Part shown: positions 1-64,000 of the stretch, one piece after another | Layout of the letters: each line of letters begins with the position of its first letter | Numbering within the stretch: position 1 is the stretch's first letter | Assembly: GCF_046105845.1 (NCBI RefSeq) | Contig: NZ_CP151004.1 | Reading direction: 5' to 3' (one strand) | Source: Escherichia coli | GTDB lineage: Bacteria; Pseudomonadota; Gammaproteobacteria; Enterobacterales; Enterobacteriaceae | Length of the DNA stretch: 64,000 nt | Made by a program: the position numbers and the translations under genes | The notes under the pieces: model-generated | Databases searched by the model: none | Told to the model about the DNA's origin: nothing | Seen by the model: the letters and a program-made list of their open reading frames with translations, nothing else

Positions 1-690
1 TAGCGCATCAACTGATCGAGCGGTTTGAATTTCTCCATCAGCATGTAGCGAATATTCGGACGGTCAAAACTGCTGATTTGAATCAGCGGATCGTTCAGCC
101 CCAGCAGGCGCACGATATCCTGCCGCGTGGTGTCGTCGGCTGTGGCGGTCAGCGCCATAAACGGCAGCGTCGGGAACCGCTGGCGCAACTGACCGAGCGC
201 GGCATATTCCGGGCGGAAATCGTGGCCCCATTGGGAGATACAGTGCGCTTCATCAACGGCTAATAACACCGGATTCCAGTGCGCCAGATGCTCAAGAAAG
301 TTATCCAGCATCAGGCGTTCCGGGGCGATATAAAGCAGACGAATTTGCCCGGTGCGGCAGCCTGTCATCACTTCAAGTTGCTGTTCGCGGGTTTGCGTCG
401 AGTTAAGGCACGCCGCCGCCACGCCGTTGGCTTGCAGTTGATCCACCTGATCTTTCATCAACGAAATCAGCGGTGAAACAACCACGGTAAGGCCGTTTAG
501 CAATAAGGCAGGAATTTGATAGCAAAGGGATTTTCCGCCACCGGTGGGCATGACGACCAGGCAATCGCGACCGGAAAGCACAGTGTCGATAATTTCTTCC
601 TGGCCGGGGCGAAACTGTTGGTAGCCAAAGGTTTCTTGTAAAACCTGTTTAGCTCCGGACTCCAGATTCAACACTTCCGCCTGCGCCACA
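1..690 (-). CDS. recQ: ATP-dependent DNA helicase RecQ, N-terminal ~230 codons only; the 3' part of the gene lies beyond the window start
   Basis: My own minus-strand translation from 690 downward reads (GTG)[53 protein letters not shown]..., which matches RecQ including the Walker A motif. It is not in the ORF track because it runs off the window edge. GTG start at 688-690. Confidence 0.85.
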
Positions 691-813
691 TTCACCCCGA
701 TTGCCTGAAATAAAAACAGGCGCTATTTTCAGCGCCTGCGCGAGAAACTGCAATGCTTTTAGTCTCTGAGAGGGTAATCCTGGATGCTGGATTCCAGATT
801 TGACAACCATTCA

Positions 814-1683
814 TCAAAACAGGTCGTTTAGCATAACTCCCACACCAACGCGGGTCTGGTTGAAGTTATAGTCGATGAGCGATTCGCCGTAACCACTGTA
901 AACCTGAGTATAAAGGCGCACATGTTTGGTGATCGGGTAACTTAAGCCTAACTCCGCACCACCGTAACCGGTGTTCCAGTTGTACTGCCCTTTCGCGCTC
1001 AGTACCGCATCACTGAGGTGATAGCCGATTTTAAGCTGGTAATAGCCCATATATTTGGTGATGTCCGGGTTATCGTCCGTATTCCCCACCACATACCACG
1101 GCTTCACCTCTACCAGCCAGTTACCGTTTTCTGCCATCAGGCGGGTATAAAGGCGGTTCCAGCTGCGGGAAGTCGGGTCTGAACGCCCGTTTGAGTCGTG
1201 GTTATAACCCATCTCCACATCGCGCAGCGTCCAACCTGCAAAACGGTAATCGGTGGCAAAACCGAGGAACAATTGCGGTTCGTAGTTGGTTTCACGAAAC
1301 GGTGAAGACTCTTCGCTATTGGACAGTTGCCACCAGGATTTTTGCGTATAAGACGCACCCAATACCGAGTTCGGGCCTAAAATCCCACGCCACAGCGGAA
1401 ATGCCAGGCTCAACTGAAACTTTACTTCATCCTTACGCGCATTTTCCGCCCAGTCGTAACTGGCAATCGCTTCTTTGTTCAGATCGCTGGTTTGGGTGTA
1501 GATGAGGTAGTTGGTGTCATAAGGATAGAGCGTGAACGGATTGTCATGCTCCTGCAGCATATTGGCGATAATACTGCCACGCACCGCAGGCGCGTCATGC
1601 ACCTCTTTCACCGTTGCCTCTTGTGCATATACTGCCATAGGCAACATAAACACCGGCAACAACCAGCCCTGCAGAGTCCGCAT
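814..1683 (-). CDS. pldA: Outer-membrane phospholipase A
   Basis: 289-aa ORF whose sequence (MRTLQGWLLPVFMLPMAVYAQEATVKEVHDAP...) matches E. coli PldA in length and content; signal peptide present. Confidence 0.95.
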   Translation of the reverse strand: MRTLQGWLLPVFMLPMAVYAQEATVKEVHDAPAVRGSIIANMLQEHDNPFTLYPYDTNYLIYTQTSDLNKEAIASYDWAENARKDEVKFQLSLAFPLWRGILGPNSVLGASYTQKSWWQLSNSEESSPFRETNYEPQLFLGFATDYRFAGWTLRDVEMGYNHDSNGRSDPTSRSWNRLYTRLMAENGNWLVEVKPWYVVGNTDDNPDITKYMGYYQLKIGYHLSDAVLSAKGQYNWNTGYGGAELGLSYPITKHVRLYTQVYSGYGESLIDYNFNQTRVGVGVMLNDLF

Positions 1684-1847
1684 CGGTCGTGTTCTCCGTA
1701 ACGAATTATTGATAAGGTGAATATTTTTCTGCGGGCTATTTTACATACTTAACTCCATAGCCGTTAGTTATCCCTTCCTAAAGTAGAAACCAACAACAAA
1801 GAAGCATAAAATCAACATTTCATTAACTAATGAAGTGTAAGGATGAT

Positions 1848-2315
1848 ATGTCTGCCGTACTGACCGCTGAACAAGCCCTGAAATTAGTGGGTGAGATGTT
1901 TGTTTATCACATGCCATTTAACCGCGCATTGGGGATGGAACTGGAGCGTTACGAAAAAGAGTTCGCACAGCTGGCCTTTAAAAATCAGCCAATGATGGTG
2001 GGTAACTGGGCGCAAAGCATTTTGCACGGCGGAGTCATTGCGTCGGCGCTGGATGTCGCCGCCGGTCTGGTGTGCGTGGGAAGTACCTTAACCCGCCACG
2101 AAACCATCAGTGAAGATGAACTACGCCAGCGGCTATCGCGGATGGGGACCATTGATCTTCGCGTTGATTATCTGCGCCCAGGCAGGGGCGAGCGTTTTAC
2201 TGCTACCAGTAGTCTGTTGCGGGCAGGCAATAAAGTCGCCGTCGCCCGCGTTGAATTACACAATGAAGAACAGCTTTATATTGCCAGCGCTACAGCCACC
2301 TATATGGTAGGTTGA
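1848..2315 (+). CDS. yigI: PaaI/hotdog-fold acyl-CoA thioesterase family protein
   Basis: ORF 1830..2315; I chose the internal ATG at 1848 ([12 protein letters not shown]..., 155 aa) to match the YigI length. Syntenic between pldA and rarD. Confidence 0.8.
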
Positions 2316-2366
2316 TAACGTAAAAGCAGGTAAACTGCTGTTACCAATTAAAAATGAGTATTCCCG

Positions 2367-3257
2367 ATGGATGCAAAACAAACGCGGCAGGGCGTATTAC
2401 TCGCTCTTGCCGCTTATTTTATTTGGGGTATTGCGCCAGCGTACTTCAAGCTGATTTACTACGTGCCCGCCGATGAGATCCTGACGCATCGCGTGATCTG
2501 GTCGTTTTTCTTTATGGTGGTGCTGATGAGCATTTGCCGCCAGTGGTCCTATTTAAAAACGCTGATTCAGACGCCACAGAAAATTTTTATGCTGGCAGTC
2601 TCTGCCGTGCTGATTGGTGGCAACTGGCTACTGTTTATCTGGGCGGTGAACAATCACCATATGCTGGAAGCGAGCCTTGGTTACTTTATTAACCCGCTGG
2701 TGAACATTGTGCTGGGGATGATTTTCCTCGGCGAGCGATTCCGCCGGATGCAATGGCTGGCGGTGATTCTGGCAATATGTGGCGTGTTGGTTCAGTTGTG
2801 GACTTTTGGTTCACTGCCGATTATCGCGCTGGGGCTGGCGTTTAGTTTTGCCTTCTACGGCCTGGTACGCAAGAAGATTGCTGTTGAAGCGCAAACCGGC
2901 ATGTTAATCGAAACTATGTGGTTGCTGCCCGTGGCGGCGATTTACCTGTTTGCTATTGCCGACAGCTCAACCAGCCATATGGGGCAAAACCCGATGTCAC
3001 TGAATTTACTGCTGATCGCCGCCGGGATTGTCACTACCGTACCGCTGTTGTGTTTTACTGCGGCTGCGACACGCCTGCGTCTCTCAACGTTAGGCTTTTT
3101 TCAGTACATTGGCCCGACGCTGATGTTCCTGCTGGCTGTGACGTTTTATGGTGAAAAACCGGGTGCCGATAAGATGGTGACCTTCGCCTTTATTTGGGTG
3201 GCGCTGGCAATTTTTGTGATGGATGCGATTTATACGCAGCGTAGAACGTCCAAATAA
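2367..3257 (+). CDS. rarD: EamA/DMT-family inner-membrane transporter RarD
   Basis: 296-aa ORF, highly hydrophobic with multiple predicted TM segments; matches RarD length and synteny. Confidence 0.9.
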   Translation: MDAKQTRQGVLLALAAYFIWGIAPAYFKLIYYVPADEILTHRVIWSFFFMVVLMSICRQWSYLKTLIQTPQKIFMLAVSAVLIGGNWLLFIWAVNNHHMLEASLGYFINPLVNIVLGMIFLGERFRRMQWLAVILAICGVLVQLWTFGSLPIIALGLAFSFAFYGLVRKKIAVEAQTGMLIETMWLLPVAAIYLFAIADSSTSHMGQNPMSLNLLLIAAGIVTTVPLLCFTAAATRLRLSTLGFFQYIGPTLMFLLAVTFYGEKPGADKMVTFAFIWVALAIFVMDAIYTQRRTSK

Positions 3258-3291
3258 AAAATAAATATATTCTGAAAAAATATGCCGACTC

Positions 3292-3693
3292 TTGCATGAG
3301 AGTGGGCATATTGCCATGCTGACAGGAGACTCACATAAGAAAGGCAGAATTTCCAGACGTCGTTGTATATTTTCATTTGCTTTAATAAATTTCATTTTTG
3401 CCTTTCTTATTATCTTTTTTAACGATGGGGACGCAGGTTTTCTTGTTATTGTCTCTACCAACGCACTCCATTATCTCGTCATCAACATAAATTGCCAACG
3501 ACTCCGTGATAGTGGTTTCATATATATAAAAACTTATGTTTTTGGTACATTAGCAGTATATATCATCTCTATCATCACAATGATAGCCGAACATTTTGAT
3601 TGTTCAGGCAATGGTTCGATGATTTTTTTGATTTGTTATTTTTCCACTTTCAGTATGCTAATGCTTGCACCTACTGATTCATCAAAACAATAG
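3292..3693 (+). CDS. yigG: Small inner-membrane protein YigG; true start may be the internal Met at 3316
   Basis: 133-aa ORF, AT-rich with hydrophobic segments, lying between rarD and yigF as in E. coli. Confidence 0.6.
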
Positions 3694-3706
3694 TTATGGA
3701 GTATTT

Positions 3707-4087
3707 ATGAGTAAGGAATATATGAACGATGGTTCATTAAGTGAAAAATGGAAATACCGATTTAATTTTTATGATCAACATGGCTTTCCTGGATTCTGGG
3801 GGGCAACACCAGAATATAAAGCAGCATTTAAAACATTAAAAGTAAGACAACGATTAACTATTCAAATGAATTTCATTGCTTTCTTCTGTTCCTGGATCTA
3901 TTTATTTGTTCTGGGATTATGGAAAAAAGCAATTATAGTTCTATTACTTGGCATTCTATCTCTATTTGTTGGTGCACTAATTGGCGTTAACATTCTGGGA
4001 ATTGCCGTAGCAGCCTATGTTGCTGTTAACACGAACAAATGGTTTTATGAGAAAGAGGTAAAAGGGTTAAATACCTGGAGCCTTTGA
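3707..4087 (+). CDS. yigF: Small inner-membrane protein YigF (DUF2628-like)
   Basis: ORF 3665..4087; internal ATG at 3707 (MSKEYMNDGSLSEKWKYRF..., 126 aa) is preceded by a GGAG Shine-Dalgarno at 3698-3701. Two hydrophobic helices. Confidence 0.65.
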   Translation: MSKEYMNDGSLSEKWKYRFNFYDQHGFPGFWGATPEYKAAFKTLKVRQRLTIQMNFIAFFCSWIYLFVLGLWKKAIIVLLLGILSLFVGALIGVNILGIAVAAYVAVNTNKWFYEKEVKGLNTWSL

Positions 4088-4093
4088 ATAACA

Positions 4094-4129
4094 GGTGGCT
4101 TAGCCAGGCTAAGCCACCGCCTTCTTTTT
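4094..4129. terminator. Bidirectional rho-independent terminator between the convergent yigF and corA genes
   Basis: Inverted repeat GGTGGCTTAGCC / GGCTAAGCCACC followed by CTTCTTTTT. Confidence 0.55.
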
Positions 4130-5078
4130 ACAGCCAGTTCTTGCGCTTAAAGTACAGATACGGTGCCAGGCCCGCGAGGATCATAAAGATAATCGCGCCA
4201 GGGTAGCCGAAACTCCACTTCAGTTCCGGCATAAACTCAAAGTTCATCCCGTAGCTGGAAGCAACCAGCGTTGGCGGCAGGAACACGACGGATACCACCG
4301 AGAAGATTTTGATGATGCGGTTCTGCTCGATGTTGATAAAGCCCATCGCCGCCTGCATCAGGAAGTTCACCTTCTGGAACAGAGATTCGTTATGCGGCAG
4401 CAGGGATTCGATATCTCGCAGGATTTCACGCGCCTGCTCCAGCTGCCCGCCCGGTAAACGCGCCTTACGCACCAGGAAGTTGAGCGCACGCTGGGTATCC
4501 ATCAGACACAGGCGAACTTTCCAGCCGATATCTTCCAGTTCCGCCAGCGTGGAGAGCGCCTCGTCGTACTCATCGCCCTGATGCCCTTCCATAATTACCC
4601 GGCTCAACTGCTCCAGGTCGCTGTAGATATTTTCAATTTCATCTGCCAACTGTTCGATTTTGGTTTCGAACAGATCCAGCAGCAGCTCGTAGGCGTTACC
4701 GTCCACCATTGACTGGCTACGGGCACGCATACGATACAGACGGAATGCAGGCAGTTCACGCTCACGCAGAGTAAACAGACGACCATCACGGATGGTAAAT
4801 GCCACAGTGGAGTTACCGGCGTGATCTTCCGCATCTTCAAAGAAGAAGAAGGAGTGAATATGCAGGCCGTCATCGTCTTCAAAGAAACGTGCCGATGCTT
4901 CGATGTCTTCCAGTTCCGGGCGGGTTGCCAGGCTCTGACCAAGTTCAGATTGTACGCGCAGTCGCTCGTCGTCGTCCGGTTCGACAAGATCAATCCATAC
5001 TGCATTTACAAGGGGTTGTGACTCTTCGACTTCCAGCCGGGTCAGTCGGTTATTTTCCAGTTGAAATGCGCTCAGCAT
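4128..5078 (-). CDS. corA: Magnesium/cobalt transport protein CorA
   Basis: ORF 4128..5093; internal ATG at 5076-5078 gives the 316-aa protein [16 protein letters not shown]..., with the GMNF motif and two C-terminal TM helices. Confidence 0.95.
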
Positions 5079-5447
5079 GACCGGGACTCCCAATGCTTAA
5101 AATATCGGACAGTTCGGTGGGCACACAGAAACAAATTGGGTTTCAGACCATTAAACAGCCTGACTCAGCGCGACGGGAAAAATTGAGGTCGCTGACAACC
5201 GCTAAGGCTATCAGCAAAAAGGGATAGCCTTAGGAGTTGATCCTGGATGACAGGATAGTGAGCCAGTATCTACTGGGTGTGTCCAAGGCGAATGTCCTCT
5301 TAGAGTGATCGTGCGCGCATGTTACGCCAGCAAAATTTTGCCGTCAACACGCAACAGAACACCACAGAACAATAGTTGAACTTCGCGCTTTTTGGTACTC
5401 GTCAAGGTCGCTAACAGGATAAAAAAATCCCACATCCAGGACCTATA

Positions 5448-6212
5448 ATGGCGCATCGGCTACTCATTGGTAAAGGAATGATCACCTTGAATCTCAAACG
5501 GATTTTTCTCACCCTCACCTTACTTCCCTTATTTGCTGTTGCCGCTGATGATTGCGCACTCTCAGATCCGGCGCTGACCGTACAGGCGTATACCGTTAAT
5601 CCTCAAACAGAGCGGGTGAAAATGTACTGGCAAAAAGCCAATGGCGAAGCGTGGGGAACGTTACATGCTCTGCTGGCGGATATTAATAGTCAGGGTCAGG
5701 TGCAGATGGCAATGAACGGCGGCATCTATGATGAAAGCTATGCGCCGCTCGGTTTGTACATCGAAAACGGTCAGCAGAAGGTGGCGTTAAATCTCGCTTC
5801 AGGTGAAGGGAATTTCTTTATTCGTCCTGGCGGCGTGTTTTATGTCGCGGGAGATAAAGTCGGCATCGTTCGTCTGGATGCCTTTAAAACCAGTAAAGAG
5901 ATTCAGTTTGCGGTGCAGTCAGGGCCAATGTTATTAGAAAACGGCGTAATTAATCCGCGTATTCATCCCAACGTCGCCTCACGTAAAATTCGTAACGGTG
6001 TTGGGATTAATAAACAAGGGAACGCCGTGTTTTTGTTGAGCCAGCAGGCGACAAATTTTTATGATTTTGCCTGTTATGCCAAAGCGAAACTGAACGTTGA
6101 GCAGTTGCTTTATCTTGATGGCACAATTTCACATATTTATATGAAAGGCGGGGCAATCCCGTGGCAACGCTATCCTTTTGTCACCATGATTTCCGTCGAG
6201 CGGAAAGGTTAA
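5448..6212 (+). CDS. yigE: DUF2233 (phosphodiester-glycosidase-like) protein with an N-terminal signal peptide
   Basis: 254-aa ORF matching YigE in length; hydrophobic N-terminus LKRIFLTLTLLPLFAVAADD; syntenic next to corA. Confidence 0.8.
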   Translation: MAHRLLIGKGMITLNLKRIFLTLTLLPLFAVAADDCALSDPALTVQAYTVNPQTERVKMYWQKANGEAWGTLHALLADINSQGQVQMAMNGGIYDESYAPLGLYIENGQQKVALNLASGEGNFFIRPGGVFYVAGDKVGIVRLDAFKTSKEIQFAVQSGPMLLENGVINPRIHPNVASRKIRNGVGINKQGNAVFLLSQQATNFYDFACYAKAKLNVEQLLYLDGTISHIYMKGGAIPWQRYPFVTMISVERKG

Positions 6213-6294
6213 GCATTATACACTCGAGGAGGCCAGACAAACTGGGACTGGCTACACAGCTGGAAAATCATCAGATAAATGAAGGGAAACAAAA

Positions 6295-7197
6295 ATGAAA
6301 AAAACGCTCGCAACGTTATTTTTATTAACGTGTCTGGGATCATCATCCGCCTATGCGGATAACGCTTTGATTTTACAAACTGATTTTAGCCTGAAAGATG
6401 GTGCCGTCTCGGCGATGAAAGGGGTCGCATTCGGCGTTGACCATAATCTTAAAATCTTTGATTTAACACACGAAATTCCACCGTATAACATCTGGGAAGG
6501 CGCTTATCGCCTGTATCAGACTGCCAGTTACTGGCCGCAAGGTTCGGTGTTTGTTAGCGTGGTCGATCCGGGCGTAGGCACTGACCGTAAATCGGTAGTG
6601 CTGAAAACCAAAAACGGTCAGTACTTCGTTTCACCAGATAACGGTACGCTCACTTTGGTGGCACAAACTCTGGGTATTGATAGCGTCCGGGAAATCGACG
6701 AAAAAGCTAACCGCCTGAAAGGTTCTGAAAAGTCATATACCTTCCACGGTCGTGACGTGTATGCCTACACCGGTGCGCGTCTGGCTTCCGGGGCGATTAC
6801 GTTCGAACAGGTGGGGCCAGAGCTTCCTGCAAAAGTTGTCGAACTTTCTTATCAGAAAGCAAAAGCAACAAAAGGTGAAGTGAAGGGCAATATCCCGATT
6901 CTCGATATTCAGTACGGCAACGTCTGGAGCAATATCAGCGACGAGTTGCTGAATCAGGCAGGAATCAAACTCAACGACACGTTGTGTGTGACCATTTCCG
7001 AAGGTTCCCAGCAAAAATACGCAGGGAAAATGCCGTATGTCGCAAGTTTCGGCGATGTGCCGGAAGGCCAGCCGATGGTGTATCTGAACAGCTTATTGAA
7101 TGTTTCCGTGGCGCTGAATATGGATAATTTCGCGCAGAAACATCAGGTTGCATCTGGTGCTGACTGGAATATTGATGTGAAGAAGTGCGCTAAGTAA
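6295..7197 (+). CDS. DUF62 / S-adenosyl-L-methionine hydroxide adenosyltransferase-family protein with a predicted Sec signal peptide
   Basis: 300-aa ORF. N-terminus MKKTLATLFLLTCLGSSSAYA is a typical signal peptide. Mature region carries what I recall as the DUF62 hallmarks: ILQTDFSLKDGAVSAMKGV, VVDPGVGTDRK, SPDNGTL and TFHGRDVYAYTG. Preceded by a purine-rich RBS. Confidence 0.8.
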   Translation: MKKTLATLFLLTCLGSSSAYADNALILQTDFSLKDGAVSAMKGVAFGVDHNLKIFDLTHEIPPYNIWEGAYRLYQTASYWPQGSVFVSVVDPGVGTDRKSVVLKTKNGQYFVSPDNGTLTLVAQTLGIDSVREIDEKANRLKGSEKSYTFHGRDVYAYTGARLASGAITFEQVGPELPAKVVELSYQKAKATKGEVKGNIPILDIQYGNVWSNISDELLNQAGIKLNDTLCVTISEGSQQKYAGKMPYVASFGDVPEGQPMVYLNSLLNVSVALNMDNFAQKHQVASGADWNIDVKKCAK

Positions 7198-7205
7198 GGG
7201 GCTGA

Positions 7206-7236
7206 TGCGGAATGCGGTGTGGCGCACCGCATTCCG
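7206..7236. terminator. Perfect 13-bp-stem hairpin between the convergent DUF62 gene and uvrD; probable bidirectional terminator
   Basis: GCGGAATGCGGTG - TGGCG - CACCGCATTCCGC read directly from the sequence. No strong T-run follows. Confidence 0.4.
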
Positions 7237-7241
7237 CAACG

Positions 7242-9404
7242 TCACACCGTCTCCAACCGGGCGTAAGCCGCCACCAGCCATTTAATACCCTGGCCCTGGA
7301 ACGCCACCTGCAAACGGCTATGCTCACCGCTGCCTTCCATATTGACGATGGTGCCTTCACCAAACTTAGCGTGGCGTACGCGCTGGCCGAGCTTGTAGCT
7401 GCTGTCGTTCTCGACCATCGGCGTACCCATCCGTTGATGGCTGACCGGGCGGCTTACCGTGGCGCGCAGGCGCACCTCTTCCACACACTCTTCCGGCAGC
7501 TCGCCGATAAAGCGCGACGGGCGATGGTAAACCTCTTTGCCATACAAACGGCGAGTTTCCGCGTAGGTCAGCGTCAGTTTCTGCATCGCGCGGGTTACGC
7601 CAACGTAGGCCAGACGGCGTTCTTCTTCCAGACGTCCGCCTTCATCCAGCGACATCTGGCTTGGGAACATGCCTTCTTCCATACCAACGATAAACACCTG
7701 CGGGAACTCCAGCCCTTTCGCCGAGTGTAGCGTCATCAACTGCACCGCATCCTGCCAGGTATCCGCCTGCCCCTCGCCCGCTTCCAGTGCCGCATGGGAG
7801 AGGAACGCCTGCAGCGGCATTAAATCTTCGTCTTCTTCGTTGTAGCTGAACTGGCGCGTCGCCGTCACCAGTTCCTCTAAGTTTTCGATACGCGTCTGTC
7901 CTTTTTCGCCCTTCTCCTGCTCGTACATGGTGCGCAGGCCGGAGTCTTTAATGACCCGGTCAGTCTGTACATGCAGCGGCATATCGGCAGTTTCCTGCGC
8001 TAAGGCGTCGATCAGTTCCATAAACCGTTGCAAGGCACTGGCAGCACGTCCGGCGAGGGCTTTTTCCTGCAACAGTTCACGACATGCCTGCCAGAGTGTT
8101 AACTGACGATCGCGCGATGTCTGACGTACCACGTCCAGCGTCCGGTCACCAATACCCCGCGTTGGCGTATTCACCACGCGCTCAAAGGCCGCGTCGTCGT
8201 TGCGGTTGGCAATCAGGCGCAGATATGAGAGCGCGTCTTTGATTTCCTGACGTTCGAAGAAGCGCATCCCGCCGTAAATACGGTACGGCATACTCGCCTG
8301 CAACAGTGCTTCTTCCAGCACGCGCGACTGGGCGTTGCTGCGGTAGAGAATGGCGCACTCGGCGAGCGCCCCGCCGTTGTCCTGCCAGGTCTTGATACGG
8401 TTAACCACAAAACGCGCTTCGTCGAGTTCGTTAAAAGCGCAATAGAGGGAAATCGGCTCACCGTCCGCGCCATCGGTCCACAGTTTTTTACCCAGACGCC
8501 CGTTGTTGTTTTCAATCAGGGCGTTAGCGGCGCTCAGAATATTGCTGGTAGAGCGGTAGTTTTGCTCCAGACGAATAGTTTCGGCACCGGGGAAATCATT
8601 AAGGAAACGCTGAATATTCTCCACCTGCGCCCCGCGCCAGCCGTAGATTGACTGGTCGTCATCGCCAACGATCATCACTTTGCCGGTGTCGCCCGCCAGC
8701 AGGCGGATCCACGCGTACTGAATGTTGTTGGTATCCTGGAATTCGTCCACCAGGATGTTAGTAAAACGTTCGCGGTAGTGTTGCAGGATATGCGGCTTGT
8801 TAAGCCACAACTCGTGAGCACGTAGCAGCAGCTCGGCGAAGTCCACCAGGCCCGCGCGGTCACACGCTTCCTGATACGCCTGATACACCTTCTGCCAGGT
8901 CTGCTCCACCGGATTACCGTAGCTTTGAATATGATGTGGACGCAGGCCTTCATCTTTCTGGCTGTTGATGTACCACATTGCCTGGCGCGGCGGCCACTGC
9001 TTCTCGTCGAGGTTCATCGCCTTGATTAGGCGTTTGAGCAGGCGTAGCTGGTCCTCGCTGTCGAGGATCTGAAAATCCTGCGGCAGATTGGCGTCCATAT
9101 GGTGCGCACGCAGCAGACGGTGCGCCAGCCCGTGGAAGGTGCCGACCCACATGCCGCCCTGGCTGGTGCCCATCAGCTGCCCGATACGATGACGCATCTC
9201 CGCCGCCGCTTTGTTGGTAAACGTTACCGCCATAATCGAGTATGGCGAGCAGTTTTCCACGCTCATCAGCCAGGCGATACGATGCACCAATACGCGCGTC
9301 TTACCACTGCCCGCGCCCGCCAGCACCAGAAGGTTGCTGCGTGGCGCGGCCACCGCTTCGCGCTGTTTGTCATTAAGGCTGTCGAGCAGGTAAGAAACGT
9401 CCAT
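7242..9404 (-). CDS. uvrD: DNA helicase II (UvrD)
   Basis: ORF 7242..9590; internal ATG at 9402-9404 yields the 720-aa protein [38 protein letters not shown]... with Walker A. Confidence 0.95.
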   Translation of the reverse strand: MDVSYLLDSLNDKQREAVAAPRSNLLVLAGAGSGKTRVLVHRIAWLMSVENCSPYSIMAVTFTNKAAAEMRHRIGQLMGTSQGGMWVGTFHGLAHRLLRAHHMDANLPQDFQILDSEDQLRLLKRLIKAMNLDEKQWPPRQAMWYINSQKDEGLRPHHIQSYGNPVEQTWQKVYQAYQEACDRAGLVDFAELLLRAHELWLNKPHILQHYRERFTNILVDEFQDTNNIQYAWIRLLAGDTGKVMIVGDDDQSIYGWRGAQVENIQRFLNDFPGAETIRLEQNYRSTSNILSAANALIENNNGRLGKKLWTDGADGEPISLYCAFNELDEARFVVNRIKTWQDNGGALAECAILYRSNAQSRVLEEALLQASMPYRIYGGMRFFERQEIKDALSYLRLIANRNDDAAFERVVNTPTRGIGDRTLDVVRQTSRDRQLTLWQACRELLQEKALAGRAASALQRFMELIDALAQETADMPLHVQTDRVIKDSGLRTMYEQEKGEKGQTRIENLEELVTATRQFSYNEEDEDLMPLQAFLSHAALEAGEGQADTWQDAVQLMTLHSAKGLEFPQVFIVGMEEGMFPSQMSLDEGGRLEEERRLAYVGVTRAMQKLTLTYAETRRLYGKEVYHRPSRFIGELPEECVEEVRLRATVSRPVSHQRMGTPMVENDSSYKLGQRVRHAKFGEGTIVNMEGSGEHSRLQVAFQGQGIKWLVAAYARLETV

Positions 9405-9452
9405 TGGCACCGCCGCGTAAAAATAGGTTGGGCGGAGAAGCGCAACGCCCTC

Positions 9453-9468
9453 CGCCAAAAAGCTGGGT
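9453..9468 (-). promoter_or_regulatory. LexA (SOS) box in the uvrD promoter
   Basis: Minus-strand sequence ATCTGTATATATACCCAGCT fits the CTGT-N8-ACAG consensus and sits about 50 bp upstream of the uvrD start. Confidence 0.75.
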
Positions 9469-9487
9469 ATATATACAGATTTGCTGA

Positions 9488-10204
9488 TTATATCAGCGAG
9501 GTCAGAGATGCCAACCGGGAAATTTCCAGATGCGGGAGTAAACGGCTGTCCCAGGTTTGCATCAGATCGCCATTTTCCGGTCTGATCCAACAGGCCTGCA
9601 TTCCGCTGCGAATTGCCCCACCCACGTCAGTGGTGAGATCATCCCCGACATGTAAGATCTCGCCGATCGGCACGTTGAGTTTTTCCGCCGCCAGGAAGTA
9701 CATATCGCTGAACGGTTTTGAGCGCCCGTGCGGGCCAGCACGCAGCACAAACTCAAAATAATCCCCCAAACCAAACAGTTCCGGCTGGGCGTTACCGTTG
9801 GTGATCGCCACCAGCGGCCATTTCTTCGCCAGCTGTTTTAAGGTGTCGTGGGTTTGCTGCGGGACATCGATTCGGCTGCGCCATTTGGCAAAGTTGATCA
9901 TTGCTGCGTGTGCGCCTGCACTGGCTTCTTCGGCACTCAGCCCGGCGTCGAGCATGGCTTGTTCAATCGAACGAAAACGCCAGCGCGTCACGTCGTGATA
10001 AATCTCGGGTTCCGCTTCCCGTACCGCCTGGCGCAGGCGTTGCAGATCTTCATTCTGGAAGCTGCGCAGCGCCGGATGATAATTTTGCACAAAGGTAAGC
10101 GCCTCTCGCTCGGTGCGCAAAATCACCGGACGGTTATCGTAAAGGGTATCATCCAGGTCAAAGGTGAGCGCCGAGATGCGCCTCAAAGGCCGGTAAAAAC
10201 GCAT
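9488..10204 (-). CDS. yigB: HAD-family phosphatase YigB (5-amino-6-(5-phospho-D-ribitylamino)uracil phosphatase)
   Basis: 238-aa ORF with the HAD motif FDLDDTLYD near the N-terminus; last gene of the dapF-yigA-xerC-yigB cluster. Confidence 0.9.
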
Positions 10205-11100
10205 TATTTCCCCCGTTTGGCGCGTGGATGCGCCGCATCGTACACCGAGGCAAGGTGTTGAAAATCAAGATGAGTATAGATTTGCGTGGTGGAGAGGTTG
10301 GCATGACCCAGCAGCTCCTGCACACCACGAAGTTCGCCGCTCGACTCCAGCATATGCGTAGCGAACGAGTGACGTAATTTATGCGGGTGAACGTGATTAT
10401 TCAGCCCTTGTTTGATGCCCCATTCGGCAAAGCGTTTCTGCACATTACGCGCGGAGATACGCTTGCCCAGTTTCGACAGAAAAAGCGCGTCGTCTTCGCT
10501 ACCAAACAGGTCGCGCAAATCAAGCCAGTGCTCAATCCACGCCACAGCGTTGCGACCAATCGGCAGGCGGCGCTCTTTGCTGCCTTTTCCCATCACCCAC
10601 ACTTCACCAGACTCCAGGTCGAGGTGTTTGATATCGAGCCCCACCAGTTCGGAAAGACGCAGACCCGCGCCGTACATCACTTCCAGCATTGCCCGATCGC
10701 GCACGGCGAGGGGATCGTTGATATCAATATCCAGCAGCCGATTCATATCATCGACGTCGATGTTTTTCGGCAGATGACGCGGCGCTTTCGGTGCCGAAAC
10801 ACCTTTCGCCGGGTTGGCTTTGAGTTCGTTCTGGCTGACCAGCCAGTCAAAAAAGCTACGTAGCGCAGAAAGCCGTAACGCCAGACTTGCAGCTCCCAGC
10901 CCTTTACGGCGACTGCGTACAGCGAAATTGCGCACCATCGTCACATCACATTGCTGCCAGCTTTGCAGGCCGTTTTCACTGGCAAAATTGATGATCGCCT
11001 CAAGCTGACGCTGATAGTTAAGCAGGGTTATCGGGCTAAGCTGACGCTCCACGCTCAGATAACGTAGGTAGCGTTCTACATCGGTGTGTAAATCGGTCAT
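10204..11100 (-). CDS. xerC: Tyrosine site-specific recombinase XerC (chromosome dimer resolution)
   Basis: 298-aa [36 protein letters not shown]... with C-terminal [12 protein letters not shown]...Y catalytic residues; chromosomal synteny. Confidence 0.95.
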
Positions 11101-11804
11101 ACGCGTTCAATCCAACGCTCCAGAAGCTCCGGCAACATCAGCGCAATTTCATGAAGTAACTGCGTTCCCTGCCCTTGTTGATAGTGACTGGCATCGCGAC
11201 TAGTAAACAGCACAACACCCAAATCAGCATCGCTTCCCAGCATCGACATCGCCACCGATCCCACCGCTTTCGCTTCCGGTAGCACCACCAGAAGCTCCGG
11301 TCCGTTAAGCGGCCCCAGATAGTGCTGTTCCTGCCCCAGACGCTGAATACGCAGCGGTTCGAAAGACTGACGGCTTAATGCCAGATAAGTGTGGTTCGAC
11401 GGCGCACCTAAGCGCCAGCGATCCGGAAACAGGCGCAGACTCGCACCTGCCAGCCCTAAATCACGCGCCCAGCGATGGAAACGCATCAGCATATCGTCGA
11501 GACTACTGGCGGCGGTGAGACTGCGCTGCAGGTAGAGTAGACGATAAAACAGGCCTTCGTTGGCGATTGCCTGTTCCATCAACAGCGCCATGTTCTCTTC
11601 CAGAACATGAATATGATTACGTGCGCGGGCCATGTGCCACTCGACCAACGAAACGGTGCCGCGTACCGGATGCGGCACACGTATCGCTTCTACTGCGCGC
11701 GCATTGCGGATAAAAAACTCAGGATTTTTAATCAGATAATCGACAACCGCCCGGTCATCAAGCTCCGTGAGTGTTTCCTGCAGTTCTTCCCCTGGTTGCT
11801 TCAT
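11097..11804 (-). CDS. yigA: DUF484-family protein YigA
   Basis: 235-aa ORF overlapping dapF and xerC by 4 nt at each end, indicating translational coupling. Confidence 0.85.
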
Positions 11805-12625
11805 AGATGAATAAATCCGTCGTAGACATGTACCGCCGGGCCAGTCATATATAACGGGTGACCCGGACCTTTCCAGGCGATATCAAGACGACCGCCAGGG
11901 AGTTCCACGCGTACTTCTTCGGCCAGCAAACCTTGCTGAATCCCTACCGCCACCGCCGCACACGCGCCGCTGCCGCAGGCCTGGGTTTCTCCTGCCCCAC
12001 GCTCATAAACGCGTAAACGAATATGCTCGCGCTTAACCACTTGCATAAAACCGATATTGGCGCGCTCCGGAAAACGCTCGTGGCTTTCCAGAACAGGACC
12101 AAGCGTTTCTACCGCCGCGGTATCGACATCATCGACCTGAATCACGCAATGCGGATTTCCCATCGACACCACGCCGCATAAGATTGTCTGCTCGGCGGCG
12201 CGCATAATATAGGTCTTTTCCGCTTTGTTAGCGCGAAACGGCACGGCGGAAGGTTCGAAGTTGGGCTCGCCCATGTTTACGCGAACCAGATCATCATCGG
12301 TGACGGTCAGAACCATCCGCCCGTTGGCGGTGCTGACGCGGATATCGCGCTTATTGGTCAGCCCTTTCAGGCGCACAAAACGGGCAAAGCAGCGTGCGCC
12401 GTTGCCGCACTGCGCCACTTCACTGCCATCAGCATTGAAAATGCGATAGTGAAAATCCAGTTCAGGATCATACGGTGGCTCAACCACCAGCAGTTGGTCA
12501 AACCCTACCCCCAGGTGCCGATCCGCCAGGCGACGAATCAGCTCCGGTGAAAAAAAGACATTCTGCGTTACCGCGTCGACGACCATAAAATCGTTGCCAA
12601 GGCCATGCATTTTCGAGAACTGCAT
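11801..12625 (-). CDS. dapF: Diaminopimelate epimerase
   Basis: ORF 11801..12628; second Met gives the 274-aa protein [18 protein letters not shown]... with both catalytic Cys motifs (GNGARC, GSGACA). Confidence 0.95.
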
Positions 12626-12661
12626 CATTTACTCCAATCACGCGGGTACAGAAACTGACTT

Positions 12662-12865
12662 TTAGTAATTCACCTGGGATGGACCATCGCCAGTGGCGCG
12701 GTCGTTTTTATCCGGCACTGTGGATTGCGTTTGCGTCTCTACCGATTTGGTCGGCGGCGGTGCGTTTTTATCTGCAGGCGGGAAATAGAGCGGACCTTTC
12801 AGACCGCAGCCCGTCAGGCTGAAGAGAGTAAGTAATACAGTGAGTGCCTTAAACACGTTTTTCAT
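12662..12865 (-). CDS. lptM: Small lipoprotein YifL (LptM)
   Basis: 67-aa ORF MKNVFKALTVLLTLFSLTGCG... with a lipobox (LTGC). Confidence 0.8.
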   Translation of the reverse strand: MKNVFKALTVLLTLFSLTGCGLKGPLYFPPADKNAPPPTKSVETQTQSTVPDKNDRATGDGPSQVNY

Positions 12866-13334
12866 TATGGATTGCCTGTAAAGTTCATCGCTTTCTGCTT
12901 TCTATCATCGCAGGAGAAGGCGTAAAAGCAAGCGTTTAGCGACTCTTTATGAAGTCTGAAAAATGAGGAAATACTGCGAGTATAACGCTTACACGTGGCG
13001 ATTTATGTTTTGCTGGTAGTTTCGTGATCGTCACCTCGCGCCAGGATGGCTTTATGCACTATCGCAATGTGATTTCTTTGTTGGCTTGTTCGTTGTTTTT
13101 ATCGTCGGCATGGGGATGTCGGCTTGATGAGCCTGAACATAATATTTACCAGAAACAGGGAAAAGGCGTGGTGTATTTGCACCCTTATGAAAAGACCAAT
13201 CTTTCGCTATATAGAGACATTATTATTCCGTTGACAGATGAATCATGCCGGAACGCAGCCGCAGAGGTGCAAACTTTGAAGCCCTGACCCCATGCCGCTA
13301 TACTGCCGCCATCACTTAAAAACAGGATACAACA

Positions 13335-13655
13335 ATGAACGACAGTGAATTTCATCGCCTGGCTGATCAACTCTGGCTGACCATTGAAGAGCGTCTGGAC
13401 GACTGGGATGGCGATAGCGATATCGACTGCGAAATCAACGGCGGTGTACTGACCATTACCTTTGAGAACGGTAGCAAAATCATTATCAACCGTCAGGAAC
13501 CGCTGCACCAGGTGTGGCTGGCAACCAAACAGGGCGGCTACCATTTTGATATGAAAGGCGATGAGTGGATTTGCGATCGTAGCGGCGAAACCTTCTGGGA
13601 TTTGCTGGAACAGGCGGCAACGCAGCAAGCGGGTGAAACAGTCAGTTTCCGCTAA
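13335..13655 (+). CDS. cyaY: Frataxin homolog CyaY (iron-sulfur cluster assembly)
   Basis: 106-aa [66 protein letters not shown]... Confidence 0.9.
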
Positions 13656-13694
13656 TATTACATGCCGGATAAGCTTCGCTTTCCGGCACGCTCA

Positions 13695-16241
13695 TCACGA
13701 AAAATACTGCTGTAATAGCGGCGTATCGTGATCCTGATTGGCAGGCGGCATGTTGCCAATCGATTTGGTGCGGAACGGAATCACCTGTTCACGACCATCA
13801 ACCTTCACAATCTGATAGAACTGCGGCAGGTTGAAGTTGATGAAGCTTGAGCCGTAGGTAAAACGGTCGTGCGATGACGAGTAGAAGCGACTGACGTCAC
13901 GCACCAGCTCCTCTTTGCTGCCTTCGCAGTGGTGATACACCTCAACCCGGTTGCTTTCGTCGAGAATGTAGATATTAAAGCCATTCTCGTCTTGCGTTTC
14001 TTCGAAGAAGAACTGGATGATCCCTTCGCTGGCAAAGCCGTCCACCACCGCCGGTAATTTGACGTGATTGGTTTCAACCTGCACTGACAGGCCGTGCAGT
14101 TTGTTATGCGAAATAGCGCCATAAAACTCGATGGCATTTTCTAGTTTCTGTACCGATACATTCAGGCGCTCGAAGAATAAGCCCCAGGTTTGACCAGAAA
14201 CGCGCAGCGCCTTGAAGCGCCCGGTTTCATGGCGGGTGCTGGAAAGACGCAGTTCAATGCACTCAGAAACCAGTTGCTGCACGCGAGTACGGATTAATCC
14301 GCGCAGATGCTGGCTGTAGCAGAAGACTTCCACGCTATCTGGCGGTGCGGCGTCCTGATGCATTTTACCGAGAATGGTTTTCAGGGCTTCGATCATCGAC
14401 TGCTCGCCGTTGAAGTGCAACGTACGCACTTCGTTCCACGAGTTGCGGTACAGCAGGTCCACGCTACCTACCAGGCAATTTTGATTCTCGCCAAAGCTGA
14501 AGACGTCCAGCTTACGGAAATCAAAATGCACCACCTGATTGCGGAACGCAGCTGTCGGGTCATATTCCAGGTTAACGATAATCGCCAGATGGCGAATTTC
14601 ACACGGGCTGTAGAGCGCTTTTGGCGTCGGTGCAGGCAGGCGCAGCGGGAAATGGTGTGACACATCGGCGACCATCTCCTGCAACTTAGGCAAATCGACA
14701 ATGCCGTTGCCTTTAATATACAAGCGGGTACGCGAGGTCAGCAGGCCGTTAAACCATGCCCACGCCACCAGTTTATTCAGGTAACGGTTATATTCCAGCG
14801 GCTGATGGCTGATGATCGACTCAATATTTGGCGCGCGGTTATACAGATACCAACCTGAACGGTTAGCCCGGCCCGGCGGCACATAAATAAAGGTCAGATT
14901 CGGTTCCGAGAGATCGGGTGAAATCTGCGGGTTTACCAGCGTCACTTTACCCGGCAATGCTTCAAACGCGGCATACAGCTTACGCGTCAGCACGCCGATA
15001 TCCTGCGGACTGGCGGAGACGCTAAGGTTATTGCGGCGCGCAAAGCGAATCAGATTACGGTAGCTCTGCATCATCGCGTCGAGCAACTCGTTGTGCGCCT
15101 CACGTACCTGATCAATCTTCCAGTTAGCGCGGTTATCGAGCATTGCCAGACGAGCATCGTCCCATTCCCACTCTTTCACTAACTGGGTTAGCACTTCACG
15201 ACGCCAGCCTACGCAGGCGCGTTCACGGCTGAGTTTTTCGCACACTTTTAAATAGAAGCAGCGGCGTACTAAATCCAGACGGGTGAAATCTTCAATCGCC
15301 GTCAGGTATTCAGTAACACGCTCCAGCATCATGCAGTAAGGATCGAGGCCAAACGACACAATCTCGCCGTCGTGCAAACGCTGTTTGATATCTTTCGCCA
15401 GCAGACGTGGGTTCGGGTATTCCCAGGAATAGGCTTCCAGCAGCAGTGTTTTCAGCACCGCTTTGTATGGGGAATCGATACTCTTGTAGAGCTGCCAAAG
15501 GCTGGCACCAAAGTACTCTTCAGCAGAAAGCGAGCTTAAGCCACCGAGATCCAGCCATTCATTTGGCGTCAGCACGCCCTGCGCGTAAAGCGTCATCACA
15601 TAGTCGTCGTAATGCTCTTCTTCGTCGCACGGCACCATATTCCACAGAATACGCTTACCAGCGAGACGCACGGCGGTACGGTAAAATTCGTCAAGCAGCA
15701 GTATATGCTGGGTGGAGCCACAATCTTCGCCCCCCAGGCTGCCGCTTTCATTATGACGGAAGCGGTTTTCATCAATCAGGAAGAAGCTAACTTCCACGCC
15801 CAGCGAGGCGGCCCAGCTTTCCAGCAGGCTGCATTTACGTTGTAGTAACTGGCGCTCTTCGCTATCAAGCCAGGATTGATGACAGACCCAGATATCCAGG
15901 TCAGAGGAACAACTTTGCCCTACGGACGAGGTGCTGCCCATGGTGTATACACCAGTAATTGGAAGCTCACCTTTCGGCGGATCCTGTACTGACATTCCAC
16001 GATACAGTTCAAGCTCGTTCAGGTAGTGGCGTTGAGTTTCATCAGGCGTGTAAAGGCAAATGCCTTTGGGAACGTTACCATCAAGGTAACCCGGCATTAG
16101 CGGATGGTGATAGTGCAACAATGTCGGCAGTAGACTGTAGACCTGTTGGAATGCAGGCCCCATAGCAGCAAGCGCGCGATCCACACGCAATTGATTTATG
16201 GCATCCAGTCTCTGTTTCAGAGTCTCAATATAGAGGTACAA
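13695..16241 (-). CDS. cyaA: Class I adenylate cyclase
   Basis: 848-aa ORF; the first codon on the minus strand is TTG (complement of 16239-16241), consistent with the known non-ATG start of cyaA. Confidence 0.95.
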
Positions 16242-16627
16242 GACGTATCGCCTGATTTGCTACCCGTCATGACTGTGATTCCGCCAACATCAACGGTAAC
16301 ACGCGGCATTCGGGATATTTCGTATGTCAAAGGTAACCGTTACCACTTTTCGCGCCTGGTTTTTTTAGTTTCACGACGAAAAAATGGTCTAAAACGTGAT
16401 CAATTTAACACCTTGCTGATTGACCGTAAAGAAAGATGCGCTACATACAAGTGTAGCACCGTTTATTCTCTGTAAATTCCTTATTACGACGGCGTGAAAC
16501 GCCTGTCAGGATCCACTGCCAGACCTCATTTTACGGTTTGCGCAGGCGTCTACGTTTCACCACAACACTGACATCGCTCTGGCAAGGATGTTAGGATGGA
16601 CCACGGATGATAATGACGGTAACAAGC

Positions 16628-17569
16628 ATGTTAGACAATGTTTTAAGAATTGCCACACGCCAAAGCCCACTTGCACTCTGGCAGGCACACTATGTCAAAG
16701 ACAAGTTGATGGCGAGCCATCCGGGCCTGGTCATTGAACTGGTACCGATGGTGACGCGCGGCGATGTGATTCTTGATACGCCGCTGGCGAAAGTAGGCGG
16801 AAAAGGCTTATTTGTAAAAGAGCTGGAAGTCGCGCTCCTCGAAAATCGCGCCGATATCGCCGTACATTCAATGAAAGATGTGCCGGTTGAATTCCCGCAA
16901 GGTCTGGGGCTGGTCACTATTTGCGAGCGTGAAGATCCTCGCGATGCCTTTGTGTCCAATAACTATGACAGTCTGGATGCGTTACCGGCAGGCAGTATCG
17001 TCGGGACGTCCAGTTTACGTCGCCAGTGCCAACTGGCTGAACGCCGCCCGGATCTGATTATCCGCTCCCTGCGCGGCAACGTCGGCACTCGCCTGAGCAA
17101 ACTGGATAACGGCGAATACGATGCCATCATTCTTGCCGTAGCCGGACTAAAACGTTTAGGTCTGGAGTCACGCATTCGCGCCGCGTTGCCACCCGAGATT
17201 TCTCTTCCGGCGGTAGGACAAGGTGCGGTGGGCATTGAATGCCGCCTTGATGATACACGCACTCGCGAGCTGCTTGCCGCGCTGAATCACCACGAAACTG
17301 CACTGCGCGTTACCGCAGAACGCGCCATGAATACCCGTCTCGAAGGCGGATGTCAGGTGCCAATTGGTAGCTACGCCGAGCTTATTGATGGCGAAATCTG
17401 GCTGCGTGCGCTGGTCGGCGCGCCGGACGGTTCGCAGATTATTCGCGGTGAACGCCGCGGTGCGCCGCAAGATGCCGAACAAATGGGGATTTCGCTGGCA
17501 GAAGAGCTACTGAATAACGGCGCGCGCGAGATCCTTGCTGAAGTCTATAACGGAGACGCCCCGGCATGA
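16628..17569 (+). CDS. hemC: Porphobilinogen deaminase (hydroxymethylbilane synthase)
   Basis: ORF 16607..17569; ATG at 16628 gives the 313-aa protein [20 protein letters not shown]... Confidence 0.95.
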
Positions 17570-18306
17570 GTATCCTGGTCACCCGCCCGTCTCCCGCTGG
17601 AGAAGAGTTAGTGAGCCGTCTGCGCACACTGGGGCAGGTGGCCTGGCATTTTCCGCTGATTGAGTTTTCTCCGGGTCGACAATTACCGCAACTTGCTGAT
17701 CAACTGGCAGCGCTGGGGGAGAGGGATCTGTTGTTTGCCCTCTCGCAACACGCGGTTGCTTTTGCCCAATCACAGCTGCATCAGCAAGATCGTAAATGGC
17801 CCCGACTACCTGATTATTTCGCCATTGGACGCACCACCGCACTGGCGCTACATACCGTAAGCGGACAGAAGATTCTCTACCCACAGGATCGGGAAATCAG
17901 CGAAGTCTTGCTACAATTACCTGAATTACAAAATATTGCGGGCAAACGTGCGCTGATATTACGTGGCAATGGCGGTCGTGAGCTAATTGGGGATACCCTG
18001 ACGGCGCGCGGTGCTGAGGTCACTTTTTGTGAATGTTATCAACGATGCGCAATCCATTACGATGGTGCAGAAGAAGCGATGCGCTGGCAATCCCGCGAGG
18101 TGACGACGGTCGTTGTTACCAGCGGTGAAATGTTGCAGCAACTCTGGTCGCTGATCCCACAATGGTATCGTGAGCACTGGTTACTACGCTGTCGACTATT
18201 GGTCGTCAGTGAGCGTTTGGCGAAACTCGCCCGGGAACTGGGCTGGCAAGACATTAAGGTCGCCGATAACGCTGACAACGATGCGCTTTTACGGGCATTA
18301 CAATAA
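17566..18306 (+). CDS. hemD: Uroporphyrinogen-III synthase
   Basis: 246-aa ORF overlapping the hemC stop by 4 nt (ATGA). Confidence 0.9.
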
Positions 18307-18327
18307 CTCTCATAACAGGAAGCCATA

Positions 18328-19527
18328 ATGACGGAACAAGAAAAAACCTCCGCCGTGGTTGAAGAGACCAGGGAGGCCGTGGACACCACGTCACAACCTG
18401 TCGCAACAGAAAAAAAGAGTAAGAACAATACCGCATTGATTCTCAGCGCGGTGGCTATCGCTATTGCTCTGGCGGCGGGCGTCGGTTTGTATGGCTGGGG
18501 TAAACAACAGGCCGTCAATCAGACCGCCACCAGCGATGCCCTGGCTAACCAACTTACGGCACTGCAAAAAGCCCAGGAGAGCCAAAAAGCCGAGCTGGAA
18601 GGCATTATCAAGCAACAAGCTGTACAGCTTGAGCAGGCGAATCGTCAGCAAGAAACGCTGGCAAAACAGCTGGATGAAGTCCAACAAAAGGTCGCGACTA
18701 TTTCCGGCAGCGATGCTAAAACCTGGCTGCTGGCTCAGGCTGATTTCCTGGTGAAACTCGCCGGACGGAAGCTGTGGAGCGATCAGGACGTCACGACCGC
18801 TGCAGCGTTGCTGAAAAGTGCAGACGCCAGCCTGGCGGATATGAATGACCCGAGTCTGATTACCGTTCGTCGGGCAATTACCGATGATATCGCCAGCCTT
18901 TCTGCGGTATCGCAGGTGGATTATGACGGCATCATCCTTAAGCTTAATCAGCTTTCAAATCAGGTAGATAACCTGCGTCTGGCTGATAATGACAGCGATG
19001 GTTCGCCGATGGATTCCGACGGTGAAGAGCTTTCCAGTTCCATCAGCGAATGGCGTATCAATCTGCAAAAAAGCTGGCAGAACTTTATGGACAACTTCAT
19101 TACGATTCGCCGTCGTGATGACACCGCCGTACCACTGTTAGCGCCGAATCAGGATATCTATCTGCGCGAAAATATTCGCTCCCGCCTGCTGGTCGCGGCA
19201 CAAGCCGTACCGCGTCATCAGGAAGAGACTTATCGCCAGGCGCTGGAGAATGTCTCCACTTGGGTACGTGCTTACTACGATACTGATGATGCCACCACCA
19301 AAGCGTTCCTCGACGAGGTGGACCAGTTAAGCCAGCAAAATATCTCGATGGATCTCCCGGAAACCCTGCAAAGCCAGGCGATGCTGGAAAAACTGATGCA
19401 GACTCGCGTGCGTAACCTGCTGGCACAACCGGCAGCGGGGACAACGGAAGCTAAACCTGCACCTGCACCTGCACCTGCACCTGCACCGCAAGCTGATACT
19501 CCGGCAGCCGCGCCGCAAGGAGAATAA
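18328..19527 (+). CDS. hemX: HemX (inner-membrane protein; uroporphyrinogen-III methyltransferase-like annotation)
   Basis: 399-aa ORF with a single N-terminal TM segment, coiled-coil region and a Pro-Ala-rich C-terminus. Confidence 0.9.
19456..19485 (+). repeat. Perfect tandem hexanucleotide repeat (CCTGCA)x5 inside hemX, encoding (Pro-Ala)5
   Basis: Read directly: aaa CCTGCA CCTGCA CCTGCA CCTGCA CCTGCA ccg caa. Confidence 0.9.
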
Positions 19528-19529
19528 CC

Positions 19530-20726
19530 ATGCTAAAAGTGTTATTGCTCTTTGTGTTGCTGATTGCGGGGATAGTGGTTGGCCCGATGATTGCCGGACA
19601 CCAGGGTTACGTGCTGATCCAGACCGACAACTACAATATTGAAACCAGCGTCACTGGCCTGGCGATTATTTTGATTCTGGCAATGGTAGTGCTGTTTGCC
19701 ATTGAGTGGCTACTGCGGCGGATCTTCCGCACAGGCGCACACACCCGTGGGTGGTTTGTCGGACGTAAGCGTCGCCGTGCGCGTAAGCAGACCGAACAGG
19801 CGCTGCTGAAACTAGCGGAAGGCGATTATCAGCAAGTTGAAAAGCTGATGGCGAAAAATGCCGATCACGCGGAACAACCGGTGGTGAACTATTTGCTGGC
19901 TGCCGAAGCCGCGCAACAACGTGGTGATGAAGCACGCGCCAACCAACATCTGGAACGCGCAGCGGAGCTGGCCGGCAATGACACCATTCCGGTAGAAATC
20001 ACCCGTGTACGTCTGCAACTGGCCCGTAATGAAAACCATGCTGCACGCCACGGCGTGGATAAGCTGCTGGAAGTTACGCCACGCCATCCAGAAGTATTAC
20101 GTCTGGCGGAACAGGCGTATATCCGCACAGGTGCATGGAGTTCGCTGCTGGATATCATCCCATCAATGGCGAAAGCCCATGTTGGTGATGAAGAACATCG
20201 TGCAATGCTGGAACAACAGGCATGGATTGGCCTGATGGATCAGGCGCGTGCCGATAACGGTAGCGAAGGTTTGCGTAACTGGTGGAAAAACCAAAGCCGG
20301 AAAACGCGTCATCAGGTGGCGTTGCAGGTGGCAATGGCGGAACATCTTATTGAATGTGACGATCATGATACTGCCCAGCAAATTATCATCGACGGCCTGA
20401 AACGCCAGTATGACGATCGCCTACTGCTGCCGATCCCGCGTCTGAAAACCAATAACCCGGAACAGCTGGAAAAAGTGCTGCGCCAACAGATCAAAAACGT
20501 GGGCGATCGCCCGCTGTTGTGGAGCACACTGGGTCAGTCGCTGATGAAGCACGGAGAATGGCAGGAAGCATCGCTCGCCTTCCGCGCAGCGCTGAAACAA
20601 CGTCCGGACGCCTACGATTACGCATGGCTTGCCGACGCGCTGGACAGACTGCACAAACCAGAAGAAGCTGCAGCGATGCGCCGCGACGGTTTGATGTTAA
20701 CGTTGCAGAACAACCCGCCACAGTAG
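19530..20726 (+). CDS. hemY: HemY (TPR-containing inner-membrane protein)
   Basis: 398-aa ORF starting 3 nt after the hemX stop; N-terminal TM helices. Confidence 0.9.
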   Translation: MLKVLLLFVLLIAGIVVGPMIAGHQGYVLIQTDNYNIETSVTGLAIILILAMVVLFAIEWLLRRIFRTGAHTRGWFVGRKRRRARKQTEQALLKLAEGDYQQVEKLMAKNADHAEQPVVNYLLAAEAAQQRGDEARANQHLERAAELAGNDTIPVEITRVRLQLARNENHAARHGVDKLLEVTPRHPEVLRLAEQAYIRTGAWSSLLDIIPSMAKAHVGDEEHRAMLEQQAWIGLMDQARADNGSEGLRNWWKNQSRKTRHQVALQVAMAEHLIECDDHDTAQQIIIDGLKRQYDDRLLLPIPRLKTNNPEQLEKVLRQQIKNVGDRPLLWSTLGQSLMKHGEWQEASLAFRAALKQRPDAYDYAWLADALDRLHKPEEAAAMRRDGLMLTLQNNPPQ

Positions 20727-20773
20727 TTCTTTCTCACCCGGAGGCAAGCACCTCCGGGACCTTTCTGATACAT

Positions 20774-20980
20774 AAAAAAACGCCTGCTCTTATTACGGAG
20801 CAGGCGTTAAAACAGGTCTGTATGACAACAAGTGGGTGCTTCACTCAACGTTGTGTCCATGGTGTCTGATGAGGCATAAGCGACATCTGTCAGTGGACGA
20901 TAAGCACCGTAAACGGCTCTGCGTCATTCCGGAGTTTATGAGGCACTAAGGCGAACATAAGAGATGGAATGAGCATCTAC
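20774..20980 (-). ncRNA. glmZ: Small regulatory RNA GlmZ (SraJ/RyiA)
   Basis: Minus-strand sequence GTAGATGCTCATTCCATCTCTTATGTTCGCC...CCTGCTCCGTAATAAGAGCAGGCGTTTTTTT ends in a canonical intrinsic terminator. glmZ is known to lie in the hemY-aslA intergenic region, antisense to both. Confidence 0.8.
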
Positions 20981-21404
20981 TCGTTTATTATGCCACAGAG
21001 AACCGGGAAATAACATCCCTTAACACTTGTTATGAGATAATTCTGTAATCCTCTTTGCTTCCTGAGTAATAACTTCCTGAGTGAATATTTCTCCTGCGCA
21101 CGATTCTACACATATATATAATGAATAATAAAAGTCATTCAATTAATAACATATATATTAATTGCCGTTAAAACTAAAAACAGCATCAATAATCAACGCG
21201 ATATAACATCACCGCCTTACATATCACCTGCGCCAGAGGTAGGATTGAAAACGCTCTCCTGATTTTCCAATTCATTTTCTGGATAAATAAATAATTTATT
21301 TTTATCACTATTATTTATGCAATCATCCTGTCAGGGAGAGGGATCTCAATTATCAATGCTTAATTACGTCAACATTTTGACGACATGAAACCGGAGCATT
21401 TTGC

Positions 21405-23060
21405 ATGGAATTTTCGTTTTCACCCAAACTTCTTGTTGTGGCTGTCGCCGCCGCTCTTCCACTCATGGCCAACGCAGCAGATACCCCGTCAACCGCCACC
21501 GCACGCAAAGGCTTTGCCGGATACGATCACCCAAACCAGTATCTGGTTAAACCGGCGACCACTATTGCCGACAACATGATGCCGGTGATGCAGCATCCTG
21601 CACAAGACAAAGAAACCCAGCAGAAGCTGGCAGAACTTGAGAAAAAAACCGGTAAGAAACCGAACGTGGTTGTTTTCTTGCTGGATGATGTGGGCTGGAT
21701 GGATGTTGGCTTTAACGGCGGCGGCGTGGCGGTGGGTAACCCTACACCAGATATCGACGCCGTTGCCAGCCAGGGGCTGATTTTAACTTCGGCGTATTCT
21801 CAACCGAGTTCTTCCCCAACCCGCGCCACGATTCTTACCGGGCAATACTCCATCCACCACGGCATTCTGATGCCGCCAATGTACGGGCAACCGGGCGGTC
21901 TGCAAGGGTTAACCACTCTGCCGCAGTTGCTGCACGATCAGGGCTACGTCACTCAGGCCATCGGGAAATGGCATATGGGGGAAAACAAAGAGTCGCAGCC
22001 GCAGAACGTTGGCTTTGATGATTTCCGCGGTTTTAACTCGGTATCCGATATGTATACCGAATGGCGTGATGTTCACGTCAACCCGGAAGTCGCCCTGAGC
22101 CCGGATCGTTCTGAATACATCCAAAAACTGCCGTTCAGCAAAGATGACGTTCATGCCGTGCGCGGCGGTGAACAGGAAGCCATTGCCGACATTACGCCGA
22201 AATATATGGAAGACCTGGATCAACGCTGGATGGAATATGGCGTTAAGTTCCTCGACAAGATGGCGAAGAGCGATAAGCCTTTCTTCCTCTACTACGGCAC
22301 TCGCGGCTGTCACTTCGATAACTACCCAAATGCGAAATATGCGGGTAGCTCTCCGGCGCGCACCTCTTACGGCGACTGCATGGTGGAGATGAACGATATC
22401 TTCGCCAATCTGTATAAAGCACTGGAGAAAAACGGTCAGCTTGATAACACGCTGATTGTGTTCACCTCTGATAACGGTCCGGAAGCCGAAGTTCCGCCGC
22501 ACGGTCGCACACCGTTCCGCGGTGCGAAAGGTTCTACATGGGAAGGCGGCGTTCGTGTGCCAACCTTCGTTTACTGGAAAGGCATGATCCAACCGCGTAA
22601 ATCTGACGGTATTGTCGATCTGGCGGATCTCTTCCCAACCGCGCTGGATCTGGCGGGGCATCCTGGAGCGAAAGTGGCGAATTTAGTGCCGAAAACCACC
22701 TTTATCGATGGTGTGGACCAGACATCCTTCTTCCTGGGAACAAATGGTCAGTCTAACCGTAAGGCCGAGCACTACTTCCTCAACGGCAAACTTTCTGCTG
22801 TGCGTATGGATGAGTTCAAGTATCACGTCCTGATCCAGCAACCGTACGCGTATACCCAGAGCGGGTATCAGGGTGGATTCACCGGTACAGTAATGCAAAC
22901 GGCGGGATCGTCGGTGTTTAACCTGTACACCGATCCGCAGGAAAGCGACTCCATCGGCGTGCGCCATATCCCAATGGGTGTACCGCTACAGACCGAAATG
23001 CATGCGTATATGGAGATCCTGAAAAAATATCCACCACGCGCGCAGATTAAATCTGATTAA
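21405..23060 (+). CDS. aslA: Arylsulfatase-family (putative sulfatase) periplasmic protein
   Basis: 551-aa ORF with signal peptide [24 protein letters not shown] and sulfatase-type motifs (LLDDVGWMD; [11 protein letters not shown] as the C/S-x-P-x-R FGly site with Ser). Confidence 0.9.
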
Positions 23061-23095
23061 GCCGGCGCTATCGCTACATCGGGCCACACTGACCT

Positions 23096-23125
23096 TGCCG
23101 GATGCGGCGTGAACGCCTTATCCGG
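23096..23125. repeat. REP (repetitive extragenic palindromic) element
   Basis: GCCGGATGCGGCGTGAACGCCTTATCCGGC matches the classic E. coli REP consensus; lies between the convergent aslA and aslB. Confidence 0.6.
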
Positions 23126-23136
23126 CAATCAACCGC

Positions 23137-23162
23137 AGGCGGCCACAAAATGGCCGCTTTTT
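23137..23162 (+). terminator. Intrinsic terminator downstream of aslA
   Basis: GGCGGCCA-CAAAA-TGGCCGC hairpin followed by TTTTTT. Confidence 0.55.
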
Positions 23163-24397
23163 TACTTATTCACCACCATCAAATGCGCCTGCATAATGTC
23201 GCTGGCCGGACGACCGTGCGCCAGCAAATCAGCCATTGCTTTAAGATATGGCGGTAGATGGCGGAAATAACGCTGATACCCGGCACACAAATAATTCAGC
23301 CCAGGTTTGCCGCTGGCATCGAGCATAAAGCGGTGTTTCGGACAGCCTCCCCAGCACGCTTTTAACACGTTGCAACTGCGACACTGCGCCGGTAACTGCT
23401 TAAATTTATCTTCACCAAACACCTGCTGTTGCGGGGAGTCTACCATTTCTGCAATTGTCTGCTGAAGCATATTCCCCAGTCGATATTGCGGATAAACATA
23501 GTGATCGCAGGCGTAAACGTCGCCGTTGTGTTCAACAATCACCGAGCGCCCACAGGTTGGCTGATGATGGCAAACCGCTCCTGGCGCACCGACAAAATTG
23601 GCAAACGCCCATTCGATATTCATCACGAAAATCTTGCCGACGTCGCGTTTGATCCAGTGGTCGAATATCGCCACCAAAAATTCACCGAACTCCTCGGGGT
23701 GTACCGACCATTCCGTCAGTTTGCCCTGAATATCGCCGGGAGCATGTAGCTTAAGTCCAGCATGAACAGCCGTTTCATCAGCCAGGCGTTCGACCACAGG
23801 AATAAACTGGATAAACTCAACGCCTGCATCACACAGAAAATCATAGATTTGCAAAGGTTGTAACGCACAGGTGCGATTAACGCAGACCAGCACGTTATAG
23901 TCGACATGATGTTTTTGCAGGAGCATCAGGGCACGCATCACCAGCTTATGCGTTGGTCTGCCGCCTTTGGTCACGCGATATTGATTGTGGATCTCAGCCG
24001 GACCATCCAGCGATAACCCAACAAGAAAATGATTTTCTGCCAGAAATGCACACCATTCGTCATCAAGCAGCACGCCATTAGTCTGGAAGCTGTTACTTAT
24101 CTTCCTGCCAGCACCATATTTCGCCTGTAGCGCCACGGCACGGCGGTAAAAATCCAGCCCGAGTAACGTTGGTTCGCCACCCTGCCAGGTAAAAGCCACT
24201 TCGTTTTGGGTTTCGCTGGCAGCGATATAGTGACGGACATACGCTTCCAGCGTGTCATCGTCCATATGCGTGACTGGCTTTTCGCTGTAAAGGGATTGTT
24301 TTTCGAGATAAAAACAGTAGTCACAGTTCAGATTACAATCGGAACCGCTCGGTTTCGCCATCACATGAAAAGCACGCGTTGGAACCTGTTGCAGCAT
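23162..24397 (-). CDS. aslB: Anaerobic sulfatase-maturating enzyme homolog (radical SAM)
   Basis: ORF 23162..24427; ATG at 24395-24397 gives the 411-aa protein MLQQVPTRAFHVMAKPSGSDCNLNCDYCFY... with the CxxxCxxC radical-SAM motif. Confidence 0.9.
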   Translation of the reverse strand: MLQQVPTRAFHVMAKPSGSDCNLNCDYCFYLEKQSLYSEKPVTHMDDDTLEAYVRHYIAASETQNEVAFTWQGGEPTLLGLDFYRRAVALQAKYGAGRKISNSFQTNGVLLDDEWCAFLAENHFLVGLSLDGPAEIHNQYRVTKGGRPTHKLVMRALMLLQKHHVDYNVLVCVNRTCALQPLQIYDFLCDAGVEFIQFIPVVERLADETAVHAGLKLHAPGDIQGKLTEWSVHPEEFGEFLVAIFDHWIKRDVGKIFVMNIEWAFANFVGAPGAVCHHQPTCGRSVIVEHNGDVYACDHYVYPQYRLGNMLQQTIAEMVDSPQQQVFGEDKFKQLPAQCRSCNVLKACWGGCPKHRFMLDASGKPGLNYLCAGYQRYFRHLPPYLKAMADLLAHGRPASDIMQAHLMVVNK

Positions 24398-24510
24398 GGT
24401 CGCTCCTTGCCTGAAGTCATCCTTCAATAAGTTAAGGGCGAAATCATACCGTGGCGCAATGAGTTATTACGGGCGTTTATTGCGAAGGGAAGTGACGAAA
24501 TGCACAGAAA

Positions 24511-24540
24511 ACAAAAAACCCCGCCGAAGCGGGGTTCAAA
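24511..24540 (-). terminator. Intrinsic terminator of the argX-hisR-leuT-proM tRNA operon
   Basis: Minus-strand hairpin CCCCGCTTCGGCGGGG followed by TTTTTTGTTTT, immediately 3' of proM. Confidence 0.65.
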
Positions 24541-24542
24541 AT

Positions 24543-24619
24543 TGGTCGGCGAGAGAGGATTCGAACCTCCGACCCACTGGTCCCAAACCAGTTGCGCTAC
24601 CAAGCTGCGCTACTCGCCG
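24543..24619 (-). tRNA. proM: tRNA-Pro
   Basis: Reverse complement reads CGGCGAGTAGCGCAGCTTGGTAGCGCAACTGGTTTGGGACCAGTGGGTCGGAGGTTCGAATCCTCTCTCGCCGACCA (77 nt, anticodon UGG, encoded CCA). Confidence 0.95.
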
Positions 24620-24661
24620 AAATACTGCTTTTTGAATTTTTAGTTCAATTCTTTAAAGTCG

Positions 24662-24748
24662 TGGTGCGAGGGGGGGGACTTGAACCCCCACGTCCGTAAG
24701 GACACTAACACCTGAAGCTAGCGCGTCTACCAATTCCGCCACCTTCGC
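24662..24748 (-). tRNA. leuT: tRNA-Leu
   Basis: Reverse complement reads GCGAAGGTGGCGGAATTGGTAGACGCGCTAGCTTCAGGTGTTAGTGTCCTTACGGACGTGGGGGTTCAAGTCCCCCCCCTCGCACCA (87 nt, anticodon CAG, long variable arm). Confidence 0.95.
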
Positions 24749-24768
24749 ATTGTCACAACTTCTAATAA

Positions 24769-24845
24769 TGGGGTGGCTAATGGGATTCGAACCCACGACA
24801 ACTGGAATCACAATCCAGGGCTCTACCAACTGAGCTATAGCCACC
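24769..24845 (-). tRNA. hisR: tRNA-His
   Basis: Reverse complement reads GGTGGCTATAGCTCAGTTGGTAGAGCCCTGGATTGTGATTCCAGTTGTCGTGGGTTCGAATCCCATTAGCCACCCCA (anticodon GUG, extra 5' G). Confidence 0.95.
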
Positions 24846-24902
24846 ACTACAAATCTTGTTACGCGGTATTACTACCACCGCAGCTCAAGCGCCGGGACTA
24901 AA

Positions 24903-24979
<77 letters not shown>

Positions 24980-25081
24980 TTAGCGCCGTTGCGGGGGTGG
25001 ATAATACGGACTTCCCACCCCTCTGTCTAGTCCCTTTTTAAATAAATTGCGCGTTTGGTTACGGTTTGTGCGTTTTGCTGC

Positions 25082-26467
25082 TTATTCCTCCAGTTTATGC
25101 GCTTTACCGTGGCGATTAAGCCCAAAAACTTTATAAATCGCCGTCACCGCCAGCATAAAGATGATGCCGACAAACAGCGACATACGCGTATCTTCATTAA
25201 AGTACATGCCGATCAAAACGCAAATCAGGAATGCCATTGTTACGTAGTTGGCCCACGGGAACAGGATTGAGCGGAACGGATGGCTGGCAATCGCCGCTTT
25301 ATGCGCACGACGAAAACGCAGCTGGCTTATCAATATCACAAACCATGGCACCATCCCCGGAAGCACGCTGGCACTGTAGACGTAGACAAACACACGCTGC
25401 GGATTGGGAATGACGTAGTTCAGGCATGAGCCAATTAACAGGATAGCAATAGATACTGCCACACCCGCAACCGGTACGCCGTGACGGGAAACTTTCGCCA
25501 TCGCCGCCGGTAACTGACGGTTTTTCGCCAGTGCGTAGAGCATACGTCCGCAACTGTACATGCCGCTGTTACAGCCAGAGAGCGCAGCCGTCAGCACCAC
25601 AAAGTTGATTATGCCCGCCGCTGCGGTAATGCCGATTTTGGCGAAAGTCAGTACGAACGGGCTACCGTTGCTGCCTATTTCATTCCACGGGAAGATAGTA
25701 ACGATAACGAAAATCGCGCCTACGTAGAAAATCAGGATCCTCCACAGCACTTTGCCTACTGCACTGCGCAGCGTCACCTGCGGATTCTTCGCTTCACCGG
25801 CCGTAATGCCAATCAGCTCCACGCCCTGGTAGGACGCCACCACAATACACAGAGCGGTCAGGAACCCTTTCCAGCCACCCGCAAAGAAACCGCCATGCTC
25901 TGTGAGATTGCTAAAACCAATCGACTGCCCGCCATTGCCAAAGCCAAAGAAAATCACGCCCAGGCCAATGACAATCATCACGATAATCGTGGTGACTTTG
26001 ATCATCGCGAACCAGAACTCGATTTCGCCGTACAACCTCACCGCAGCCAGATTCGCCAACGCCACCAGCGCCACCGCGATCAATGCGGGTATCCACTGCG
26101 CCATCTCCGGGAACCAGAACTGGACATAAACGCCAATGGCGGTGATTTCTGAGATCCCCACCGCCATCCACATAAACCAGTAAGACCAGGCGGTGAGATA
26201 GCCAAAAAACGGGCTCATATAACGATGCGCATAAACGGCGAACGAACCGGTAACCGGTTCGAGGAACAACATTTCGCCCATTGAACGCATGATGAAAAAG
26301 ACGAACAGCCCGGCGATGATATAGGCCAACAATACGGATGGCCCGGCCCATTTCAGGGTACTGGCGGCCCCCATAAACAGGCCGACGCCAATGGTGCCCC
26401 CCAGGGCGATGAGTTCGATATGTCGAGCTTCCAGCCCACGCTGTAGCTCTGGTTTGTTATCTGCCAT
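25082..26467 (-). CDS. yifK: APC-family amino-acid permease YifK
   Basis: 461-aa ORF, 12-TM amino-acid permease pattern; syntenic between wecG and the tRNA operon. Confidence 0.9.
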
Positions 26468-26602
26468 AAATCCTCGTGTTGTGTTTGCATGCTTTCCGGT
26501 GTTACCGGTTATCGTTATGGGTACATCGAGTGTTGCGAATGTTTTCGTAATTCAGGAGAAATGGCAAATAAAGCATTAAAAATTTGAATGCTTTGTGTAA
26601 TA

Positions 26603-26643
26603 AAAAAGCAGGAAGGCGACGAAGTGACCACTTCGTCGCTTTA
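26603..26643 (-). terminator. Putative terminator at the end of the wec operon (downstream of wecG)
   Basis: Inverted repeat GCGACGAAGTG / CACTTCGTCGC with a T-run on the minus strand a few bases downstream. Confidence 0.4.
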
Positions 26644-26657
26644 CAGAGAGAGGAAAA

Positions 26658-27398
26658 TCAGAGGTTGCCGGTGTAATGCCAGCGTAAATAACGCAGCAAA
26701 CGAAGCTGACGCTTAATGCGGCTCGGCTGCGAAAGCAGGCGGTAGAGCCACTCCAGCCCCAGCGTTTGCCAGATTTTCGGTGCACGTTTTACGTGACCGG
26801 TGAAAACATCATAAGTCCCGCCAACGCCCATATACAGCGCATCTGGATGCACCAGACGGCAGTCGCGCATGAAGATCTCCTGCTTTGGCGATCCCATCGC
26901 AACGGTGACGATTTGCGCTCCGCTGGCATGAATGCGTTCAAACAGCATCTGACGCTGCTCGGGTTTAAAATAACCATCCTGACTGCCAACGATATTCACA
27001 TTCCACTGGTTGCGTAGTTTAGCTTCAGTTTGCGCCAGCACTTCAGGTTTACCGCCCACAAGAAATACCGGTGTCCCTTCTTTGCCTGCGCGCGCCATCA
27101 GCTCTTCCCAGAGATCGGCCCCTGCAACGCGGGAAACCTGCGCCTGCGGGTACTTTTTACGTACTGAACGTACAACGCTGATGCCATCCGCATATTTAAA
27201 TTCGGCAGCGTTAATTAACTCCCGGACCTCGGCGTTATCTTCAATGGTCAGCATTTTTTCGGCATTAATGGCAACCAGCGTTCCCTGCTTAAGCTGCCCG
27301 TCAGCGAACAGATAATCGAGGGCGTGCTGCATATCACGCCAACCAATCAACTGTAAGCCACGCAGCGTATAGGTCGGTGCCGTGGTGTTGTTATTCAT
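26658..27398 (-). CDS. wecG: UDP-N-acetyl-D-mannosaminuronic acid transferase (ECA synthesis)
   Basis: 246-aa ORF; last gene of the wec cluster. Confidence 0.9.
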
Positions 27399-27400
27399 TG

Positions 27401-28753
27401 TTATCCTTCAACCTGCGTCCGGAGCGATGATTTTGTTCGTTTATGAATGAGTCCGGCGCTTTCAAAAAGCCAGTACAACAGTTTTGCGATCATCAGACAT
27501 GCGCCGAAGACCACGATAAAAAAGACTACGCGTGAGACAAACGAATCCAGCCCTTCACGCGCCAGCACGATCATATTGAAGATCGCCCCAAAGCAGAAAC
27601 TATGCAATATCGCAGCCTTATAGCGATTAGTCTCGCGGTTGCCCAGCTCATACAGCCAGTCGAACCATTTGATGATCAGGCCAACCACAATCGCCCCGAG
27701 CGGGATGAACAACGCGCCGCCCATCACCACCAGTGAGCCTATAAGCGTAGGCGAGATCGCCAGCCCGGAGTGGTTATTCAGCACTTCCCAGGTAAAGTAG
27801 TTGGCGGAGTTCAGTACCATACTCGGGCGACCCGGCCACAGCCAGGAAGGGATAAAGACATAGAAATCGCGGACAATGGGAGCCAGACCCTGGAAGTCGA
27901 TGTTGTCGTAGTTCTGCAACAGCAATGCCAGATTCTCCCACGGCGAAAAGGTATCGCGGGTGAGATAGAGAAACGTATAGAACGCTTCATCGCCGCTCAC
28001 ATTCATTCCATAACGTTTTAGCGCCAGCCAGAACATGCCCACAATCCCCAGCACGCCCGCCGCCGCCAGCATCCACAACGAAATCCAGCCGCGAATAATG
28101 CCAATAAACAGGAAGATAGCGAATGCGATGATGATATTGGCGCGAGTGCCGCCGACAATCATATAAGTCAGCAAGCCAAAGGCGACCGTGCTGACGAGGA
28201 AAAACAGCCACGCTTTGCTGTCCTGGCGCAGAAAGTAGACCACCAGCATCGCCGGGATGAAAAAGTAAAAGAAGCGTTTTAACGCCACGCCGGAGACTTC
28301 ACTGGAGAAGATCTGACTGTAGGAGTTAAGCCGGAACAGCAAAAAGCCGTTGTGCATGAAGAAGATGCCGACGCTTACCAGCGCGATGCCCATCAGGATC
28401 ACCCACGTAAGATTGGTCTCCACGCGGTTCATGGTAAACAGCGGACGGCGCGGTACATCAGCAACGCGTTTGCGTAGGCGGGTTTTGTAGGTGACATAGT
28501 AAACCGCGTAGAAACAGCCCGCAGAAAGCAACGCCTGCAACAAGATTTCTGGCGGCGCGACACCAACATCAAAGCGAAATACCAGCACGCTGGTCAGCGG
28601 GAAGCCGAAGAAAAAGGTGAGCAAAAACAGCAATGAAAAGAAGACATTGAAGTTAAAACGCACACGGCGAAACTCAAACCAGGTCAGCGTGGCAATAAAC
28701 AGCGTGCAGAGCAGCCAGACAACAAACAGGCCACTGAATTGCAGCAGACTCAT
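27401..28753 (-). CDS. wzyE: ECA polymerase
   Basis: 450-aa polytopic membrane protein; overlaps wecF by 4 nt. Confidence 0.9.
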
Positions 28754-29829
28754 GCAACCTCCCCGGCGGCAATAGCCAACGCCCGCTGCCAGCCTTGCAG
28801 ATAGTTCGGGCTAAAGAAGGCAATGGTGTTTTTATCCACCGACGCCAACTGGCGCTGCGCTTCACGCACAATATCCTCGTTGAGATCGTCGGTAGTAAAC
28901 AGCACCGGTAAATGCTGTTCCGTCATATCCTGCCAGAACGGATTTTCCCGGTTAAGCACACAAGGAATGCCCGCCTGAATCAGTAAGCACAGCGTACCAA
29001 TGCCCTGCTGGCGGGCAAAAATAAAGTAACCAAGATCGCACTGACGAAGTAACGTCAGATAGGCGTCAAATTCCAGTTTTTCGCTCAAAACTTGCAGATT
29101 TTCTTCGCTGAATAACTCCAGCCCCGCCTGACGAACGTCCTCGATGTACGCTTCGTTATTAGGCGGATATCCCATCGGCACCACCACTTTTACCGTATCG
29201 CCAAATTGCTGATGAACGGCGCGCAAGGCAGCAATATGCTCATTGCTGCGGTCGCCGGAGTTCCCCACCAGAATGGTCATTTTCCCTTCACGTTGCCGAT
29301 CGTTCGCCATCGTATTGAGAGAAGGATCCATCCGCGTCGGGAAGTACAGCAGTTCGCCCCGCACCTTTGGGTGCGTTTTGGCAAAAAAGCTCAAATCACC
29401 GCGGGTGGCAAATACACAGCCGACTCGCTTTTGCGCCAGGCGACGTAGTGGGTAAAAAAGCTTATATCTCAAGCCACTGGAAAGCTCGTACAGGTCTGCC
29501 CCCCAGATATGCCAGTAAAACTGGCTGGGCTTAATGCCACCACTCAGCAGAGCCAGCCACAGTGTGGGATTGAACTGACCGTGGAAGAAAAAACGCTGCT
29601 GACGGTTAGCTTTTGCTTTCGCGATGACCGCTTCCGCCAGCGATTTTTTCCCAGGGAAAAATTGCACAGAAAGCGTCGGACAGCTATCACTTAAGCCGTC
29701 GTCCTTGCCAACAACCATAAACTCGCGCGCGTGCTCGCTCGTCGCGGCCAGCGCGTCATTGAAAAACCGCAAAACGGTTCGGTTATGGTGAGGGATATCC
29801 GATCCCAGTACGTGAATCAGTACAGTCAT
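28750..29829 (-). CDS. wecF: TDP-N-acetylfucosamine:lipid II N-acetylfucosaminyltransferase
   Basis: 359-aa ORF; overlaps wzxE by 4 nt. Confidence 0.9.
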
Positions 29830-31076
29830 GCCCGCCTACGCCAGAGTAAAAACACGCCACAACAAAGAGAAAAATAGACGATATAGGTTGCCATATAGGC
29901 CTGCGCCGCGCCCAGTGCACCATGCGCAGGGATTAGCCAGTGGGCAAATACCATCAATAAAGTGAACTGGCTGACTTCCGCCAGAATATAAAACCGCAGT
30001 GACGCTTTGGCGATCACCAGATAACCAAAGACATAAGCGCCCACTTTTAACACATCACCCACTAACTGCCAGGCAAAGAGATCGCGCATAGCGGTAAATT
30101 TATTCGACAACAGCAGCCAGATAGCAAAATCACGCAGCAACCAGACGGTAAAACTCGCCGCCGCCACTGCCGGTAAGACGAATTTCAGCGATTTAACCAC
30201 TTCCCGGGTGATATCGCGCTTTTCCGTTAGCCGCGACAACGTGGGCAGCAAATATACGCTGAACGATGCCGTAATAAATTGCAGGTAGGCATCGGAAATA
30301 CTGCTCACCCCTTGCCAGATCCCCACCTCATCCCAGCTATACTGCGCCGCCAGCAGTTTACGCATCATGATGTAAGCAACAGGCAAGGTCACCGACGTAA
30401 TCAACGCCATGAGCGTAAATTTGCTCAACTGCCCTGCCAGACCGTTATCCCAGCTGGGTTTCAGATAGCTTAACGGGATGACACCACGTTTGATCAACAT
30501 GATGGCGGCAGGAATTACCACCAGCGCGGGAATCAGCGCCAGACCCAGCAACGCCCCTTTATAACCGCCCAAACGGTAACTGACGTAGTACGCGAGAACG
30601 CCAATCAGGCTGCCAACAATCAGAGATAACGCATTACCTGCGGCATCGCGAAAGCCTTTCATCAACGCCAGTAACAGGTTGCCCCAGGCGATCCCCATTT
30701 GCACCAACGCCACTAAACGTACCAGTCCCTGATAGTCGGTATTACCAAACAATCCCTGGCTGATTGGCGCTGCTGCCAGCACAAAAACCAGCGCCATCAG
30801 CGTAGAGAAGCCAAGTACCATCGCTGATGAAGTGCCGACCACGCGGCGCAGCTGCTGCGGATTATCATGGTACTGAGCAACGTATTTGGTTACGCCATTA
30901 AAGATGCCCGCCCCGGCAAGCACGCCGAGCACGGTAATCAACTGGCGGAAATTTGCCGCCAGCCCAAGCCCCGCCGGACCAAATGACACCGCCAGCAACT
31001 TACCGACCAGTAACCCGGCACCAATCTTGACCAGTGTACTGGCCGCCGTCCACAAGGACGCTTTTGCCAACGACAT
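29826..31076 (-). CDS. wzxE: ECA lipid III flippase
   Basis: 416-aa polytopic membrane protein. Confidence 0.9.
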
Positions 31077-31077
31077 A

Positions 31078-32208
31078 TCAGGAGAAGTAGTTCAACAAAG
31101 TCGCAATTACCGTACGCTGATTGACGGGCGACAGGTTGTAGAACAGCGGCAGGCGCAGCAGGCGCTCGCTCTCTTTGGTGGTGTAGCGATCTTCACCGTG
31201 GAACTCACCAAAGCGTTCCCCCGCAGGGCAACCGTGCAGCGGAATGTAATGGAACACCGCCATGATTTCCGCTTCTTTCAGAAAGTTAATCAACGCGCTC
31301 CGGTCATCAATATCCCGCAGTTTAATGTAGAACATATGCGCGTTCTGCACGCAGCCATCGGGAATCGACGGCAGCTCGATACGCCCGGCTTTCGCCAGAG
31401 GTGCTAACGCATCGTAGTAGTTTTGCCACAGCGCCAGACGTTGCTGATTGATACGATCCGCTGCTTCCAGTTGCGCCCACAGGTACGCAGCTTGCAGATC
31501 GGACATCAAATAGCTGGAGCCAATATCGCGCCAGGTATATTTATCGACCTGACCACGGAAGAACTGGCTGCGGTTTGTGCCTTTTTCACGGATGATCTCG
31601 GCTCGTTCGATCAACGCTTTATCGTTAATCAGCGTCGCGCCGCCTTCACCGCCCGCCGTGTAGTTTTTGGTTTCATGGAAGCTAAAGCAGCCAATATGAC
31701 CAATGGTTCCCAGTGCACGCCCTTTGTAAGTGGACATCACGCCCTGAGCGGCATCTTCTACCACAAACAGATTATGCTTTTTCGCCAACGCCATAATGGT
31801 GTCCATTTCGCAGGCCACGCCCGCGTAATGCACCGGCACGATAACGCGCGTTTTGTCGGTGATCGCCGCTTCAATCAACGTTTCGTCGATGTTCATGGTG
31901 TCCGGGCGAACATCCACAAAGACGATTTTTGCGCCACGCAGCACAAAGGCATTGGCGGTGGAGACAAAGGTGTAGCTCGGCATGATCACTTCATCGCCAG
32001 GCTGGATATCGAGCAGCAGCGCCGCCATCTCCAGCGAAGCGGTGCAGGATGGAGTCAGTAACACTTTGGCGCTGCCAAAACGTTGCTCCAGCCACTGCTG
32101 GCAGCGACGGGTAAAACCGCCATCGCCGCACAGTTTGCCGCTCCCCATTGCCGACTGCATATAGTCGAGTTCGGTTCCCACCACCGGCGGTGCGTTAAAT
32201 GGAATCAT
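31078..32208 (-). CDS. wecE: dTDP-4-amino-4,6-dideoxygalactose transaminase
   Basis: 376-aa ORF of the DegT/DnrJ/EryC1 aminotransferase type. Confidence 0.9.
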   Translation of the reverse strand: MIPFNAPPVVGTELDYMQSAMGSGKLCGDGGFTRRCQQWLEQRFGSAKVLLTPSCTASLEMAALLLDIQPGDEVIMPSYTFVSTANAFVLRGAKIVFVDVRPDTMNIDETLIEAAITDKTRVIVPVHYAGVACEMDTIMALAKKHNLFVVEDAAQGVMSTYKGRALGTIGHIGCFSFHETKNYTAGGEGGATLINDKALIERAEIIREKGTNRSQFFRGQVDKYTWRDIGSSYLMSDLQAAYLWAQLEAADRINQQRLALWQNYYDALAPLAKAGRIELPSIPDGCVQNAHMFYIKLRDIDDRSALINFLKEAEIMAVFHYIPLHGCPAGERFGEFHGEDRYTTKESERLLRLPLFYNLSPVNQRTVIATLLNYFS

Positions 32209-32212
32209 GTGA

Positions 32213-32887
32213 TCACCTGTATAACCAGTACGCGGTGCTTTCTACATTCGCACCACTTTGTATGTATCGTTTAAGCGCGGCGGTGTTGCCCATTTGGGTC
32301 GCCACCCGCAAAGTTGTTTTACCGCGAGCATACGCCCAGTTTAGCGCCGTTTGCATCAGCTCAGCACCTACACCGCGTCCAGCCAGCAGGCCAATTCGCG
32401 CATCTGTCGCATTGAGTTCCCGTAAAGAGACATAGCCGCGAATATCGCCGGACGCCGCACGTAAAATCAGACATTGATGATCAAAGGTGCCGCGCACGGC
32501 ATTTTCAATCCACTGTGCATAAAAGCGACCGCTGGCGTCAGGCGCATACCATGGCGCACGAAAACGGCTTTGCGCAAATGCGGCGCTGGCTAACTGACGT
32601 AATGCGGGAATATCGGTCTCTTGTGCCACTACTGCACCGCTATCACTGACATTGTTCACGGGTAGCGCCAAATCAACTTCACCTTCTACCAGGGAGAATC
32701 CCAGCTGTTGCAGGGCATCCAGTTCACCCGTATTTGATGCCGCAATTTTGGCCTGTACCCGTGACCACGGCGCTAAGGCGTCTGACGTCAGGAGCGGTGC
32801 TTCAGGCGTGATGCGCACGATGGCGCTGTTAACACCAAAGAAGGCGTTTTCCCAGGTTAGTGGCTCAATACTGGCGCGGACGGGCAC
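32213..32887 (-). CDS. wecD: dTDP-fucosamine acetyltransferase (GNAT)
   Basis: 224-aa ORF; overlaps the rffH stop. Confidence 0.85.
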
Positions 32888-33746
32888 GGAGTAACTCCAG
32901 CAGATATTGGCCGTAGCCAGTTTTCGCCAGCGAGCTGGCGGCGCGCTTCACGCCTTCGTCATCAAGCCAGCCGTTACGCCAGGCGATCTCTTCCAGGCAG
33001 GCAATCTTAAAGCCCTGGCGTTTTTCTACCGTCTGTACAAAGGTACTGGCTTCAATCAGGCTGTCGTGAGTACCGGTGTCCAGCCAGGCAAATCCGCGCC
33101 CGAGCAGTTCAACGGTCAGGTTACCCGCCTCGAGGTACATCTGGTTGATGGAGGTGATCTCCAGTTCACCACGCTCCGACGGCTTCACCAGCTTTGCGTA
33201 CTCCACAACTTTACTGTCGTAGAAATAAAGCCCGGTCACCGCCCAGTTTGACTTCGGCTGTTTTGGCTTTTCTTCCAGCGAGATAGCGCGGAAATTGTCG
33301 TCAAACTCCACGACGCCAAAGCGTTCCGGATCCATCACCTGATAGCCAAATACCGTCGCGCCTTGCGTGCGCGCCGCAACATGACGCAACTTCGGACTGA
33401 AGCCCTGTCCGAAGAAGATGTTATCGCCCAGCACCAGACAAGAAGGTTCACCGTTGAGGAAGGTTTCACCGATGATAAAGGCCTGCGCCAGACCGTCCGG
33501 ACTGGGCTGTTCGGCATATTCCAGCTGGATACCGAACTCACTACCATCGCCCAGCAGGCGCTGGAAATAACCTTTATCTTCCGGCGTAGTGATGATGAGA
33601 ATTTCGCGGATACCGGCCAGCATCAGCACCGACAGCGGATAGTAAATCATTGGCTTATCGTAAATCGGCAACAGTTGCTTCGATACGCCGCGCGTAATCG
33701 GATGCAATCGGGTGCCGGAACCGCCCGCCAGGATAATACCTTTCAT
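32865..33746 (-). CDS. rffH: Glucose-1-phosphate thymidylyltransferase 2
   Basis: 293-aa ORF with the N-terminal [18 protein letters not shown] nucleotidyltransferase motif. Confidence 0.9.
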
Positions 33747-33764
33747 GTTTGCCTCCGCTGAAAA

Positions 33765-34832
33765 TTAGCCTTTCAGACCTAAACGCTCGCCCTGATAGCT
33801 GCCGTCCTGCACCTGCTTCCACCAGCTTTCATTAGCCAGATACCACTGCACCGTTTTACGCATTCCACTTTCAAAGGTTTCCTGCGGCAGCCAGCCAAGT
33901 TCATGGGCAATTTTCGAAGCATCAATGGCATAACGCAGATCATGCCCCGGACGGTCAGCGACAAAGGTGATCAGGTCACGATAGTGCGCCACGCCGTGCG
34001 GCTTGTTCGGAGCCAGTTCTTCCAGCAGCTCGCAAATGGTTTCCACAACATCGAGATTCTTACGCTCGTTGTGACCACCAATATTATAGGTTTCACCGAC
34101 TTTCCCGGTGGTCGCTACGCAATACAGCGCACGGGCGTGATCTTCAACATACAGCCAGTCACGGATTTGCTGCCCGTTGCCATATACCGGCAGCGGTTTA
34201 CCCGCCAGCGCGTTGAGGATCATCAGCGGGATCAGTTTTTCCGGAAAGTGGTAAGGGCCGTAGTTATTCGAGCAGTTGGTGATAAGCGTCGGCAGACCAT
34301 AGGTCCGCAGCCAGGCGCGTACCAGATGGTCGCTGCTGGCTTTTGAAGCGGAATAAGGGCTGCTCGGCGCATACGGCGTGGTTTCGGTGAAGAAATCATC
34401 CGTCGAGTGCAGGTCACCATATACTTCGTCGGTGGAAATATGATGAAAACGGAACGCTGATTTTTTATCTTCCGTCAGCGCATTCCAGTAAGTCCGCGCC
34501 GCTTCAAGCAATGTATAAGTCCCGACAATGTTGGTTTCAATAAACGCTGCCGGGCCGTCAATAGAACGGTCAACATGGCTTTCGGCTGCCAGATGCATGA
34601 CACAGTCTGGCTGATGCTCAGTGAATACGCGCGCCAGTTCTGCCCGATCGCAGATATCAACTTTCTCAAAGGCAAAGCGCTCGCTTTGCGCGACCGGTGC
34701 CAGCGACATCAGGTTTCCGGCGTAGGTCAGCTTATCGACCACTACCACCGCATCGCTCGTTTCGTTGATGATATAACGCACCAGCGCCGAGCCAATAAAC
34801 CCGGCACCACCTGTTATCAGAATCTTTCTCAT
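33765..34832 (-). CDS. rffG: dTDP-glucose 4,6-dehydratase 2
   Basis: 355-aa [22 protein letters not shown]... (Rossmann GxxGxxG, SDR family). Confidence 0.9.
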
Positions 34833-36094
34833 CAGCGCCAGACTCCTTTGGCATCGACGACATACTGCTGATGGACGTTGTCGCCATTGATAACTTTGAA
34901 CTGACTATGATCGACCAGCATCACCAGCACATCTGCCGTTGCCAGCGCCTCGTCAAGCTGCGCCAGAGTACAAAGCCCGGTCAGTTTCTTCGGCAACTGG
35001 TGGATGTTAGGCTCAACAACCAGCGTTTCGCCGCTGTGCCACTGGGCGATCAGTTCAGCGATTTCCATCGCCGGGCTTTCGCGCAGGTCATCAATATTCG
35101 GTTTAAACGCCAGACCAAAGCAGGCGATTTTCAGTTCACTGGCACGTTTATCGGTAGCCGCCAGACAATCAGCCACCGCCGCTTTCACCTGATCGATAAC
35201 CCAGAACGGTTTGTGATCGTTCACTTCGCGCGCGGTACGGATAAGCCGCGCCTGCTGCGGGTTCTGTGCCACAATAAACCACGGATCAACAGCGATGCAG
35301 TGACCGCCCACGCCAGGACCAGGCTGAAGAATATTAACGCGAGGGTGACGATTCGCCAGGCGAATCAGTTCCCAGACGTTAATCCCCTGATCGGCACAAA
35401 TCAGCGACAATTCATTAGCAAAAGCGATATTCACATCGCGGAAGCTGTTTTCGGTGAGCTTACACATTTCCGCCGTCCGCGAGTTAGTGACGACACACTC
35501 ACCTTCGAGGAAAATCTTGTACAGTTCGCTGGCGCGGGCCGAACAAACCGGCGTCATACCACCAATCACGCGATCGTTTTTAATCAGCTCGACCATAACC
35601 TGGCCCGGTAACACGCGTTCCGGGCAGTAAGCAATGTTGACGTCCGCCAACTCGCCCACCTGCTGTGGGAAAGTGAGATCTGGACGCATCTCTGCTAACC
35701 ATTCTGCCATCTTCTCGGTTGACCCCACCGGCGAGGTGGATTCAAGGATCACCAGCGCGCCTTTTTTCAGCACTGGCGCAATGGAGCGAGCAGCCGATTC
35801 AACGTAGGTCATATCTGGCTCATGATCGCCTTTAAACGGCGTGGGTACAGCAATCAGCCAGGCATCCGCTTCAACTGGCGTCGTGCTCGCTCGTAAAAAA
35901 CCGCCTTCTACGGCAGTTTTTACTACGCTCGCCAAATCAGGTTCGACGATATGGATTTCGCCACGATTGATGGTATCAACCGCATGTTGGTTGATATCGA
36001 CACCAATCACCTGTTTTTGCCGAGAGGCAAACGCAGCTGCCGTTGGCAGCCCGATATAACCCAGTCCGATAACAGAAATGGTCGCAAAACTCAT
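34832..36094 (-). CDS. wecC: UDP-N-acetyl-D-mannosamine dehydrogenase
   Basis: 420-aa [25 protein letters not shown]... Confidence 0.9.
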
Positions 36095-37221
36095 AGTGAT
36101 ATCCGATTATTTTTTAACGCTTCCAGAATGCGAGAGCATGCCTGACCATCACCATACGGGTTATGGGCGCGGCTCATAGTTTGATATTCGTTTTCGTCTT
36201 TTAAAAGACGCGTCACTTCCTCGACAATTCGCTGCTTATCCGTGCCTACCAGACGCACCGTACCCGCCGTCACCGCTTCCGGACGCTCAGTGGTATCGCG
36301 CATCACCAGCACCGGTTTCCCCAGCGAAGGCGCTTCTTCCTGAATGCCGCCTGAGTCGGTCAAAATCAGCCAGGCGTGGTTCATCAGCCAGACAAACGGT
36401 AAATACTCCTGGGGATCGATCAGAATGACATTTTTCACATGCCCCAGAATGCGATTGACCGGCTCTCTAACGTTCGGGTTGAGATGCACCGGATAGACAA
36501 TCTGGATGTCCTGGTGCGTGGTGGCGATGTCTGCCAGCGCATGGCAGATTTCTTCAAAGCCACGACCGAAGCTTTCACGCCTGTGACCGGTCACCAGAAT
36601 CATCTTTTTATCGGGGTCGATAAACGGGTAATTTGCCGCAAGTTCTGAACGCAGCGTGTCGCTGCTCATCACCTGGTCACGCACCCATAACAGTGCATCA
36701 ATAACTGTATTACCGGTAATGAAGATTCGGCTGTCAGCAACATTTTCACGCAGCAAGTTTTGCCGGGAAGTTTCGGTTGGAGAGAAGTGATACATCGCCA
36801 GATGCCCGGTCAATGTACGGTTAGCCTCTTCCGGCCACGGCGAATAGAGATCGCCCGTGCGCAGACCAGCCTCAACGTGACCAACAGGAATACGCTGATA
36901 AAACGCCGCCAGGCTGGTTGCCAGCGTCGTCGTAGTATCGCCGTGAACCAGCACGACGTCTGGTTTGAACTCGGCAAGAATTGGTTTTAGCCCTTCCAGA
37001 ATCCGACAGGTTATCTCTGTCAGGCCCTGTCCTGGCTGCATTATGTTGAGATCGTAGTCAGGTACAATGGAAAAGAGTTTCAGCACCTGATCGAGCATCT
37101 CCCGATGCTGCGCAGTGACGCAAACTTTAGCCTCAAAAAAAGGATCTTTTGCCAACGCATGCACCAACGGCGCCATCTTGATGGCTTCCGGGCGCGTACC
37201 AAATACAGTCAGTACTTTCAC
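36091..37221 (-). CDS. wecB: UDP-N-acetylglucosamine 2-epimerase
   Basis: ORF 36091..37263; GTG at 37219-37221 gives the 376-aa protein (M)[19 protein letters not shown]... Confidence 0.9.
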
Positions 37222-37276
37222 ATCGATTCTCTTCGAATAAGCGGCGAGCGCCTTTGCGCTCACCGCAGCAGTGTTG

Positions 37277-38326
37277 CTATTTCGAGCAACGGCGGGTTAA
37301 TGCGACACCAGCCCCGATCAGCCCCCCGACAATGCCCCACATAATCATCAGGAAGGCACGACGTGGGCTATCGCGTTTTACCGGTTCTTCCGGCGTACGC
37401 AAATAGCGATAGGTCTGAAAACGCGGATCCAGGGTTGGACCAACATTCAGGGTGTTTAACATGGCCCGATTCTGATCATAGTCGAGATCAAAGGCCGGAC
37501 CGACGGCCTGTAAATTTTCCAGTCGAGCCTGGAGCATTGGACGCCCAAGCAGGAACATTTCTGAATCAGGCAATTCCTCGGCAGGCACATCTGTCGCACT
37601 GCGCGAAATATTATGCTGCTCTGCAATTTTCAGCGCCTGTTCAATACTGTTCATCCGGCGGTCGTAGATGGCTTTCGCCACCTCTTCCTGACGCTTCACC
37701 TGAGCTTTCATCTGGATGGTGCGCGCCGCCCATGCACCTTTCAGCTCATCATTCAGATGGCTGGCTGCACGCTGGCTGGCAAAAGCAACATACTGACGTA
37801 ACAGGTTATTAGCGTCAGGCGCGGTTTCGGCAATCAGCTTCACGCTGTCATTGACCGCGCGGGTAAAGTCTCCGGGGATAAACTGGATGTTATTAATCAT
37901 TTCATCCAGCAACGCCGCATCGGCTTTGCTGTTGCCCACCATCCGCTGCTTGTAATAGTCGGTTTGCAGCCAGAACTCTCTGCGGGTATCCCACGAGGCC
38001 AGTTGCATAACAAACTCTTTATAGGCTTCGTCCATGACCGATGGTTGGTCGGCAGAAGCCATGTTTGAACGGACATCCAGGTTACGCAAAAATTGCTGCT
38101 GTGAGTAATATCCCCCCAGCATATTCACCGTTGGACGATCGGTAATCGCCGTCGAGCTCCACTCCTGACGAGCAAAAAACGTATACGCCAGCGCGATTAA
38201 CGCAAACGCCAGCCCCATGCCAATAATCCATAGCTTCCCAGCCCACAAGGTACGAAACAACCCACGAATATCCAGTTCATTTTCAGCGTCTTCGGCCGGT
38301 TTCCCAGGCATTGGTTGTGTCATCAC
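37277..38326 (-). CDS. wzzE: ECA polysaccharide chain-length modulation protein
   Basis: 349-aa ORF with N- and C-terminal TM segments flanking a periplasmic coiled-coil domain. Confidence 0.9.
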
Positions 38327-38334
38327 ATCCTCAT

Positions 38335-39438
38335 TTATTTGGTTAAATTGGGGCTGCCACCACGATTTCTACGCAGTCTGCGTTTTACGCGCTTAATAAA
38401 GCGAGCAACTTTCCAGGCACGCTTAATGCAATATCCATAGAGGAAGAATGCTAGCAAAAAGAGCACCAGCATGACCCACTCCGGGACAAAATGAGAATAT
38501 TCTGCCAGCACCCCAATGGAGGCGAGCAGAGCTGCGGCAAGGGTAATCAGCACAAACGCCTGGCGGGAAGTAAACCCGGCACGCATGATCAAATGGTGAA
38601 TATGCTGGCGATCAGGAGAGAACGGACTCATGCCTTTACGCAGGCGACGGTACATAATCGCCACCATATCCATTAGCGGAATGGCGATTATCCACAAAGC
38701 GGTAACCGGGCTGATGGGATGGGTTTTGCCCTGGGTCGTTTCGAGCAGGATCCAGATAACGGTAAAACCAATCAGCGTACTGCCCGCATCACCCATAAAG
38801 ACTTTGTAGCGGCGACCCAGGATACCAAGGTTAAGCATGATGTATGGCAGGATGGCGGCGATCATCGCAAAACACCAGATTGCAAGGCTGGTTTGCCCGT
38901 CGAACCACAAAATCATACCGATTGCTGCAAACGAGACGCAGGACAACCCGCCCAGCAAGCCATCAATGCCATCAACCATGTTGAACGCATTAATGGCCGC
39001 CCAGACGGCAAATAGCGTCAGGAAGTAGCCAAACGGTCCGAGCACCATCTCCCAGGAGCCAAAGATATAACCCAGGCTACTGAGATAAAGTTTGCCGAAC
39101 ACCATCATAACAATGCCAACAGCGGCCTGTATGGTGGCACGGATTTTTACGCTGATATCAAAACGGTCATCCAGCGCGCCAATGAAAACAAGCACACCGG
39201 CACAAGCGAGATAGAGAGATGCATGCGGAATATAGTAATCGACAATTCCGAACGTGAAGCAAATCCCTGCGTAAACCGAAATCCCCCCAACGAGAGGTAT
39301 CAATCCCTGGTGACGTTTGCGGAAGTTAGGTTTATCCACTAAACCGACTTTTTTTGCCACCTTACGGGCAAAAAACAGAAACAGTGTCGTGAATAAAAAA
39401 ATACTGATGAGATCAGTACTCACTGTCAGTAAATTCAC
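38335..39438 (-). CDS. wecA: Undecaprenyl-phosphate GlcNAc-1-phosphate transferase
   Basis: 367-aa polytopic membrane protein MNLLTVSTDLISIFLFTTLFLFFARKVAKKVGLVDKPNFRKRH... Confidence 0.9.
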   Translation of the reverse strand: MNLLTVSTDLISIFLFTTLFLFFARKVAKKVGLVDKPNFRKRHQGLIPLVGGISVYAGICFTFGIVDYYIPHASLYLACAGVLVFIGALDDRFDISVKIRATIQAAVGIVMMVFGKLYLSSLGYIFGSWEMVLGPFGYFLTLFAVWAAINAFNMVDGIDGLLGGLSCVSFAAIGMILWFDGQTSLAIWCFAMIAAILPYIMLNLGILGRRYKVFMGDAGSTLIGFTVIWILLETTQGKTHPISPVTALWIIAIPLMDMVAIMYRRLRKGMSPFSPDRQHIHHLIMRAGFTSRQAFVLITLAAALLASIGVLAEYSHFVPEWVMLVLFLLAFFLYGYCIKRAWKVARFIKRVKRRLRRNRGGSPNLTK

Positions 39439-39626
39439 AATGCATGCTCTCAGAGAAAATTATTAGCAGAAGTATAACCACGAAGACCTTTATTCAGAAG
39501 GGAAAGTCCGTTCCGAACCCACCAGTCCTGTGCAAAAATTAACCATTTGATATGCAAATTGCATAACACACCAGCAAAATCCAGGAATTTTCCTAACATT
39601 GCCAGCGCGGCATTAAGATTACAGAT

Positions 39627-39665
39627 ATAAAAGCAAAACGCCACGTAAACACGTGGCGTTTTTGG
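39627..39665 (-). terminator. Intrinsic terminator just downstream of rho
   Basis: Minus strand reads AAAAACGCCACGTG-TTTA-CGTGGCGTTTTGCTTTT about 15 bp after the rho stop. Confidence 0.55.
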
Positions 39666-39677
39666 CATAAGACAAAT

Positions 39678-40937
39678 TTATGAGCGTTTCATCATTTCGA
39701 AGAAATCGTCATTGGTCTTGGTCATTGCCAGTTTATTAATGAGGAATTCCATTGCATCGATTTCGCCCATCGGGTGAATGATTTTGCGCAGGATCCACAT
39801 TTTCTGCAGTTCTTCCTGAGTAGTGAGCAGCTCTTCTTTACGGGTACCGGAACGGTTGTAGTCGATTGCCGGGAAGACGCGTTTTTCAGCGATCTTACGA
39901 GAGAGGTGCAGTTCCATGTTGCCTGTACCTTTAAACTCTTCGTAGATAACTTCGTCCATCTTGGAACCGGTATCGATAAGCGCGGTAGCGATGATGGTCA
40001 GGCTGCCGCCCTCTTCCACGTTACGCGCCGCACCGAAGAAGCGTTTCGGACGATGCAGGGCGTTGGCATCCACACCACCGGTCAGCACTTTACCTGACGC
40101 CGGAACAACGGTGTTGTAAGCGCGCGCCAGACGAGTGATGGAGTCGAGCAGGATGATAACGTCTTTCTTGTGCTCAACCAGGCGTTTCGCCTTCTCGATC
40201 ACCATTTCCGCAACCTGAACGTGGCGAGATGCGGGTTCGTCAAAGGTAGAAGCAACAACTTCACCTTTTACCAGACGCTGCATCTCGGTTACTTCTTCCG
40301 GACGTTCGTCGATCAGCAGAACCATCAGCACACAATCCGGGTGGTTGTAAGCAATGCTCTGAGCAATGTTCTGCAGCAGCATGGTTTTACCGGCTTTCGG
40401 CGGTGCCACAATCAGACCACGCTGACCACGACCGATAGGTGATGCCAGATCCAGTACGCGAGCGGTTAAATCTTCAGTAGAACCGTTACCACGTTCCATA
40501 CGCAGACGAGAGTTTGCGTGCAGCGGGGTTAAGTTCTCAAAGAGGATTTTGTTGCGGGCGTTTTCAGGTTTGTCGAAGTTAACTTCGTTAACTTTCAGCA
40601 GCGCAAAATAGCGTTCACCTTCTTTCGGCGGGCGAATCTTACCAGAGATGGTATCACCAGTGCGGAGGTTGAAACGGCGGATTTGGCTAGGGGAAACGTA
40701 GATGTCATCAGGACCGGCGAGGTAGGAGCTGTCTGCGGAACGGAGGAAACCAAATCCATCCTGCAATATCTCCAGTACACCATCACCAAAGATATCTTCG
40801 CCACTCTTTGCGTGCTGCTTCAGGATGGCAAAAATAATGTCCTGCTTACGCATACGAGCCAGGTTTTCCAGCCCCATATTTTCGCCGAGAGTGATCAGCT
40901 CAGAAACCGGCGTATTCTTTAATTCGGTAAGATTCAT
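39678..40937 (-). CDS. rho: Transcription termination factor Rho
   Basis: ORF 39678..41009; internal ATG 24 codons in gives the 419-aa protein [44 protein letters not shown]... Confidence 0.95.
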
Positions 40938-41021
40938 AGTGGTGTGAGTTCTTAAACTTGGGGTAAATCTCGAACTTAATGTTGTGAATGGTATGGCAGG
41001 ATCATCCATGCCTGTTTACGG

Positions 41022-41123
41022 TCATCGACTCATGTCTTTTCGCTGTCTGGTCACAGGAGAGTACGCAGAACTGAAACGACAAGACGGATTGAGTGACGAG
41101 CCAGAAATCTGTTCACTTCGCAT
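41022..41123 (-). CDS. rhoL: rho operon leader peptide
   Basis: My own minus-strand translation: ATG CGA AGT GAA CAG ... = MRSEQISGSSLNPSCRFSSAYSPVTRQRKDMSR (33 aa), about 85 bp upstream of the rho start. Confidence 0.6.
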   Translation of the reverse strand: MRSEQISGSSLNPSCRFSSAYSPVTRQRKDMSR

Positions 41124-41263
41124 TTAAGATAAAACGGGAAGCGTTGGAAATTACAAGATTCAAACTTAATAAGGTATGTTTAATACGAAGTCAACACTAA
41201 GTTAGCATGACTCACGCCGGGCGTCCAGTTTTTAGCGACGGGGCACCCGAACATGAAATTCCC

Positions 41264-41593
41264 TTACGCCAGGTTAGCGTCGAGGAACTCTTTCAACTGA
41301 CCTTTAGACAGTGCGCCCACTTTGGTTGCCGCCACTTCACCGTTTTTGAACAGCAGCAGAGTCGGGATACCACGGATACCATATTTCGGCGCAGTGCCAG
41401 GGTTTTGATCGATGTTCAGTTTTGCAACGGTCAGTTTGCCCTGATATTCGTCAGCGATTTCATCCAGAATCGGGGCGATCATTTTGCACGGACCGCACCA
41501 CTCTGCCCAGAAATCGACGAGGATCGCCCCGTCCGCTTTGAGTACATCCGTGTCAAAACTGTCGTCAGTCAGGTGAATAATTTTATCGCTCAT
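41264..41593 (-). CDS. trxA: Thioredoxin 1
   Basis: ORF 41264..41698 begins at a TTG; ATG at 41591-41593 gives the 109-aa protein [41 protein letters not shown]... (WCGPC active site). Confidence 0.95.
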
Positions 41594-41723
41594 ATATAAC
41601 TCCACAGGAATAAGCCTGGCGTGTTGGTTTCGTTGTTGGTGTAACATTAACCAACTAAAGGTTGACTTTATTTCACCGGATACGCTTTCGTAAAGCAATA
41701 GTAAGCTGATATTCTACCACACT

Positions 41724-42989
41724 ATGAGCAAAACACATTTAACAGAACAGAAGTTTTCCGACTTCGCCCTGCATCCGAAGGTTGTAGAAGCCCTTGAAAA
41801 AAAAGGGTTTCATAACTGTACGCCCATTCAGGCACTGGCCCTTCCGCTGACGCTGGCGGGTCGTGACGTAGCCGGGCAGGCGCAAACCGGTACCGGGAAA
41901 ACGATGGCGTTTCTTACGTCAACGTTTCATTATCTTCTCTCTCATCCCGCGATTGCCGATCGCAAGGTGAATCAACCGCGTGCCTTAATTATGGCACCGA
42001 CGCGTGAACTTGCCGTGCAGATCCACGCCGACGCAGAGCCACTTGCGCAAGCTACCGGCCTGAAGCTGGGTCTGGCTTACGGTGGTGATGGCTACGACAA
42101 ACAGCTGAAAGTGCTGGAAAGCGGCGTTGACATTCTGATTGGCACCACGGGGCGTTTAATTGACTACGCCAAGCAGAACCACATTAACCTCGGTGCCATT
42201 CAGGTAGTGGTACTGGACGAAGCCGATCGCATGTACGATCTGGGCTTTATTAAAGATATCCGCTGGCTGTTCCGCCGTATGCCGCCTGCAAACCAGCGCC
42301 TCAACATGCTGTTCTCCGCCACGCTTTCGTACCGGGTACGTGAACTGGCGTTCGAGCAGATGAACAATGCCGAATATATTGAAGTGGAACCGGAACAGAA
42401 AACGGGCCACCGTATTAAAGAAGAGCTTTTCTACCCTTCTAACGAAGAAAAAATGCGTTTGCTGCAAACGCTGATCGAAGAAGAGTGGCCAGACAGAGCG
42501 ATTATTTTCGCCAACACCAAACACCGTTGTGAAGAGATCTGGGGCCACCTGGCGGCAGATGGTCATCGTGTCGGTTTGTTGACAGGCGATGTCGCGCAGA
42601 AAAAACGTCTGCGTATTCTTGATGAATTTACCCGTGGGGATCTGGATATTCTGGTTGCCACCGACGTTGCCGCGCGTGGCCTGCATATCCCGGCTGTGAC
42701 GCACGTCTTTAACTACGATTTACCCGATGACTGTGAAGATTACGTTCACCGTATTGGTCGTACAGGTCGCGCAGGCGCAAGTGGTCATTCCATCAGCCTG
42801 GCATGTGAAGAGTATGCATTGAATTTGCCTGCTATTGAGACCTATATTGGTCACTCAATTCCGGTAAGCAAATACAATCCGGACGCATTGATGACCGATC
42901 TGCCAAAACCGCTGCGCCTCACGCGCCCGCGCACAGGCAATGGTCCGCGTCGTACTGGCGCTCCGCGTAATCGTCGTCGTTCAGGTTAA
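41724..42989 (+). CDS. rhlB: ATP-dependent RNA helicase RhlB (DEAD box)
   Basis: 421-aa ORF with Q motif, Walker A (AQTGTGKT), DEAD and SAT motifs. Confidence 0.95.
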
Positions 42990-43124
42990 ATAAAAAATGT
43001 CATACTCAAAATCATTCAAACTGGATCAAGATGGCAAGAGAATGAATCCCGATGCGCTTACTGTCGTAAGTGATTCGGGTGAAGGAATGCAGCCAACGCA
43101 GAGACAGATTGAAGGATGAAGAGT

Positions 43125-44609
43125 ATGGGTTCCACCTCGTCGCTGTATGCAGCCATTGATCTCGGTTCGAATAGTTTTCATATGCTGGTTGTGCGCGAGG
43201 TGGCTGGAAGCATCCAGACGCTGACGCGAATTAAACGCAAAGTGCGTCTGGCTGCTGGCCTGAATAGCGAAAATGCCCTGTCTAATGAAGCAATGGAGCG
43301 CGGTTGGCAATGTCTGCGCCTGTTTGCTGAACGTCTGCAAGATATCCCTCCCCCGCAAATTCGCGTTGTCGCTACGGCGACATTACGACTTGCCGTCAAT
43401 GCGGGTGATTTTATTGCCAAAGCGCAGGAAATCCTCGGTTGTCCGGTACAGGTGATCAGCGGTGAAGAGGAAGCGCGTCTGATTTATCAGGGCGTTGCTC
43501 ACACCACTGGCGGTGCCGATCAGCGCCTGGTGGTGGATATAGGCGGTGCCAGTACTGAACTGGTAACCGGCACGGGTGCACAAACCACCTCGTTGTTCAG
43601 CCTGTCGATGGGCTGCGTCACCTGGCTGGAACGCTATTTTGCCGATCGTAATCTGGGGCAGGAAAATTTTGATGCTGCAGAAAAAGCGGCACGCAAAGTG
43701 TTACGTCCGGTTGCCGATGAATTACGGTATCACGGCTGGAAAGTGTGCGTTGGCGCTTCCGGCACCGTGCAGGCGTTACAGGAAATCATGATGGCACAGG
43801 GGATGGATGAACGCATTACCCTGGAAAAGTTGCAGCAACTGAAACAGCGAGCCATTCATTGCGGTCGGCTGGAGGAACTGGAGATTGACGGGCTGACGCT
43901 GGAACGTGCGTTAGTGTTCCCGAGTGGTCTGGCAATCCTGATAGCCATTTTTACCGAACTGAATATTCAGTGTATGACCCTGGCGGGCGGTGCGCTGCGT
44001 GAAGGCCTGGTCTACGGCATGTTGCATCTGACTGTCGAGCAGGATATTCGCAGCCGTACGCTGCGTAATATTCAGCGCCGCTTTATGATCGATATTGATC
44101 AGGCACAGCGCGTAGCCAAAGTTGCGGGTAACTTCTTCGATCAGGTGGAAAACGAATGGCATCTTGAAGCAATAAGCCGCGATTTGCTCATCAGCGCCTG
44201 CCAGCTTCATGAAATCGGCCTGAGCGTTGACTTCAAACAAGCGCCGCAACACGCTGCTTATCTGGTACGTAATCTGGATCTTCCCGGTTTTACCCCCGCA
44301 CAGAAAAAACTGCTGGCGACGCTACTGCTCAACCAGACGAATCCGGTCGATCTCTCATCGCTGCATCAGCAAAATGCCGTACCGCCGCGCGTCGCAGAAC
44401 AACTCTGCCGCTTACTTCGCCTGGCCATCATTTTTGCCAGCCGTCGCCGTGACGATCTCGTGCCAGAGATGACATTACAGGCTAACCATGAACTGTTGAC
44501 CTTGACGCTTCCGCAAGGTTGGCTAACCCAACATCCGCTCGGTAAAGAGATTATTGCTCAGGAAAGCCAGTGGCAGAGCTATGTCCACTGGCCGCTGGAA
44601 GTGCATTAA
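43125..44609 (+). CDS. gppA: Guanosine-5'-triphosphate,3'-diphosphate pyrophosphatase
   Basis: ORF 43116..44609; ATG at 43125 gives the 494-aa protein [25 protein letters not shown]... (Ppx/GppA fold). Confidence 0.9.
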
Positions 44610-44618
44610 TGAGTAAGT

Positions 44619-44650
44619 GCCGGATGCGATGCTGACGCATCTTTTCCGGC
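44619..44650. repeat. REP-like palindromic element / shared terminator between the convergent gppA and rep
   Basis: GCCGGATGCGATGCTGACGCATCTTTTCCGGC: GCCGGATGCG head as in REP, with imperfect dyad symmetry. Confidence 0.4.
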
Positions 44651-44655
44651 CTTGA

Positions 44656-56510: not shown

Positions 56511-58031
56511 ATGTCACTGTCAATTGTTCATACCCGCGCAGCCCTGGGAGTAAATGCGCCCCCAATCACTGTTGAGGTACATATCAGTAAAGGTCTACCC
56601 GGCTTAACGATGGTGGGCTTACCAGAAACAACGGTAAAAGAAGCTCGCGATCGCGTGCGCAGCGCCATTATCAATAGCGGATATGAATATCCGGCGAAAA
56701 AAATCACCATCAACCTTGCTCCAGCCGATCTGCCAAAAGAAGGGGGACGATATGATTTACCTATCGCCATTGCGTTGCTGGCAGCCTCAGAACAGCTTAC
56801 AGCCAATAAGTTAGATGAATATGAATTAGTCGGAGAACTGGCGCTTACAGGCGCTCTGCGTGGCGTTCCCGGCGCAATCTCCAGTGCAACTGAAGCCATT
56901 AAGTCGGGCAGAAAAATTATCGTCGCGAAAGATAACGAGGATGAAGTGGGGCTAATTAACGGTGAAGGATGCCTGATAGCCGATCATCTGCAGGCTGTCT
57001 GTGCGTTTCTGGAGGGTAAGCACGCTCTCGAACGCCCGAAACCAACTGATGCAGTATCCCGGGCGCTACAACATGATCTCAGTGATGTTGTCGGTCAGGA
57101 GCAAGGAAAGCGAGGGCTGGAAATTACCGCCGCTGGCGGGCACAACCTTTTACTGATTGGGCCGCCGGGAACAGGTAAAACAATGCTCGCCAGCCGTATT
57201 AATGGCCTGTTGCCAGATTTAAGCAATGAAGAGGCACTGGAGAGCGCTGCGATATTAAGTCTGGTAAATGCTGAATCAGTACAAAAACAATGGCGGCAGC
57301 GCCCGTTCCGCTCACCTCATCACAGTGCGTCGTTAACTGCGATGGTGGGCGGTGGTGCAATTCCAGGGCCAGGTGAAATTTCGCTGGCGCATAACGGCGT
57401 GCTTTTTCTTGATGAGTTACCTGAATTTGAACGGCGTACACTGGATGCCTTGCGAGAGCCGATTGAATCCGGGCAGATCCATCTTTCACGCACACGAGCA
57501 AAAATAACCTATCCAGCCCGTTTCCAGCTTGTCGCGGCGATGAATCCCAGCCCTACCGGACATTATCAGGGAAACCATAACCGCTGCACACCAGAACAGA
57601 CATTACGTTATCTCAACCGGCTCTCGGGGCCCTTTCTCGACCGCTTCGATCTCTCACTGGAGATCCCATTACCGCCCCCCGGCATTTTGAGTAAAACGGT
57701 AGTGCCGGGAGAAAACAGCACCACCGTTAAACAACGTGTAATGGCCGCCAGAGAGCGCCAATTTAAGCGGCAGAATAAACTGAATGCCTGGCTGGATAAT
57801 CCGGAAATACGCCAATTCTGCAAACTTGAGAGCGAAGATGCGATGTGGTTGGAAGGAACACTGATCCATCTGGGGTTATCGATTCGTGCCTGGCAGCGGT
57901 TACTGAAAGTTGCACGAACCATTGCTGATATTGATCAGTCCGACATTATCACACGTCAGCATTTGCAGGAGGCAGTTAGCTATCGTGCCATTGACCGTTT
58001 GCTCATCCATCTGCAAAAACTACTGACATAA
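56511..58031 (+). CDS. comM: Mg-chelatase-like AAA+ ATPase ComM/YifB
   Basis: ORF 56481..58031; ATG at 56511 preceded by AGGAGG gives the 506-aa protein MSLSIVHTRAALGVNAPPITVEV... with Walker A (GPPGTGKT). Confidence 0.9.
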   Translation: MSLSIVHTRAALGVNAPPITVEVHISKGLPGLTMVGLPETTVKEARDRVRSAIINSGYEYPAKKITINLAPADLPKEGGRYDLPIAIALLAASEQLTANKLDEYELVGELALTGALRGVPGAISSATEAIKSGRKIIVAKDNEDEVGLINGEGCLIADHLQAVCAFLEGKHALERPKPTDAVSRALQHDLSDVVGQEQGKRGLEITAAGGHNLLLIGPPGTGKTMLASRINGLLPDLSNEEALESAAILSLVNAESVQKQWRQRPFRSPHHSASLTAMVGGGAIPGPGEISLAHNGVLFLDELPEFERRTLDALREPIESGQIHLSRTRAKITYPARFQLVAAMNPSPTGHYQGNHNRCTPEQTLRYLNRLSGPFLDRFDLSLEIPLPPPGILSKTVVPGENSTTVKQRVMAARERQFKRQNKLNAWLDNPEIRQFCKLESEDAMWLEGTLIHLGLSIRAWQRLLKVARTIADIDQSDIITRQHLQEAVSYRAIDRLLIHLQKLLT

Positions 58032-58056
58032 AAAAAAGGGCATTTCGCCCTTTTTA
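58030..58056. terminator. Bidirectional terminator between the convergent comM and yifE
   Basis: AAAAAAAAGGGC-ATTTC-GCCCTTTTTATT: hairpin flanked by an A-run and a T-run. Confidence 0.55.
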
Positions 58057-58395
58057 TTAATCGTCAGAATCGGTGTAGTCTTCAGCACCTTCAACCTGCG
58101 GTTTACCGCCGGAAAGGGTGTGAAAACGTTTTGGACGCTTGATACGCGTCATATACTTGGACCACACGCGTTCTGCTTCTGTCACTGGCTCACGTTCGCC
58201 ACGGCATACTGCTACGAAGAGTTTCTCTTCCTCGGTAACCGGCTCGCGTTTGCCAAGATCCAACTCATTGAAGGCATAACCATGACGCTCAAGCAGTTGT
58301 GCCTCTTTGATGGTGAAGTCACCATGACGAGAGAATCCACGTGGATAATGTTTATTGTCGAAATATCGATTAGTCGTCGTAAAGCTTTCCGCCAT
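58057..58395 (-). CDS. maoP: Macrodomain Ori organisation protein MaoP (YifE)
   Basis: 112-aa [45 protein letters not shown]... Confidence 0.9.
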
Positions 58396-58513
58396 CCTGC
58401 ACGCTCCTAATTCTTTGACCGAGCTAGTTATGGCGCGGAGTATTAGTTACGCTTGACAGAGTGTAAAACAAAACATTTAAATCATAACGACAAATAATTT
58501 TGCGGAGAGCACT

Positions 58514-59353
58514 GTGGATACGGAATTGTTAAAAACTTTCCTGGAAGTTAGCCGAACGCGTCACTTTGGTCGAGCGGCTGAATCGCTCTATCTGACCCAA
58601 TCAGCCGTGAGCTTTCGAATCAGACAACTGGAAAATCAACTGGGTGTGAATCTTTTCACCCGCCACAGAAACAATATCCGTTTAACCGCTGCCGGTGAAA
58701 AACTACTGCCTTATGCAGAAACGCTCATGAGCACCTGGCAGGCCGCCCGTAAGGAGGTGGCGCATACCTCACGACATAACGAGTTTTCTATCGGTGCCAG
58801 CGCCTCATTGTGGGAATGTATGCTTAATCAGTGGCTGGGACGTTTGTATAAAAATCAGGATGCCCATACAGGCTTACAGTTCGAAGCGCGAATTGCCCAA
58901 CGGCAGTCTCTGGTAAAACAGCTGCATGAACGCCAGCTTGATCTTCTTATTACTACTGAAGCGCCCAAAATGGACGAATTTAGCAGTCAGTTGCTCGGGT
59001 ATTTCACTTTAGCGCTTTATACCAGTGCCCCTTCCAAACTAAAGGGAGATCTTAACTATCTGCGACTGGAATGGGGGCCAGATTTTCAACAGCATGAGGC
59101 AGGTTTGATCGGTGCTGACGAAGTTCCCATTCTGACAACCAGTTCTGCTGAACTGGCACAGCAACAGATTGCGACGCTTAATGGTTGCACCTGGCTACCC
59201 GTCAGTTGGGCGCGTAAAAAGGGCGGCCTGCATACCGTTGTCGATAGTACAACACTTTCACGGCCGCTTTATGCCATATGGCTGCAAAATAGCGATAAAA
59301 ATGCGTTGATTCGCGATCTATTGAAAATTAACGTGCTGGATGAAGTGTATTAA
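58514..59353 (+). CDS. hdfR: LysR-family regulator HdfR
   Basis: 279-aa ORF starting at GTG 58514: (M)[43 protein letters not shown]... Confidence 0.9.
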
Positions 59354-59401
59354 TCTGAATGGCTGGCAAGGATGCCGGTAGAAGGATTTACTTCGGAGAG
59401 G

Positions 59402-59430
59402 TTATTTCAGATAAAAAAAATCCTTAGCTT
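59402..59430 (-). terminator. rrn operon terminator downstream of trpT (also serves the convergent hdfR)
   Basis: Hairpin TCCTTAGC-TTTC-GCTAAGGA flanked by A8 on the plus strand, i.e. U8 on the minus strand. Confidence 0.6.
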
Positions 59431-59437
59431 TCGCTAA

Positions 59438-59513
59438 GGATGATTTCTGGCAGGGGCGGAGAGACTCGAACTCCCAACACCCGGTTTTGGAGACCGGTGC
59501 TCTACCAATTGAA
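59438..59513 (-). tRNA. trpT: tRNA-Trp
   Basis: Reverse complement reads AGGGGCGTAGTTCAATTGGTAGAGCACCGGTCTCCAAAACCGGGTGTTGGGAGTTCGAGTCTCTCCGCCCCTGCCA (anticodon CCA). Confidence 0.95.
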
Positions 59514-59531
59514 CTACGCCCCTAATTAGGG

Positions 59532-59608
59532 TGGCGGAACGGACGGGACTCGAACCCGCGACCCCCTGCGTGACAGGCAGGTATTCTAACCGACTGAACT
59601 ACCGCTCC
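59532..59608 (-). tRNA. aspT: tRNA-Asp
   Basis: Reverse complement reads GGAGCGGTAGTTCAGTCGGTTAGAATACCTGCCTGTCACGCAGGGGGTCGCGGGTTCGAGTCCCGTCCGTTCCGCCA (anticodon GUC). Confidence 0.95.
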
Positions 59609-59660
59609 ACCGAATTCTTTTACAACCACCGGTTTTATGACCGGCTTACTGCTTAATTTG

Positions 59661-59780
59661 ATGCCTGGCAGTTCCCTACTCTCGCATGGGGAGACCCCAC
59701 ACTACCATCGGCGCTACGGCGTTTCACTTCTGAGTTCGGCATGGGGTCAGGTGGGACCACCGCGCTACGGCCGCCAGGCA
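59661..59780 (-). rRNA. rrfC: 5S ribosomal RNA
   Basis: 120 nt; reverse complement begins TGCCTGGCGGCCGTAGCGCGGTGGTCCCACCTGACCCCATGCCGAACTCAG and ends ...AGGGAACTGCCAGGCAT. Confidence 0.95.
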
Positions 59781-59871
59781 AATTCTGTTTATCAGACCGC
59801 TTCTGCGTTCTGATTTAATCTGTATCAGGCTGAAAATCTTCTCTCATCCGCCAAAACATCTTCGGCGTTGT

Positions 59872-62776
<2,905 letters not shown>

Positions 62777-62969
62777 TCACAACCCGAAGATGTTTCTTTC
62801 GACTCATCATCGTGTTGCGAAAATTTGAGAGACTCACGAACAACTTTCGTTGTTCAGTGTTTCAATTTTCAGCTTGATCCAGATTTTTAAAGAGCAAATA
62901 TCTCAAACATCACCCGAAGATGAGTTTTGAGATATTAAGGCAGGTGACTTTCACTCACAAACCAGCAAG

Positions 62970-63045
62970 TGGCGTCCCCTAGGGGATTCGAACCCCTGTT
63001 ACCGCCGTGAAAGGGCGGTGTCCTGGGCCTCTAGACGAAGGGGAC
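62970..63045 (-). tRNA. gltU: tRNA-Glu (16S-23S spacer tRNA)
   Basis: Reverse complement reads GTCCCCTTCGTCTAGAGGCCCAGGACACCGCCCTTTCACGGCGGTAACAGGGGTTCGAATCCCCTAGGGGACGCCA (anticodon UUC). Confidence 0.95.
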
Positions 63046-63130
63046 GTATCAGTCTGCTTCGCAAGACGCCTTGCTTTTCACTTTCTATCAGACAATCTGT
63101 GTGAGCACTGCAAAGTACGCTTCTTTAAGG

Positions 63131-64000
<870 letters not shown>

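Follow-up and report, generated by a model that had tools for sequence, protein, structure and literature searches.

What kind of locus is the pair of AT-rich genes, yigG and yigF, that separates rarD from corA in Escherichia coli: a conserved part of the chromosome, a silenced relic, a recent import, or a cassette that some lineages carry and others discard? A preliminary description of the 64-kb stretch of DNA analysed here (the window) had presented the two genes as neighbouring reading frames of about 126 codons, conserved in E. coli and functionally uncharacterised, whose low GC content hinted at an older horizontal origin or at regulation by H-NS. That the genes exist, are AT-rich and are silenced in K-12 is already on record. 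The description is partly supported, being right on silencing and foreign-like composition and wrong on conservation.

The explanation favoured here, and held to be probable, is that yigG-yigF represents an operon within a multi-allelic island, specifying a conditionally expressed and dispensable membrane complex of YigG and YigF with a role at the envelope or cell surface. The components of this explanation differ in strength: the anatomy and evolutionary history of the pair, taken alone, are put forward with high confidence, and the formation of a YigG-YigF complex acting on the envelope is proposed only tentatively.

Layout and composition of the rarD-corA interval

The interval corresponds in locus, gene order and flanks to that of K-12, where yigG is b3818 and yigF is b3817, annotated by RefSeq/PGAP as 'protein YigG' and 'DUF2628 domain-containing protein' (Table 1). 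Family models confirm the identity of both genes. YigG of the window scores 224.2 bits (E 5e-67) against NCBIfam NF008474, the YigG equivalog, for which the curated cut-off is 217 bits; YigF scores 40.7 bits (E 3.4e-10) against Pfam DUF2628 (PF10947), covering profile positions 9-91 of 93, with a gathering threshold of 23. The placement of the pair between rarD and corA is likewise secure, the flanks having been identified by Pfam EamA and RefSeq annotation of homologous loci.

Table 1. Coordinates of genes and sequence features at the rarD-corA slot and around it; positions refer to the window
Feature	Position	Strand	Basis or remark
pldA	814-1683	-	gene order as annotated in E. coli
yigI	1830-2315	+	gene order as annotated in E. 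coli
rarD (EamA-family transporter), left conserved flank	2367-3257	+	Pfam EamA; RefSeq annotation of homologous loci
AT-rich replacement island, yigG-yigF type, filling the rarD-corA slot	3258..4127		GC about 0.33-0.35
yigG, maximal ORF, 133 aa from TTG	3292..3693	+	ORF listing
yigG, deletion allele, 125 aa from ATG 3316	3316..3693	+	most plausible CDS
Junction of the 39-nt in-frame deletion in yigG	3339/3340	+	alignment vs K-12, NRZ14408 and haplotype 2
Homologue of the K-12 'yigG 1.2' intragenic-promoter fragment	3464..3613	+	PMC7229825 primers, 2-3 mismatches
yigF, maximal ORF, 140 aa from TTG	3665..4087	+	ORF listing
GGAG Shine-Dalgarno of yigF	3698-3701	+	within the 13-nt yigG-yigF spacer
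yigF, DUF2628 protein, 126 aa from ATG 3707	3707..4087	+	most plausible CDS
Hairpin terminator between the yigF and corA stop codons	4094..4118		11-bp perfect stem, 3-nt loop
corA (Mg2+/Co2+ transporter), right conserved flank	4128-5078	-	RefSeq annotation of homologous loci
ysgD, corA leader ORF	5230-5286	-	gene order as annotated in E. coli
yigE	5448-6212	+	gene order as annotated in E. coli

The position of the yigF Shine-Dalgarno within the short spacer implies that the two genes form an operon. Downstream, the hairpin contains seven G-C pairs in its stem and has a folding energy of -20.1 kcal/mol (z -3.1). On the + strand it is followed by a T-run, GCCTTCTTTT, a combination of G+C-rich hairpin and U-run that qualifies as an intrinsic (rho-independent) terminator. 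The tail on the - strand, TGTTATTCAA, is weaker, and termination of corA at this site is therefore less certain; the earlier suggestion of a terminator common to yigF and corA stands with that reservation. The hairpin is kept in Salmonella, where it shows compensatory changes. A scan of 2300-5600 against Rfam returned chance-level matches only, and a repeat search together with the ORF listing disclosed no direct repeats, mobile-element signatures, integrase or tRNA gene at the island borders.

The pair stands out sharply from its surroundings in composition. GC content is 0.339 for yigG and 0.344 for yigF, and GC3 is 0.29 and 0.28, compared with 0.532 +/- 0.024 and 0.589 +/- 0.054 across the 41 long ORFs of the window; these differences correspond to z values of about -8 and about -5.5. 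The island is also the lowest-GC 800-nt stretch within the 64 kb (0.335, the window averaging 0.524). On a codon index derived from the genes of the window itself, yigG and yigF each score 0.51, as against 0.684 +/- 0.051 for the window genes (z -3.3), 0.69 for rarD and 0.74 for corA. By GC, GC3 and codon usage alike the pair is thus clearly distinguishable from its flanks, as the preliminary description had anticipated.

Studies of K-12 provide a regulatory context for this composition. The counterpart of the pair is one of 78 'promoter islands' in that strain, extends over 663 bp, is bound by H-NS and was predicted to be foreign by two methods, those of Nakamura et al. and of Lawrence and Ochman (PMC3661553). 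K-12 yigG contains an intragenic promoter that is repressed by H-NS and depends on an AT-tract (PMC7229825), and a small, silent extended protein occupancy domain covers yigF-yigG-rarD (PMC8282354). The hint at H-NS regulation and horizontal origin agrees with these three reports: a silenced, foreign-like character is supported and is not new. Of the traits described for K-12 promoter islands and occupancy domains, two recur in the window: AT-richness and the fragment with the intragenic promoter. The high-affinity H-NS motif tCG(t/a)T(a/t)AATT, allowing up to 1 mismatch, has no match in 3258-4127, and in the whole window it is found 8 times against 14.5 expected. Binding of H-NS to the island would hence rest on general AT-richness. 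The island also differs from most H-NS-silenced islands in that it is older than the genus; H-NS binding to it is known from K-12 only.

Two membrane proteins and a deletion at the yigG start

Hydrophobic helices, which had been noted in both products, are borne out by the sequences and by AlphaFold2 models: YigG has four and YigF two to three. The model of YigG (pLDDT 89.9, pTM 0.81) places helices at residues 15-38, 42-67, 72-92 and 100-118. The positive-inside rule would place both the basic N-terminus and the conserved NCQRLRDSG loop on the cytoplasmic side. The model of YigF (pLDDT 84.2) comprises a basic N-domain of ~50 residues, then an interrupted hydrophobic stretch and a pair of long helices, and it suggests a protein with a predicted cytoplasmic N-domain followed by a hydrophobic hairpin. 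Daley and colleagues are said to have placed the C-termini of both proteins in the cytoplasm in 2005.

The affinities of YigG appear to be with DUF805, the family of E. coli YhaH/YhaI type inner-membrane proteins, which resemble it in size and in their run of hydrophobic helices. A basic N-terminal stretch, G-R/K-x-S-R-R-x-Y, and an R-L-R-D-x-G loop are common to both, and the match is co-linear, from profile positions 4 to about 95. The relationship would be a distant one. With E of 0.1 as the limit, YigG of the window has no match to Pfam DUF805 (PF05656); 11 of the 17 family members have one, the best at 3e-5. Full-length members score 17-22 bits (17.3 for K-12 YigG and 22.1 for YigG of haplotype 2, described below), short of the gathering threshold of 25.7 bits, which only a truncated fragment, P0034, surpasses with 28.6 bits. 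A search of 1.84 billion representative proteins with a YigG profile recovered 24 relatives and no ordinary DUF805 protein, so that YigG seems to be a small, separate offshoot restricted to Enterobacteriaceae. It is best described as a predicted four-helix inner-membrane protein that is only remotely DUF805-like.

YigF has a wider distribution. Its KW..RF.F and AFFF..IY.F.LGLWKK motifs, the latter ending in the LGLWKK of the window protein, recur in DUF2628 homologues of Pseudomonas, Pantoea and Betaproteobacteria. A YigG-type partner gene accompanies only the enterobacterial YigF clade: more distant DUF2628 members occur alone, and no DUF805-like gene adjoins those of Pseudomonas and Pantoea. 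For both proteins, fold searches yielded generic helical matches only, PDB sequence searches with the family profiles gave nothing significant, and PHROGs and PADLOC scans returned no match. A published listing of yigF as a 'virulence factor' (PMC11747333) was dropped, a database label being its sole basis. Both genes are indeed functionally uncharacterised, as had been stated, and their families are known only as the YigG equivalog and DUF2628.

The reported size of about 126 residues holds for yigF, which is intact in this window, and fails for yigG, which here departs from the canonical gene of 126 aa. An in-frame deletion of 39 nt has removed GATGTAAAATTTATGTTACGTATATTTATCCCAACATCT, and with it the AAGGA Shine-Dalgarno, the native ATG and the first nine codons (MLRIFIPTS). 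In Escherichia, Salmonella and Atlantibacter, yigG begins with an N-terminus of the form M-(L/S)-x-(I/V)-F-I-P-(T/S)-S, preceded by its own Shine-Dalgarno and ATG; the conservation of this segment marks the true start of the gene, which the window lacks. Residues 9-125 of the window protein accordingly align with positions 22-138 of NF008474, the N-terminal 21 positions of the model being unmatched. The K-12 pair, 96.5-96.9% identical to that of the window in DNA, keeps the 39 nt with start and Shine-Dalgarno. At the protein level, window YigF is 99% identical to its K-12 counterpart and window YigG 91% identical over the shared part. The preliminary description did not mention the deletion.

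A product of the deletion allele is nonetheless possible. The upstream ATG at 3316, preceded by only a weak purine stretch, is in frame with the remainder of the gene, and a YigG of 125 aa could therefore be made from it. Every Escherichia allele has the same ATG in frame, so that the deletion allele could still give nearly normal YigG. PGAP calls a CDS of this length, WP_409023650.1, a protein present on 2 contigs, whereas the K-12 protein is on at least 1,000. No case of the 39-nt deletion combined with an otherwise intact pair was found among 5,426 complete E. coli genomes; the identical deletion does occur in an 85-nt yigG stump in genomes where another cassette has replaced the rest. Window yigG is thus a rare deletion allele from which the native ribosome-binding site, the start and the conserved N-terminus have gone.

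Alternation and antiquity of the pair

A census of the same 5,426 genomes, in which a pair was scored as intact when 80% or more of yigG-yigF was present, does not bear out the claim that the genes are conserved in E. coli. Intact pairs occur in 2,962 genomes (55%) and are missing from the other 45%. About 2,400 of the 2,962 have 95% or more identity, and 565 belong to a second haplotype with 76.6% DNA identity. Fragments only are found in about 995 genomes, many of which keep the first 85 nt of yigG, and IS1 insertions and deletions affect the locus in some E. coli. A different AT-rich module of small membrane proteins, of the O157:H7 type, is present in 1,431 genomes. It consists of a 104-aa membrane protein encoded on the opposite strand and an unannotated 128-aa DUF805-like ORF; a kinship of the 104-aa protein with YigF was ruled out (hhalign probability 0.5%).

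A third occupant is the DUF3289/DUF943 pair, found in the slot in 2,634 genomes and directly adjoining yigGF in 299. These genes encode a colicin-M-like toxin and its immunity protein, as established by experiment, and have been proposed as a type VI effector pair (PMC11148199). They share with yigG-yigF the position between rarD and corA, a two-gene arrangement, a low GC content (0.31-0.33) and a terminator of their own next to corA. They have no sequence relationship to YigG/YigF and are absent from this window.

The borders of the alternative forms are well defined. Homology between haplotypes ends at or just before the rarD stop (the O157-type diverges at about 3246), and all rejoin exactly at the corA stop codon, each cassette carrying its own terminator hairpin. 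In the 299 stacked genomes a duplicated 147-nt fragment of the corA 3' end separates DUF3289/DUF943 from yigGF, and the stacked form in Atlantibacter includes a fragment of corA and one of rarD. Lying side by side in this way, DUF3289/DUF943 and yigGF are independent modules. The pair is, in sum, only one of a set of cassettes that replace one another between rarD and corA.

The alternation within one species is combined with a long history. The order rarD-yigG-yigF-corA is found in Salmonella Typhimurium, Kosakonia cowanii, Superficieibacter electus and Atlantibacter subterranea, and also in E. albertii, E. whittamii and two further Enterobacteriaceae. In these genomes yigG is often missed by gene callers. 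A scan of genome contigs with two peptide patterns detected at least nine loci, those of Salmonella and Kosakonia being missed by it. In one metagenomic lineage yigG-yigF follows LacI and enolase-family genes, the two frames joined by a 4-nt start/stop overlap; the spacing in relatives varies from -8 to 31 nt. The occurrence of the pair in a different context and the spacing argue for one unit with coupled expression.

Rates of substitution are consistent with this picture. Between K-12 and Salmonella, dS is 1.6-1.7 for yigG/yigF, comparable to the values of the flanking genes (1.29 for rarD, 1.10 for yigI) and consistent with vertical descent since the common ancestor of Escherichia and Salmonella. 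By synteny and dS, the pair has thus occupied this slot since before the two genera split, in line with the suggestion of an old origin. dN/dS is 0.03-0.15 for yigF and 0.14-0.37 for yigG, the comparison of window with K-12 giving 0.04 for yigF and a rise to 0.37 for yigG. The pair is inherited and moved as a unit and is kept by purifying selection.

The two E. coli haplotypes diverge deeply, with a dS of 0.70 in yigG and 1.25 in yigF compared with 0.08-0.17 in the flanks. Haplotype 2 scarcely differs from the allele of E. albertii, so that introgression is the simplest account of this divergence and dispenses with balancing selection. GC3 of yigG/yigF remains at 0.28-0.36 in Escherichia, Salmonella and Atlantibacter, where the flanks stand at 0.61-0.67, and has risen only in Kosakonia-like lineages (0.44-0.60). 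For K-12 and Salmonella alone the figures are 0.28-0.34 for the pair and 0.62-0.66 for the flanks. The AT-richness of the pair persists despite saturated dS.

Proposed role and competing explanations

The most likely mechanism runs as follows. The two-gene operon encodes two small inner-membrane proteins, YigG and YigF, which would act as an accessory, conditionally expressed membrane complex that affects properties of the envelope or cell surface. In K-12 the module is silent under a coat of H-NS and other nucleoid proteins. Being dispensable, it would have been repeatedly damaged, lost or replaced in E. coli lineages. In the window YigG would be producible only from the weakly preceded ATG at 3316. 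A Salmonella yigG mutant showed reduced attachment to produce in a single study that offers no mechanism (PMC3579871), a phenotype that hints, if weakly, at a role at the envelope or surface.

A less favourable view, which is unlikely yet the strongest of the alternatives, holds that the pair is a decaying relic: silenced foreign DNA without a present function in E. coli, of which window yigG would effectively be a pseudogene. The frequent lack of an intact pair, the IS1 insertions and deletions, and the remnant genomes, many with an 85-nt yigG start that carries the very deletion seen here, are what such decay would leave behind. The silence of the K-12 locus (PMC8282354) fits as well, as do the missing native start and the raised dN/dS of window yigG. 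Both frames are, however, intact across at least five genera with a dN/dS of 0.03-0.27 at saturated dS, and functionless sequence would not survive in this condition. The near-identity of window and K-12 YigF at low dN/dS, the in-frame nature of the yigG deletion and the survival of an in-frame ATG upstream also speak against decay. Pure decay fits window yigG and does not fit the cross-genus conservation.

The pair might also be regarded as orphan immunity-like genes, YigG/YigF and the O157-type module being small inner-membrane proteins that protect against membrane-targeting toxins of competitors, whether type VI effectors or pore-forming bacteriocins, and that frequency-dependent selection keeps polymorphic in a toxin/immunity hotspot. 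Immunity to toxins that form pores is typically conferred by small polytopic membrane proteins. This reading is improbable, and somewhat more doubtful still is its extension, that the rarD-corA slot is an old balanced 'membrane-protection' locus with YigG-YigF in its two deeply diverged haplotypes, the O157-type pair and DUF943 as alternative inner-membrane protectors against envelope-targeting toxins. The proposal draws on the company the pair keeps: a toxin and immunity pair in the same slot in nearly half of the genomes (PMC11148199), stacked beside yigGF in some E. coli and in Atlantibacter, and a third, unrelated module of small membrane proteins alternating at that position. The AT-richness of the genes and the depth of the two haplotypes relative to their flanks would suit it too. 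Against it, yigGF has no toxin gene beside it in the window, in K-12, or in Salmonella, Kosakonia or Superficieibacter; the effector and immunity tables and supplements of PMC11148199 list neither DUF805 nor DUF2628; PADLOC has no match to either protein; and dN/dS is low, not elevated. The haplotype divergence is explained by introgression from E. albertii. Were the proposal true, YigG/YigF would constitute a new immunity-type family with a toxin partner encoded elsewhere or in other species, and AT-richness with H-NS silencing would keep protective cassettes cheap until needed.

Recent horizontal acquisition by E. coli, for example as phage or plasmid cargo not yet ameliorated, would account for the strong compositional and codon deviation and for the two foreign predictions tabulated in PMC3661553, and is nevertheless very improbable: it is contradicted by the shared position in Salmonella, Kosakonia, Superficieibacter and Atlantibacter and by dS values like those of flanking core genes, and it also has against it the lack of a PHROG family match and of an integrase, tRNA gene or repeat at the island borders. 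Some tblastn matches labelled 'plasmid' or 'phage' were rejected as mobile elements, since they are mislabelled chromosomal fragments; the 'phage' matches amount to only two tiny unannotated records that carry the Salmonella chromosomal allele.

The favoured explanation of a dispensable, multi-allelic operon leaves yigG-yigF a known and ordinary feature with a modest population-genetic twist. For annotation and population genomics, the genes belong outside the E. coli core: they are one of the alternative contents of a multi-allelic slot in which a type VI effector/immunity pair is found as well. As the pair behaves as a single, ancient and selected unit, a joint function of YigG and YigF can be put to the test. 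The locus also exemplifies AT-rich DNA that has not drifted to host composition despite saturated synonymous divergence. Only three points are worth carrying forward: the polymorphism of the slot, the inheritance of yigG and yigF as a pair, and the O157-type gene of 128 codons, a DUF805-like reading frame that annotation passes over in roughly one in four complete E. coli genomes, O157:H7 among them.

Alternative modules and duplicated flanks in the rarD–corA slot

An AT-rich, O157-type module replaces yigG-yigF between rarD and corA in O157:H7 and in 1,431 of the 5,426 complete E. coli genomes. The module consists of a 104-aa membrane protein and a 128-aa DUF805-like ORF, the latter devoid of RefSeq annotation and matched by the YigG-family HMM; both genes also adjoin corA in another species (locus L031). 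Loci in which the DUF3289/DUF943 cassette is stacked with a second module have a corA 3' fragment, present in duplicate, between the two, and in the stacked form of Atlantibacter a rarD fragment is duplicated as well. These duplicated fragments look like the product of unequal recombination among alternative alleles of the slot.

A 15-nt inverted repeat is located within the slot: its first arm spans the junction of the 39-nt yigG deletion and its second arm sits at the position from which PMV-1-type genomes carry the DUF3289 cassette instead. The repeat may represent a recombination-prone structure, or else its position may be a coincidence.

Features of the slot and its surroundings, in window coordinates unless a comparison locus is named
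Feature	Location	Strand	Remarks
Inverted repeat, 15 nt	3335-3349 and 3396-3410		arms 93% complementary
yigF/corA terminator hairpin	4094-4118
Salmonella counterpart of the hairpin	L024 5390-5420
ysgD/corL leader ORF, 18 codons	5230-5286	-	upstream of corA
SAM hydroxide adenosyltransferase / SAM hydrolase family gene, 300 aa	6295-7197	+	Pfam SAM_HAT_N and SAM_HAT_C
O157-type 104-aa membrane protein	L001 (E. coli O157:H7 G5295) 3602-3916	-
O157-type 128-aa DUF805-like ORF	L001 (E. coli O157:H7 G5295) 4117-4503	+	YigG-family HMM, E 3e-10
Duplicated flank fragments at stacked cassettes (corA 3' end; in Atlantibacter also rarD)	L004 4468-4614; L009 5429-5910; L001 4528-4674

Sequences on the corA side

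The terminator hairpin between yigF and corA is retained in Salmonella through compensatory changes: the stem reads GGTGGCTTAGCC in the window versus GGTGGTTCAGCC in Salmonella, and the other arm has changed to match. In loci with the O157-type module or the DUF943 cassette, the same position beside corA is taken by a different hairpin, supplied by the module or cassette itself. The ysgD/corL leader is translated as LDTPSRYWLTILSSRINS, identical in the window and in the annotation of a K-12-type genome.

Further along, a SAM_HAT gene is interposed between yigE and uvrD. K-12 lacks this gene, yigE being followed directly by uvrD, and strain AZ161 possesses it: another presence/absence polymorphism, ∼2 kb away from yigG-yigF.

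Source lineage and database records

Identity to window positions 4100-24000 reaches at most 98.7% in every complete RefSeq E. coli genome, and the source lineage is therefore without a close relative in that collection. The chromosomal segment recQ-pldA-yigI-rarD-yigG-yigF-corA is also carried by records filed as plasmids (PLSDB NZ_CP047533.1 and NZ_CP019447.1) and as phages (OR851002.1 and OR845793.1). All four are mislabelled chromosomal fragments, which could mislead inferences on mobility. The 90%-identity cluster that accommodates the YigG and YigF of the window comprises 2,168 sequences and mixes members of both proteins. The link between them is probably made by gene calls that are fused or read through, for instance the 197-aa protein P0059.

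What the first reader, a model, noticed from the sequence alone, without database searches (positions are those of the whole stretch)
5448..7236. Signal-peptide-bearing DUF62 (SAM hydroxide adenosyltransferase-like) gene between yigE and uvrD, apparently absent from K-12
The 300-aa ORF at 6295..7197 carries the DUF62 hallmarks as I recall them (TDF-x-LKDG, MKGV, VVDPGVGT-x-R, DNG, FHGRD) behind a typical cleavable signal peptide (MKKTLATLFLLTCLGSSSAYA). DUF62 enzymes act on S-adenosylmethionine, a cytoplasmic metabolite, so an exported paralog is functionally puzzling. It sits 82 bp downstream of, and co-oriented with, yigE, which is itself a signal-peptide DUF2233 phosphodiester-glycosidase-like protein, suggesting a two-gene periplasmic module. 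From memory, K-12 MG1655 has only yigE between uvrD and corA, so this looks like a strain-variable insertion into an otherwise rigidly conserved core region, closed off by a perfect 13-bp hairpin at 7206..7236. It is the only candidate for a poorly described system in this window.
Basis: partly seen in the sequence, partly recalled or inferred. Interest (0 to 1): 0.6.

Follow-up and report, generated by a model that had tools for sequence, protein, structure and literature searches.

The report
Exported SAM-hydrolase-like enzyme shared with Helicobacter
This E. coli/Shigella gene encodes a DUF62 enzyme of the type that splits S-adenosylmethionine, but it is built for export to the periplasm; K-12 lacks it, many bacterial phyla have exported relatives, and Helicobacter pylori carries a 91%-identical copy, which points to a role outside the cytoplasm, probably nutrient scavenging.

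Summary
ORF 6295..7197 is a 300-aa DUF62 protein (Pfam PF01887 + PF20257). It keeps the Asp-Arg-His water-activating triad of the SAM hydrolases (D91/R98/H151), not the halide-binding residues of the chlorinase SalL. It carries a 21-residue N-terminal signal sequence.

The gene is present in 2413 of 5426 complete E. coli genomes. K-12 lacks it and has a 146-bp spacer with a REP-like element in its place. A perfect 14-bp hairpin (7206-7238) follows the gene.

- yigE is adjacent only in Escherichia, and the two genes occur independently, so they are not a conserved module.
- The gene has diverged in step with yigE and uvrD in more divergent Escherichia lineages, so its absence from K-12 looks like a loss, not an insertion elsewhere.

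New findings:
- The signal peptide (sometimes a lipobox) is conserved in relatives from about eight phyla.
- A Cys231/Cys298 pair occurs only in exported forms.
- H. pylori HP0709 is a xenolog (91% aa, 85% nt identity, dN/dS 0.06) nested among gammaproteobacterial sequences.

Best reading, inferred and not shown: a periplasmic hydrolase converts external SAM to adenosine and methionine for uptake. No paper found in the searched library mentions export in this family.

The parts
6269..6294 (+). Conserved 5' leader with a Shine-Dalgarno-like sequence (CATCAGATAA...GGGAAA...ATG)
   Evidence: Nucleotide homology with the H. pylori HP0709 locus starts at 6269. The same block is kept in the yigE-less E. 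coli allele L090, whose sequence further upstream is unrelated.
6295..7197 (+). CDS of the exported DUF62 / SAM hydroxide adenosyltransferase-family protein (300 aa plus stop)
   Evidence: RefSeq names it 'SAM hydrolase/SAM-dependent halogenase family protein'.
6295..6357 (+). Signal peptide, residues 1-21 (MKKTLATLFLLTCLGSSSAYA), with predicted cleavage before Asp22
   Evidence: It is an N-terminal extension relative to solved cytoplasmic homologues. A hydrophobic extension is present in 124 of 156 full-length relatives: 111 look like signal peptidase I substrates and 13 carry a lipobox.
6370..6816 (+). N-terminal catalytic domain (SAM_HAT_N, residues 26-174)
6565..6567 (+). Asp91 codon, first residue of the water-activating triad (PH0463 Asp68; SalL Tyr70 position)
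   Evidence: PMC4859513
6586..6588 (+). Arg98 codon, second residue of the triad (PH0463 Arg75)
6745..6747 (+). His151 codon, third residue of the triad (PH0463 His127; a Tyr in SalL)
6886..7167 (+). C-terminal beta domain (SAM_HAT_C, residues 198-291)
6985..6987 (+). Cys231 codon, candidate disulfide partner
   Evidence: Co-occurs with Cys298 in 33 signal-peptide-type sequences and in none of 29 cytoplasmic-type sequences
7186..7188 (+). Cys298 codon, candidate disulfide partner in the C-terminal tail
7206..7238 (.). Perfect 14-bp inverted repeat with a 5-nt loop between the convergent DUF62 and uvrD genes
   Evidence: No T-run. The right arm is shared with the K-12 allele.
5448..6212 (+). 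yigE (NAGPA / phosphodiester glycosidase family). It is an upstream neighbour in Escherichia only and is not shown to be a functional partner.

Best explanation
The gene encodes a Sec-exported, probably periplasmic, hydrolase-type member of the DUF62 / SAM hydroxide adenosyltransferase family. Shown here: the two-domain DUF62 architecture; an intact Asp91-Arg98-His151 triad and intact nucleoside-binding motifs; an N-terminal signal sequence conserved as a feature, not as a sequence, across many phyla; strong purifying selection. Inferred: after cleavage at Ala21/Asp22 the mature enzyme sits in the periplasm, perhaps stabilised by a Cys231-Cys298 disulfide. There it attacks C5' of S-adenosylmethionine (either sulfonium epimer, or a very close 5'-sulfonium adenosine) with activated water, releasing adenosine and L-methionine. 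As far as I know, E. coli has no SAM transporter, so SAM itself cannot be imported, whereas both products can be taken up by existing nucleoside and methionine transporters. The enzyme would therefore scavenge an external cofactor, in the way periplasmic nucleotidases do. It is a stand-alone gene. It looks ancestral at the yigE-uvrD position in Escherichia, has been lost from about 55% of E. coli including K-12, and has a xenolog in H. pylori (HP0709). Confidence that it is an exported hydrolase-type DUF62 is about 0.85. Confidence in SAM salvage as its physiological role is about 0.4.
For: - Family: Pfam PF01887 and PF20257. The best solved relative is T. maritima 2zbu (E 1e-43), and the alignment keeps VVDxGVGTxRK and FHGRD. 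The chlorinase SalL has Tyr/Thr/Tyr at the three triad positions. The triad is described as specific to the hydrolases (PMC10491745; PMC4859513).
- Catalytic conservation: D30, H59, D91-P-G-V-G, R98, P114-D-N-G and F150-x-G-R-D are at least 90% conserved in both signal-peptide-type (n=124) and cytoplasmic-type (n=29) relatives. His151 is slightly lower: 105 of 124 and 26 of 29.
- Export: N-terminal hydrophobic extensions occur in relatives from Proteobacteria, Bacteroidota, Verrucomicrobiota, Synergistota, Firmicutes, Fusobacteriota, Thermotogota and Planctomycetota. 111 look like signal peptidase I substrates and 13 carry a lipobox. The only other in-frame Met near the start (M41) would delete the conserved TDF motif. 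The mature domain of signal-peptide-type proteins has mostly 0 or 2 Cys, against a mean of 3.8 in cytoplasmic-type proteins, and the Cys231/Cys298 pair co-varies. HP0709 appears in H. pylori outer-membrane-vesicle protein lists (PMC8756444).
- Selection: dN/dS is 0.03-0.07 within Escherichia and between Escherichia and Helicobacter.
[quoted passage not shown] H. pylori cannot make purines de novo, grows efficiently on adenosine and imports it through a NupC homologue (PMC8502122 and PMC3368855).
- Fusions: some exported relatives are fused to other hydrolase domains, namely Y_phosphatase3, Peptidase_M15 and an alpha/beta hydrolase.
Against: - No activity, localisation or substrate has been measured for any exported member.
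- The characterised DUF62 enzymes are slow and selective for (R,S)-SAM, and their own physiological role is disputed (PMC12120602).
- The amount of SAM available outside cells in the gut or stomach is not known to me.
- No transporter or salvage gene is conserved next to the gene.
- The protein scores far below the NCBIfam (R)-SAM hydrolase equivalog cut-offs (131 vs 350 bits; 117 vs 470), so substrate identity cannot be transferred by homology.
- The vesicle proteome lists also contain ribosomal proteins, so they are weak evidence for export.
- The signal peptide was judged by heuristics and conservation, not by SignalP or experiment.
Confidence: 0.45

Rival explanations
1. The protein is exported, but its real substrate is not SAM. 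It might be another 5'-substituted or sulfonium adenosine, such as decarboxylated SAM, a SAM-derived natural product, a nucleoside antibiotic or a 5'-halo-adenosine. The role would then be detoxification or processing rather than Met and purine salvage.
For: Scores fall far below the (R)-SAM hydrolase equivalog cut-offs. Some positions are conserved only in the signal-peptide group: K42, G160, Y207 and N209 (N209 may be an alignment artefact in the cytoplasmic group). The physiological substrate of DUF62 enzymes is itself questioned (PMC12120602).
Against: The triad and the ribose/adenine-binding motifs are unchanged. As I understand the SN2 mechanism, it needs a good leaving group at C5', which favours a sulfonium. 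No biosynthetic or resistance genes are conserved nearby.
Confidence: 0.22
2. The enzyme makes extracellular adenosine as a signal, or depletes host SAM, to modulate host immunity or epithelium. On this view it is a colonisation factor rather than a nutritional enzyme, mainly in H. pylori.
For: HP0709 was kept under purifying selection after transfer between phyla. A non-synonymous HP0709 variant (D49N) was among the gastric-cancer GWAS hits (PMC6090961). The protein is listed in vesicle proteomes.
Against: The same clade occurs in soil and water bacteria such as Chitinophaga, Verrucomicrobia, Aeromonas and Thermotogota, where there is no host to modulate. The GWAS hit is an association only.
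Confidence: 0.1
3. One reading: yigE and the DUF62 gene form a two-gene periplasmic module acting on a common substrate and are co-transcribed.
For: In the window the genes are co-oriented and 82 bp apart, with no terminator-like site between them and no promoter-like hit inside the spacer. Both products have signal peptides.
Against: yigE lies next to the gene only in Escherichia. Most E. coli genomes carry yigE alone, and some carry DUF62 alone with its own conserved leader. The H. pylori copy brought only 26 nt of upstream sequence.
Confidence: 0.07
4. The protein is not exported. It would be an ordinary cytoplasmic (R)-SAM housekeeping hydrolase whose hydrophobic N-terminus is a membrane tether or has no function.
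For: All characterised family members are cytoplasmic (PMC10491745). No localisation data exist for this clade.
Against: The N-terminal Lys-Lys, hydrophobic core and A-x-A pattern predicts that the C-terminal domain faces outwards. Lipobox variants and the even-Cys pattern are typical of exported proteins. Close relatives without the extension also exist (P0128, P0129), which shows the extension is an added feature.
Confidence: 0.05
5. The protein is a SAM-dependent halogenase (chlorinase), as some database names suggest ('adenosyl-chloride synthase').
For: The family name includes halogenases. SalL aligns at E about 1e-35. The stomach is rich in chloride.
Against: It has Asp/Arg/His where SalL has Tyr70/Thr/Tyr. 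It scores 84 bits against a 400-bit cut-off for the fluorinase model. DUF62 hydrolases tested in the literature made no 5'-chloro-deoxyadenosine (PMC12120602).
Confidence: 0.03

Closest known systems
DUF62 / SAM hydroxide adenosyltransferases (PH0463 of Pyrococcus horikoshii, SaDUF62/StDUF62 of Salinispora, T. maritima 2zbu)
   Same: Same two-domain architecture (PF01887 + PF20257), the same Asp-Arg-His triad and the same TDF, PxNG and [I/L]DxxYGN motifs.
   Different: It has a cleavable signal peptide (a lipobox in some relatives), a co-varying Cys pair and a short C-terminal tail. It scores below the NCBIfam (R)-SAM hydrolase equivalog cut-offs. The cytoplasmic '(R)-SAM housekeeping' rationale cannot apply outside the cytoplasm.
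SAM-dependent halogenases (chlorinase SalL, fluorinase FlA)
   Same: Homologous fold, with about 1e-35 and 1e-22 sequence matches.
   Different: It lacks the halide-site residues (SalL Tyr70/Gly131 context; FlA Thr80/Ser158) and has the hydrolase triad instead.
Periplasmic cofactor and nucleotide scavenging hydrolases (E. coli UshA, CpdB and AphA; Haemophilus NadN and e(P4)). This comparison is from general knowledge.
   Same: The proposed logic is the same: an exported hydrolase converts a nucleotide or cofactor that cannot be imported into a nucleoside and another small product that existing transporters can take up.
   Different: The folds and chemistry are unrelated: C5'-S cleavage by SN2 water attack rather than phosphoester hydrolysis. 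This is a functional analogy only and was not tested.
Phage T3-type SAMase (SAM lyase). This comparison is from general knowledge.
   Same: It destroys SAM.
   Different: It has an unrelated fold, acts in the cytoplasm, counters restriction systems, and yields MTA plus homoserine lactone. There was no PADLOC hit and no genuine phage carriage here.

Membership tests
DUF62 / SAM hydroxide adenosyltransferase family (Pfam PF01887 + PF20257) | N-terminal alpha/beta domain plus C-terminal beta domain, both detected | tested here: met
   PF01887 E 4.9e-53 (residues 26-174) and PF20257 E 3.9e-18 (residues 198-291)
DUF62 / SAM hydroxide adenosyltransferase family (Pfam PF01887 + PF20257) | Asp-Arg-His water-activating triad (PH0463 D68-R75-H127) | tested here: met
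   D91, R98 and H151 align with the triad motifs of 2zbu, and SalL differs at all three positions. Conservation in signal-peptide-type relatives is D91 119/124, R98 115/124 and H151 105/124. The triad is defined in PMC4859513 and PMC10491745.
DUF62 / SAM hydroxide adenosyltransferase family (Pfam PF01887 + PF20257) | Conserved nucleoside-binding motifs (Asp of TDF; PxNG; [I/L]DxxF/YGN) | tested here: met
   D30 is 100% conserved. P114-D-N-G is at least 94% conserved. LDIQYGN (203-209) is present.
DUF62 / SAM hydroxide adenosyltransferase family (Pfam PF01887 + PF20257) | Catalyses SAM + H2O -> adenosine + L-methionine | not testable with these tools
   Needs an enzyme assay
DUF62 / SAM hydroxide adenosyltransferase family (Pfam PF01887 + PF20257) | Homotrimer with active sites at subunit interfaces | not tested
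   No structure or oligomer prediction was run
(R)-S-adenosyl-L-methionine hydrolase equivalogs (NCBIfam NF058624, NF053629) | Whole-protein score above the curated cut-off | tested here: not met
   131.5 bits against a cut-off of 350; 116.9 bits against 470
SAM-dependent halogenases (fluorinase TIGR04507; chlorinase SalL) | Score above the cut-off, and halide-binding residues in place of the triad | tested here: not met
   83.9 bits against a cut-off of 400. Asp/Arg/His stand where SalL has Tyr70/Thr/Tyr.
Sec-type secreted or periplasmic protein | N-terminal signal peptide (positive n-region, hydrophobic h-region, small residues at -3 and -1) ahead of the conserved domain | tested here: met
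   MKK / TLATLFLLTCLG / SSSAYA, then DNALILQTDF. The extension is absent from solved cytoplasmic homologues. It is conserved as a feature in 124 relatives, 13 of them with lipoboxes. This is a heuristic judgement: no SignalP run and no experiment.
Sec-type secreted or periplasmic protein | Demonstrated extracytoplasmic location | not testable with these tools
   The only evidence is HP0709 in H. pylori vesicle proteome lists that also contain cytoplasmic proteins (PMC8756444)
yigE-DUF62 two-gene module or operon | The two genes are conserved next to each other across taxa | tested here: not met
   yigE was found by tblastn only in the Escherichia loci L001, L002, L007 and L008, and in none of 78 other loci. 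A DUF62-only allele exists and the yigE-only allele is the majority.
Genomic island or mobile insertion | Mobility genes, flanking direct repeats, carriage on mobile elements, or divergence out of step with the flanks | tested here: not met
   No integrase or IS element. No junction repeats. Plasmid and phage hits are chromosomes or chromosomal flanks. Divergence matches that of yigE and uvrD in L007 and L008.
Intrinsic (Rho-independent) terminator | GC-rich hairpin followed by a U-tract | tested here: not met
   The hairpin is strong, but there is no T-run on either strand and the terminator scan did not call it

The most novel reading that the evidence does not exclude
A large, cross-phylum clade of DUF62 enzymes works outside the cytoplasm as a previously unrecognised route for harvesting environmental or host S-adenosylmethionine as a combined methionine, sulphur and purine source. 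H. pylori, which is auxotrophic for both methionine and purines, acquired this enzyme (HP0709) from an enterobacterial lineage and keeps it under strong selection as a colonisation-relevant nutrient-acquisition factor. In E. coli it is a polymorphic trait that separates B, O157, ST131 and Shigella lineages from K-12.
Probability: 0.3. Interest if true: 0.7.

Novelty: new variant of a known kind. Interest (0 to 1): 0.55.

Why it matters
The physiological role of DUF62 SAM hydrolases is an open question. The only proposal, clearing the inactive (R)-epimer of SAM from the cytoplasm, has been doubted in print (PMC12120602). Among the 77 full-length cluster representatives closest to this protein, 46 carry export signals, so that explanation cannot cover the whole family and a role outside the cytoplasm becomes likely.

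The case is directly testable because nature supplies the controls. K-12 lacks the gene and BL21-type strains have it, and H. pylori is auxotrophic for both predicted products.

The 91%-identical copy in H. pylori is also a clean example of gene transfer between phyla, from enteric gammaproteobacteria to a gastric bacterium. It involves a gene that has already appeared as a gastric-cancer GWAS hit without any functional explanation.

Tried and rejected
- **Defence role:** no PADLOC hit for either protein.
- **Mobile carriage:** the plasmid-collection hits at 99-100% identity are 4.9-Mb chromosomes filed as plasmids. The 'Helicobacter phage Pt11444_1' hit is a prophage record that runs into chromosomal uvrA-HP0709-homA. 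Rejected.
- **Conserved neighbours:** ORF clustering across 78 loci found only genus-level synteny and generic families such as GGDEF, DEAD-box, ABC-F and LysR. This gives no functional clue.
- **Remnant of the gene in K-12:** a sensitive blastn of the 146-bp K-12 spacer against the 1029-bp window interval found only the last 18 nt, which are the right arm of the hairpin.
- **Junction repeats:** none.
- **Promoter and terminator scan:** counts were at shuffle level and there was no promoter-like site in the 82-bp spacer, so co-transcription remains uncertain.
- **An E. coli allele closer to H. pylori:** all Escherichia alleles are 82-85% identical in nucleotides to H. pylori, and shared-site counts show no preferred allele. 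This does not show that E. coli itself was the donor.
- **Halogenase reading:** rejected on active-site residues and model scores.
- **First tree:** the bootstrap values were unusable because rerooting broke the support mapping. They were redone by counting bipartitions.
- **H70 (strain HS-02, 80.8% identity):** this looked like a possible intermediate allele but is a frameshifted pseudogene or low-quality copy.
Full report
**What is in the sequence**

The window has a 300-aa ORF at 6295..7197 on the + strand. It lies 82 bp downstream of yigE (5448..6212, same strand) and converges on uvrD, whose stop codon is at 7242-7244 on the - strand. Pfam assigns SAM_HAT_N (PF01887, E 4.9e-53) and SAM_HAT_C (PF20257, E 3.9e-18). 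yigE hits Pfam NAGPA/PF09992, the phosphodiester glycosidase family formerly called DUF2233. The inverted repeat after the gene is perfect over 14 bp (7206-7219 / 7225-7238) with a 5-nt loop. It folds at -32.4 kcal/mol, z -4.7 against shuffles. No T-run follows it on either strand, and the terminator scan did not call it.

**Which kind of DUF62 protein**

The family contains SAM hydrolases (adenosine-forming) and a few halogenases. The literature states that a His-Arg-Asp triad that activates water is found only in the hydrolases (PMC10491745; D68-R75-H127 in PH0463, PMC4859513).

In HMMER alignments to solved structures, this protein and the T. maritima homologue 2zbu (E 1e-43) share VVDxGVGTxRK and FHGRD. 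The chlorinase SalL has Tyr70, Thr and Tyr at the three triad positions. The protein is therefore the hydrolase type, with D91, R98 and H151.

It scores 84 bits against the 400-bit fluorinase cut-off. It scores 131 and 117 bits against the 350- and 470-bit cut-offs of the two (R)-SAM hydrolase equivalogs. So it belongs to the family, but to no curated functional subgroup.

**Evidence for export**

- Residues 1-21 (MKK / TLATLFLLTCLG / SSSAYA) precede the point where the solved cytoplasmic homologues start (query residues 24-28 align with chain residues 3-5).
- No start codon lies further upstream, and the next in-frame Met (M41) would remove the invariant TDF motif.
- The strongest argument is comparative. 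I extracted the orthologous ORFs from 80 loci of GTDB species representatives and took the full-length 50%-identity cluster representatives. Of the resulting full-length sequences, 124 carry a hydrophobic N-terminal extension, 29 start directly at the conserved (A)LVxQ(T/S)DF, and 3 are ambiguous.
- The extensions are unrelated in sequence. 106 of 111 that lack a lipobox obey the -3/-1 small-residue rule, and 13 have lipoprotein boxes.
- They occur in Proteobacteria, Bacteroidota, Verrucomicrobiota, Synergistota, Tissierellia, Fusobacteriota, Thermotogota and Planctomycetota.
- Cysteine content follows the pattern of exported proteins. Mature domains of the signal-peptide group have mostly 0 or 2 Cys, while the cytoplasmic group averages 3.8.
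- Cys231 and Cys298 co-occur in 33 signal-peptide-type proteobacterial sequences and in no cytoplasmic-type sequence, which suggests a disulfide.
- The catalytic and nucleoside-binding residues are equally conserved in both groups.
- SignalP was not available and no localisation experiment exists. HP0709 does appear in H. pylori vesicle proteome lists, but those lists also contain ribosomal proteins.

**Distribution in E. coli**

Megablast of the 1029-bp interval between yigE and uvrD finds it in 2413 of 5426 complete genomes, once per genome and always on the chromosome. Carriers include O157:H7, ST131, BL21/Rosetta-type B strains and PCN033. The protein database shows near-identical Shigella copies.

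K-12-type genomes instead have a 146-bp spacer. It contains what I recognise from memory as a REP element (GCCGGATGCGGCG...CCGGCCTAC). It shares only its last 18 nt, the right arm of the hairpin, with the window.

There are no mobility genes and no junction repeats. Apparent plasmid and phage hits are chromosomes filed as plasmids, or a prophage record that runs into chromosomal genes.

Two divergent Escherichia lineages (L007 and L008; uvrD 94.4% and 93.7% identical to the window) carry the gene at the same place. Their synonymous divergence in the gene (dS 0.26-0.30) is like that of flanking yigE (0.26-0.46). This fits a gene that was already at this locus in the common ancestor and was later lost from roughly 55% of E. 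coli, rather than a recent insertion.

Other Escherichia species, Salmonella and Citrobacter did not appear in the GTDB scan. That scan depends on peptide patterns and kept only 80 loci, so this absence is provisional.

**The proposed link with yigE**

A tblastn search with YigE against all fetched loci hits only the four Escherichia loci. Clustering of neighbouring ORFs shows nothing conserved beyond genus level. At least one E. coli genome (L090) has the DUF62 gene without yigE. There, 186 bp of unrelated sequence precede a conserved leader of about 50 nt. The two genes are therefore independent units that happen to be adjacent in Escherichia. Co-transcription in this strain is possible but untested.

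**An unexpected relative: H. pylori HP0709**

The protein search returned H. pylori and H. acinonychis proteins at 89-91% identity over all 300 residues. One 90%-identity cluster alone has 2579 member sequences. The gene lies in the conserved chromosomal context uvrA - omp - rsmH - HP0708 - HP0709 - homA, and HP0709 is the same gene as jhp0648.

- Identity is 84.8% in nucleotides without gaps and 68% at third codon positions.
- Nucleotide homology is limited to window 6269-7203, which is the gene plus 26 nt of leader and 6 nt of trailer.
- GC content is 42.9% in H. pylori (surrounding locus 38%) and 47.6% in the window (52.4% overall), so both copies have partly adjusted to their hosts.
- The next most similar species representatives are only 72-76% identical: Aeromonas, Edwardsiella, Pasteurellaceae and Neisseriales metagenome bins.
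- In neighbour-joining bootstraps, Escherichia (98%) and Helicobacter (97%) are sister clades (100% together). They group with Edwardsiella (79%) inside gamma- and betaproteobacterial sequences. No other Campylobacterota appeared.
- The simplest reading is a transfer from an enterobacterial lineage into the H. pylori/H. acinonychis lineage.
- The transfer is not recent. dS is 0.85-1.0, against at most 0.37 within Escherichia, and no Escherichia allele is closer to H. pylori than the others.
- dN/dS of about 0.06 shows that both hosts have kept the protein under strong constraint.
- I found no paper describing this transfer or any export signal in the family. Subscription journals are mostly outside the searched library.

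**Mechanism**

- *Shown:* an intact hydrolase-type active site, an export signal, and constraint on the protein sequence.
- *Inferred:* the mature enzyme acts in the periplasm on SAM or a very close sulfonium adenosine, releasing adenosine and methionine.

From general knowledge, E. coli has no SAM transporter but does import nucleosides and methionine. H. pylori is a methionine auxotroph (PMC2923134). It cannot synthesise purines de novo (PMC8502122). It grows efficiently on adenosine and imports it through a NupC homologue (PMC3368855). A periplasmic SAM hydrolase would supply two essential nutrients from a single external cofactor. The logic resembles that of periplasmic nucleotidases or Haemophilus NadN/e(P4).

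Some exported relatives are fused to other hydrolases: a tyrosine-phosphatase-family domain in Fervidobacterium, a D-Ala-D-Ala dipeptidase domain, and an alpha/beta hydrolase. This is weakly in keeping with a general extracellular hydrolytic role.

Against this, no member of the clade has been assayed, and known DUF62 enzymes are slow and selective for (R,S)-SAM, with a disputed role. I also know of no data on external SAM levels, and no salvage genes are linked to the gene. I put export of a hydrolase-type DUF62 at about 0.85 and the SAM-salvage role at about 0.4. The rivals are a different substrate, host modulation through adenosine, the yigE module, a cytoplasmic location, and a halogenase.

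**Verdict**

The gene is real, and RefSeq already names it at family level. It is an exported variant of a known enzyme family. That variant is widespread but, in the library I could search, undescribed. The gene is polymorphic in E. coli through loss and is shared with H. pylori through an old transfer between phyla. It is moderately interesting, mainly because it makes the open question of what DUF62 enzymes are for directly testable.

Noticed in passing
window 5448-5480 (yigE start): The annotated YigE N-terminus (MAHRLLIGKGMITLNLKR...) puts 10 residues ahead of a typical signal peptide. A ribosome-profiling paper reports that in K-12 transcription starts between the two candidate starts, so the downstream start is the one used (PMC4909307). 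The annotated start is probably too far upstream.
   Followed up: partly
L001 4159-4192 (K-12 yigE-uvrD spacer): The 146-bp spacer that replaces the DUF62 gene in K-12-type genomes contains a REP-like palindromic element (GCCGGATGCGGCGTAAACGCCCTATCCGGCCTAC). I recognised it from memory of the REP consensus. It may have taken part in the deletion.
   Followed up: partly
L090 3263-3448 (E. coli 2020S05-013-18): This is a third allele of the locus. yigE is absent, and 186 bp of sequence unrelated to the window sit upstream of a divergent DUF62 allele (about 95% nt identity). The signal peptide and leader of that allele resemble the H. pylori copy more than other E. coli alleles do. Up to about 119 genomes have DUF62 without full coverage of the interval.
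   Followed up: partly
L002 657-1999 (E. coli PCN033): Between rarD and corA this strain has a YPO3983-family gene and a DUF943 gene where K-12 and the window have yigG and yigF. This is a second variable spot a few kb from the finding.
   Followed up: no
L073 and L080 (Fervidobacterium MAGs), genes starting at 4971 and 4953: These are 640-aa exported proteins made of DUF62, a second copy of the SAM_HAT_C domain and a Y_phosphatase3 domain with an HCxxGxxR motif. Other fusions are P0204, with a Peptidase_M15 D-Ala-D-Ala dipeptidase domain, and P0161, with an alpha/beta hydrolase.
   Followed up: partly
L088 (GenBank PQ159899.1 'Helicobacter phage Pt11444_1'): The deposited phage genome includes the chromosomal genes uvrA, omp, rsmH, HP0708, HP0709 and homA, so the prophage boundary is over-extended. 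The locus borders a known prophage integration hotspot (PMC11321410).
   Followed up: partly
P0006, P0009, P0043, P0060 and others: Many Shigella, E. coli and H. pylori database entries for this protein carry the wrong name 'acetolactate synthase'. A GWAS paper lists HP0709 as 'adenosyl-chloride synthase' and speculates about branched-chain amino-acid synthesis. The misannotation has spread.
   Followed up: no
H. pylori HP0709 codon 49 (equivalent to window 6439-6441): A non-synonymous variant (Asp in 'safe' strains, Asn in 'risk' strains) was among the top gastric-cancer-associated variants in an H. pylori GWAS (PMC6090961). E. coli also has Asp at this position.
   Followed up: no
L030 10029-10670 and 12 other Aeromonas loci: An exported RNase T2/RNase I-like gene (HGLWPQ...HEWQKHGTC motifs, recognised by eye) lies about 4 kb downstream of the Aeromonas DUF62 gene. 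This is synteny within the genus only.
   Followed up: no
L087 4915-5772 (E. coli HS-02): This copy of the gene is annotated as frameshifted with an internal stop and is only 80.8% identical. It is either a decaying pseudogene or an assembly with many errors, since yigF in the same locus also has an internal stop.
   Followed up: no

What the first reader, a model, noticed from the sequence alone, without database searches (positions are those of the whole stretch)
7198..7241. Unusually perfect 13-bp-stem hairpin abutting the uvrD stop codon
GCGGAATGCGGTG/CACCGCATTCCGC is a perfect 13-bp inverted repeat with a 5-nt loop and no T-run, so it is not a canonical intrinsic terminator or a REP. It sits exactly at the junction where the extra DUF62 gene meets the conserved uvrD 3' end. 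It could be an RNA-stabilising element, a protein binding site, or a scar of the insertion event.
Basis: seen in the sequence. Interest (0 to 1): 0.25.

Follow-up and report, generated by a model that had tools for sequence, protein, structure and literature searches.

The report
Collapsed REP-pair hairpin behind uvrD
The perfect hairpin between uvrD and the neighbouring SAM-hydrolase gene is real, but it is the shrunken remnant of an ordinary pair of E. coli REP repeats and most likely just caps the ends of the two converging mRNAs.

Summary
GCGGAATGCGGTG (7207-7219), loop TGGCG, CACCGCATTCCGC (7225-7237) is a perfect 13-bp inverted repeat (14 bp with T7206/A7238). It has no T-run, folds at about -32/-31 kcal/mol on either strand, and is the longest perfect hairpin in the window.

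The hairpin is REP-derived. Genomes without the DUF62 gene (K-12-like) carry the same right arm plus AACG next to the uvrD stop, as the head of a normal imperfect REP within a two-REP BIME. Two Escherichia relatives have the DUF62 gene and the full BIME. The window hairpin is that BIME minus its inner 52-73 nt, fusing the two REP head arms. That removes the GTAG tags and the AA/GC bulge. It is therefore not an insertion scar.

About 2405 of 5426 complete E. coli genomes carry it, once each, at this locus. Alleles form a chain of single changes with compensated pairs (pair 3: C-G, G-C, A-T; pair 5: G-C, A-T). Roughly 60% of genomes appear to carry a 12/13 stem.

Most likely function (inferred): a U-less, two-way 3'-end protective or attenuating stem-loop for uvrD and DUF62 mRNAs. 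The K-12 BIME is listed as a uvrD:yigE bidirectional terminator. Ordinary; low interest.

The parts
7207..7219 (.). Left arm GCGGAATGCGGTG. It derives from the head arm of the DUF62/yigE-proximal REP (REP1) of the ancestral BIME.
   Evidence: The alignment shows CTGAT-GCCGGATGC continuous with REP1 of L019, L016 and K-12-like L001.
7220..7224 (.). Loop TGGCG. As RNA on the + strand it forms a U.G closing pair and a GGC triloop.
   Evidence: The loop is invariant in all 24 collapsed loci sampled. It differs from the CGCAG/CACAG loop of the intact uvrD-proximal REP, and that difference is unexplained.
7225..7237 (.). Right arm CACCGCATTCCGC, the head arm (reverse complement) of the uvrD-proximal REP (REP2).
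   Evidence: CACCGCATCCGGC-AACG sits next to the uvrD stop in the DUF62-less E. coli sampled (L001; L005 and L010 each differ at one position of the arm) and in Escherichia relatives.
7206..7238 (.). Full palindrome, 14-bp arms (T7206-A7238 adds one pair).
   Evidence: (repeat I2).
7198..7205 (+). 8-nt spacer between the DUF62 stop codon and the stem. G7202 is specific to this window; other genomes have GGTGCT.
7238..7241 (-). AACG (CGUU on the uvrD mRNA), the 3-4 nt spacer between the uvrD stop and the stem. It is conserved in most sampled Escherichia genomes (variants ACCG in L099, AACT in L106, AACA in L019).
6295..7197 (+). Gene for a SAM hydroxide adenosyltransferase (DUF62) family protein. 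Its mRNA would end in the hairpin.
   Evidence: Pfam SAM_HAT_N 3.5e-53 and SAM_HAT_C 2.2e-18; RefSeq annotation.
7242..9404 (-). uvrD (DNA helicase II), convergent with the DUF62 gene. Its mRNA would end in the same hairpin.
   Evidence: RefSeq annotations (2163-nt CDS).
7238..7337 (+). C-rich, G-poor stretch (C/G 2.05) just downstream of the hairpin for read-through DUF62 transcripts; a putative rut-like region.
   Evidence: This is an inference from PMC6061677.
7107..7206 (-). C-rich, G-poor stretch (C/G 2.13 on the minus strand) just downstream of the hairpin for read-through uvrD transcripts; a putative rut-like region.
   Evidence: This is an inference from PMC6061677.

Best explanation
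The hairpin is a collapsed BIME, meaning a pair of inverted REP elements.

Origin. The ancestral Escherichia arrangement downstream of uvrD was: stop, CGTT, REP2 (head GCCGGATGCGGTG, loop, bulged tail, GTAG), linker, then REP1 (GTAG, bulged tail, loop, head), followed by the neighbouring gene. A deletion between the directly repeated GCCGGAT(GC/AA)GG(C/T)G segments of the REP1 head and the REP2 tail removed both tails, both GTAG tags and the linker (52-73 nt). The two head arms were left facing each other. Head arms are exact complements of each other, so the product is a perfect, bulge-free palindrome.

Function (inferred, not shown). The hairpin is transcribed into both convergent mRNAs. There it probably acts as a U-less 3' stem-loop that blocks 3'-5' exonucleases after diffuse, probably Rho-dependent, termination in the C-rich antisense sequence beyond it. 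It may also partly attenuate read-through in both directions. It starts 3-4 nt after the uvrD stop and 8-9 nt after the DUF62 stop, so it may also slow terminating ribosomes, as reported for REPs closer than 16 nt to a stop codon.

Maintenance. Continued near-perfection across lineages is best explained by hairpin-templated (quasipalindrome template-switch) correction. Weak structural selection may also contribute.
For: SHOWN.

(a) Homology and position. The right arm plus AACG abuts the uvrD stop in DUF62-less E. coli as the head of an imperfect REP within a BIME.

(b) Escherichia sp. MOD1-EC7003 (L016) and strain SCPM-O-B-8794 (L019) have DUF62 plus the full BIME. In the alignment the window equals that BIME minus an internal 52 nt (L019) or 73 nt (L016), with the junction inside GGATGC|GGTG.

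(c) The left flank CTGAT matches the REP1 flank. It does not match the complement of AACG, which would be expected if REP2 had simply been 'corrected'.

(d) The full BIME is the state in E. albertii, E. whittamii, Escherichia sp. E1V33 and E. coli E69, so the collapsed form is derived.

(e) The collapsed form is present once per genome in 2405 of 5426 complete E. coli genomes, against 2413 with the DUF62 gene. All 24 sampled collapsed loci are DUF62-positive.

(f) Stability is -27 to -30 kcal/mol, against -12 to -24.5 for intact REPs.

(g) Ten alleles were seen. Stem pair 3 occurs as C-G, G-C and A-T, and pair 5 as G-C and A-T, with the single-mismatch intermediates C.C and A.C also present.

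(h) C/G is about 2.1 in the first 100 nt beyond the hairpin in both directions.

FROM THE LITERATURE.

- In K-12 the uvrD:yigE convergent pair is listed with a bidirectional-terminator overlap at 4000217-4000256. That overlap is the REP288 y-hairpin (REP1 here), has only 2 U in each flank, and was detected in log phase (supplement of bioRxiv 10.64898/2026.03.23.713779).
- REPs between convergent genes go with higher expression of both genes.
- REPs closer than 16 nt to a stop codon down-regulate translation (Liang 2015 as summarised in PMC12306157).
- Template switching repairs and creates perfect stems (PMC8794818; PMC7202029).
Against: - No RNA 3'-end data exist here for a genome with the collapsed hairpin, so function rests on analogy.
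- From the identity bands and the sampled loci, roughly 60% of carrier genomes appear to have a 12/13 stem (the O157 C.C, CFT073 G.T, A.C and UTI89 loop-proximal mismatch alleles). Selection for perfect pairing is therefore weak at best.
- The covariation statistic is modest: 0.097 against 0.061 for shuffles, reached by 17 of 500 shuffles, with related sequences.
- Most other Enterobacteriaceae have no hairpin after uvrD at all.
- The loop (TGGCG) differs at 3 of 5 positions from the intact REP2 loop (CGCAG). A simple deletion does not explain this.
Confidence: 0.6

Rival explanations
1. Functionless relic. The collapsed BIME is neutral junk. Its perfection is a by-product of fusing two identical head arms, followed by hairpin-templated correction and drift. 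Any effect on the two mRNAs is incidental.
For: Most carrier genomes appear to have a mismatched stem. BIMEs are a known major source of neutral intergenic polymorphism (Bachellier 1997, cited in PMC3333891). Many Enterobacteriaceae manage without any hairpin after uvrD. Covariation is only modest.
Against: A -27 to -30 kcal/mol stem in the 3' UTR of two transcribed genes will form and will impede exonucleases whether or not it is selected for (PMC6061677). The K-12 homologue coincides with mapped bidirectional 3' ends. No allele among the 24 sampled loci has lost more than 2 of 13 pairs.
Confidence: 0.25
2. Scar of the DUF62 gene insertion. The hairpin, or its left arm, came in with the inserted block or was made by the insertion mechanism.
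For: Within complete E. coli genomes the collapsed hairpin and the DUF62 gene co-occur almost one to one (2405 against 2413).
Against: L016 and L019 have the gene with an intact BIME. The left arm and its flank are homologous to REP1 of DUF62-less genomes. The co-occurrence is explained by tight linkage, since the two are only about 10 bp apart.
Confidence: 0.03
3. Canonical intrinsic (Rho-independent) terminator of uvrD, of the DUF62 gene, or of both.
For: A strong GC-rich stem immediately after both stop codons.
Against: No U-tract on either strand. It is not called by the terminator scan. The flanks of the K-12 homologue hold only 2 U each.
Confidence: 0.05
4. DNA-level protein-binding palindrome, such as an operator for a dimeric regulator or a gyrase, IHF or TnpA_REP site.
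For: Perfect dyad symmetry. REP/BIMEs are reported to bind gyrase, Pol I and IHF (from my own knowledge, and PMC3333891).
Against: The linker that carries the IHF site in BIME-1 is deleted. GTAG and the bulge required by TnpA_REP are absent (PMC8266576). Half-site positions 3 and 5 vary freely, provided the two arms stay complementary. That is the signature of a folded strand, not of a sequence-specific operator. The site lies between two 3' ends, far from any promoter.
Confidence: 0.03

Closest known systems
E. coli REP (palindromic unit, y type) / BIME; specifically REP288 between uvrD and yigE in K-12
   Same: Same locus and same descent. Both arms are REP head arms: GCCGGATGCGGTG in the ancestral allele, matched at 11 of 13 positions in the window. 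The hairpin is extragenic, lies between convergent genes, and is transcribed into 3' UTRs.
   Different: There is no GTAG tag on either side, no AA/GC bulge, and no second REP or linker. It is single-copy and its stem is 3-15 kcal/mol more stable. By the criteria in PMC8266576 it should not be a TnpA_REP substrate.
[quoted passage not shown]
   Same: An energetically stable stem-loop directly after the coding region, no U-tract, and C>G sequence just downstream.
   Different: 3' ends have not been mapped for this hairpin. It would serve two convergent transcripts at once.
Bidirectional terminators between convergent genes (dataset reused in bioRxiv 10.64898/2026.03.23.713779, Table S16)
   Same: A symmetric hairpin shared by two convergent transcripts. 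The K-12 homologue (uvrD:yigE, REP288) is entry 316 of that list.
   Different: Classical bidirectional terminators have an A-tract and a U-tract flanking the stem. This one has neither.
Quasipalindrome template-switch hotspots (Lovett-lab lacZ QP reporters, PMC7202029; template-switch maintenance of RNA stems, PMC8794818)
   Same: Short inverted repeat with a small loop. The natural alleles look like mismatch, then conversion to a new Watson-Crick pair.
   Different: The mechanism is not demonstrated here. Ordinary point mutation plus selection or drift could give the same allele series.
REPs within 15 nt of a stop codon that stall terminating ribosomes (Liang, Rudd & Deutscher 2015, as summarised in PMC12306157)
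   Same: The stem starts 3-4 nt after the uvrD stop and 8-9 nt after the DUF62 stop.
   Different: The effect was not tested. In many E. coli a 10-nt insertion moves the stem to 14 nt from the uvrD stop.

Membership tests
E. coli REP (TnpA_REP-type palindromic unit) | Conserved GTAG tetranucleotide 5' of the stem (PMC8266576) | tested here: not met
   The + strand 5' flank is GGGGCTGAT and the - strand 5' flank is GTGACGTT, with no GTAG. GTAG is present at the REP tails of the intact BIMEs (intact in L005, L010, L016, L019 and at K-12-like REP1; degenerate TTAG at K-12-like REP2).
E. coli REP (TnpA_REP-type palindromic unit) | Imperfect palindrome with the conserved AA/GC mismatch bulge in mid-stem | tested here: not met
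   The stem is 13/13 Watson-Crick and both arms carry the 'GC' head version. PMC8266576 states that correcting the bulge to G12C13-G26C27 severely affects TnpA activity.
E. coli REP (TnpA_REP-type palindromic unit) | Sequence match to the REP head consensus GCCGGATGCGG(C/T)G | tested here: inconclusive
   The window arms match the local REP head at 11 of 13 positions and the general consensus at 10 of 13. A search allowing up to 2 mismatches misses it. Alleles L013, L099 and L100 match 13 of 13.
E. coli REP (TnpA_REP-type palindromic unit) | High copy number, dispersed through the genome | tested here: not met
   The 40-mer occurs at one place per genome (median 1, maximum 2) in 2405 genomes.
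BIME | Two or more REPs in alternating orientation separated by a linker | tested here: not met
   The window has a single 31-nt palindrome in a 44-nt spacer. The homologous loci L001, L005, L010 and L014-L019 have two REPs plus a 13-36 nt linker.
Intrinsic (Rho-independent) terminator | GC-rich stem-loop followed by a 7-8 nt U-rich tract | tested here: not met
   The stem is present but there is no T-run on either strand.
Rho-dependent 3'-end protective stem-loop | Stable stem-loop without a U-tract, C>G (rut-like) sequence downstream, and a mapped RNA 3' end at the foot of the stem | tested here: inconclusive
   Stability and lack of a U-tract are met. C/G is 2.05 and 2.13 downstream. The 3' ends cannot be tested with these tools. 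The K-12 homologue has mapped overlapping ends.
Translation-modulating REP (Liang 2015 rule) | [quoted passage not shown] | tested here: inconclusive
   The distance criterion is met: 3-4 nt from the uvrD stop and 8-9 nt from the DUF62 stop. Stalling cannot be tested here, and the primary paper is not held.
Quasipalindrome template-switch site | Mismatches in an inverted repeat converted to perfect pairs using the other arm as template | tested here: inconclusive
   There is a chain of alleles. One branch runs C-G to C.C to G-C, then G-C to A.C to A-T; a second branch ends in A-T at pair 3, with its C.T intermediate seen only together with A.C in L003. The mechanism itself cannot be distinguished from point mutation plus selection.

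The most novel reading that the evidence does not exclude
The allele series at this single-copy palindrome would be a natural, population-scale record of hairpin-templated (template-switch) compensatory evolution in E. coli. The series runs from the canonical C-G/G-C stem, through C.C, to G-C, through A.C, to A-T, and is spread over about 2400 sequenced genomes. The alternating perfect and mismatched alleles may also tune UvrD dosage, through stop-codon-proximal ribosome stalling or 3'-end stability. Lineages would then differ heritably in helicase II level without any coding or promoter change.
Probability: 0.2. Interest if true: 0.45.

Novelty: new variant of a known kind. Interest (0 to 1): 0.2.

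Why it matters
The main value is in closing the question. An 'unusually perfect' hairpin that looks unlike a REP or a terminator turns out to be an internally deleted REP pair. There is no new element class here and no insertion scar.

Two smaller points have some value:

- It shows how a BIME can collapse by slippage between its own direct repeats into a bulge-free, GTAG-less palindrome. By published criteria such a palindrome should be immobile and invisible to TnpA_REP, and it is missed by REP consensus searches.
- The locus offers about 2400 genomes with a clean chain of mismatch and compensation alleles in a 13-bp stem. That makes it a convenient natural test bed for asking whether compensatory stem evolution in bacteria is driven by template switching or by selection. 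It also gives isogenic-style natural variants for testing how 3'-UTR stem strength affects uvrD expression.

Tried and rejected
- **Rfam:** an E-value scan of 5000-10000 found nothing at the hairpin.
- **Promoter and terminator scan:** nothing at 7198-7241.
- **Second copy in the window:** a search for the arm found none.
- **REP consensus search:** with up to 2 mismatches it misses the hairpin, which has 3 mismatches. This explains why it does not look like a REP at first sight.
- **Remnant of the DUF62 gene in DUF62-less genomes:** I tested whether the K-12 yigE-REP1 spacer holds one, which would show deletion rather than insertion. Local alignment was no better than shuffles (score 17 against a mean of 15.9; 99 of 300 shuffles as good). 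The polarity of the gene gain or loss is left open. The L005 spacer extraction in that script failed and was ignored.
- **Origin of the loop:** I asked whether TGGCG is the inverted or direct loop of REP2 (CGCAG or CTGCG) or of REP1 (TAAA). It is none of these, with at most 3 of 5 matches, so it remains unexplained.
- **DUF62 with a full BIME in E. coli:** I first read '8 genomes with at least 80% cover' as E. coli with DUF62 plus a full BIME. Fetching the best one (L100) showed an ordinary collapsed hairpin. No complete E. coli genome in the collection shows that state.
- **Papers not available:** Liang et al. 2015 (PMC4427526) is not held, and the Dar & Sorek supplement is not held. Their locus-level data for uvrD could not be checked. 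The RepRanger supplements do not mention uvrD.
- **Self-correction of REP2 alone:** considered and rejected, because the left flank CTGAT is the REP1 flank rather than the complement of AACG.

Full report
**1. The observation**

The window reads ...GCT AAG TAA GGGGCTGAT GCGGAATGCGGTG TGGCG CACCGCATTCCGC AACG TCA....
- The TAA at 7195-7197 ends a 300-aa + strand ORF (6295-7197).
- The TCA at 7242-7244 is the stop of uvrD on the - strand.
- The arms are 7207-7219 and 7225-7237, and the loop is 7220-7224.
- The repeat finder extends the arms to 14 nt at 100% complementarity. It is the longest perfect hairpin among 16 inverted repeats in the 64 kb.

As RNA, the 61-nt stretch 7190-7250 folds at -32.4 kcal/mol (+ strand) and -31.1 (- strand). 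The z-scores are -4.6 and -4.9, and none of 200 shuffles folds as well. No T-run follows on either strand. The terminator scan and Rfam report nothing there.

**2. Surroundings**

The neighbourhood is corA (-), yigE (+), the 300-aa gene (+), uvrD (-), yigB (-) and xerC (-), the Escherichia uvrD region. The 300-aa protein is a SAM hydroxide adenosyltransferase (DUF62) family member, and yigE is a phosphodiester glycosidase. The hairpin fills the 44-nt spacer between two convergent genes.

**3. Comparison within E. coli**

Of 5426 complete E. coli genomes, 2413 carry the DUF62 gene between yigE and uvrD. The rest have yigE directly facing uvrD.

In DUF62-less genomes (K-12-like L001, L005, L010) the yigE-uvrD spacer is a BIME, read on the window's + strand as follows:
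- REP1: GCCGGATGCGGCG-TAAA-CGCCCTATCCGGCCTAC.
- A linker.
- REP2, inverted: (G/T)TAGGCC(A/G)(A/G)ATAAGGTG-CGCAG-CACCGCATCCGGC.
- Then AACG and the uvrD stop.

The window's right arm, AACG and the uvrD end are therefore the conserved head of the uvrD-proximal REP. They are present whether or not the DUF62 gene is there. What differs is the partner arm. In DUF62-less genomes it is the usual bulged REP tail preceded by GTAG. In the window it is a second head arm.

**4. Outgroups**

A scan of one genome per species with the UvrD C-terminus returned 80 loci.
- Outside Escherichia, uvrD is followed directly by corA, with no yigE and no DUF62 gene.
- Klebsiella, Enterobacter, Kluyvera, Kosakonia and similar genera have no REP after uvrD.
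- Most Citrobacter loci and the Salmonella locus have REPs or BIMEs right after the stop.
- Within Escherichia, E. albertii, E. whittamii, Escherichia sp. E1V33 and E. coli E69 have yigE plus a full BIME.
- Escherichia sp. MOD1-EC7003 (L016) and strain SCPM-O-B-8794 (L019) have the DUF62 gene and a full BIME between its stop and the uvrD stop.

In the alignment the window sequence is that BIME with an internal gap of 52 nt (against L019) or 73 nt (against L016). The left breakpoint follows GCCGGATGC in the REP1 head. The right breakpoint precedes GGTG in the REP2 tail strand. Those two segments, GCCGGAT(GC)GG(C)G and GCCGGAT(AA)GG(T)G, are direct repeats matching at 10 of 13 positions, so slippage or unequal recombination between them gives exactly the observed product. 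The retained left flank (CTGAT) is the REP1 flank, which excludes a simple self-correction of REP2.

Full BIMEs are found in all sister species, so the collapsed form is derived. The DUF62 gene coexists with an intact BIME in L016 and L019, so the hairpin is not a scar of gene insertion.

The one thing this model does not explain is the loop. It is TGGCG in all 24 collapsed loci sampled and CGCAG or CACAG in every intact REP2.

**5. Distribution and alleles**

A 40-mer of the canonical collapsed form finds one place per genome in 2405 genomes. That nearly equals the 2413 DUF62-positive genomes. All 24 sampled collapsed loci are DUF62-positive, and all three sampled DUF62-less loci have full BIMEs. 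No complete E. coli genome shows DUF62 with a full BIME: the best candidate proved to be collapsed. The tight association is what linkage over about 10 bp predicts.

Ten alleles were seen:

| Left / right arm ends | Stem state | Examples and counts |
|---|---|---|
| GCCGG/CCGGC | perfect, ancestral REP heads | 200-213 genomes |
| GCCGG/CCCGC | C.C at pair 3 | O157:H7 |
| GCGGG/CCCGC | perfect | L008, L101, L102 |
| GCGGA/CCCGC | A.C at pair 5 | about 370 genomes by inference |
| GCGGA/TCCGC | perfect | the window; 87 genomes exact |
| window allele with GGTA | loop-proximal mismatch | UTI89; about 234 genomes |
| GCAGG/CCTGC | perfect | E. coli B (ATCC 11303, L011); BL21(DE3) falls in the same 95% identity class but was not read |
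| GCCGG/CTGGC | G.T at pair 4 | CFT073 |
| GCCGA/CCTGC | two mismatches (C.T, A.C) | L003 |
| GCGGA/CCGGC | two mismatches (G.G, A.C), apparent recombinant | L009 |

The first six form a chain of single substitutions that alternately break and restore a pair. Pair 3 exists as C-G, G-C and A-T, and pair 5 as G-C and A-T.

The formal covariation score is modest: 0.097 against 0.061 for shuffles, reached by 17 of 500 shuffles. A back-of-envelope argument (inference) is stronger. Given a mismatch, a random next substitution in the 26 stem positions restores pairing at the partner about 1 time in 78. Yet at least three of roughly nine inferred stem substitutions are such restorations, two of them rare transversions.

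From the identity bands, about 60% of carrier genomes appear to have a 12/13 stem. Perfect pairing is therefore not strongly enforced. Predicted RNA stability is -27 to -30 kcal/mol for perfect alleles, -17 to -28 for mismatched ones, and -12 to -24.5 for intact REPs.

**6. How it most likely works**

*Shown:* identity, origin, distribution, allele structure and folding potential.

*Inferred:* function. The hairpin is transcribed at the 3' end of both convergent mRNAs.
- Dar & Sorek (PMC6061677) showed that E. coli transcripts ended by Rho have precise steady-state 3' ends just after stable, U-less stem-loops. Of these, 24% are REPs. The stem-loops stop PNPase and RNase II, and rut-like C>G sequence lies just downstream.
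- Here C/G is 2.05 and 2.13 in the first 100 nt beyond the stem in the two directions, falling to about 1.1-1.2 further on.
- The supplement of bioRxiv 10.64898/2026.03.23.713779 reuses a published list of 306 bidirectional terminators. Its entry 316 is uvrD:yigE in K-12 at 4000217-4000256, which is the REP288 y-hairpin (REP1 here). It has only two U in each flank and was detected in log phase.
- The same preprint reports that REPs between convergent genes go with higher expression of both genes, and that a model REP acts as both a partial Rho-dependent terminator and an mRNA stabiliser.

By homology and position, the collapsed hairpin is the only structure left to do this job for uvrD and the DUF62 gene.

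A second possible effect concerns translation. REPs closer than 16 nt to a stop codon lower translation by stalling terminating ribosomes (Liang 2015 as summarised in PMC12306157). The stem here begins 3-4 nt after the uvrD stop and 8-9 nt after the DUF62 stop.

At the DNA level, the published determinants for TnpA_REP are both absent (PMC8266576). These are the GTAG tag and the AA/GC bulge, and correcting the bulge to G12C13-G26C27 severely affects activity. The element is therefore probably immobile. The IHF-type linker of the K-12 BIME is also gone; its identification as a BIME-1 L linker rests on my memory of the motif and was not tested.

The recurrent restoration of pairing fits quasipalindrome template switching, which is documented in E. 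coli (PMC7202029) and proposed as a general way of creating and maintaining stems (PMC8794818). Weak selection on the RNA stem cannot be excluded.

**7. Rivals**

- A purely neutral relic is the main rival (about 0.25).
- An insertion scar is contradicted by L016 and L019.
- An intrinsic terminator fails on the U-tract.
- A duplex protein-binding site is unlikely. The half-sites vary provided they stay complementary, the site lies between two 3' ends, and the known REP/BIME protein determinants have been deleted.

**8. Comparison with the known, and verdict**

It works like a REP or a U-less 3' stem-loop between convergent genes. It is descended from REP288/BIME but fails the membership tests for a canonical REP (no GTAG, no bulge, single copy) and for a BIME (one palindrome, no linker). 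I file it as a new variant of a known kind: an internally deleted 'head-head' BIME remnant. Nothing about it requires new biology.

The only points of wider interest are the clean natural series of compensatory alleles and the demonstration of one decay route for BIMEs. Interest is 0.2.

Noticed in passing
window 7238-7244; L003, L011, L013, L096-L100 (between AACG and the uvrD stop): Many E. coli carry a 10-nt insertion (GAGTTGTAAA or GAATCGTAAA on the + strand) between the hairpin and the uvrD stop. It moves the stem from 4 to 14 nt after the stop codon. The same long form (TAA TTTACGATTA CGTT) occurs with full BIMEs in L015 and L019, so it is an old polymorphism independent of the collapse.
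   Followed up: partly
window 7202: G at 7202 (GGGGCT). Every sampled E. coli has T or another base (GGTGCT or GTTACT), and none of the 876 genomes matched by the 78-mer is 100% identical. Over 6100-7500 the window's best identity to any complete genome is 99.0%.
   Followed up: no
window 6295-6360: The DUF62/SAM hydroxide adenosyltransferase homologue starts with a signal-peptide-like sequence (MKKTLATLFLLTCLGSSSAYA). That implies export, which is odd for an enzyme whose known substrate, SAM, is cytoplasmic. yigE, next door, also has a hydrophobic N-terminus.
   Followed up: no
window 5448-7197 compared with L020-L093: yigE and the DUF62 gene are Escherichia-specific inserts. In the other Enterobacteriaceae genera sampled, uvrD is followed by corA on the same strand, in most loci about 340 nt downstream. 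Within E. coli the DUF62 gene is a presence/absence polymorphism (2413 of 5426) that cuts across familiar strain groups: K-12 lacks it and E. coli B (ATCC 11303) has it.
   Followed up: partly
L009 (NZ_CP116411.1), hairpin region: An apparent recombinant. Its left arm and DUF62 side are of the window type (GCGGA), while its right arm and uvrD flank are K-12-like (CCGGC, TTACACCGACTCC). The result is a stem with two mismatches, so the crossover lies in or next to the loop.
   Followed up: no
L001 against L010, L014, L015, L019 (BIME linker): The linker between the two REPs is polymorphic. The long form is about 36 nt (ATGACGTTGCAATTTATTGAATCTGAATGATTTTTT; K-12, L005, L016-L018) and resembles the IHF-binding L linker of BIME-1 (from memory, not tested). 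The short form is 13-15 nt (L010, L014, L015, L019).
   Followed up: no
window 47049-47075: A second perfect 13-bp palindrome (CAAGGCCTTCTCC G GGAGAAGGCCTTG). It begins 4 nt after a stop codon (...IIKVLYRN*) and also has no obvious T-run. It is probably another U-less 3' stem-loop.
   Followed up: no
window 4094-4118: A 12-bp perfect palindrome (GGTGGCTTAGCC A GGCTAAGCCACC) between the ORF ending at 4087 and corA, followed by CTTCTTTTT. The K-12 counterpart is entry 317 (corA:yigF:yigG) in the bidirectional-terminator table seen.
   Followed up: partly
window 23095-23128: A textbook y-type REP (TTGCCGGATGCGGCGT GA ACGCCTTATCCGGCAA) with the AA/GC bulge. I used it as the in-window comparison (-24.5 kcal/mol).
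   Followed up: yes

What the first reader, a model, noticed from the sequence alone, without database searches (positions are those of the whole stretch)
9421..9487. uvrD SOS box and upstream hairpin within the yigB-uvrD junction
A LexA box (CTGTATATATACCCAG) lies directly after the yigB stop, so uvrD has its own SOS-inducible promoter embedded at the end of the dapF-yigA-xerC-yigB operon. An adjacent dyad (GGCGGAG...CTCCGCC, 9421..9447) could attenuate read-through from yigB.
Basis: partly seen in the sequence, partly recalled or inferred. Interest (0 to 1): 0.2.

Follow-up and report, generated by a model that had tools for sequence, protein, structure and literature searches.

The report
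Known uvrD SOS promoter and leader hairpin
This is the long-known DNA-damage-inducible promoter of the E. coli repair helicase gene uvrD, a LexA repressor site followed by a leader hairpin described as an attenuator in 1983, so it is real but ordinary.

Summary
All features lie on the minus strand.

- **Layout.** yigB ends at 9488 and uvrD starts at 9404. The 88-nt junction matches E. coli K-12 exactly.
- **Promoter.** A near-consensus sigma-70 promoter sits inside the end of yigB: TTGGCA at 9514..9509 and TGnTATAAT at 9492..9487. Its -10 hexamer contains the yigB stop codon.
- **LexA box.** CTGTATATATACCCAG (9478..9463) starts 8 nt after the -10. A PWM built without uvrD ranks it first in the window at about 16 bits, against 0.06 expected per window. 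A LexA-type box occupies the same place across Enterobacterales, Vibrionaceae and Alteromonas.
- **Dyad.** It lies at 9456..9431, not 9421..9447, at -17 kcal/mol and z -3.5. It is downstream of the promoter and box, inside the uvrD 5' leader, so it acts on SOS-induced transcripts as well as on yigB read-through.

[quoted passage not shown] The hairpin is a weak intrinsic terminator by sequence: its U-run starts 7 nt after the stem, and a 2021 Term-seq study lists no 3' end there. Other genera carry different hairpins at this position.

Verdict: already known, low interest.

The parts
9488..10204 (-). yigB coding sequence (238 aa), last gene of the lptM-dapF-yigA-xerC-yigB unit. Stop codon TAA at 9490..9488.
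   Evidence: The ORF list gives the ORF. RefSeq annotation under the match names it YigB. The operon composition is listed in PMC11376589.
9509..9514 (-). uvrD promoter -35 hexamer TTGGCA, inside the yigB coding sequence.
   Evidence: The promoter scan found an 11/12 match with a 16-nt spacer. At this position 45 of 46 species with yigB upstream have TTGGCA, TTGGCT or TTGGAT.
9487..9492 (-). uvrD promoter -10 hexamer TATAAT with an upstream TG (extended -10). It overlaps the last yigB codon ATA and the stop codon TAA.
   Evidence: The promoter scan called it. The hexamer is TATAAT in 44 of 46 species and TATAAA in 2. The last yigB codon varies (ATA or CTA) while the hexamer is kept.
9479..9481 (-). 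Predicted transcription start, about 6-8 nt after the -10 hexamer. This is inferred and was not mapped here.
   Evidence: Inferred from the usual -10-to-start spacing (own knowledge of sigma-70 promoters). No start-site data could be retrieved.
9461..9480 (-). LexA (SOS) box. The 20-mer is ATCTGTATATATACCCAGCT and the 16-mer core CTGTATATATACCCAG is at 9478..9463. It covers roughly +2 to +18 of the predicted transcript.
   Evidence: Consensus and PWM tests put it first in the window. My heterology index is 7.8, against 8.5 published. A LexA-type box is conserved upstream of uvrD across gamma-proteobacteria. Reg-Seq found one repressor site in this promoter and assigned it to LexA.
9431..9456 (-). 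Leader stem-loop GGCGGAGGGCGUUGCGCUUCUCCGCC. It has a 7-bp outer stem, a 3-bp inner stem and a UUG loop. This is the published uvrD attenuator hairpin.
   Evidence: Folding gives -17.1 kcal/mol, z = -3.49. The repeat finder reports the dyad. The junction is identical in 5359 of 5425 E. coli genomes and is single copy. The title of Easton and Kushner 1983 is quoted in PMC7835731.
9419..9423 (-). U5 run in the leader (CAACCUAUUUUUACG), starting 7 nt after the stem.
   Evidence: Read directly from the sequence. The terminator scan did not call this site.
9408..9414 (-). Shine-Dalgarno-like GGCGGUG ahead of the uvrD start codon.
   Evidence: Read from the sequence. The GGTG core is conserved before the ATG across Enterobacterales. 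That it is a ribosome-binding site is an inference.
7242..9404 (-). uvrD coding sequence (DNA helicase II). ATG at 9404..9402.
   Evidence: The K-12 and RefSeq annotation aligns to the window. The first 250 aa are 100% identical to E. coli UvrD. The longer ORF (to 9590) is an artefact of the first-start rule.

Best explanation
This is the regulatory region of uvrD (DNA helicase II) exactly as in E. coli K-12.

A strong sigma-70 promoter is built into the last codons of yigB: -35 TTGGCA and an extended -10 TGnTATAAT whose TAA is the yigB stop codon. A LexA operator of moderate strength starts 8 nt after the -10, across the predicted start site. LexA dimers bound there block initiation or promoter escape in undamaged cells. 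RecA-stimulated LexA cleavage after DNA damage then raises uvrD transcription a few-fold.

All transcripts, whether from this promoter or reading through from the upstream operon, next traverse a GC-rich stem-loop about 25 nt into the leader, followed by a pyrimidine-rich and U-rich tract. This hairpin is the element published in 1983 as a transcriptional attenuator. It probably terminates a fraction of transcripts before the coding region. That would cap UvrD levels and buffer uvrD from upstream read-through.

Shown here: sequence identity to K-12, motif significance, and conservation of the promoter and box. Taken from the literature: LexA control and attenuation. Inferred: the start site, the mode of repression, and the in vivo strength of termination.
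For: - **Identity.** The junction is identical to K-12 MG1655. The genes are annotated yigB and uvrD.
- **Promoter.** The scan gives an 11/12 match with TG before the -10, against 0.4 expected in the region.
- **LexA box significance.** It is the only consensus-like site in the window, against 0.07 expected. It ranks first under a PWM built from 18 LexA sites, each of which I verified to lie upstream of its SOS gene in K-12. The score is inside the range of true sites, though 13 of 18 score higher.
- **Conservation.** In 46 species with yigB upstream, the -10 is TATAAT or TATAAA in all 46 and the -35 is kept in 45. A LexA-type box starts 1-14 nt after the -10 in 45. Vibrionaceae, Alteromonas and Moritella also carry a box upstream of uvrD.
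[quoted passage not shown] Salmonella uvrD is LexA-regulated and induced 13.9-fold by nalidixic acid. Reg-Seq found one repressor site in the promoter and assigned it to LexA.
- **Hairpin.** It folds at -17.1 kcal/mol, z = -3.5. The 88-nt junction is invariant in 5359 of 5425 E. coli genomes, whereas the 501-nt query that includes coding flanks is >=99% identical in only 1105.
- **Hairpins elsewhere.** Leaders of 34 other Enterobacterales fold better than shuffles (mean z -1.58, 12 with z < -2). The hairpins sit right after the box and often carry C/U-rich tails.
Against: - **Not a canonical terminator.** The outer stem encloses 12 nt. The U5 run starts 7 nt after the stem. The simple terminator scan does not call it.
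- **No mapped 3' end.** The uncut Term-seq and Rho tables of Adams et al. 2021 contain no entry naming uvrD or yigB. This is weak negative evidence, because the promoter is repressed under those conditions.
- **Weak whole-leader signal.** The 81-nt leader is not more structured than shuffles (z -0.11).
- **Thin covariation.** Five sequences give 1 compensatory pair and 2 G-U changes, not significant at 110/500 shuffles. One E. coli strain carries a stem mismatch.
- **Not universal.** Six of 40 species have no room for a hairpin.
- **Sources not read.** The 1983 paper and the LexA ChIP-chip paper could not be read here. The attenuation claim therefore rests on a title.
- **Database rating.** Reg-Seq notes that the database LexA site for uvrD is rated low-evidence.
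Confidence: 0.85

Rival explanations
1. The hairpin is mainly the end-of-operon terminator or insulator for lptM-dapF-yigA-xerC-yigB. The uvrD promoter overlaps the yigB stop codon, so the only place left for such a terminator is inside the uvrD leader. Any effect on uvrD-promoter transcripts would then be a side effect.
For: The operon is described as ending at yigB. The hairpin is the first stable structure after the yigB stop. In several genera the equivalent element looks like a proper terminator, a hairpin followed directly by a T-run: L010, L016, L042, L019 and L020.
Against: It lies downstream of the promoter, so it cannot discriminate between transcript origins. Six species have only 12-25 nt between the box and the ATG and no hairpin at all, so read-through into uvrD is tolerated there. 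No yigB 3' end appears in the Term-seq tables. The U-run is displaced by 7 nt from the stem.
Confidence: 0.3
2. The hairpin does not terminate transcription in vivo to any useful degree. Instead it acts on the RNA, for example as a 5'-proximal structure that protects uvrD mRNA from 5'-end-dependent decay or sets translation efficiency.
For: The geometry is not that of a canonical terminator. No 3' end is reported in the Term-seq tables. In MAG L005 the same hairpin is kept, with one compensatory G-C to U-A change, although a 51-nt REP-like insertion replaces the U-run. Hairpins recur in other genera, not all with U-tails.
Against: The published title reports attenuation. The stem starts about 25 nt from the predicted 5' end rather than at it. 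A specific test for complementarity between the hairpin and the Shine-Dalgarno region was negative, with mean z -0.18 over 34 species. No stability data were available.
Confidence: 0.15
3. The dyad is a chance GC-rich palindrome with no function, and only the LexA box matters.
For: The whole-leader fold is unremarkable (z -0.11). Covariation is not significant. The leader sequence is not conserved between genera and is absent in some.
Against: The hairpin alone has z = -3.5, with 0 of 200 shuffles as stable. The junction is invariant in 98.8% of 5425 E. coli genomes, while the 501-nt query that includes the coding flanks is more variable. Structured leaders are in excess across 34 species, t-test p about 1e-7, though the species are not phylogenetically independent.
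Confidence: 0.07

Closest known systems
[quoted passage not shown]
   Same: The sequence is identical from the -35 hexamer to the uvrD start codon. It has the same promoter, the same LexA box and the same leader hairpin. This is that element in another E. coli strain.
   Different: Nothing in the regulatory region differs. The strain is not K-12. The 501-nt query that includes the coding flanks is at most 99.6% identical to any complete E. coli genome. An extra gene lies between uvrD and yigE.
Canonical E. coli LexA operators (recA, sulA, umuDC, lexA, uvrA/ssb, uvrB, recN, dinB and others)
   Same: It has the CTG-N10-CAG invariants and a (TA)n core. Its PWM score falls inside the leave-one-out range of 18 verified sites. 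It overlaps a promoter.
   Different: It is of moderate to weak strength. One half-site reads CCAG, as in 6 of the 18 training sites. My heterology index is 7.8 and the published value is 8.5, and 13 of 18 sites score higher. It sits just downstream of the -10 over the predicted start site rather than over the -35/-10 region.
Rho-independent terminators and leader attenuators (for example pyrBI, pyrE, trp leaders)
   Same: A GC-rich stem-loop followed by U residues lies in a 5' leader between the promoter and the coding sequence.
   Different: The U-run starts 7 nt after the stem. There is no leader peptide and no evident alternative antiterminator pairing. No signal is known to modulate it, so any effect is probably constitutive damping rather than regulated attenuation.
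Salmonella enterica uvrD SOS box (Pang and Walker 1983; Mérida-Floriano et al. 2021, PMC8072944)
   Same: The orthologous gene is LexA-regulated, with one box upstream of uvrD.
   Different: In Salmonella the box is 105 bp from the ATG with heterology index 11.5. In this window the distance is 58 nt from the 16-mer core, or 56 nt from the 20-mer. The leader length varies between genera, from 12 to 134 nt in my set.

Membership tests
LexA (SOS) operator, gamma-proteobacterial type | Invariant CTG-N10-CAG half-sites | tested here: met
   CTGTATATATACCCAG lies at 9478..9463. The pattern alone is not above chance in the window (18 found, 14.2 expected).
LexA (SOS) operator, gamma-proteobacterial type | AT-rich (TA)n core, with overall similarity to the consensus TACTG(TA)5CAGTA scoring like validated sites | tested here: met
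   The site has 2 mismatches to the 16-mer consensus and is the only one in the window at <=3 mismatches, against 0.07 expected. The PWM built without uvrD gives 16.0-16.3 bits, first in the window, with 0.058 such sites per simulated window. The heterology index is 7.8, within the training range of 0.7-9.1. The consensus is quoted in PMC11228462.
LexA (SOS) operator, gamma-proteobacterial type | Overlaps or abuts a promoter, so that bound LexA interferes with RNA polymerase | tested here: met
   The box starts 8 nt after a TGnTATAAT -10 hexamer belonging to an 11/12 sigma-70 match. The same arrangement holds in 45 of 46 species. The transcription start is predicted, not mapped.
LexA (SOS) operator, gamma-proteobacterial type | Conserved in orthologous promoters | tested here: met
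   A LexA-type box lies upstream of uvrD in nearly all Enterobacterales, Vibrionaceae, Alteromonas and Moritella loci. It is absent in Shewanella and degenerate in Xenorhabdus L033.
LexA (SOS) operator, gamma-proteobacterial type | LexA binds it, and the gene is derepressed on DNA damage in a lexA- and recA-dependent way | not testable with these tools
   This rests on the literature only: the Easton and Kushner 1983 title, the list of LexA-regulated genes with 2.1-fold induction, the Reg-Seq repressor site, and Salmonella induction. The LexA ChIP-chip paper is not held.
Rho-independent terminator / leader attenuator | Stable GC-rich stem-loop in the nascent RNA | tested here: met
   The stem-loop has 7 + 3 bp and folds at -17.1 kcal/mol, z = -3.49.
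Rho-independent terminator / leader attenuator | U-tract immediately (0-2 nt) after the stem | tested here: not met
   The U5 run (9423..9419) starts 7 nt after the last stem base (9431). The terminator scan does not call the site.
Rho-independent terminator / leader attenuator | Transcript 3' ends map just after the hairpin | tested here: inconclusive
   No entry naming uvrD or yigB appears in the complete Term-seq and Rho tables of Adams et al. 2021. Those cultures were not SOS-induced. In vitro attenuation is claimed by the 1983 title, but that paper could not be read.
Rho-independent terminator / leader attenuator | Structure maintained in evolution (compensatory changes) | tested here: inconclusive
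   Five sequences share the E. coli-type hairpin. Of pair cells, 96% are paired, with 1 compensatory pair, 2 G-U changes and 2 mismatches, which is not significant at 110/500. Non-homologous hairpins recur at the same place in other genera, with mean z -1.58.
REP/BIME or other repeated extragenic palindrome | Many dispersed copies per genome | tested here: not met
   The 88-nt junction occurs once per genome, with a median of 1 place across 5425 genomes. There is no Rfam match.

The most novel reading that the evidence does not exclude
The uvrD leader hairpin may be one instance of a module that Enterobacterales keep re-inventing. Directly after the LexA box, most genera carry a GC-rich stem-loop of unrelated sequence, often with a pyrimidine-rich tail, and a minority have none.

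The E. coli version has a displaced U-run and leaves no Term-seq 3' end. Its selected role may therefore not be classical termination. It could instead insulate uvrD from the upstream operon, or act on the RNA through stability or processing.
Probability: 0.15. Interest if true: 0.3.

Novelty: already known. Interest (0 to 1): 0.07.

Why it matters
The result matters mainly as a correct annotation. It marks where SOS control of the helicase used in nucleotide-excision and mismatch repair is exerted. It also shows how a promoter can be packed into the last codons and stop codon of the preceding gene.

Nothing here changes current understanding. The only mildly open point is 40 years old: how much the leader hairpin really terminates transcription in vivo, given its non-canonical U-tract. 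Modern 3'-end mapping under SOS induction could settle that easily.

Tried and rejected
1. **Minimal motif.** CTG-N10-CAG alone is not informative (18 found, 14.2 expected), so I used the full consensus and a PWM instead.
2. **Anti-Shine-Dalgarno idea.** One hairpin arm (CUCCGCC) looks complementary to the uvrD ribosome-binding site GGCGGUG, and similar cases caught my eye in L007, L010, L013 and L017. Duplex energies against dinucleotide shuffles show no excess: mean z -0.18 over 34 species, none below -2, and z +0.5 for the window. Rejected.
3. **Known RNA family.** There is no Rfam match in 9300..9650 at E <= 1.
4. **Repeated element (REP-like).** The junction is single copy per genome. Rejected for E. 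coli, although L005 has a REP-like insertion next to the hairpin.
5. **Covariation.** Too few sequences share the E. coli-type hairpin, and the result is not significant.
6. **In vivo 3' ends.** The Adams 2021 tables hold nothing for uvrD or yigB. The supplement of Dar and Sorek 2018 is not held. The PMC id I tried for a start-site paper (Thomason 2015) is not held.
7. **Primary sources.** Easton and Kushner 1983 and the PMC id I tried for the LexA ChIP-chip paper (Wade 2005) are not held. Only the 1983 title could be cited.
8. **PWM runner-up.** The site at 53000..53019 (13.4 bits) lacks the invariant CTG, so I treat it as chance.
9. **Plus-strand terminator-like hit.** The hit at 9341..9366 lies inside uvrD, antisense to it, and is within the chance expectation.

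Full report
**What is there**

All relevant features are on the minus strand. The ORF list and the raw sequence show a 238-aa ORF ending with TAA at 9490..9488. An ATG follows at 9404..9402 and opens a long ORF running to 7242.

A 501-nt query across the junction matches 5425 of 5426 complete E. coli genomes. There the two genes are annotated yigB (5-amino-6-(5-phospho-D-ribitylamino)uracil phosphatase) and uvrD (DNA helicase II). They are preceded by lptM-dapF-yigA-xerC. From the -35 hexamer to the uvrD start codon, the window is base-for-base identical to K-12 MG1655.

**The promoter**

The consensus scan finds one sigma-70-like site in 9200..9800. It reads TTGGCA (9514..9509), a 16-nt spacer, then TATAAT (9492..9487), an 11/12 match with a TG before the -10. 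The region's expectation is 0.4 such sites.

The -10 hexamer is made of the last two bases of the final yigB codon (ATA), the stop codon TAA and one further base. The promoter is therefore embedded in the end of the upstream gene.

I compared 46 species that have a yigB-like ORF upstream of uvrD: Enterobacterales, one uncultured-Enterobacterales MAG and Moritella.
- The hexamer overlapping the stop codon is TATAAT in 44 species and TATAAA in 2.
- The -35 hexamer at a 16-nt spacer is TTGGCA, TTGGCT or TTGGAT in 45.
- The final yigB codon alternates between ATA and CTA while the hexamer is kept. Both are rare codons in E. coli (own knowledge). This argues for selection on the promoter rather than on the protein.

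**The LexA box**

CTGTATATATACCCAG lies at 9478..9463, beginning 8 nt after the -10 and 9 nt after the yigB stop codon.

The minimal CTG-N10-CAG pattern is not above chance in the window (18 found, 14.2 expected). The full motif is. This is the only site in 64 kb within 3 mismatches of the 16-mer consensus CTGTATATATATACAG, with 2 mismatches against 0.07 expected.

For a PWM I recalled 18 published E. coli LexA 20-mers. I then checked that each is present exactly, immediately upstream of its named SOS gene, in K-12 regions I fetched. The PWM was symmetric and left uvrD out.
- The uvrD site scores 16.0-16.3 bits and is the best in the window. The runner-up scores 13.4 bits and lacks the CTG.
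- A site that good occurs 0.058 times per simulated 64-kb window, in 29 of 500 windows.
- The score lies inside the leave-one-out range of the true sites, although 13 of 18 score higher.
- My heterology index is 7.8. A 2024 paper quotes 8.5 for uvrD from Courcelle et al. and lists uvrD among the LexA-regulated genes, with 2.1-fold induction.

**Conservation of the box**

In the 80 uvrD loci retrieved from representative genomes, a LexA-type box lies just upstream of uvrD in most lineages.
- It is present in essentially all Enterobacterales, with Xenorhabdus ehlersii as the exception.
- It is also present in Vibrionaceae, Alteromonas and Moritella.
- It is absent in Shewanella.
- In the species with yigB upstream, the box starts 1-14 nt after the -10 in 45 of 46.

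**The dyad**

- The perfect arms GGCGGAG and CTCCGCC are at 9456..9450 and 9437..9431. The repeat finder extends them to 10 nt at 90% complementarity, 12 nt apart.
- As RNA the 26-mer folds at -17.1 kcal/mol, z = -3.49.
- The whole 81-nt leader is unremarkable (z = -0.11).
- The hairpin lies downstream of the promoter and the box, about 25 nt into the predicted transcript. It is followed by CAACCUAUUUUUACG, a Shine-Dalgarno-like GGCGGUG (9414..9408) and the ATG.

The hairpin therefore acts on transcripts from the uvrD promoter as well as on any read-through from yigB. It cannot be a selective barrier to read-through.

**What is already known**

[quoted passage not shown] I could not read the 1983 paper itself, so I take only its title-level claims.
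- Reg-Seq mutational scanning found one repressor site in the uvrD promoter and assigned it to LexA bioinformatically. It notes that the database site is rated low-evidence.
- Salmonella uvrD is LexA-regulated, with one box 105 bp from the ATG and 13.9-fold induction by nalidixic acid.
- The upstream operon is listed as yifL(lptM)-dapF-yigA-xerC-yigB.

Both elements of the finding are thus textbook-level knowledge for this locus.

**How good an attenuator is it?**

By sequence it is non-canonical. The outer stem encloses 12 nt, the U5 run (9423..9419) starts 7 nt after the stem, and the terminator scan does not call it.

The complete, uncut supplementary tables of a 2021 E. coli Term-seq and Rho study contain no entry naming uvrD or yigB. 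This is weak negative evidence, since the cultures were not SOS-induced.

Within E. coli the 88-nt junction is identical in 5359 of 5425 genomes. The 501-nt query that includes coding flanks is >=99% identical in only 1105. This suggests constraint on the whole leader.

Between genera the leader is not conserved in sequence or length, with 12-134 nt from box to ATG.
- Thirty-four species with enough room fold better than dinucleotide shuffles: mean z -1.58, 12 with z < -2, t-test p about 1e-7. The species are not phylogenetically independent.
- The hairpin sits directly after the box and often carries a C/U-rich tail.
- Several look like proper terminators: L010, L016, L042, L019 and L020.
- Six of 40 species have no room for any hairpin.

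Among the five sequences that share the E. coli-type hairpin, 96% of pair cells are paired. There is one compensatory G-C to U-A change and two G-U changes, which is not statistically significant (110/500).

**Mechanism I commit to**

LexA bound over the predicted start site represses a strong promoter embedded in yigB. SOS induction relieves the repression. A leader hairpin then damps all transcription entering uvrD, whether from this promoter or from upstream, by partial termination.

My confidence is about 0.95 for the promoter and LexA part and about 0.6 for termination as the hairpin's main role.

The rivals are an end-of-operon insulator, an RNA-level role, and no function. They are set out with their tests in the structured fields.

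**Rejected ideas**

- An anti-Shine-Dalgarno switch, because there was no excess complementarity.
- A known RNA family, because Rfam gave no match.
- A dispersed repeat, because the junction is single copy per genome.

**Verdict**

The element has been known since 1983, so interest is low.

Noticed in passing
L095 (E. coli AMSCJX02, NZ_CP031105.1 2421115-2421320), aligned to window 9471..9478: One complete E. coli genome, from giant panda faeces, has a 2-bp TA deletion inside the LexA box, giving CTGTATATACCCAG (CTG-N8-CAG). The changed half-site spacing should abolish LexA binding, so uvrD may be constitutive in that strain. It could equally be slippage in the (TA)n run or an assembly error. 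In all, 66 of 5425 genomes differ somewhere in the 88-nt junction.
   Followed up: partly
L003 2385-2506 (E. coli SCPM-O-B-8794): The GTDB representative E. coli genome carries a G-to-A change in the 3' arm of the hairpin (CTCCACC). This creates a C-A mismatch in the stem and weakens the fold.
   Followed up: partly
L005 about 2420-2475 (MAG CTSoil_132, an Enterobacteriaceae-like genome): This leader keeps the E. coli-type hairpin with a compensatory G-C to U-A pair. It also has a 51-nt insertion right after the hairpin, containing a REP-like palindrome (GTAGGCCCGGTAAGCGAAGCGCCATCGGGC), in place of the U-run.
   Followed up: partly
window 6295..7197 (+): A 300-aa ORF lies between uvrD and yigE. 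The equivalent gene is annotated in strain Ecol_316 as a SAM hydrolase/SAM-dependent halogenase family protein. K-12 MG1655 has no gene there, so the window comes from a non-K-12 strain with an accessory gene convergent with uvrD.
   Followed up: no
L049, L052, L055, L059-L061, L065, L075, L076 (Shewanella) and L033 (Xenorhabdus ehlersii), 300 nt upstream of uvrD: These loci show no LexA-type box upstream of uvrD, with best PWM scores from -3.6 to 6.9. Xenorhabdus has a decayed box (ATCTATATAAAAATATTA) at the usual position, whereas Photorhabdus keeps a good one. This suggests lineage-specific loss of SOS control of uvrD.
   Followed up: no
L051, L053, L056, L057, L062-L064, L066-L074, L081, L082 (Vibrionaceae), 6-18 nt upstream of the uvrD ATG (127 nt in L069): In these Vibrionaceae loci the best box upstream of uvrD has a non-canonical left half-site: ATG, TTG, GTG or similar in place of CTG, for example TTATGTATAAATAACCAGTA. 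In nearly all of them it lies almost against the start codon. The deviation is conserved across many species.
   Followed up: no
window 9483..9497: A perfect 6-nt inverted repeat, GCTGAT-ATA-ATCAGC, brackets the -10 hexamer and the yigB stop codon. The right arm is not kept in other genera, which read TCACC instead of TCAGC, so it is probably chance.
   Followed up: partly
window 53000..53019: The second-best PWM hit is TACTTTATTTACTCCCAGTG at 13.4 bits. It sits at the start of a 616-aa minus-strand ORF (51150..53000). By position relative to K-12 this is probably ilvD, which I did not verify. The site lacks the invariant CTG, so I treat it as chance.
   Followed up: partly

What the first reader, a model, noticed from the sequence alone, without database searches (positions are those of the whole stretch)
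19441..19500. Perfect (CCTGCA)x5 coding microsatellite in hemX giving a (Pro-Ala)n tract
Five perfect tandem hexamers encode [10 protein letters not shown] near the HemX C-terminus. HemX here is 399 aa; from memory the K-12 protein is 393 aa. If so the difference is in-frame repeat-number variation, consistent with slipped-strand mispairing. Such tracts are rare in E. coli housekeeping genes and make a convenient strain-typing marker; the PA linker probably acts as a flexible periplasmic spacer.
Basis: partly seen in the sequence, partly recalled or inferred. Interest (0 to 1): 0.3.

Follow-up and report, generated by a model that had tools for sequence, protein, structure and literature searches.

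The report
Known hemX hexamer typing repeat (CVN014)
The five-copy CCTGCA repeat near the end of hemX is real and varies from 2 to 18 copies between E. coli strains, but it is the long-known typing marker CVN014, and its length changes look harmless.

Summary
A perfect (CCTGCA)x5 array lies at 19456-19485. It is in frame in the 399-aa hemX ORF (18328-19527) and encodes [10 protein letters not shown] (residues 377-386).

It is not new. The published primers of the generic E. coli MLVA locus CVN014 match at 19432-19451 and 19549-19572 with no mismatch. The amplicon is 141 bp, which is allele 5 by the published formula. The literature calls CVN014 the most variable locus of that scheme.

In 98 systematically sampled complete genomes, copy number ran from 2 to 18 (Nei diversity about 0.89). 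Four O157:H7 genomes carry 5, 9, 10 and 13 copies. The 16 other alleles I read keep the flanks (a few SNPs, one 9-bp deletion). Fifteen stay in frame; one has a 1-bp flank deletion.

The best explanation is replication slippage in an Ala/Pro-rich, poorly conserved, apparently disordered C-terminal tail. The tract is not a linker between domains: only 13 residues follow it. The last codons are conserved, probably because they hold the hemY ribosome-binding site.

Verdict: already known, low interest.

The parts
19456..19485 (+). Perfect (CCTGCA)x5 array, in frame in hemX, encoding [10 protein letters not shown] (HemX residues 377-386). This is the repeat of MLVA locus CVN014.
18328..19527 (+). 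hemX ORF, 399 aa. It has an N-terminal transmembrane segment and long helices. The Pfam HemX domain PF04375 covers residues 130-363, followed by an Ala/Pro-rich tail at 368-399.
19432..19451 (+). Binding site of the published CVN014 primer GCAGCRGGGACAACGGAAGC, with 0 mismatches.
19549..19572 (-). Binding site of the published CVN014 primer TCCCCGCAATCAGCAAMACAAAGA, with 0 mismatches. The amplicon 19432-19572 is 141 bp, so (141-111)/6 gives allele 5.
19486..19527 (+). Unique 3' flank of the array: [13 protein letters not shown] plus the stop codon. The final CAAGGAGAATAA carries the hemY Shine-Dalgarno sequence. The QGE codons are invariant across 31 aligned Enterobacteriaceae HemX proteins.
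19530..20726 (+). hemY. It starts 2 nt after the hemX stop codon. The in-frame repeat changes leave it untouched.

Best explanation
This is an in-frame coding microsatellite in the last 8% of hemX, and it is the known MLVA locus CVN014.

How it changes (inferred): copy number changes by whole 6-bp units through slipped-strand mispairing during replication. Occasional multi-unit duplications also occur.

Why it is tolerated (inferred): the unit is two codons, so every change only lengthens or shortens a Pro-Ala run. That run sits in a poorly conserved, apparently disordered C-terminal tail, which single-TM topology places in the periplasm. The HemX domain, the reading frame, the stop codon and the hemY ribosome-binding site just downstream are all preserved. 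The variation is therefore effectively neutral and accumulates quickly, which is why the locus is useful for strain typing.

What is shown directly: the repeat itself, the identity of the locus, the allelic series, and the poor conservation of the tail. Slippage as the mechanism, neutrality and the periplasmic location are inferences.
For: Locus identity: both CVN014 primers printed in PMC8143711 match at 0 mismatches. The 141-bp amplicon gives allele 5 by the published formula.

Allelic series: I read 16 other alleles base by base. They carry 2, 3, 4, 6, 7, 8, 9, 10, 13, 15 and 18 units between flanks that are the same apart from a few SNPs and one 9-bp deletion. Fifteen are in frame; one has a 1-bp deletion in the flank. 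Most arrays are perfect.

Frequency: 98 systematically sampled complete genomes gave 14 length classes and Nei D of about 0.89.

Fast change within a clone: four O157:H7 genomes carry 5, 9, 10 and 13 copies. The literature reports 2-11 copies within ST131 and calls the locus 'the most variable locus'. Every K-12 lab strain sampled has 2 copies, which fits short arrays being stable.

DNA-level repeat: every unit uses the same CCT GCA codons. Klebsiella, Kluyvera and Pluralibacter have PA runs with mixed codons and no array.

Multi-unit events: the 18-unit allele carries two CTTGCA variant units five units apart.

A tolerant tail: HemX is near-invariant up to Q367/P368. After that it varies in sequence and length in the 80 Enterobacteriaceae loci fetched (about 77 tails read). 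The model has no secondary structure after residue 366, and pLDDT is about 30.

No predicted effect on hemY: the predicted pairing of the SD and AUG is identical for 0 to 18 copies.

Possible aid to slippage: the single-stranded array can form a TGCA:TGCA hairpin that is more stable than shuffled sequence.
Against: No mutation-accumulation or fitness data were available, so both slippage and neutrality are inferred.

The sampled distribution is not flat. Copies 2 and 5-7 are common and more than 15 is rare. That could reflect a weak length constraint or simply mutational dynamics and clonal sampling bias.

The structure model is weak overall (mean pLDDT 54, 31-sequence alignment), so low confidence in the tail is only modest evidence for disorder.

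HemX function is unknown, so a role for tail length cannot be excluded.
Confidence: 0.85

Rival explanations
1. The Pro-Ala run is a functional, length-tuned periplasmic spacer. On this reading, copy number sets how far the conserved C-terminal end of HemX reaches, and selection maintains different lengths in different lineages.
For: Pro-Ala runs are stiff, extended segments in other envelope proteins (my own knowledge: the OmpA hinge and TonB). An Ala/Pro-rich tail of some kind is present in all the HemX tails read (about 77) from the 80 Enterobacteriaceae loci fetched. Its last residues, APQGE, are nearly invariant. HemX is regarded as a distant Mic60 homologue, a protein that makes inter-membrane contacts. 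Very long alleles are rare in the sample.
Against: Only 13 residues follow the run, and no domain follows it. The conservation of QGE is explained more simply by the overlapping hemY Shine-Dalgarno sequence, CAAGGAGAATAA. Copy number differs between members of one young clone: O157:H7 has 5, 9, 10 and 13 copies, and ST131 has 2-11. Salmonella and many other genera have no run at all.
Confidence: 0.08
2. The array is a contingency (phase-variation) switch, or it regulates hemY expression through changes in mRNA structure or spacing.
For: The array is a hypermutable repeat inside an operon, 45 nt upstream of the hemY start codon. The hemY SD is predicted to be base-paired, so hemY translation may depend on ribosomes finishing hemX.
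Against: The unit is 6 nt, so no frameshift or on/off switching is possible. All 16 other alleles read differ from the window's array by whole units. The single frameshifted record has a 1-bp deletion outside the array. Predicted pairing of the SD and AUG does not change from 0 to 18 copies. HemX is not surface exposed (inferred from its single-TM, N-in topology).
Confidence: 0.03
3. The length differences are assembly or sequencing artefacts at a low-complexity site rather than real alleles.
For: Repeats are error-prone in long-read assemblies. One record carries a 1-bp deletion beside the array that RefSeq flags as a frameshift.
Against: Differences are always whole hexamers in finished genomes made on many platforms. 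The same allele range was measured independently by PCR fragment sizing in several laboratories. All K-12 lab strains agree on 2 copies.
Confidence: 0.01

Closest known systems
CVN014, a 6-bp VNTR locus of the generic E. coli MLVA scheme (Lindstedt et al. 2007; GECM-7 and GECM-10)
   Same: It is the same locus. Both published primers match here exactly. The repeat unit is 6 bp, the offset is 111 bp, and this window is allele 5. The published allele ranges of 1-15 overlap the 2-18 I found in complete genomes.
   Different: Nothing differs. In the open-access papers I could search, none holds both 'hemX' and 'VNTR' for E. coli. The papers I read on CVN014 did not name the gene in the passages I saw. 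The original 2007 paper is not held in the library, so I could not check whether it names hemX.
STTR5 of Salmonella Typhimurium and O157-19 of E. coli O157, 6-bp coding VNTRs in yohM/rcnA
   Same: Both are in-frame hexamer arrays inside a chromosomal housekeeping gene, are tolerated as a variable low-complexity segment, and are used for MLVA (for STTR5 in YohM). A primer I recalled as O157-19 maps to rcnA in 326 genomes.
   Different: They lie in a different gene and encode a different peptide. STTR5 sits between two domains of YohM, whereas the hemX array sits in a terminal tail. The assignment of that primer to O157-19 rests on my memory.
Ala-Pro hinges and linkers of envelope and multidomain proteins (OmpA hinge, lipoyl-domain linkers of E2 AceF)
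   Same: The composition is the same: alternating Ala and Pro, which is expected to be extended and unstructured (my own knowledge).
   Different: Those segments connect two folded domains. Here nothing folded follows, and the tract is a perfect DNA-level microsatellite rather than a mixed-codon peptide motif.
Phase-variable contingency loci (for example the tetranucleotide or pentanucleotide repeats of Haemophilus and Neisseria)
   Same: Both are hypermutable tandem repeats that presumably change by slippage.
   Different: The unit length is a multiple of three, so there is no frameshift switching. The product is not a surface antigen.

Membership tests
MLVA locus CVN014 | Both published primers flank the repeat | tested here: met
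   The matches at 19432-19451 (+) and 19549-19572 (-) have 0 mismatches. No other primer pair of the scheme matches the window.
MLVA locus CVN014 | 6-bp unit, with amplicon size = 111 + 6n | tested here: met
   The amplicon is 141 bp, which equals 111 + 6x5.
MLVA locus CVN014 | Copy number is polymorphic between strains | tested here: met
   Copy number ranges from 2 to 18 in 98 sampled complete genomes, and 16 alleles were read directly.
Coding microsatellite that mutates by slipped-strand mispairing | Head-to-tail identical units, with alleles differing by whole units between shared flanks | tested here: met
Coding microsatellite that mutates by slipped-strand mispairing | Directly observed gain or loss of units during replication | not testable with these tools
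   The evidence is only indirect: different alleles within O157:H7 and within ST131.
Phase-variable contingency locus | Repeat changes shift the reading frame or the promoter spacing and so switch expression | tested here: not met
   The unit is 6 nt. In all 16 other alleles read, the array differs from the window's by whole units, so the array never shifts the frame. Predicted pairing of the hemY SD is unchanged for 0-18 copies.
HemX family (Pfam PF04375; NCBIfam NF008173) | Significant match to the family profile | tested here: met
   PF04375 matches at E = 3.8e-108 over residues 130-363. NF008173 scores 719 bits against a cut-off of 313.
Uroporphyrinogen-III C-methyltransferase, the product name used in the annotation | A recognisable methyltransferase domain | tested here: not met
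   The Pfam scan at E <= 0.01 found only HemX plus three sub-threshold membrane or coiled-coil-type hits, and no methylase family. A review describes HemX as poorly characterised and only 'suggested' to be a methylase.
Interdomain Pro-Ala linker or spacer | A folded domain on both sides of the tract | tested here: not met
   Thirteen residues follow the tract. There is no secondary structure after residue 366, and pLDDT is about 30. The tail is not conserved between species.

The most novel reading that the evidence does not exclude
HemX tail length is not neutral. Under this reading, the Pro-Ala run sets the reach of the C-terminal end of a Mic60-like inner-membrane protein across the periplasm, and lineages drift or are selected towards different lengths with small effects on the envelope or on haem metabolism.
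Probability: 0.05. Interest if true: 0.4.

Novelty: already known. Interest (0 to 1): 0.08.

Why it matters
It matters little beyond bookkeeping. The repeat is a standard strain-typing locus that has been in use since 2007.

Three modest points may be useful:
- CVN014 lies in the dispensable-looking C-terminal tail of HemX, which explains why such a hypervariable locus is tolerated in a core operon.
- Copy number can be read straight from genome assemblies: 2 in K-12, 6 in BL21, 8 in Nissle 1917 and SE15, and 5-13 in O157:H7.
- Some strains carry changes in a primer site that could weaken or abolish the PCR.

Tried and rejected
1. I first took the window to be O157:H7, because a 181-bp query matched strain PV15-279 at 100%. 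Longer queries showed this was wrong. Only 3 genomes reach 99% over 301 bp, and the best match over 15 kb is 98.9% with a mosaic pattern.

2. I suspected the locus might be O157-19/TR7 of the O157 schemes. The primer I remembered is absent from the window and maps to rcnA, so I rejected that idea.

3. Literature searches for hemX with VNTR, for uroporphyrinogen with MLVA, and for the motif CCTGCA with MLVA found nothing relevant to E. coli. The link came only from matching primer sequences.

4. The original 2007 paper is not held in the library.

5. An ungapped comparison of the window with the best genome was meaningless because of compensating indels. I redid it with blastn.

6. I considered counting every allele across all 5,426 genomes with allele-specific queries. 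The identity bands in the tool output cannot separate SNPs from unit indels, so I used two systematic samples instead.

7. The AlphaFold model built from 31 close homologues was poor (pLDDT 54). I used it only for the tail and did not run a fold search.

Full report
**The observation**

The sequence at 19456-19485 is a perfect (CCTGCA)x5 array. The perfect period-6 run extends over 19455-19487, or 5.5 copies. The array starts in phase 0 of the ORF 18328-19527 (+ strand, 399 aa). It encodes [10 protein letters not shown] at residues 377-386 and is followed by [13 protein letters not shown] and the stop codon. hemY starts 2 nt after that stop, at 19530.

None of 100 dinucleotide-preserving shuffles of the window produced a match. 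This is the only perfect repeat of period 2-12 with four or more copies in the 64 kb. No ORF of 100 aa or more crosses the array on the minus strand.

**What the locus is**

A paper that uses the generic E. coli MLVA scheme prints the primers and the sizing formula (PMC8143711). The two CVN014 primers match the window with no mismatch. GCAGCRGGGACAACGGAAGC matches at 19432-19451 (+), and TCCCCGCAATCAGCAAMACAAAGA matches at 19549-19572 (-). The amplicon is 141 bp, and the published formula (size - 111)/6 gives allele 5. No other primer pair of the scheme matches the window. The hemX hexamer array is therefore CVN014, which has been a typing locus since the 2007 scheme.

Published work describes it as follows:
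- It is the most polymorphic locus in one study, with 9 alleles, a range of 4-15 and Nei D of 0.83 (PMC3519732).
- It shows the largest variation in a Swedish ESBL collection (PMC5217547).
- It varies from 2 to 11 copies within ST131 alone (PMC3407997).

**Direct check in genomes**

A 181-bp query and a 301-bp query across the array each matched 5,425 of 5,426 complete E. coli genomes, always under hemX/hemY. I listed rows at even steps down the ranking, which gave 98 usable genomes, and converted match span to copy number.

| Copies | 2 | 3 | 4 | 5 | 6 | 7 | 8 | 9 | 10 | 12 | 13 | 14 | 15 | 18 |
|---|---|---|---|---|---|---|---|---|---|---|---|---|---|---|
| Genomes | 16 | 4 | 8 | 17 | 14 | 11 | 5 | 7 | 8 | 1 | 3 | 2 | 1 | 1 |

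Nei diversity is about 0.89. The collection is biased towards lab strains and epidemic clones, so these are rough frequencies.

I fetched 16 alleles and read them base by base:
- They carry 2, 3, 4, 6, 7, 8, 9, 10, 13, 15 and 18 units between flanks that are the same apart from a few SNPs and one 9-bp deletion.
- Fifteen are in frame. Most arrays are perfect.
- One 4-unit allele has its last unit changed to CCTACA.
- The 18-unit allele has two CTTGCA units five units apart, which is the footprint of a multi-unit duplication.
- The K-12-type hemX CDS is 1182 bp, or 393 aa, with 2 units. Apart from the 6-aa difference, it differs from this window's HemX at 3 residues.

Within-lineage behaviour points to fast change. 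All sampled K-12 lab strains have 2 copies (MG1655, JM109, NEB10-beta and others). Four O157:H7 genomes have 5, 9, 10 and 13 copies.

**Where the tract sits in the protein**

Pfam finds only the HemX domain, PF04375, at residues 130-363. The NCBIfam equivalog NF008173 covers the whole protein. The protein has a hydrophobic segment near residues 37-57, preceded by KKSK, and long helices follow it. By the positive-inside rule the bulk of the protein, including the tail, should be periplasmic. This topology is an inference and was not tested.

I fetched HemX loci from 80 Enterobacteriaceae species, read the tails of about 77 of them, and aligned 31:
- The protein is near-invariant up to ...RVRNLLAQP (residue 368).
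- It then becomes an Ala/Pro/Thr/Glu-rich tail that differs in sequence and length between species.
- It ends in a nearly invariant APQGE.

The last codons, CAA GGA GAA TAA, contain the hemY Shine-Dalgarno sequence. That overlap is the simplest reason for their conservation.

An AlphaFold model built on this alignment is weak overall (mean pLDDT 54). It places the last helix at 349-366 and leaves 364-399 as coil with pLDDT about 30. With only 13 residues after the Pro-Ala run and nothing folded downstream, the run is part of a terminal tail, not a spacer between domains.

**Origin of the array**

Codon-level comparison gives this picture:
- E. coli E69 and several Citrobacter species carry a one- to two-unit proto-repeat, GCA CCT GCA CC(G/A).
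- The array is expanded in E. coli, in E. albertii (6 units) and in Escherichia sp. E1V33 (7 units). Escherichia sp. MOD1-EC7003 has 2 units.
- It is also expanded in one Citrobacter group (NCU1, Awk4 and R56, about 10-15 units).
- Raoultella ornithinolytica has 4 units at a different position in the tail.
- Salmonella has none.
- Klebsiella, Kluyvera and Pluralibacter have short PA runs written in mixed codons.

So the Ala/Pro-rich composition of the tail is general, while the microsatellite is a lineage-specific, DNA-level expansion.

**Mechanism**

The allelic series differs only by whole units between shared flanks. The units are identical at the DNA level, and copy number varies within young clones. 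All three features are expected from replication slippage. This is an inference; no mutation experiment was possible.

As single-stranded DNA, the array can fold into an imperfect hairpin of TGCA:TGCA stems. For 10 copies of the top strand the energy is -11.3 kcal/mol, against -3.7 +/- 1.8 for shuffles. Such a hairpin could stabilise slipped intermediates.

Because the unit is two codons, the frame, the stop codon and the hemY start region are untouched. In mRNA folds of alleles with 0 to 18 copies, the predicted pairing of the hemY SD (fully paired) and of the AUG did not change. A phase-variation or hemY-regulation role is therefore unlikely.

**Comparison with known systems**

The locus is CVN014 itself. 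It resembles other in-frame hexamer VNTRs in housekeeping genes, such as STTR5 in Salmonella YohM. It also resembles the rcnA repeat of E. coli O157. A primer I recalled as O157-19 maps to rcnA and is absent from this window, so the two loci are distinct. The hemX array is not a contingency locus, and it is not an interdomain Ala-Pro linker of the OmpA or AceF kind.

**Side findings on HemX**

The product name 'uroporphyrinogen-III C-methyltransferase' carried by RefSeq is not backed by any methylase domain. A review calls HemX poorly characterised. A preprint treats it as a distant Mic60 homologue that lacks the mitofilin domain.

**Verdict**

The 'spacer' idea is not supported. The feature is already known and in routine use. 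Interest is low.

Noticed in passing
window 18328-19527 (hemX): RefSeq and NCBIfam NF008173 name HemX 'uroporphyrinogen-III C-methyltransferase'. Pfam finds only the HemX domain and no methylase family. A review calls the protein poorly characterised, and a preprint treats it as a distant Mic60 homologue. The product name looks like a legacy label.
   Followed up: partly
window 19513-19532: The hemY Shine-Dalgarno sequence (AAGGAG) lies inside the last hemX codons (QGE and the stop). These codons are invariant in 31 aligned Enterobacteriaceae. The SD is predicted to be fully base-paired in every allele (P unpaired 0.00), which suggests that hemY translation is coupled to hemX termination.
   Followed up: partly
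window 12000-27000: No complete E. coli genome of 5,426 is near-identical over this 15 kb. The best is 98.9% (O169:H41 strain Res13-Lact-PER13-34). 500-bp blocks range from 97.0% to 100%, a mosaic pattern. The source strain is not closely represented in the collection, or it may be a Shigella.
   Followed up: partly
L004 (BL21) and L011 (strain N96), CVN014 primer site equivalent to window 19432-19451: BL21 has a SNP inside the primer site (GGGGGCAACGG, Thr to Ala). Strain N96 has a 9-bp deletion that removes GTT, together with other changes, so the primer site is lost. Both could weaken or abolish CVN014 PCR.
   Followed up: partly
L094 (strain FXCREC043), just 3' of the array: A 1-bp deletion (CCGCAAGCTG to CCGCAGCTG) frameshifts the last 12 hemX codons. 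RefSeq flags the gene as a pseudogene. It could be a real mutation or a long-read assembly error.
   Followed up: no
H100 (strain P276M, NZ_CP044293.1): The match covers only 79% of the 301-bp query, in 2 pieces. The downstream gene is annotated as a HemY N-terminal domain-containing protein, which suggests that hemY is disrupted in this strain.
   Followed up: no
H9 (NZ_CM135829.1, labelled DH5alpha): This 4.83-Mb record carries 5 copies and has the same identity to the query as UTI89 (97.8%). Every other K-12 derivative sampled has 2 copies. The strain label looks doubtful.
   Followed up: no
window 50721-50738 and 56104-56140: Two other small tandem repeats are present: a perfect (TCGCTT)x3, and 2.5 copies of a 15-bp unit, TAATCACCACCACGC. 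Neither was examined.
   Followed up: no

What the first reader, a model, noticed from the sequence alone, without database searches (positions are those of the whole stretch)
20768..21060. GlmZ sRNA encoded antisense in the hemY-aslA intergenic region, with a shared terminator
The minus strand carries a ~207-nt transcript unit ending in a strong intrinsic terminator (GCCTGCTC-CGTAATAA-GAGCAGGCG + U7) and matching my recollection of GlmZ, the sRNA that activates glmS translation and is controlled by RapZ and GlmY. It is absent from the ORF track, so it would be missed by protein-centric annotation. The same hairpin has an A-run on its other side and could also terminate hemCDXY read-through. 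The region upstream of the 5' end (20981..21060) should hold the glmZ promoter.
Basis: partly seen in the sequence, partly recalled or inferred. Interest (0 to 1): 0.35.

Follow-up and report, generated by a model that had tools for sequence, protein, structure and literature searches.

The report
Known small RNA gene glmZ
This is the well-studied E. coli small RNA GlmZ, which switches on the cell-wall precursor enzyme GlmS; it is identical to the reference copy, and the suggested terminator sharing with the neighbouring hemY gene is not supported.

Summary
The minus strand at 20774..20980 encodes GlmZ (SraJ/RyiA). It matches Rfam RF00083 end to end at 218.4 bits (threshold 60) and is 100% identical to the 207 nt of E. 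coli K-12 glmZ. It is at least 99% identical in 5424 of 5426 complete E. coli genomes.

All expected parts are present:
- Stem-loops SL1 and SL2.
- A 26-nt single-stranded region carrying the two glmS-pairing boxes.
- A terminator hairpin followed by U7.
- An extended -10 sigma-70 promoter (TG-n-CATAAT) just upstream of +1.

85 homologues from other Enterobacterales support the fold through compensatory changes. Wherever a downstream HemY match was found (85 loci), hemY lies convergent to glmZ.

The "shared terminator" idea is not supported:
- In the hemY sense the hairpin is followed by UUAAAACA, with no U-tract. This holds in 78 of 78 species checked.
- hemY has its own stem-loop at 20737..20758.
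- Published K-12 Term-seq places the hemY 3' end at the equivalent of window 20765, with 8 nt separating it from the glmZ 3' end.
- Residual read-through falls in a mapped Rho-dependent termination region.

Verdict: already known, ordinary, low interest.

The parts
20774..20980 (-). glmZ gene: primary 207-nt GlmZ sRNA (+1 = G at 20980, 3' end = last U of U7 at 20774)
   Evidence: Rfam RF00083, model 1-214/214, 218.4 bits. 100% identical to K-12 3986432..3986638. Literature gives a 207-nt primary transcript (PMC4152352).
20916..20980 (-). SL1 (GlmZ nt 1-65), the 5' stem-loop
   Evidence: Rfam consensus-structure alignment. MFE and centroid fold. Compensatory changes at alignment pairs 13-70 (UA 71 / CG 14) and 14-69 (CG 81 / UA 4) in 85 homologues.
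20835..20908 (-). SL2 (nt 73-146), the central stem-loop. The literature identifies it as the RapZ-binding module that licenses RNase E cleavage.
   Evidence: Basal stem GGUGCUU/AAGCACC read from the sequence. Rfam alignment. Compensatory changes at pairs 99-178 (UA 56 / CG 29), 96-181 and 105-162. The RapZ/RNase E role comes from PMC4737144 and was not tested here.
20809..20834 (-). Single-stranded region (nt 147-172, 26 nt: CACUUGUUGUCAUACAGACCUGUUUU). It carries the glmS-pairing boxes UUGUUGUC (20831..20824) and GACCUGU (20818..20812) and the RNase E cleavage site.
   Evidence: Sequence. Complementary to K-12 glmS leader -41..-22, ACAGGU-UGACC-GACAACG. The 26-nt length matches PMC4737144. 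K-12 Term-seq internal 3' ends at GlmZ nt 152 and 154 correspond to window 20829 and 20827.
20774..20808 (-). SL3 intrinsic terminator: stem-loop 20808..20779 plus the U7 tail 20780..20774. The tail is also an Hfq contact according to the literature.
   Evidence: Terminator scan. Six of nine stem pairs show compensatory changes across 85 homologues. A T6-9 tail is present in 78/78 loci. K-12 DirectRNA-seq coverage falls from 1924 to 30 across this point on the glmZ strand (PMC7815308 supp. 2).
20987..21016 (-). glmZ sigma-70 promoter: -10 CATAAT (20992..20987), extended -10 TG (20995..20994), weak -35 ATGTTA (21016..21011, 18-nt spacer)
   Evidence: Sequence. No sigma-54 motif, unlike 78/90 homologous loci, which have TGGCnn-N5-nTGCw at -27. 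Published deletion and mutation analysis in K-12 (PMC3045617). The assignment of the -35 hexamer is my inference. One spacer SNP (G versus A at -23) relative to K-12.
20737..20765 (+). hemY's own terminator or 3'-end stem-loop, CCCGGAGG-CAAGCA-CCUCCGGG (20737..20758), plus the tail ACCUUUC ending at 20765
   Evidence: RNAfold -16.9 kcal/mol. The K-12 Term-seq 'primary' hemY 3' end at 3986647(-) maps to window 20765. Analogous separate hairpins follow hemY in most other species.
19530..20726 (+). hemY CDS (context; convergent with glmZ)
   Evidence: ORF list. RefSeq annotation. Convergent in 85/85 homologous loci with a HemY match.
21405..23060 (+). aslA CDS (context; divergent from glmZ across a 424-bp spacer of 34% GC)
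   Evidence: ORF list. RefSeq annotation. GC content.

Best explanation
Window 20774..20980 (minus strand) is the glmZ gene. It encodes the 207-nt Hfq-dependent small RNA GlmZ.

Transcription and fold. The gene is transcribed from a constitutive sigma-70 promoter with an extended -10 element and terminated at its own SL3 hairpin plus U7. The RNA folds into SL1, SL2, a 26-nt single-stranded region and SL3.

Activation of glmS. The two boxes UUGUUGUC and GACCUGU in the single-stranded region pair with the glmS leader around -41..-22. This opens an inhibitory hairpin that hides the glmS ribosome-binding site, so GlmS (glucosamine-6-phosphate synthase) is made.

Inactivation. When GlcN6P is plentiful, RapZ binds SL2 and presents GlmZ to RNase E. 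RNase E cuts inside the pairing region at about nt 152-154 and inactivates the sRNA. When GlcN6P is scarce, the decoy sRNA GlmY sequesters RapZ and full-length GlmZ accumulates.

What is shown here: family membership, identity to the K-12 gene, the structure with covariation, the pairing complementarity, promoter type, terminator and synteny. What is taken from the literature on the identical K-12 sequence: the RapZ, RNase E, Hfq and GlmY steps.

hemY. The convergent hemCDXY operon ends at its own stem-loop (20737..20758, 3' end near 20765) and does not use the glmZ hairpin as its main terminator.
For: - Rfam GlmZ_SraJ full-length hit at 218.4 bits against a gathering score of 60, E = 3.4e-56. 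It was kept as best of clan CL00011.
- 100% identity over 207 nt to K-12 MG1655, where ncRNA glmZ b4456 is annotated.
- At least 99% identity in 5424/5426 E. coli genomes, while the 901-bp surrounding region is mostly 95-99% identical.
- MFE z-score of -3.3.
- 85 non-identical homologues: 43 consensus pairs, 12 with compensatory changes and almost no broken pairs.
- All 92 unique homologues start with GTAGATGCUCAU.
- hemY is convergent in 85/85 loci.
- Two-box complementarity to the glmS leader. That leader is at least 95% conserved in 5424/5426 genomes.
- The promoter elements are in place and the sigma-54 motif is absent, in agreement with PMC3045617.
- K-12 Term-seq shows internal 3' ends at nt 152/154 and the hemY 3' end just outside glmZ.
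- The mechanism is described in PMC4152352, PMC4737144, PMC7430671 and PMC7073468.
Against: - Nothing contradicts the identification.
- Expression, processing and glmS activation were not measured in the strain the window comes from.
- glmS, glmY, rapZ, hfq and rne lie outside the window and were not checked for this genome.
- My duplex-energy calculations did not single out the pairing site statistically once intramolecular structure is ignored. Some structured GlmY windows scored as well or better. The pairing evidence is therefore direct complementarity plus the literature.
- The generic promoter scan did not call the glmZ promoter, because its -35 has only 3 of 6 matches.
- The 85-homologue set was retrieved with an exact pattern inside SL2, so conservation there is partly by construction.
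Confidence: 0.97

Rival explanations
1. The SL3 hairpin is a bidirectional terminator that is shared: it also terminates hemCDXY transcription coming from the + strand.
For: - The hairpin is a strong, nearly perfect palindrome-like stem on either strand.
- It lies only 47 nt beyond the hemY stop codon.
- K-12 DirectRNA-seq with and without bicyclomycin puts the peak of a Rho termination region at 3986596(-), which is window 20816. That is just past the hairpin in the hemY sense, so some read-through reaches and ends around it.
- In 8 other species the hemY-glmZ gap is only 9-19 nt with no separate hairpin.
Against: - In the hemY sense the hairpin is followed by UUAAAACAGG. Only 1-3 T occur in the first 8 nt, in the window and in 78/78 homologues.
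- No + strand terminator is called by the scan.
- hemY has its own -16.9 kcal/mol stem-loop at 20737..20758.
- The curated K-12 Term-seq 'primary' hemY 3' end, 3986647(-), sits 7 nt after that stem-loop and does not overlap glmZ. The coordinate prefix occurs three times in a file that has three growth-condition tabs.
- No curated hemY-sense 3' end was found in the 3986590-3986609 or 3986630-3986639 ranges of that table.
- The downstream event is Rho-dependent (score 10.3), not intrinsic.
Confidence: 0.08
2. The element is the paralogous decoy sRNA GlmY rather than GlmZ.
For: GlmY and GlmZ share SL1/SL2 sequence. My pairwise alignment gives 76% mean column identity. Both belong to Rfam clan CL00011.
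Against: - The best clan member reported is GlmZ_SraJ, with full-length coverage.
- K-12 glmY lies elsewhere, between glrK and purL.
- GlmY is 184 nt and lacks the UUGUUGUC/GACCUGU boxes.
- This locus is hemY-linked, as glmZ is in 85/85 species.
Confidence: 0.01
3. The region encodes a small protein rather than an RNA. Candidates are the mechanical ORFs 20519..20869 (+, 116 aa) or 20618..20773 (-, 51 aa).
For: These ORFs appear in the six-frame list. A few RefSeq genomes place a 'hypothetical protein' CDS touching the match.
Against: - The + ORF is an out-of-frame overlap of hemY's 3' end running into the spacer. The 51-aa ORF lies downstream of the glmZ terminator, inside hemY antisense.
- Conservation across genera follows RNA pairing, with compensatory changes and indels in loops, and not a reading frame.
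- The CDS seen overlaps the glmZ match by only 2 nt.
Confidence: 0.01

Closest known systems
GlmZ (SraJ / RyiA / k19), E. coli K-12 b4456, Rfam RF00083
   Same: Identical 207-nt sequence. Same neighbours (hemY convergent, aslA divergent). Same extended -10 sigma-70 promoter, the same 26-nt single-stranded region with the glmS-pairing boxes, and the same SL3-U7 terminator.
   Different: One SNP in the promoter spacer (G instead of A at about -23) and a few SNPs in the flanks. The K-12 RefSeq feature is drawn as 172 nt and stops before SL3, whereas the primary transcript is 207 nt (PMC4152352).
GlmY (SroF / Tke1), E. coli K-12 b4441, Rfam clan CL00011
   Same: Homologous SL1 and SL2 modules (76% mean column identity in my alignment). 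Binds RapZ according to the literature.
   Different: 184 nt with a 12-nt single-stranded region and no complementarity to glmS. Not cut by RNase E and acts as a RapZ decoy. [quoted passage not shown]
GlmZ of Salmonella, Yersinia and most other Enterobacterales
   Same: Same 5' end (GUAGAUGCUCAU), same three-stem-loop architecture and the same convergent hemY.
   Different: 78/90 loci carry a sigma-54 promoter motif (TGGCnn-N5-nTGCw) starting at -27. Published work on Salmonella and Yersinia shows GlrR/QseF-dependent control there (PMC3045617). The window, like E. albertii and another Escherichia, has none. The stem sequences of SL3 and the length of the spacer before it also differ.
Bidirectional intrinsic terminators between convergent genes
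   Same: A single G+C-rich hairpin lies between two convergent transcription units.
   Different: True bidirectional terminators have an A-tract 5' and a U-tract 3' of the stem, so both strands see a U-tract. Here only the glmZ strand does (U7 against UUAAAA), and hemY has a separate stem-loop and a mapped 3' end.

Membership tests
GlmZ_SraJ (Rfam RF00083) | Covariance-model score at or above the curated gathering threshold over the full model | tested here: met
   218.4 bits against GA 60, model 1-214/214, E = 3.4e-56, not truncated.
GlmZ_SraJ (Rfam RF00083) | Three stem-loops (SL1, SL2 with lateral bulge, SL3 terminator) supported by covariation | tested here: met
   CM structure alignment. 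MFE fold z = -3.3. 12 of 43 consensus pairs show compensatory changes in 85 homologues, located in SL1, SL2 and SL3.
GlmZ_SraJ (Rfam RF00083) | Single-stranded region between SL2 and SL3 that is complementary to the glmS leader. This distinguishes GlmZ from GlmY. | tested here: met
   26-nt SSR CACUUGUUGUCAUACAGACCUGUUUU. The boxes pair with K-12 glmS -41..-22. The leader is conserved in 5424/5426 E. coli genomes. GlmY lacks the boxes. Energy statistics alone were inconclusive.
GlmZ_SraJ (Rfam RF00083) | Rho-independent terminator with a 3' oligo(U) tail (Hfq contact) | tested here: met
   11-pair stem plus T7. T6-9 in 78/78 homologues. Hfq binding itself was not testable.
GlmZ_SraJ (Rfam RF00083) | Genomic context: convergent with the hemCDXY cluster | tested here: met
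   hemY 19530..20726 (+) against glmZ (-) in the window. Convergent in 85/85 loci with a HemY match. Stated in PMC3045617.
GlmZ_SraJ (Rfam RF00083) | RapZ-dependent RNase E cleavage in the pairing region, giving a species of about 151-155 nt | not testable with these tools
   Published K-12 Term-seq on the identical sequence shows 3' ends at nt 152 and 154. The mechanism comes from PMC4737144 and PMC7430671.
GlmZ_SraJ (Rfam RF00083) | Activates glmS translation in vivo | not testable with these tools
   Known for the identical K-12 RNA (PMC4152352).
E. coli-type (group III) glmZ promoter | A single sigma-70 promoter, with no sigma-54 -24/-12 motif and no GlrR sites | tested here: met
   TG-n-CATAAT at -15..-7. 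No TGGCnn-N5-nTGCw in the 70 nt upstream, whereas 78/90 other loci have it at -27. Agrees with PMC3045617. GlrR sites were not scanned separately.
Bidirectional intrinsic terminator | A U-tract immediately 3' of the hairpin on both strands | tested here: not met
   glmZ strand: U7. hemY strand: UUAAAACA, with 2 T in 8 nt. 1-3 T in 78/78 homologues. The scan calls no + strand terminator.
Bidirectional intrinsic terminator | Mapped 3' ends of both convergent transcripts at the same hairpin | tested here: not met
   The hemY primary 3' end in K-12 is at 3986647(-), which is window 20765, after hemY's own stem-loop. 8 nt separate it from the glmZ 3' end.

The most novel reading that the evidence does not exclude
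hemCDXY transcripts that escape hemY's own stem-loop run antisense across GlmZ's SL3 and glmS-pairing region before Rho stops them. The Rho-region peak is equivalent to window 20816. Convergent transcription or the resulting antisense RNA could therefore tune GlmZ output, coupling haem-operon transcription to amino-sugar control. The effect would be stronger in the 8 species where hemY ends only 9-19 nt from glmZ and has no hairpin of its own.
Probability: 0.06. Interest if true: 0.35.

Novelty: already known. Interest (0 to 1): 0.06.

Why it matters
As a discovery it matters little. GlmZ has been characterised since 2001-2007, and its mechanism, including a RapZ/RNase E complex structure, is well described. 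The practical value is for annotation. NCBI's automatic pipeline leaves this gene unannotated in almost every E. coli genome, and the K-12 reference feature is 35 nt too short at the 3' end, so RNA-aware scanning is needed to recover it. The check also corrects a plausible but wrong inference. The glmZ hairpin is not a shared terminator: hemY has its own 3' stem-loop, and Rho acts as the back-up.

Tried and rejected
- RNAduplex of full-length GlmZ against the glmU-glmS spacer gave a meaningless whole-molecule duplex that scored worse than shuffles.
- Restricting the duplex to the single-stranded region recovered the known two-box pairing (13 of 1000 shuffles as good). However, sliding windows of GlmY scored as well or better, so duplex energy is not a discriminating test.
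- The generic sigma-70 scan did not find the glmZ promoter, because the -35 has 3 of 6 matches. It only called two weak sites near 21307-21349, which I do not interpret.
- A literature search for 'bidirectional terminator' together with glmZ found only an unrelated plasmid terminator.
- PMC2377431 mentions the hemY-aslA location but nothing on hemY termination.
- My exact-stem hairpin finder missed 15 loci whose SL3 contains G-U pairs. Those loci are excluded from the 78-locus U-tract count.
- Some hemY-glmZ gap lengths above 400 nt may reflect inserted DNA or poor C-terminal alignment and were not examined.

Full report
**Observation**

A unit starts at GUAGAUGCUCAU (20980) and ends with AACGCCUGCUC-CGUAAUAA-GAGCAGGCGUU followed by U7 (hairpin 20808..20779, last U at 20774). 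The terminator scan of 20400..21600 calls this hairpin, with 11 pairs, 7 of them G-C, and an 8-nt loop. It calls no terminator on the + strand. The 207 nt fold at -60.8 kcal/mol against -46.9 +/- 4.2 for dinucleotide shuffles, z = -3.3.

**Identity**

- An Rfam scan of the whole window gives GlmZ_SraJ (RF00083) at 20774..20980 on the minus strand. The match covers model positions 1-214 of 214 at 218.4 bits against a gathering score of 60, E = 3.4e-56, and is kept as the best member of its clan.
- The window is E. coli. The 901 bp around the site match 5425 of 5426 complete E. coli genomes, and several are 100% identical.
- The 207 nt are 100% identical to K-12 MG1655 3986432..3986638. The curated K-12 record annotates ncRNA glmZ, b4456.
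- The gene is at least 99% identical in 5424 of 5426 genomes. The surrounding 901 bp are mostly only 95-99% identical, so the gene is under tighter constraint than its flanks.
- The flanking genes are hemY (19530..20726, +) and aslA (21405..23060, +).

**Annotation remark**

PGAP-annotated RefSeq genomes list no feature under the match. The K-12 feature is drawn as 172 nt and stops before the terminator hairpin. The literature gives a 207-nt primary transcript and a processed form of about 151 nt (PMC4152352).

**Anatomy**

GlmZ nt n corresponds to window position 20981 - n.

| Part | GlmZ nt | Window | Note |
|---|---|---|---|
| SL1 | 1-65 | 20916..20980 | 5' stem-loop |
| SL2 | 73-146 | 20835..20908 | closed by GGUGCUU/AAGCACC |
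| Single-stranded region | 147-172 | 20809..20834 | 26 nt |
| SL3 | 173-202 | 20779..20808 | terminator stem-loop |
| U7 tail | 201-207 | 20774..20780 | first two U can extend the stem |

- The single-stranded region reads CACUUGUUGUCAUACAGACCUGUUUU. Its 26 nt is exactly the length reported for GlmZ in PMC4737144.
- Its boxes UUGUUGUC and GACCUGU are complementary to GACAACG and ACAGGU in the K-12 glmS leader at -41..-22.
- That leader is at least 95% identical in 5424 of 5426 E. coli genomes.
- The paralogue GlmY (K-12 2691157..2691340) aligns well in SL1 and SL2 but lacks these boxes.
- Duplex-energy statistics were not discriminating. The pairing evidence is therefore the visible complementarity plus published work.

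**Comparative evidence**

One pattern scan of the species-representative genome collection returned 120 loci.

- 92 of them carry unique GlmZ homologues from Escherichia, Salmonella, Citrobacter, Enterobacter, Serratia, Yersinia, Pectobacterium, Proteus, Providencia and other genera. All begin with GUAGAUGCUCAU.
- An 85-sequence alignment gives a consensus fold of 43 pairs. 12 of these show compensatory double changes and almost none are broken.
- The changes fall in SL1 (for example UA 71 / CG 14), the SL2 basal stem (UA 56 / CG 29) and six of nine SL3 pairs.
- hemY lies convergent downstream in all 85 loci where a HemY match was found. This agrees with PMC3045617.
- One caveat applies. The set was retrieved with an exact 16-base pattern inside SL2, so invariance there is by construction.

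**Promoter**

- Upstream of +1 the window has CATAAT at -12..-7 (20992..20987) and TG at -15/-14 (20995..20994), which make an extended -10.
- A weak -35 candidate, ATGTTA, lies at 21016..21011 with an 18-nt spacer.
- The generic scan missed the promoter because of that weak -35.
- Across 90 homologous loci, 78 have a sigma-54 motif TGGCnn-N5-nTGCw starting exactly at -27. The window, E. albertii, a second Escherichia and nine others do not.
- This matches the published finding that E. coli glmZ has a single constitutive sigma-70 promoter contained in -40..+1 and is not bound by GlrR (PMC3045617).
- Relative to K-12 there is one SNP, in the spacer at about -23.

**The 'shared terminator' claim**

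This part fails on three independent grounds.

1. No U-tract on the hemY side. In the hemY sense the hairpin is followed by UUAAAACAGG. The first 8 nt contain 2 T in the window and 1-3 T in all 78 loci with an exactly located stem, while the glmZ strand always has T6-9.
2. hemY has its own stem-loop. It reads CCCGGAGG-CAAGCA-CCUCCGGG at 20737..20758 (-16.9 kcal/mol) and is followed by ACCUUUCUGA. Most other species with a gap of at least 34 nt also have a separate hairpin after hemY, often with a clear U-tract.
3. Published 3'-end mapping disagrees with sharing. In K-12 (Adams et al. 2021, PMC7815308, supplementary file 1) a 'primary' hemY 3' end is listed at 3986647(-). I mapped this to window 20765, 7 nt after hemY's stem-loop, with 8 nt separating it from the glmZ 3' end at 20774. 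The coordinate prefix occurs three times in a file that has three growth-condition tabs.

The same data list GlmZ-internal 3' ends at 3986583 and 3986585, which are nt 152 and 154. That is the expected RNase E product.

Supplementary file 2 of that paper adds two points.

- It lists a Rho termination region whose peak is at 3986596(-), equivalent to window 20816 and antisense to glmZ, with Rho score 10.3. Read-through past hemY's hairpin is therefore stopped by Rho rather than intrinsically.
- On the glmZ strand, coverage drops from 1924 to 30 across the terminator.

**Mechanism**

Shown here:
- Family membership and identity to the K-12 gene.
- The structure, with covariation support.
- Complementarity to the glmS leader.
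- Promoter type, terminator and synteny.

Taken from the literature on the identical K-12 RNA (PMC4152352, PMC4737144, PMC7430671, PMC7073468):
- RapZ binds SL2 and recruits RNase E, which cuts in the pairing region when GlcN6P is ample.
- GlmY sequesters RapZ when GlcN6P is scarce.

**Verdict**

This is an already known gene with a textbook mechanism, identical to the reference. Interest is low.

The only mildly open point is whether convergent hemY read-through, terminated by Rho within antisense glmZ, has any effect on GlmZ. This would matter most in the eight species where hemY ends 9-19 nt from glmZ without a hairpin of its own.

Noticed in passing
window 20737-20765 (+): hemY has its own 8-bp G+C-rich stem-loop (CCCGGAGG-CAAGCA-CCTCCGGG, -16.9 kcal/mol) with a weak U-rich tail. 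K-12 Term-seq puts the hemY 3' end 7 nt after it. The generic terminator scan misses it because the tail has only 4 T in 8 nt.
   Followed up: yes
window 20809-20834 region, + strand (K-12 3986596(-) = window 20816): Published data with and without bicyclomycin place the peak of a Rho-dependent termination region (score 10.3) on the hemY-sense strand inside antisense glmZ. Some transcription therefore runs antisense across GlmZ's 3' domain before Rho stops it.
   Followed up: partly
window 21058-21067 and 21073-21082 (minus strand): A perfect 10-nt direct repeat, ACTCAGGAAG, occurs twice, 15 nt apart, at -87 and -102 from the glmZ start. It lies in the 424-bp glmZ-aslA spacer of 34% GC and is conserved in K-12. 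It falls outside the region needed for glmZ promoter activity, and its function is unknown. It could be a regulator site for aslA.
   Followed up: no
L017, L019, L023, L106, L120, L088, L012, L055 (hemY-glmZ junctions): In eight other Enterobacterales species the hemY stop codon is only 9-19 nt from the glmZ 3' end, with no separate hairpin. There hemY transcripts must enter the glmZ terminator, although it has no U-tract in that direction.
   Followed up: partly
L006-L125, 70 nt upstream of each glmZ: 78 of 90 glmZ loci carry a sigma-54 promoter motif (TGGCnn-N5-nTGCw) starting exactly at -27. 41 of these also have a good -10-like hexamer. The window, E. albertii and 10 others lack the motif.
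   Followed up: yes
L025, L036, L038, L048, L062, L063, L067, L086, L092, L093, L097 (Proteus, Providencia, Morganella, Moellerella): These GlmZ homologues lack the first glmS-pairing box UGUUGUC (they read ..CACCAUCCGUCUGUAGACCUG..) and keep only AGACCUG. Whether their glmS leaders changed in step was not examined.
   Followed up: no
L016, L032, L066, L103, L110, L118, L123 (Yersinia): Yersinia GlmZ carries an insertion of about 15 nt in the apical part of SL1 (for example GGUUUUUAUAGCCAA) that itself looks like a small extra hairpin.
   Followed up: no
K-12 NC_000913.3 3986432-3986603 (L002:1933-2104): The curated K-12 glmZ feature is 172 nt and ends before the terminator hairpin, 35 nt short of the 207-nt primary transcript. 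PGAP genomes have no feature at all, and in a few a 'hypothetical protein' CDS touches the gene.
   Followed up: partly
window 55940-56229 (-): An Rfam Rev39_5p_UTR hit (157 bits) lies immediately upstream of a 548-aa ORF at 54274-55920 (-). By map position this is probably the ilv leader/attenuator in front of an intact ilvG, which is frameshifted in K-12.
   Followed up: partly
window 41564-41663 (-); 62784-62892 (-); 59451-64000 (-); 24546-24979 (-): Other RNA features in the window are a TrxA 5'-UTR thermometer hit, a StyR-44 hit inside an rRNA operon, and an rrn operon (16S cut by the window end, tRNA, 23S, 5S, two tRNAs). There is also a cluster of four tRNA genes next to aslB.
   Followed up: no
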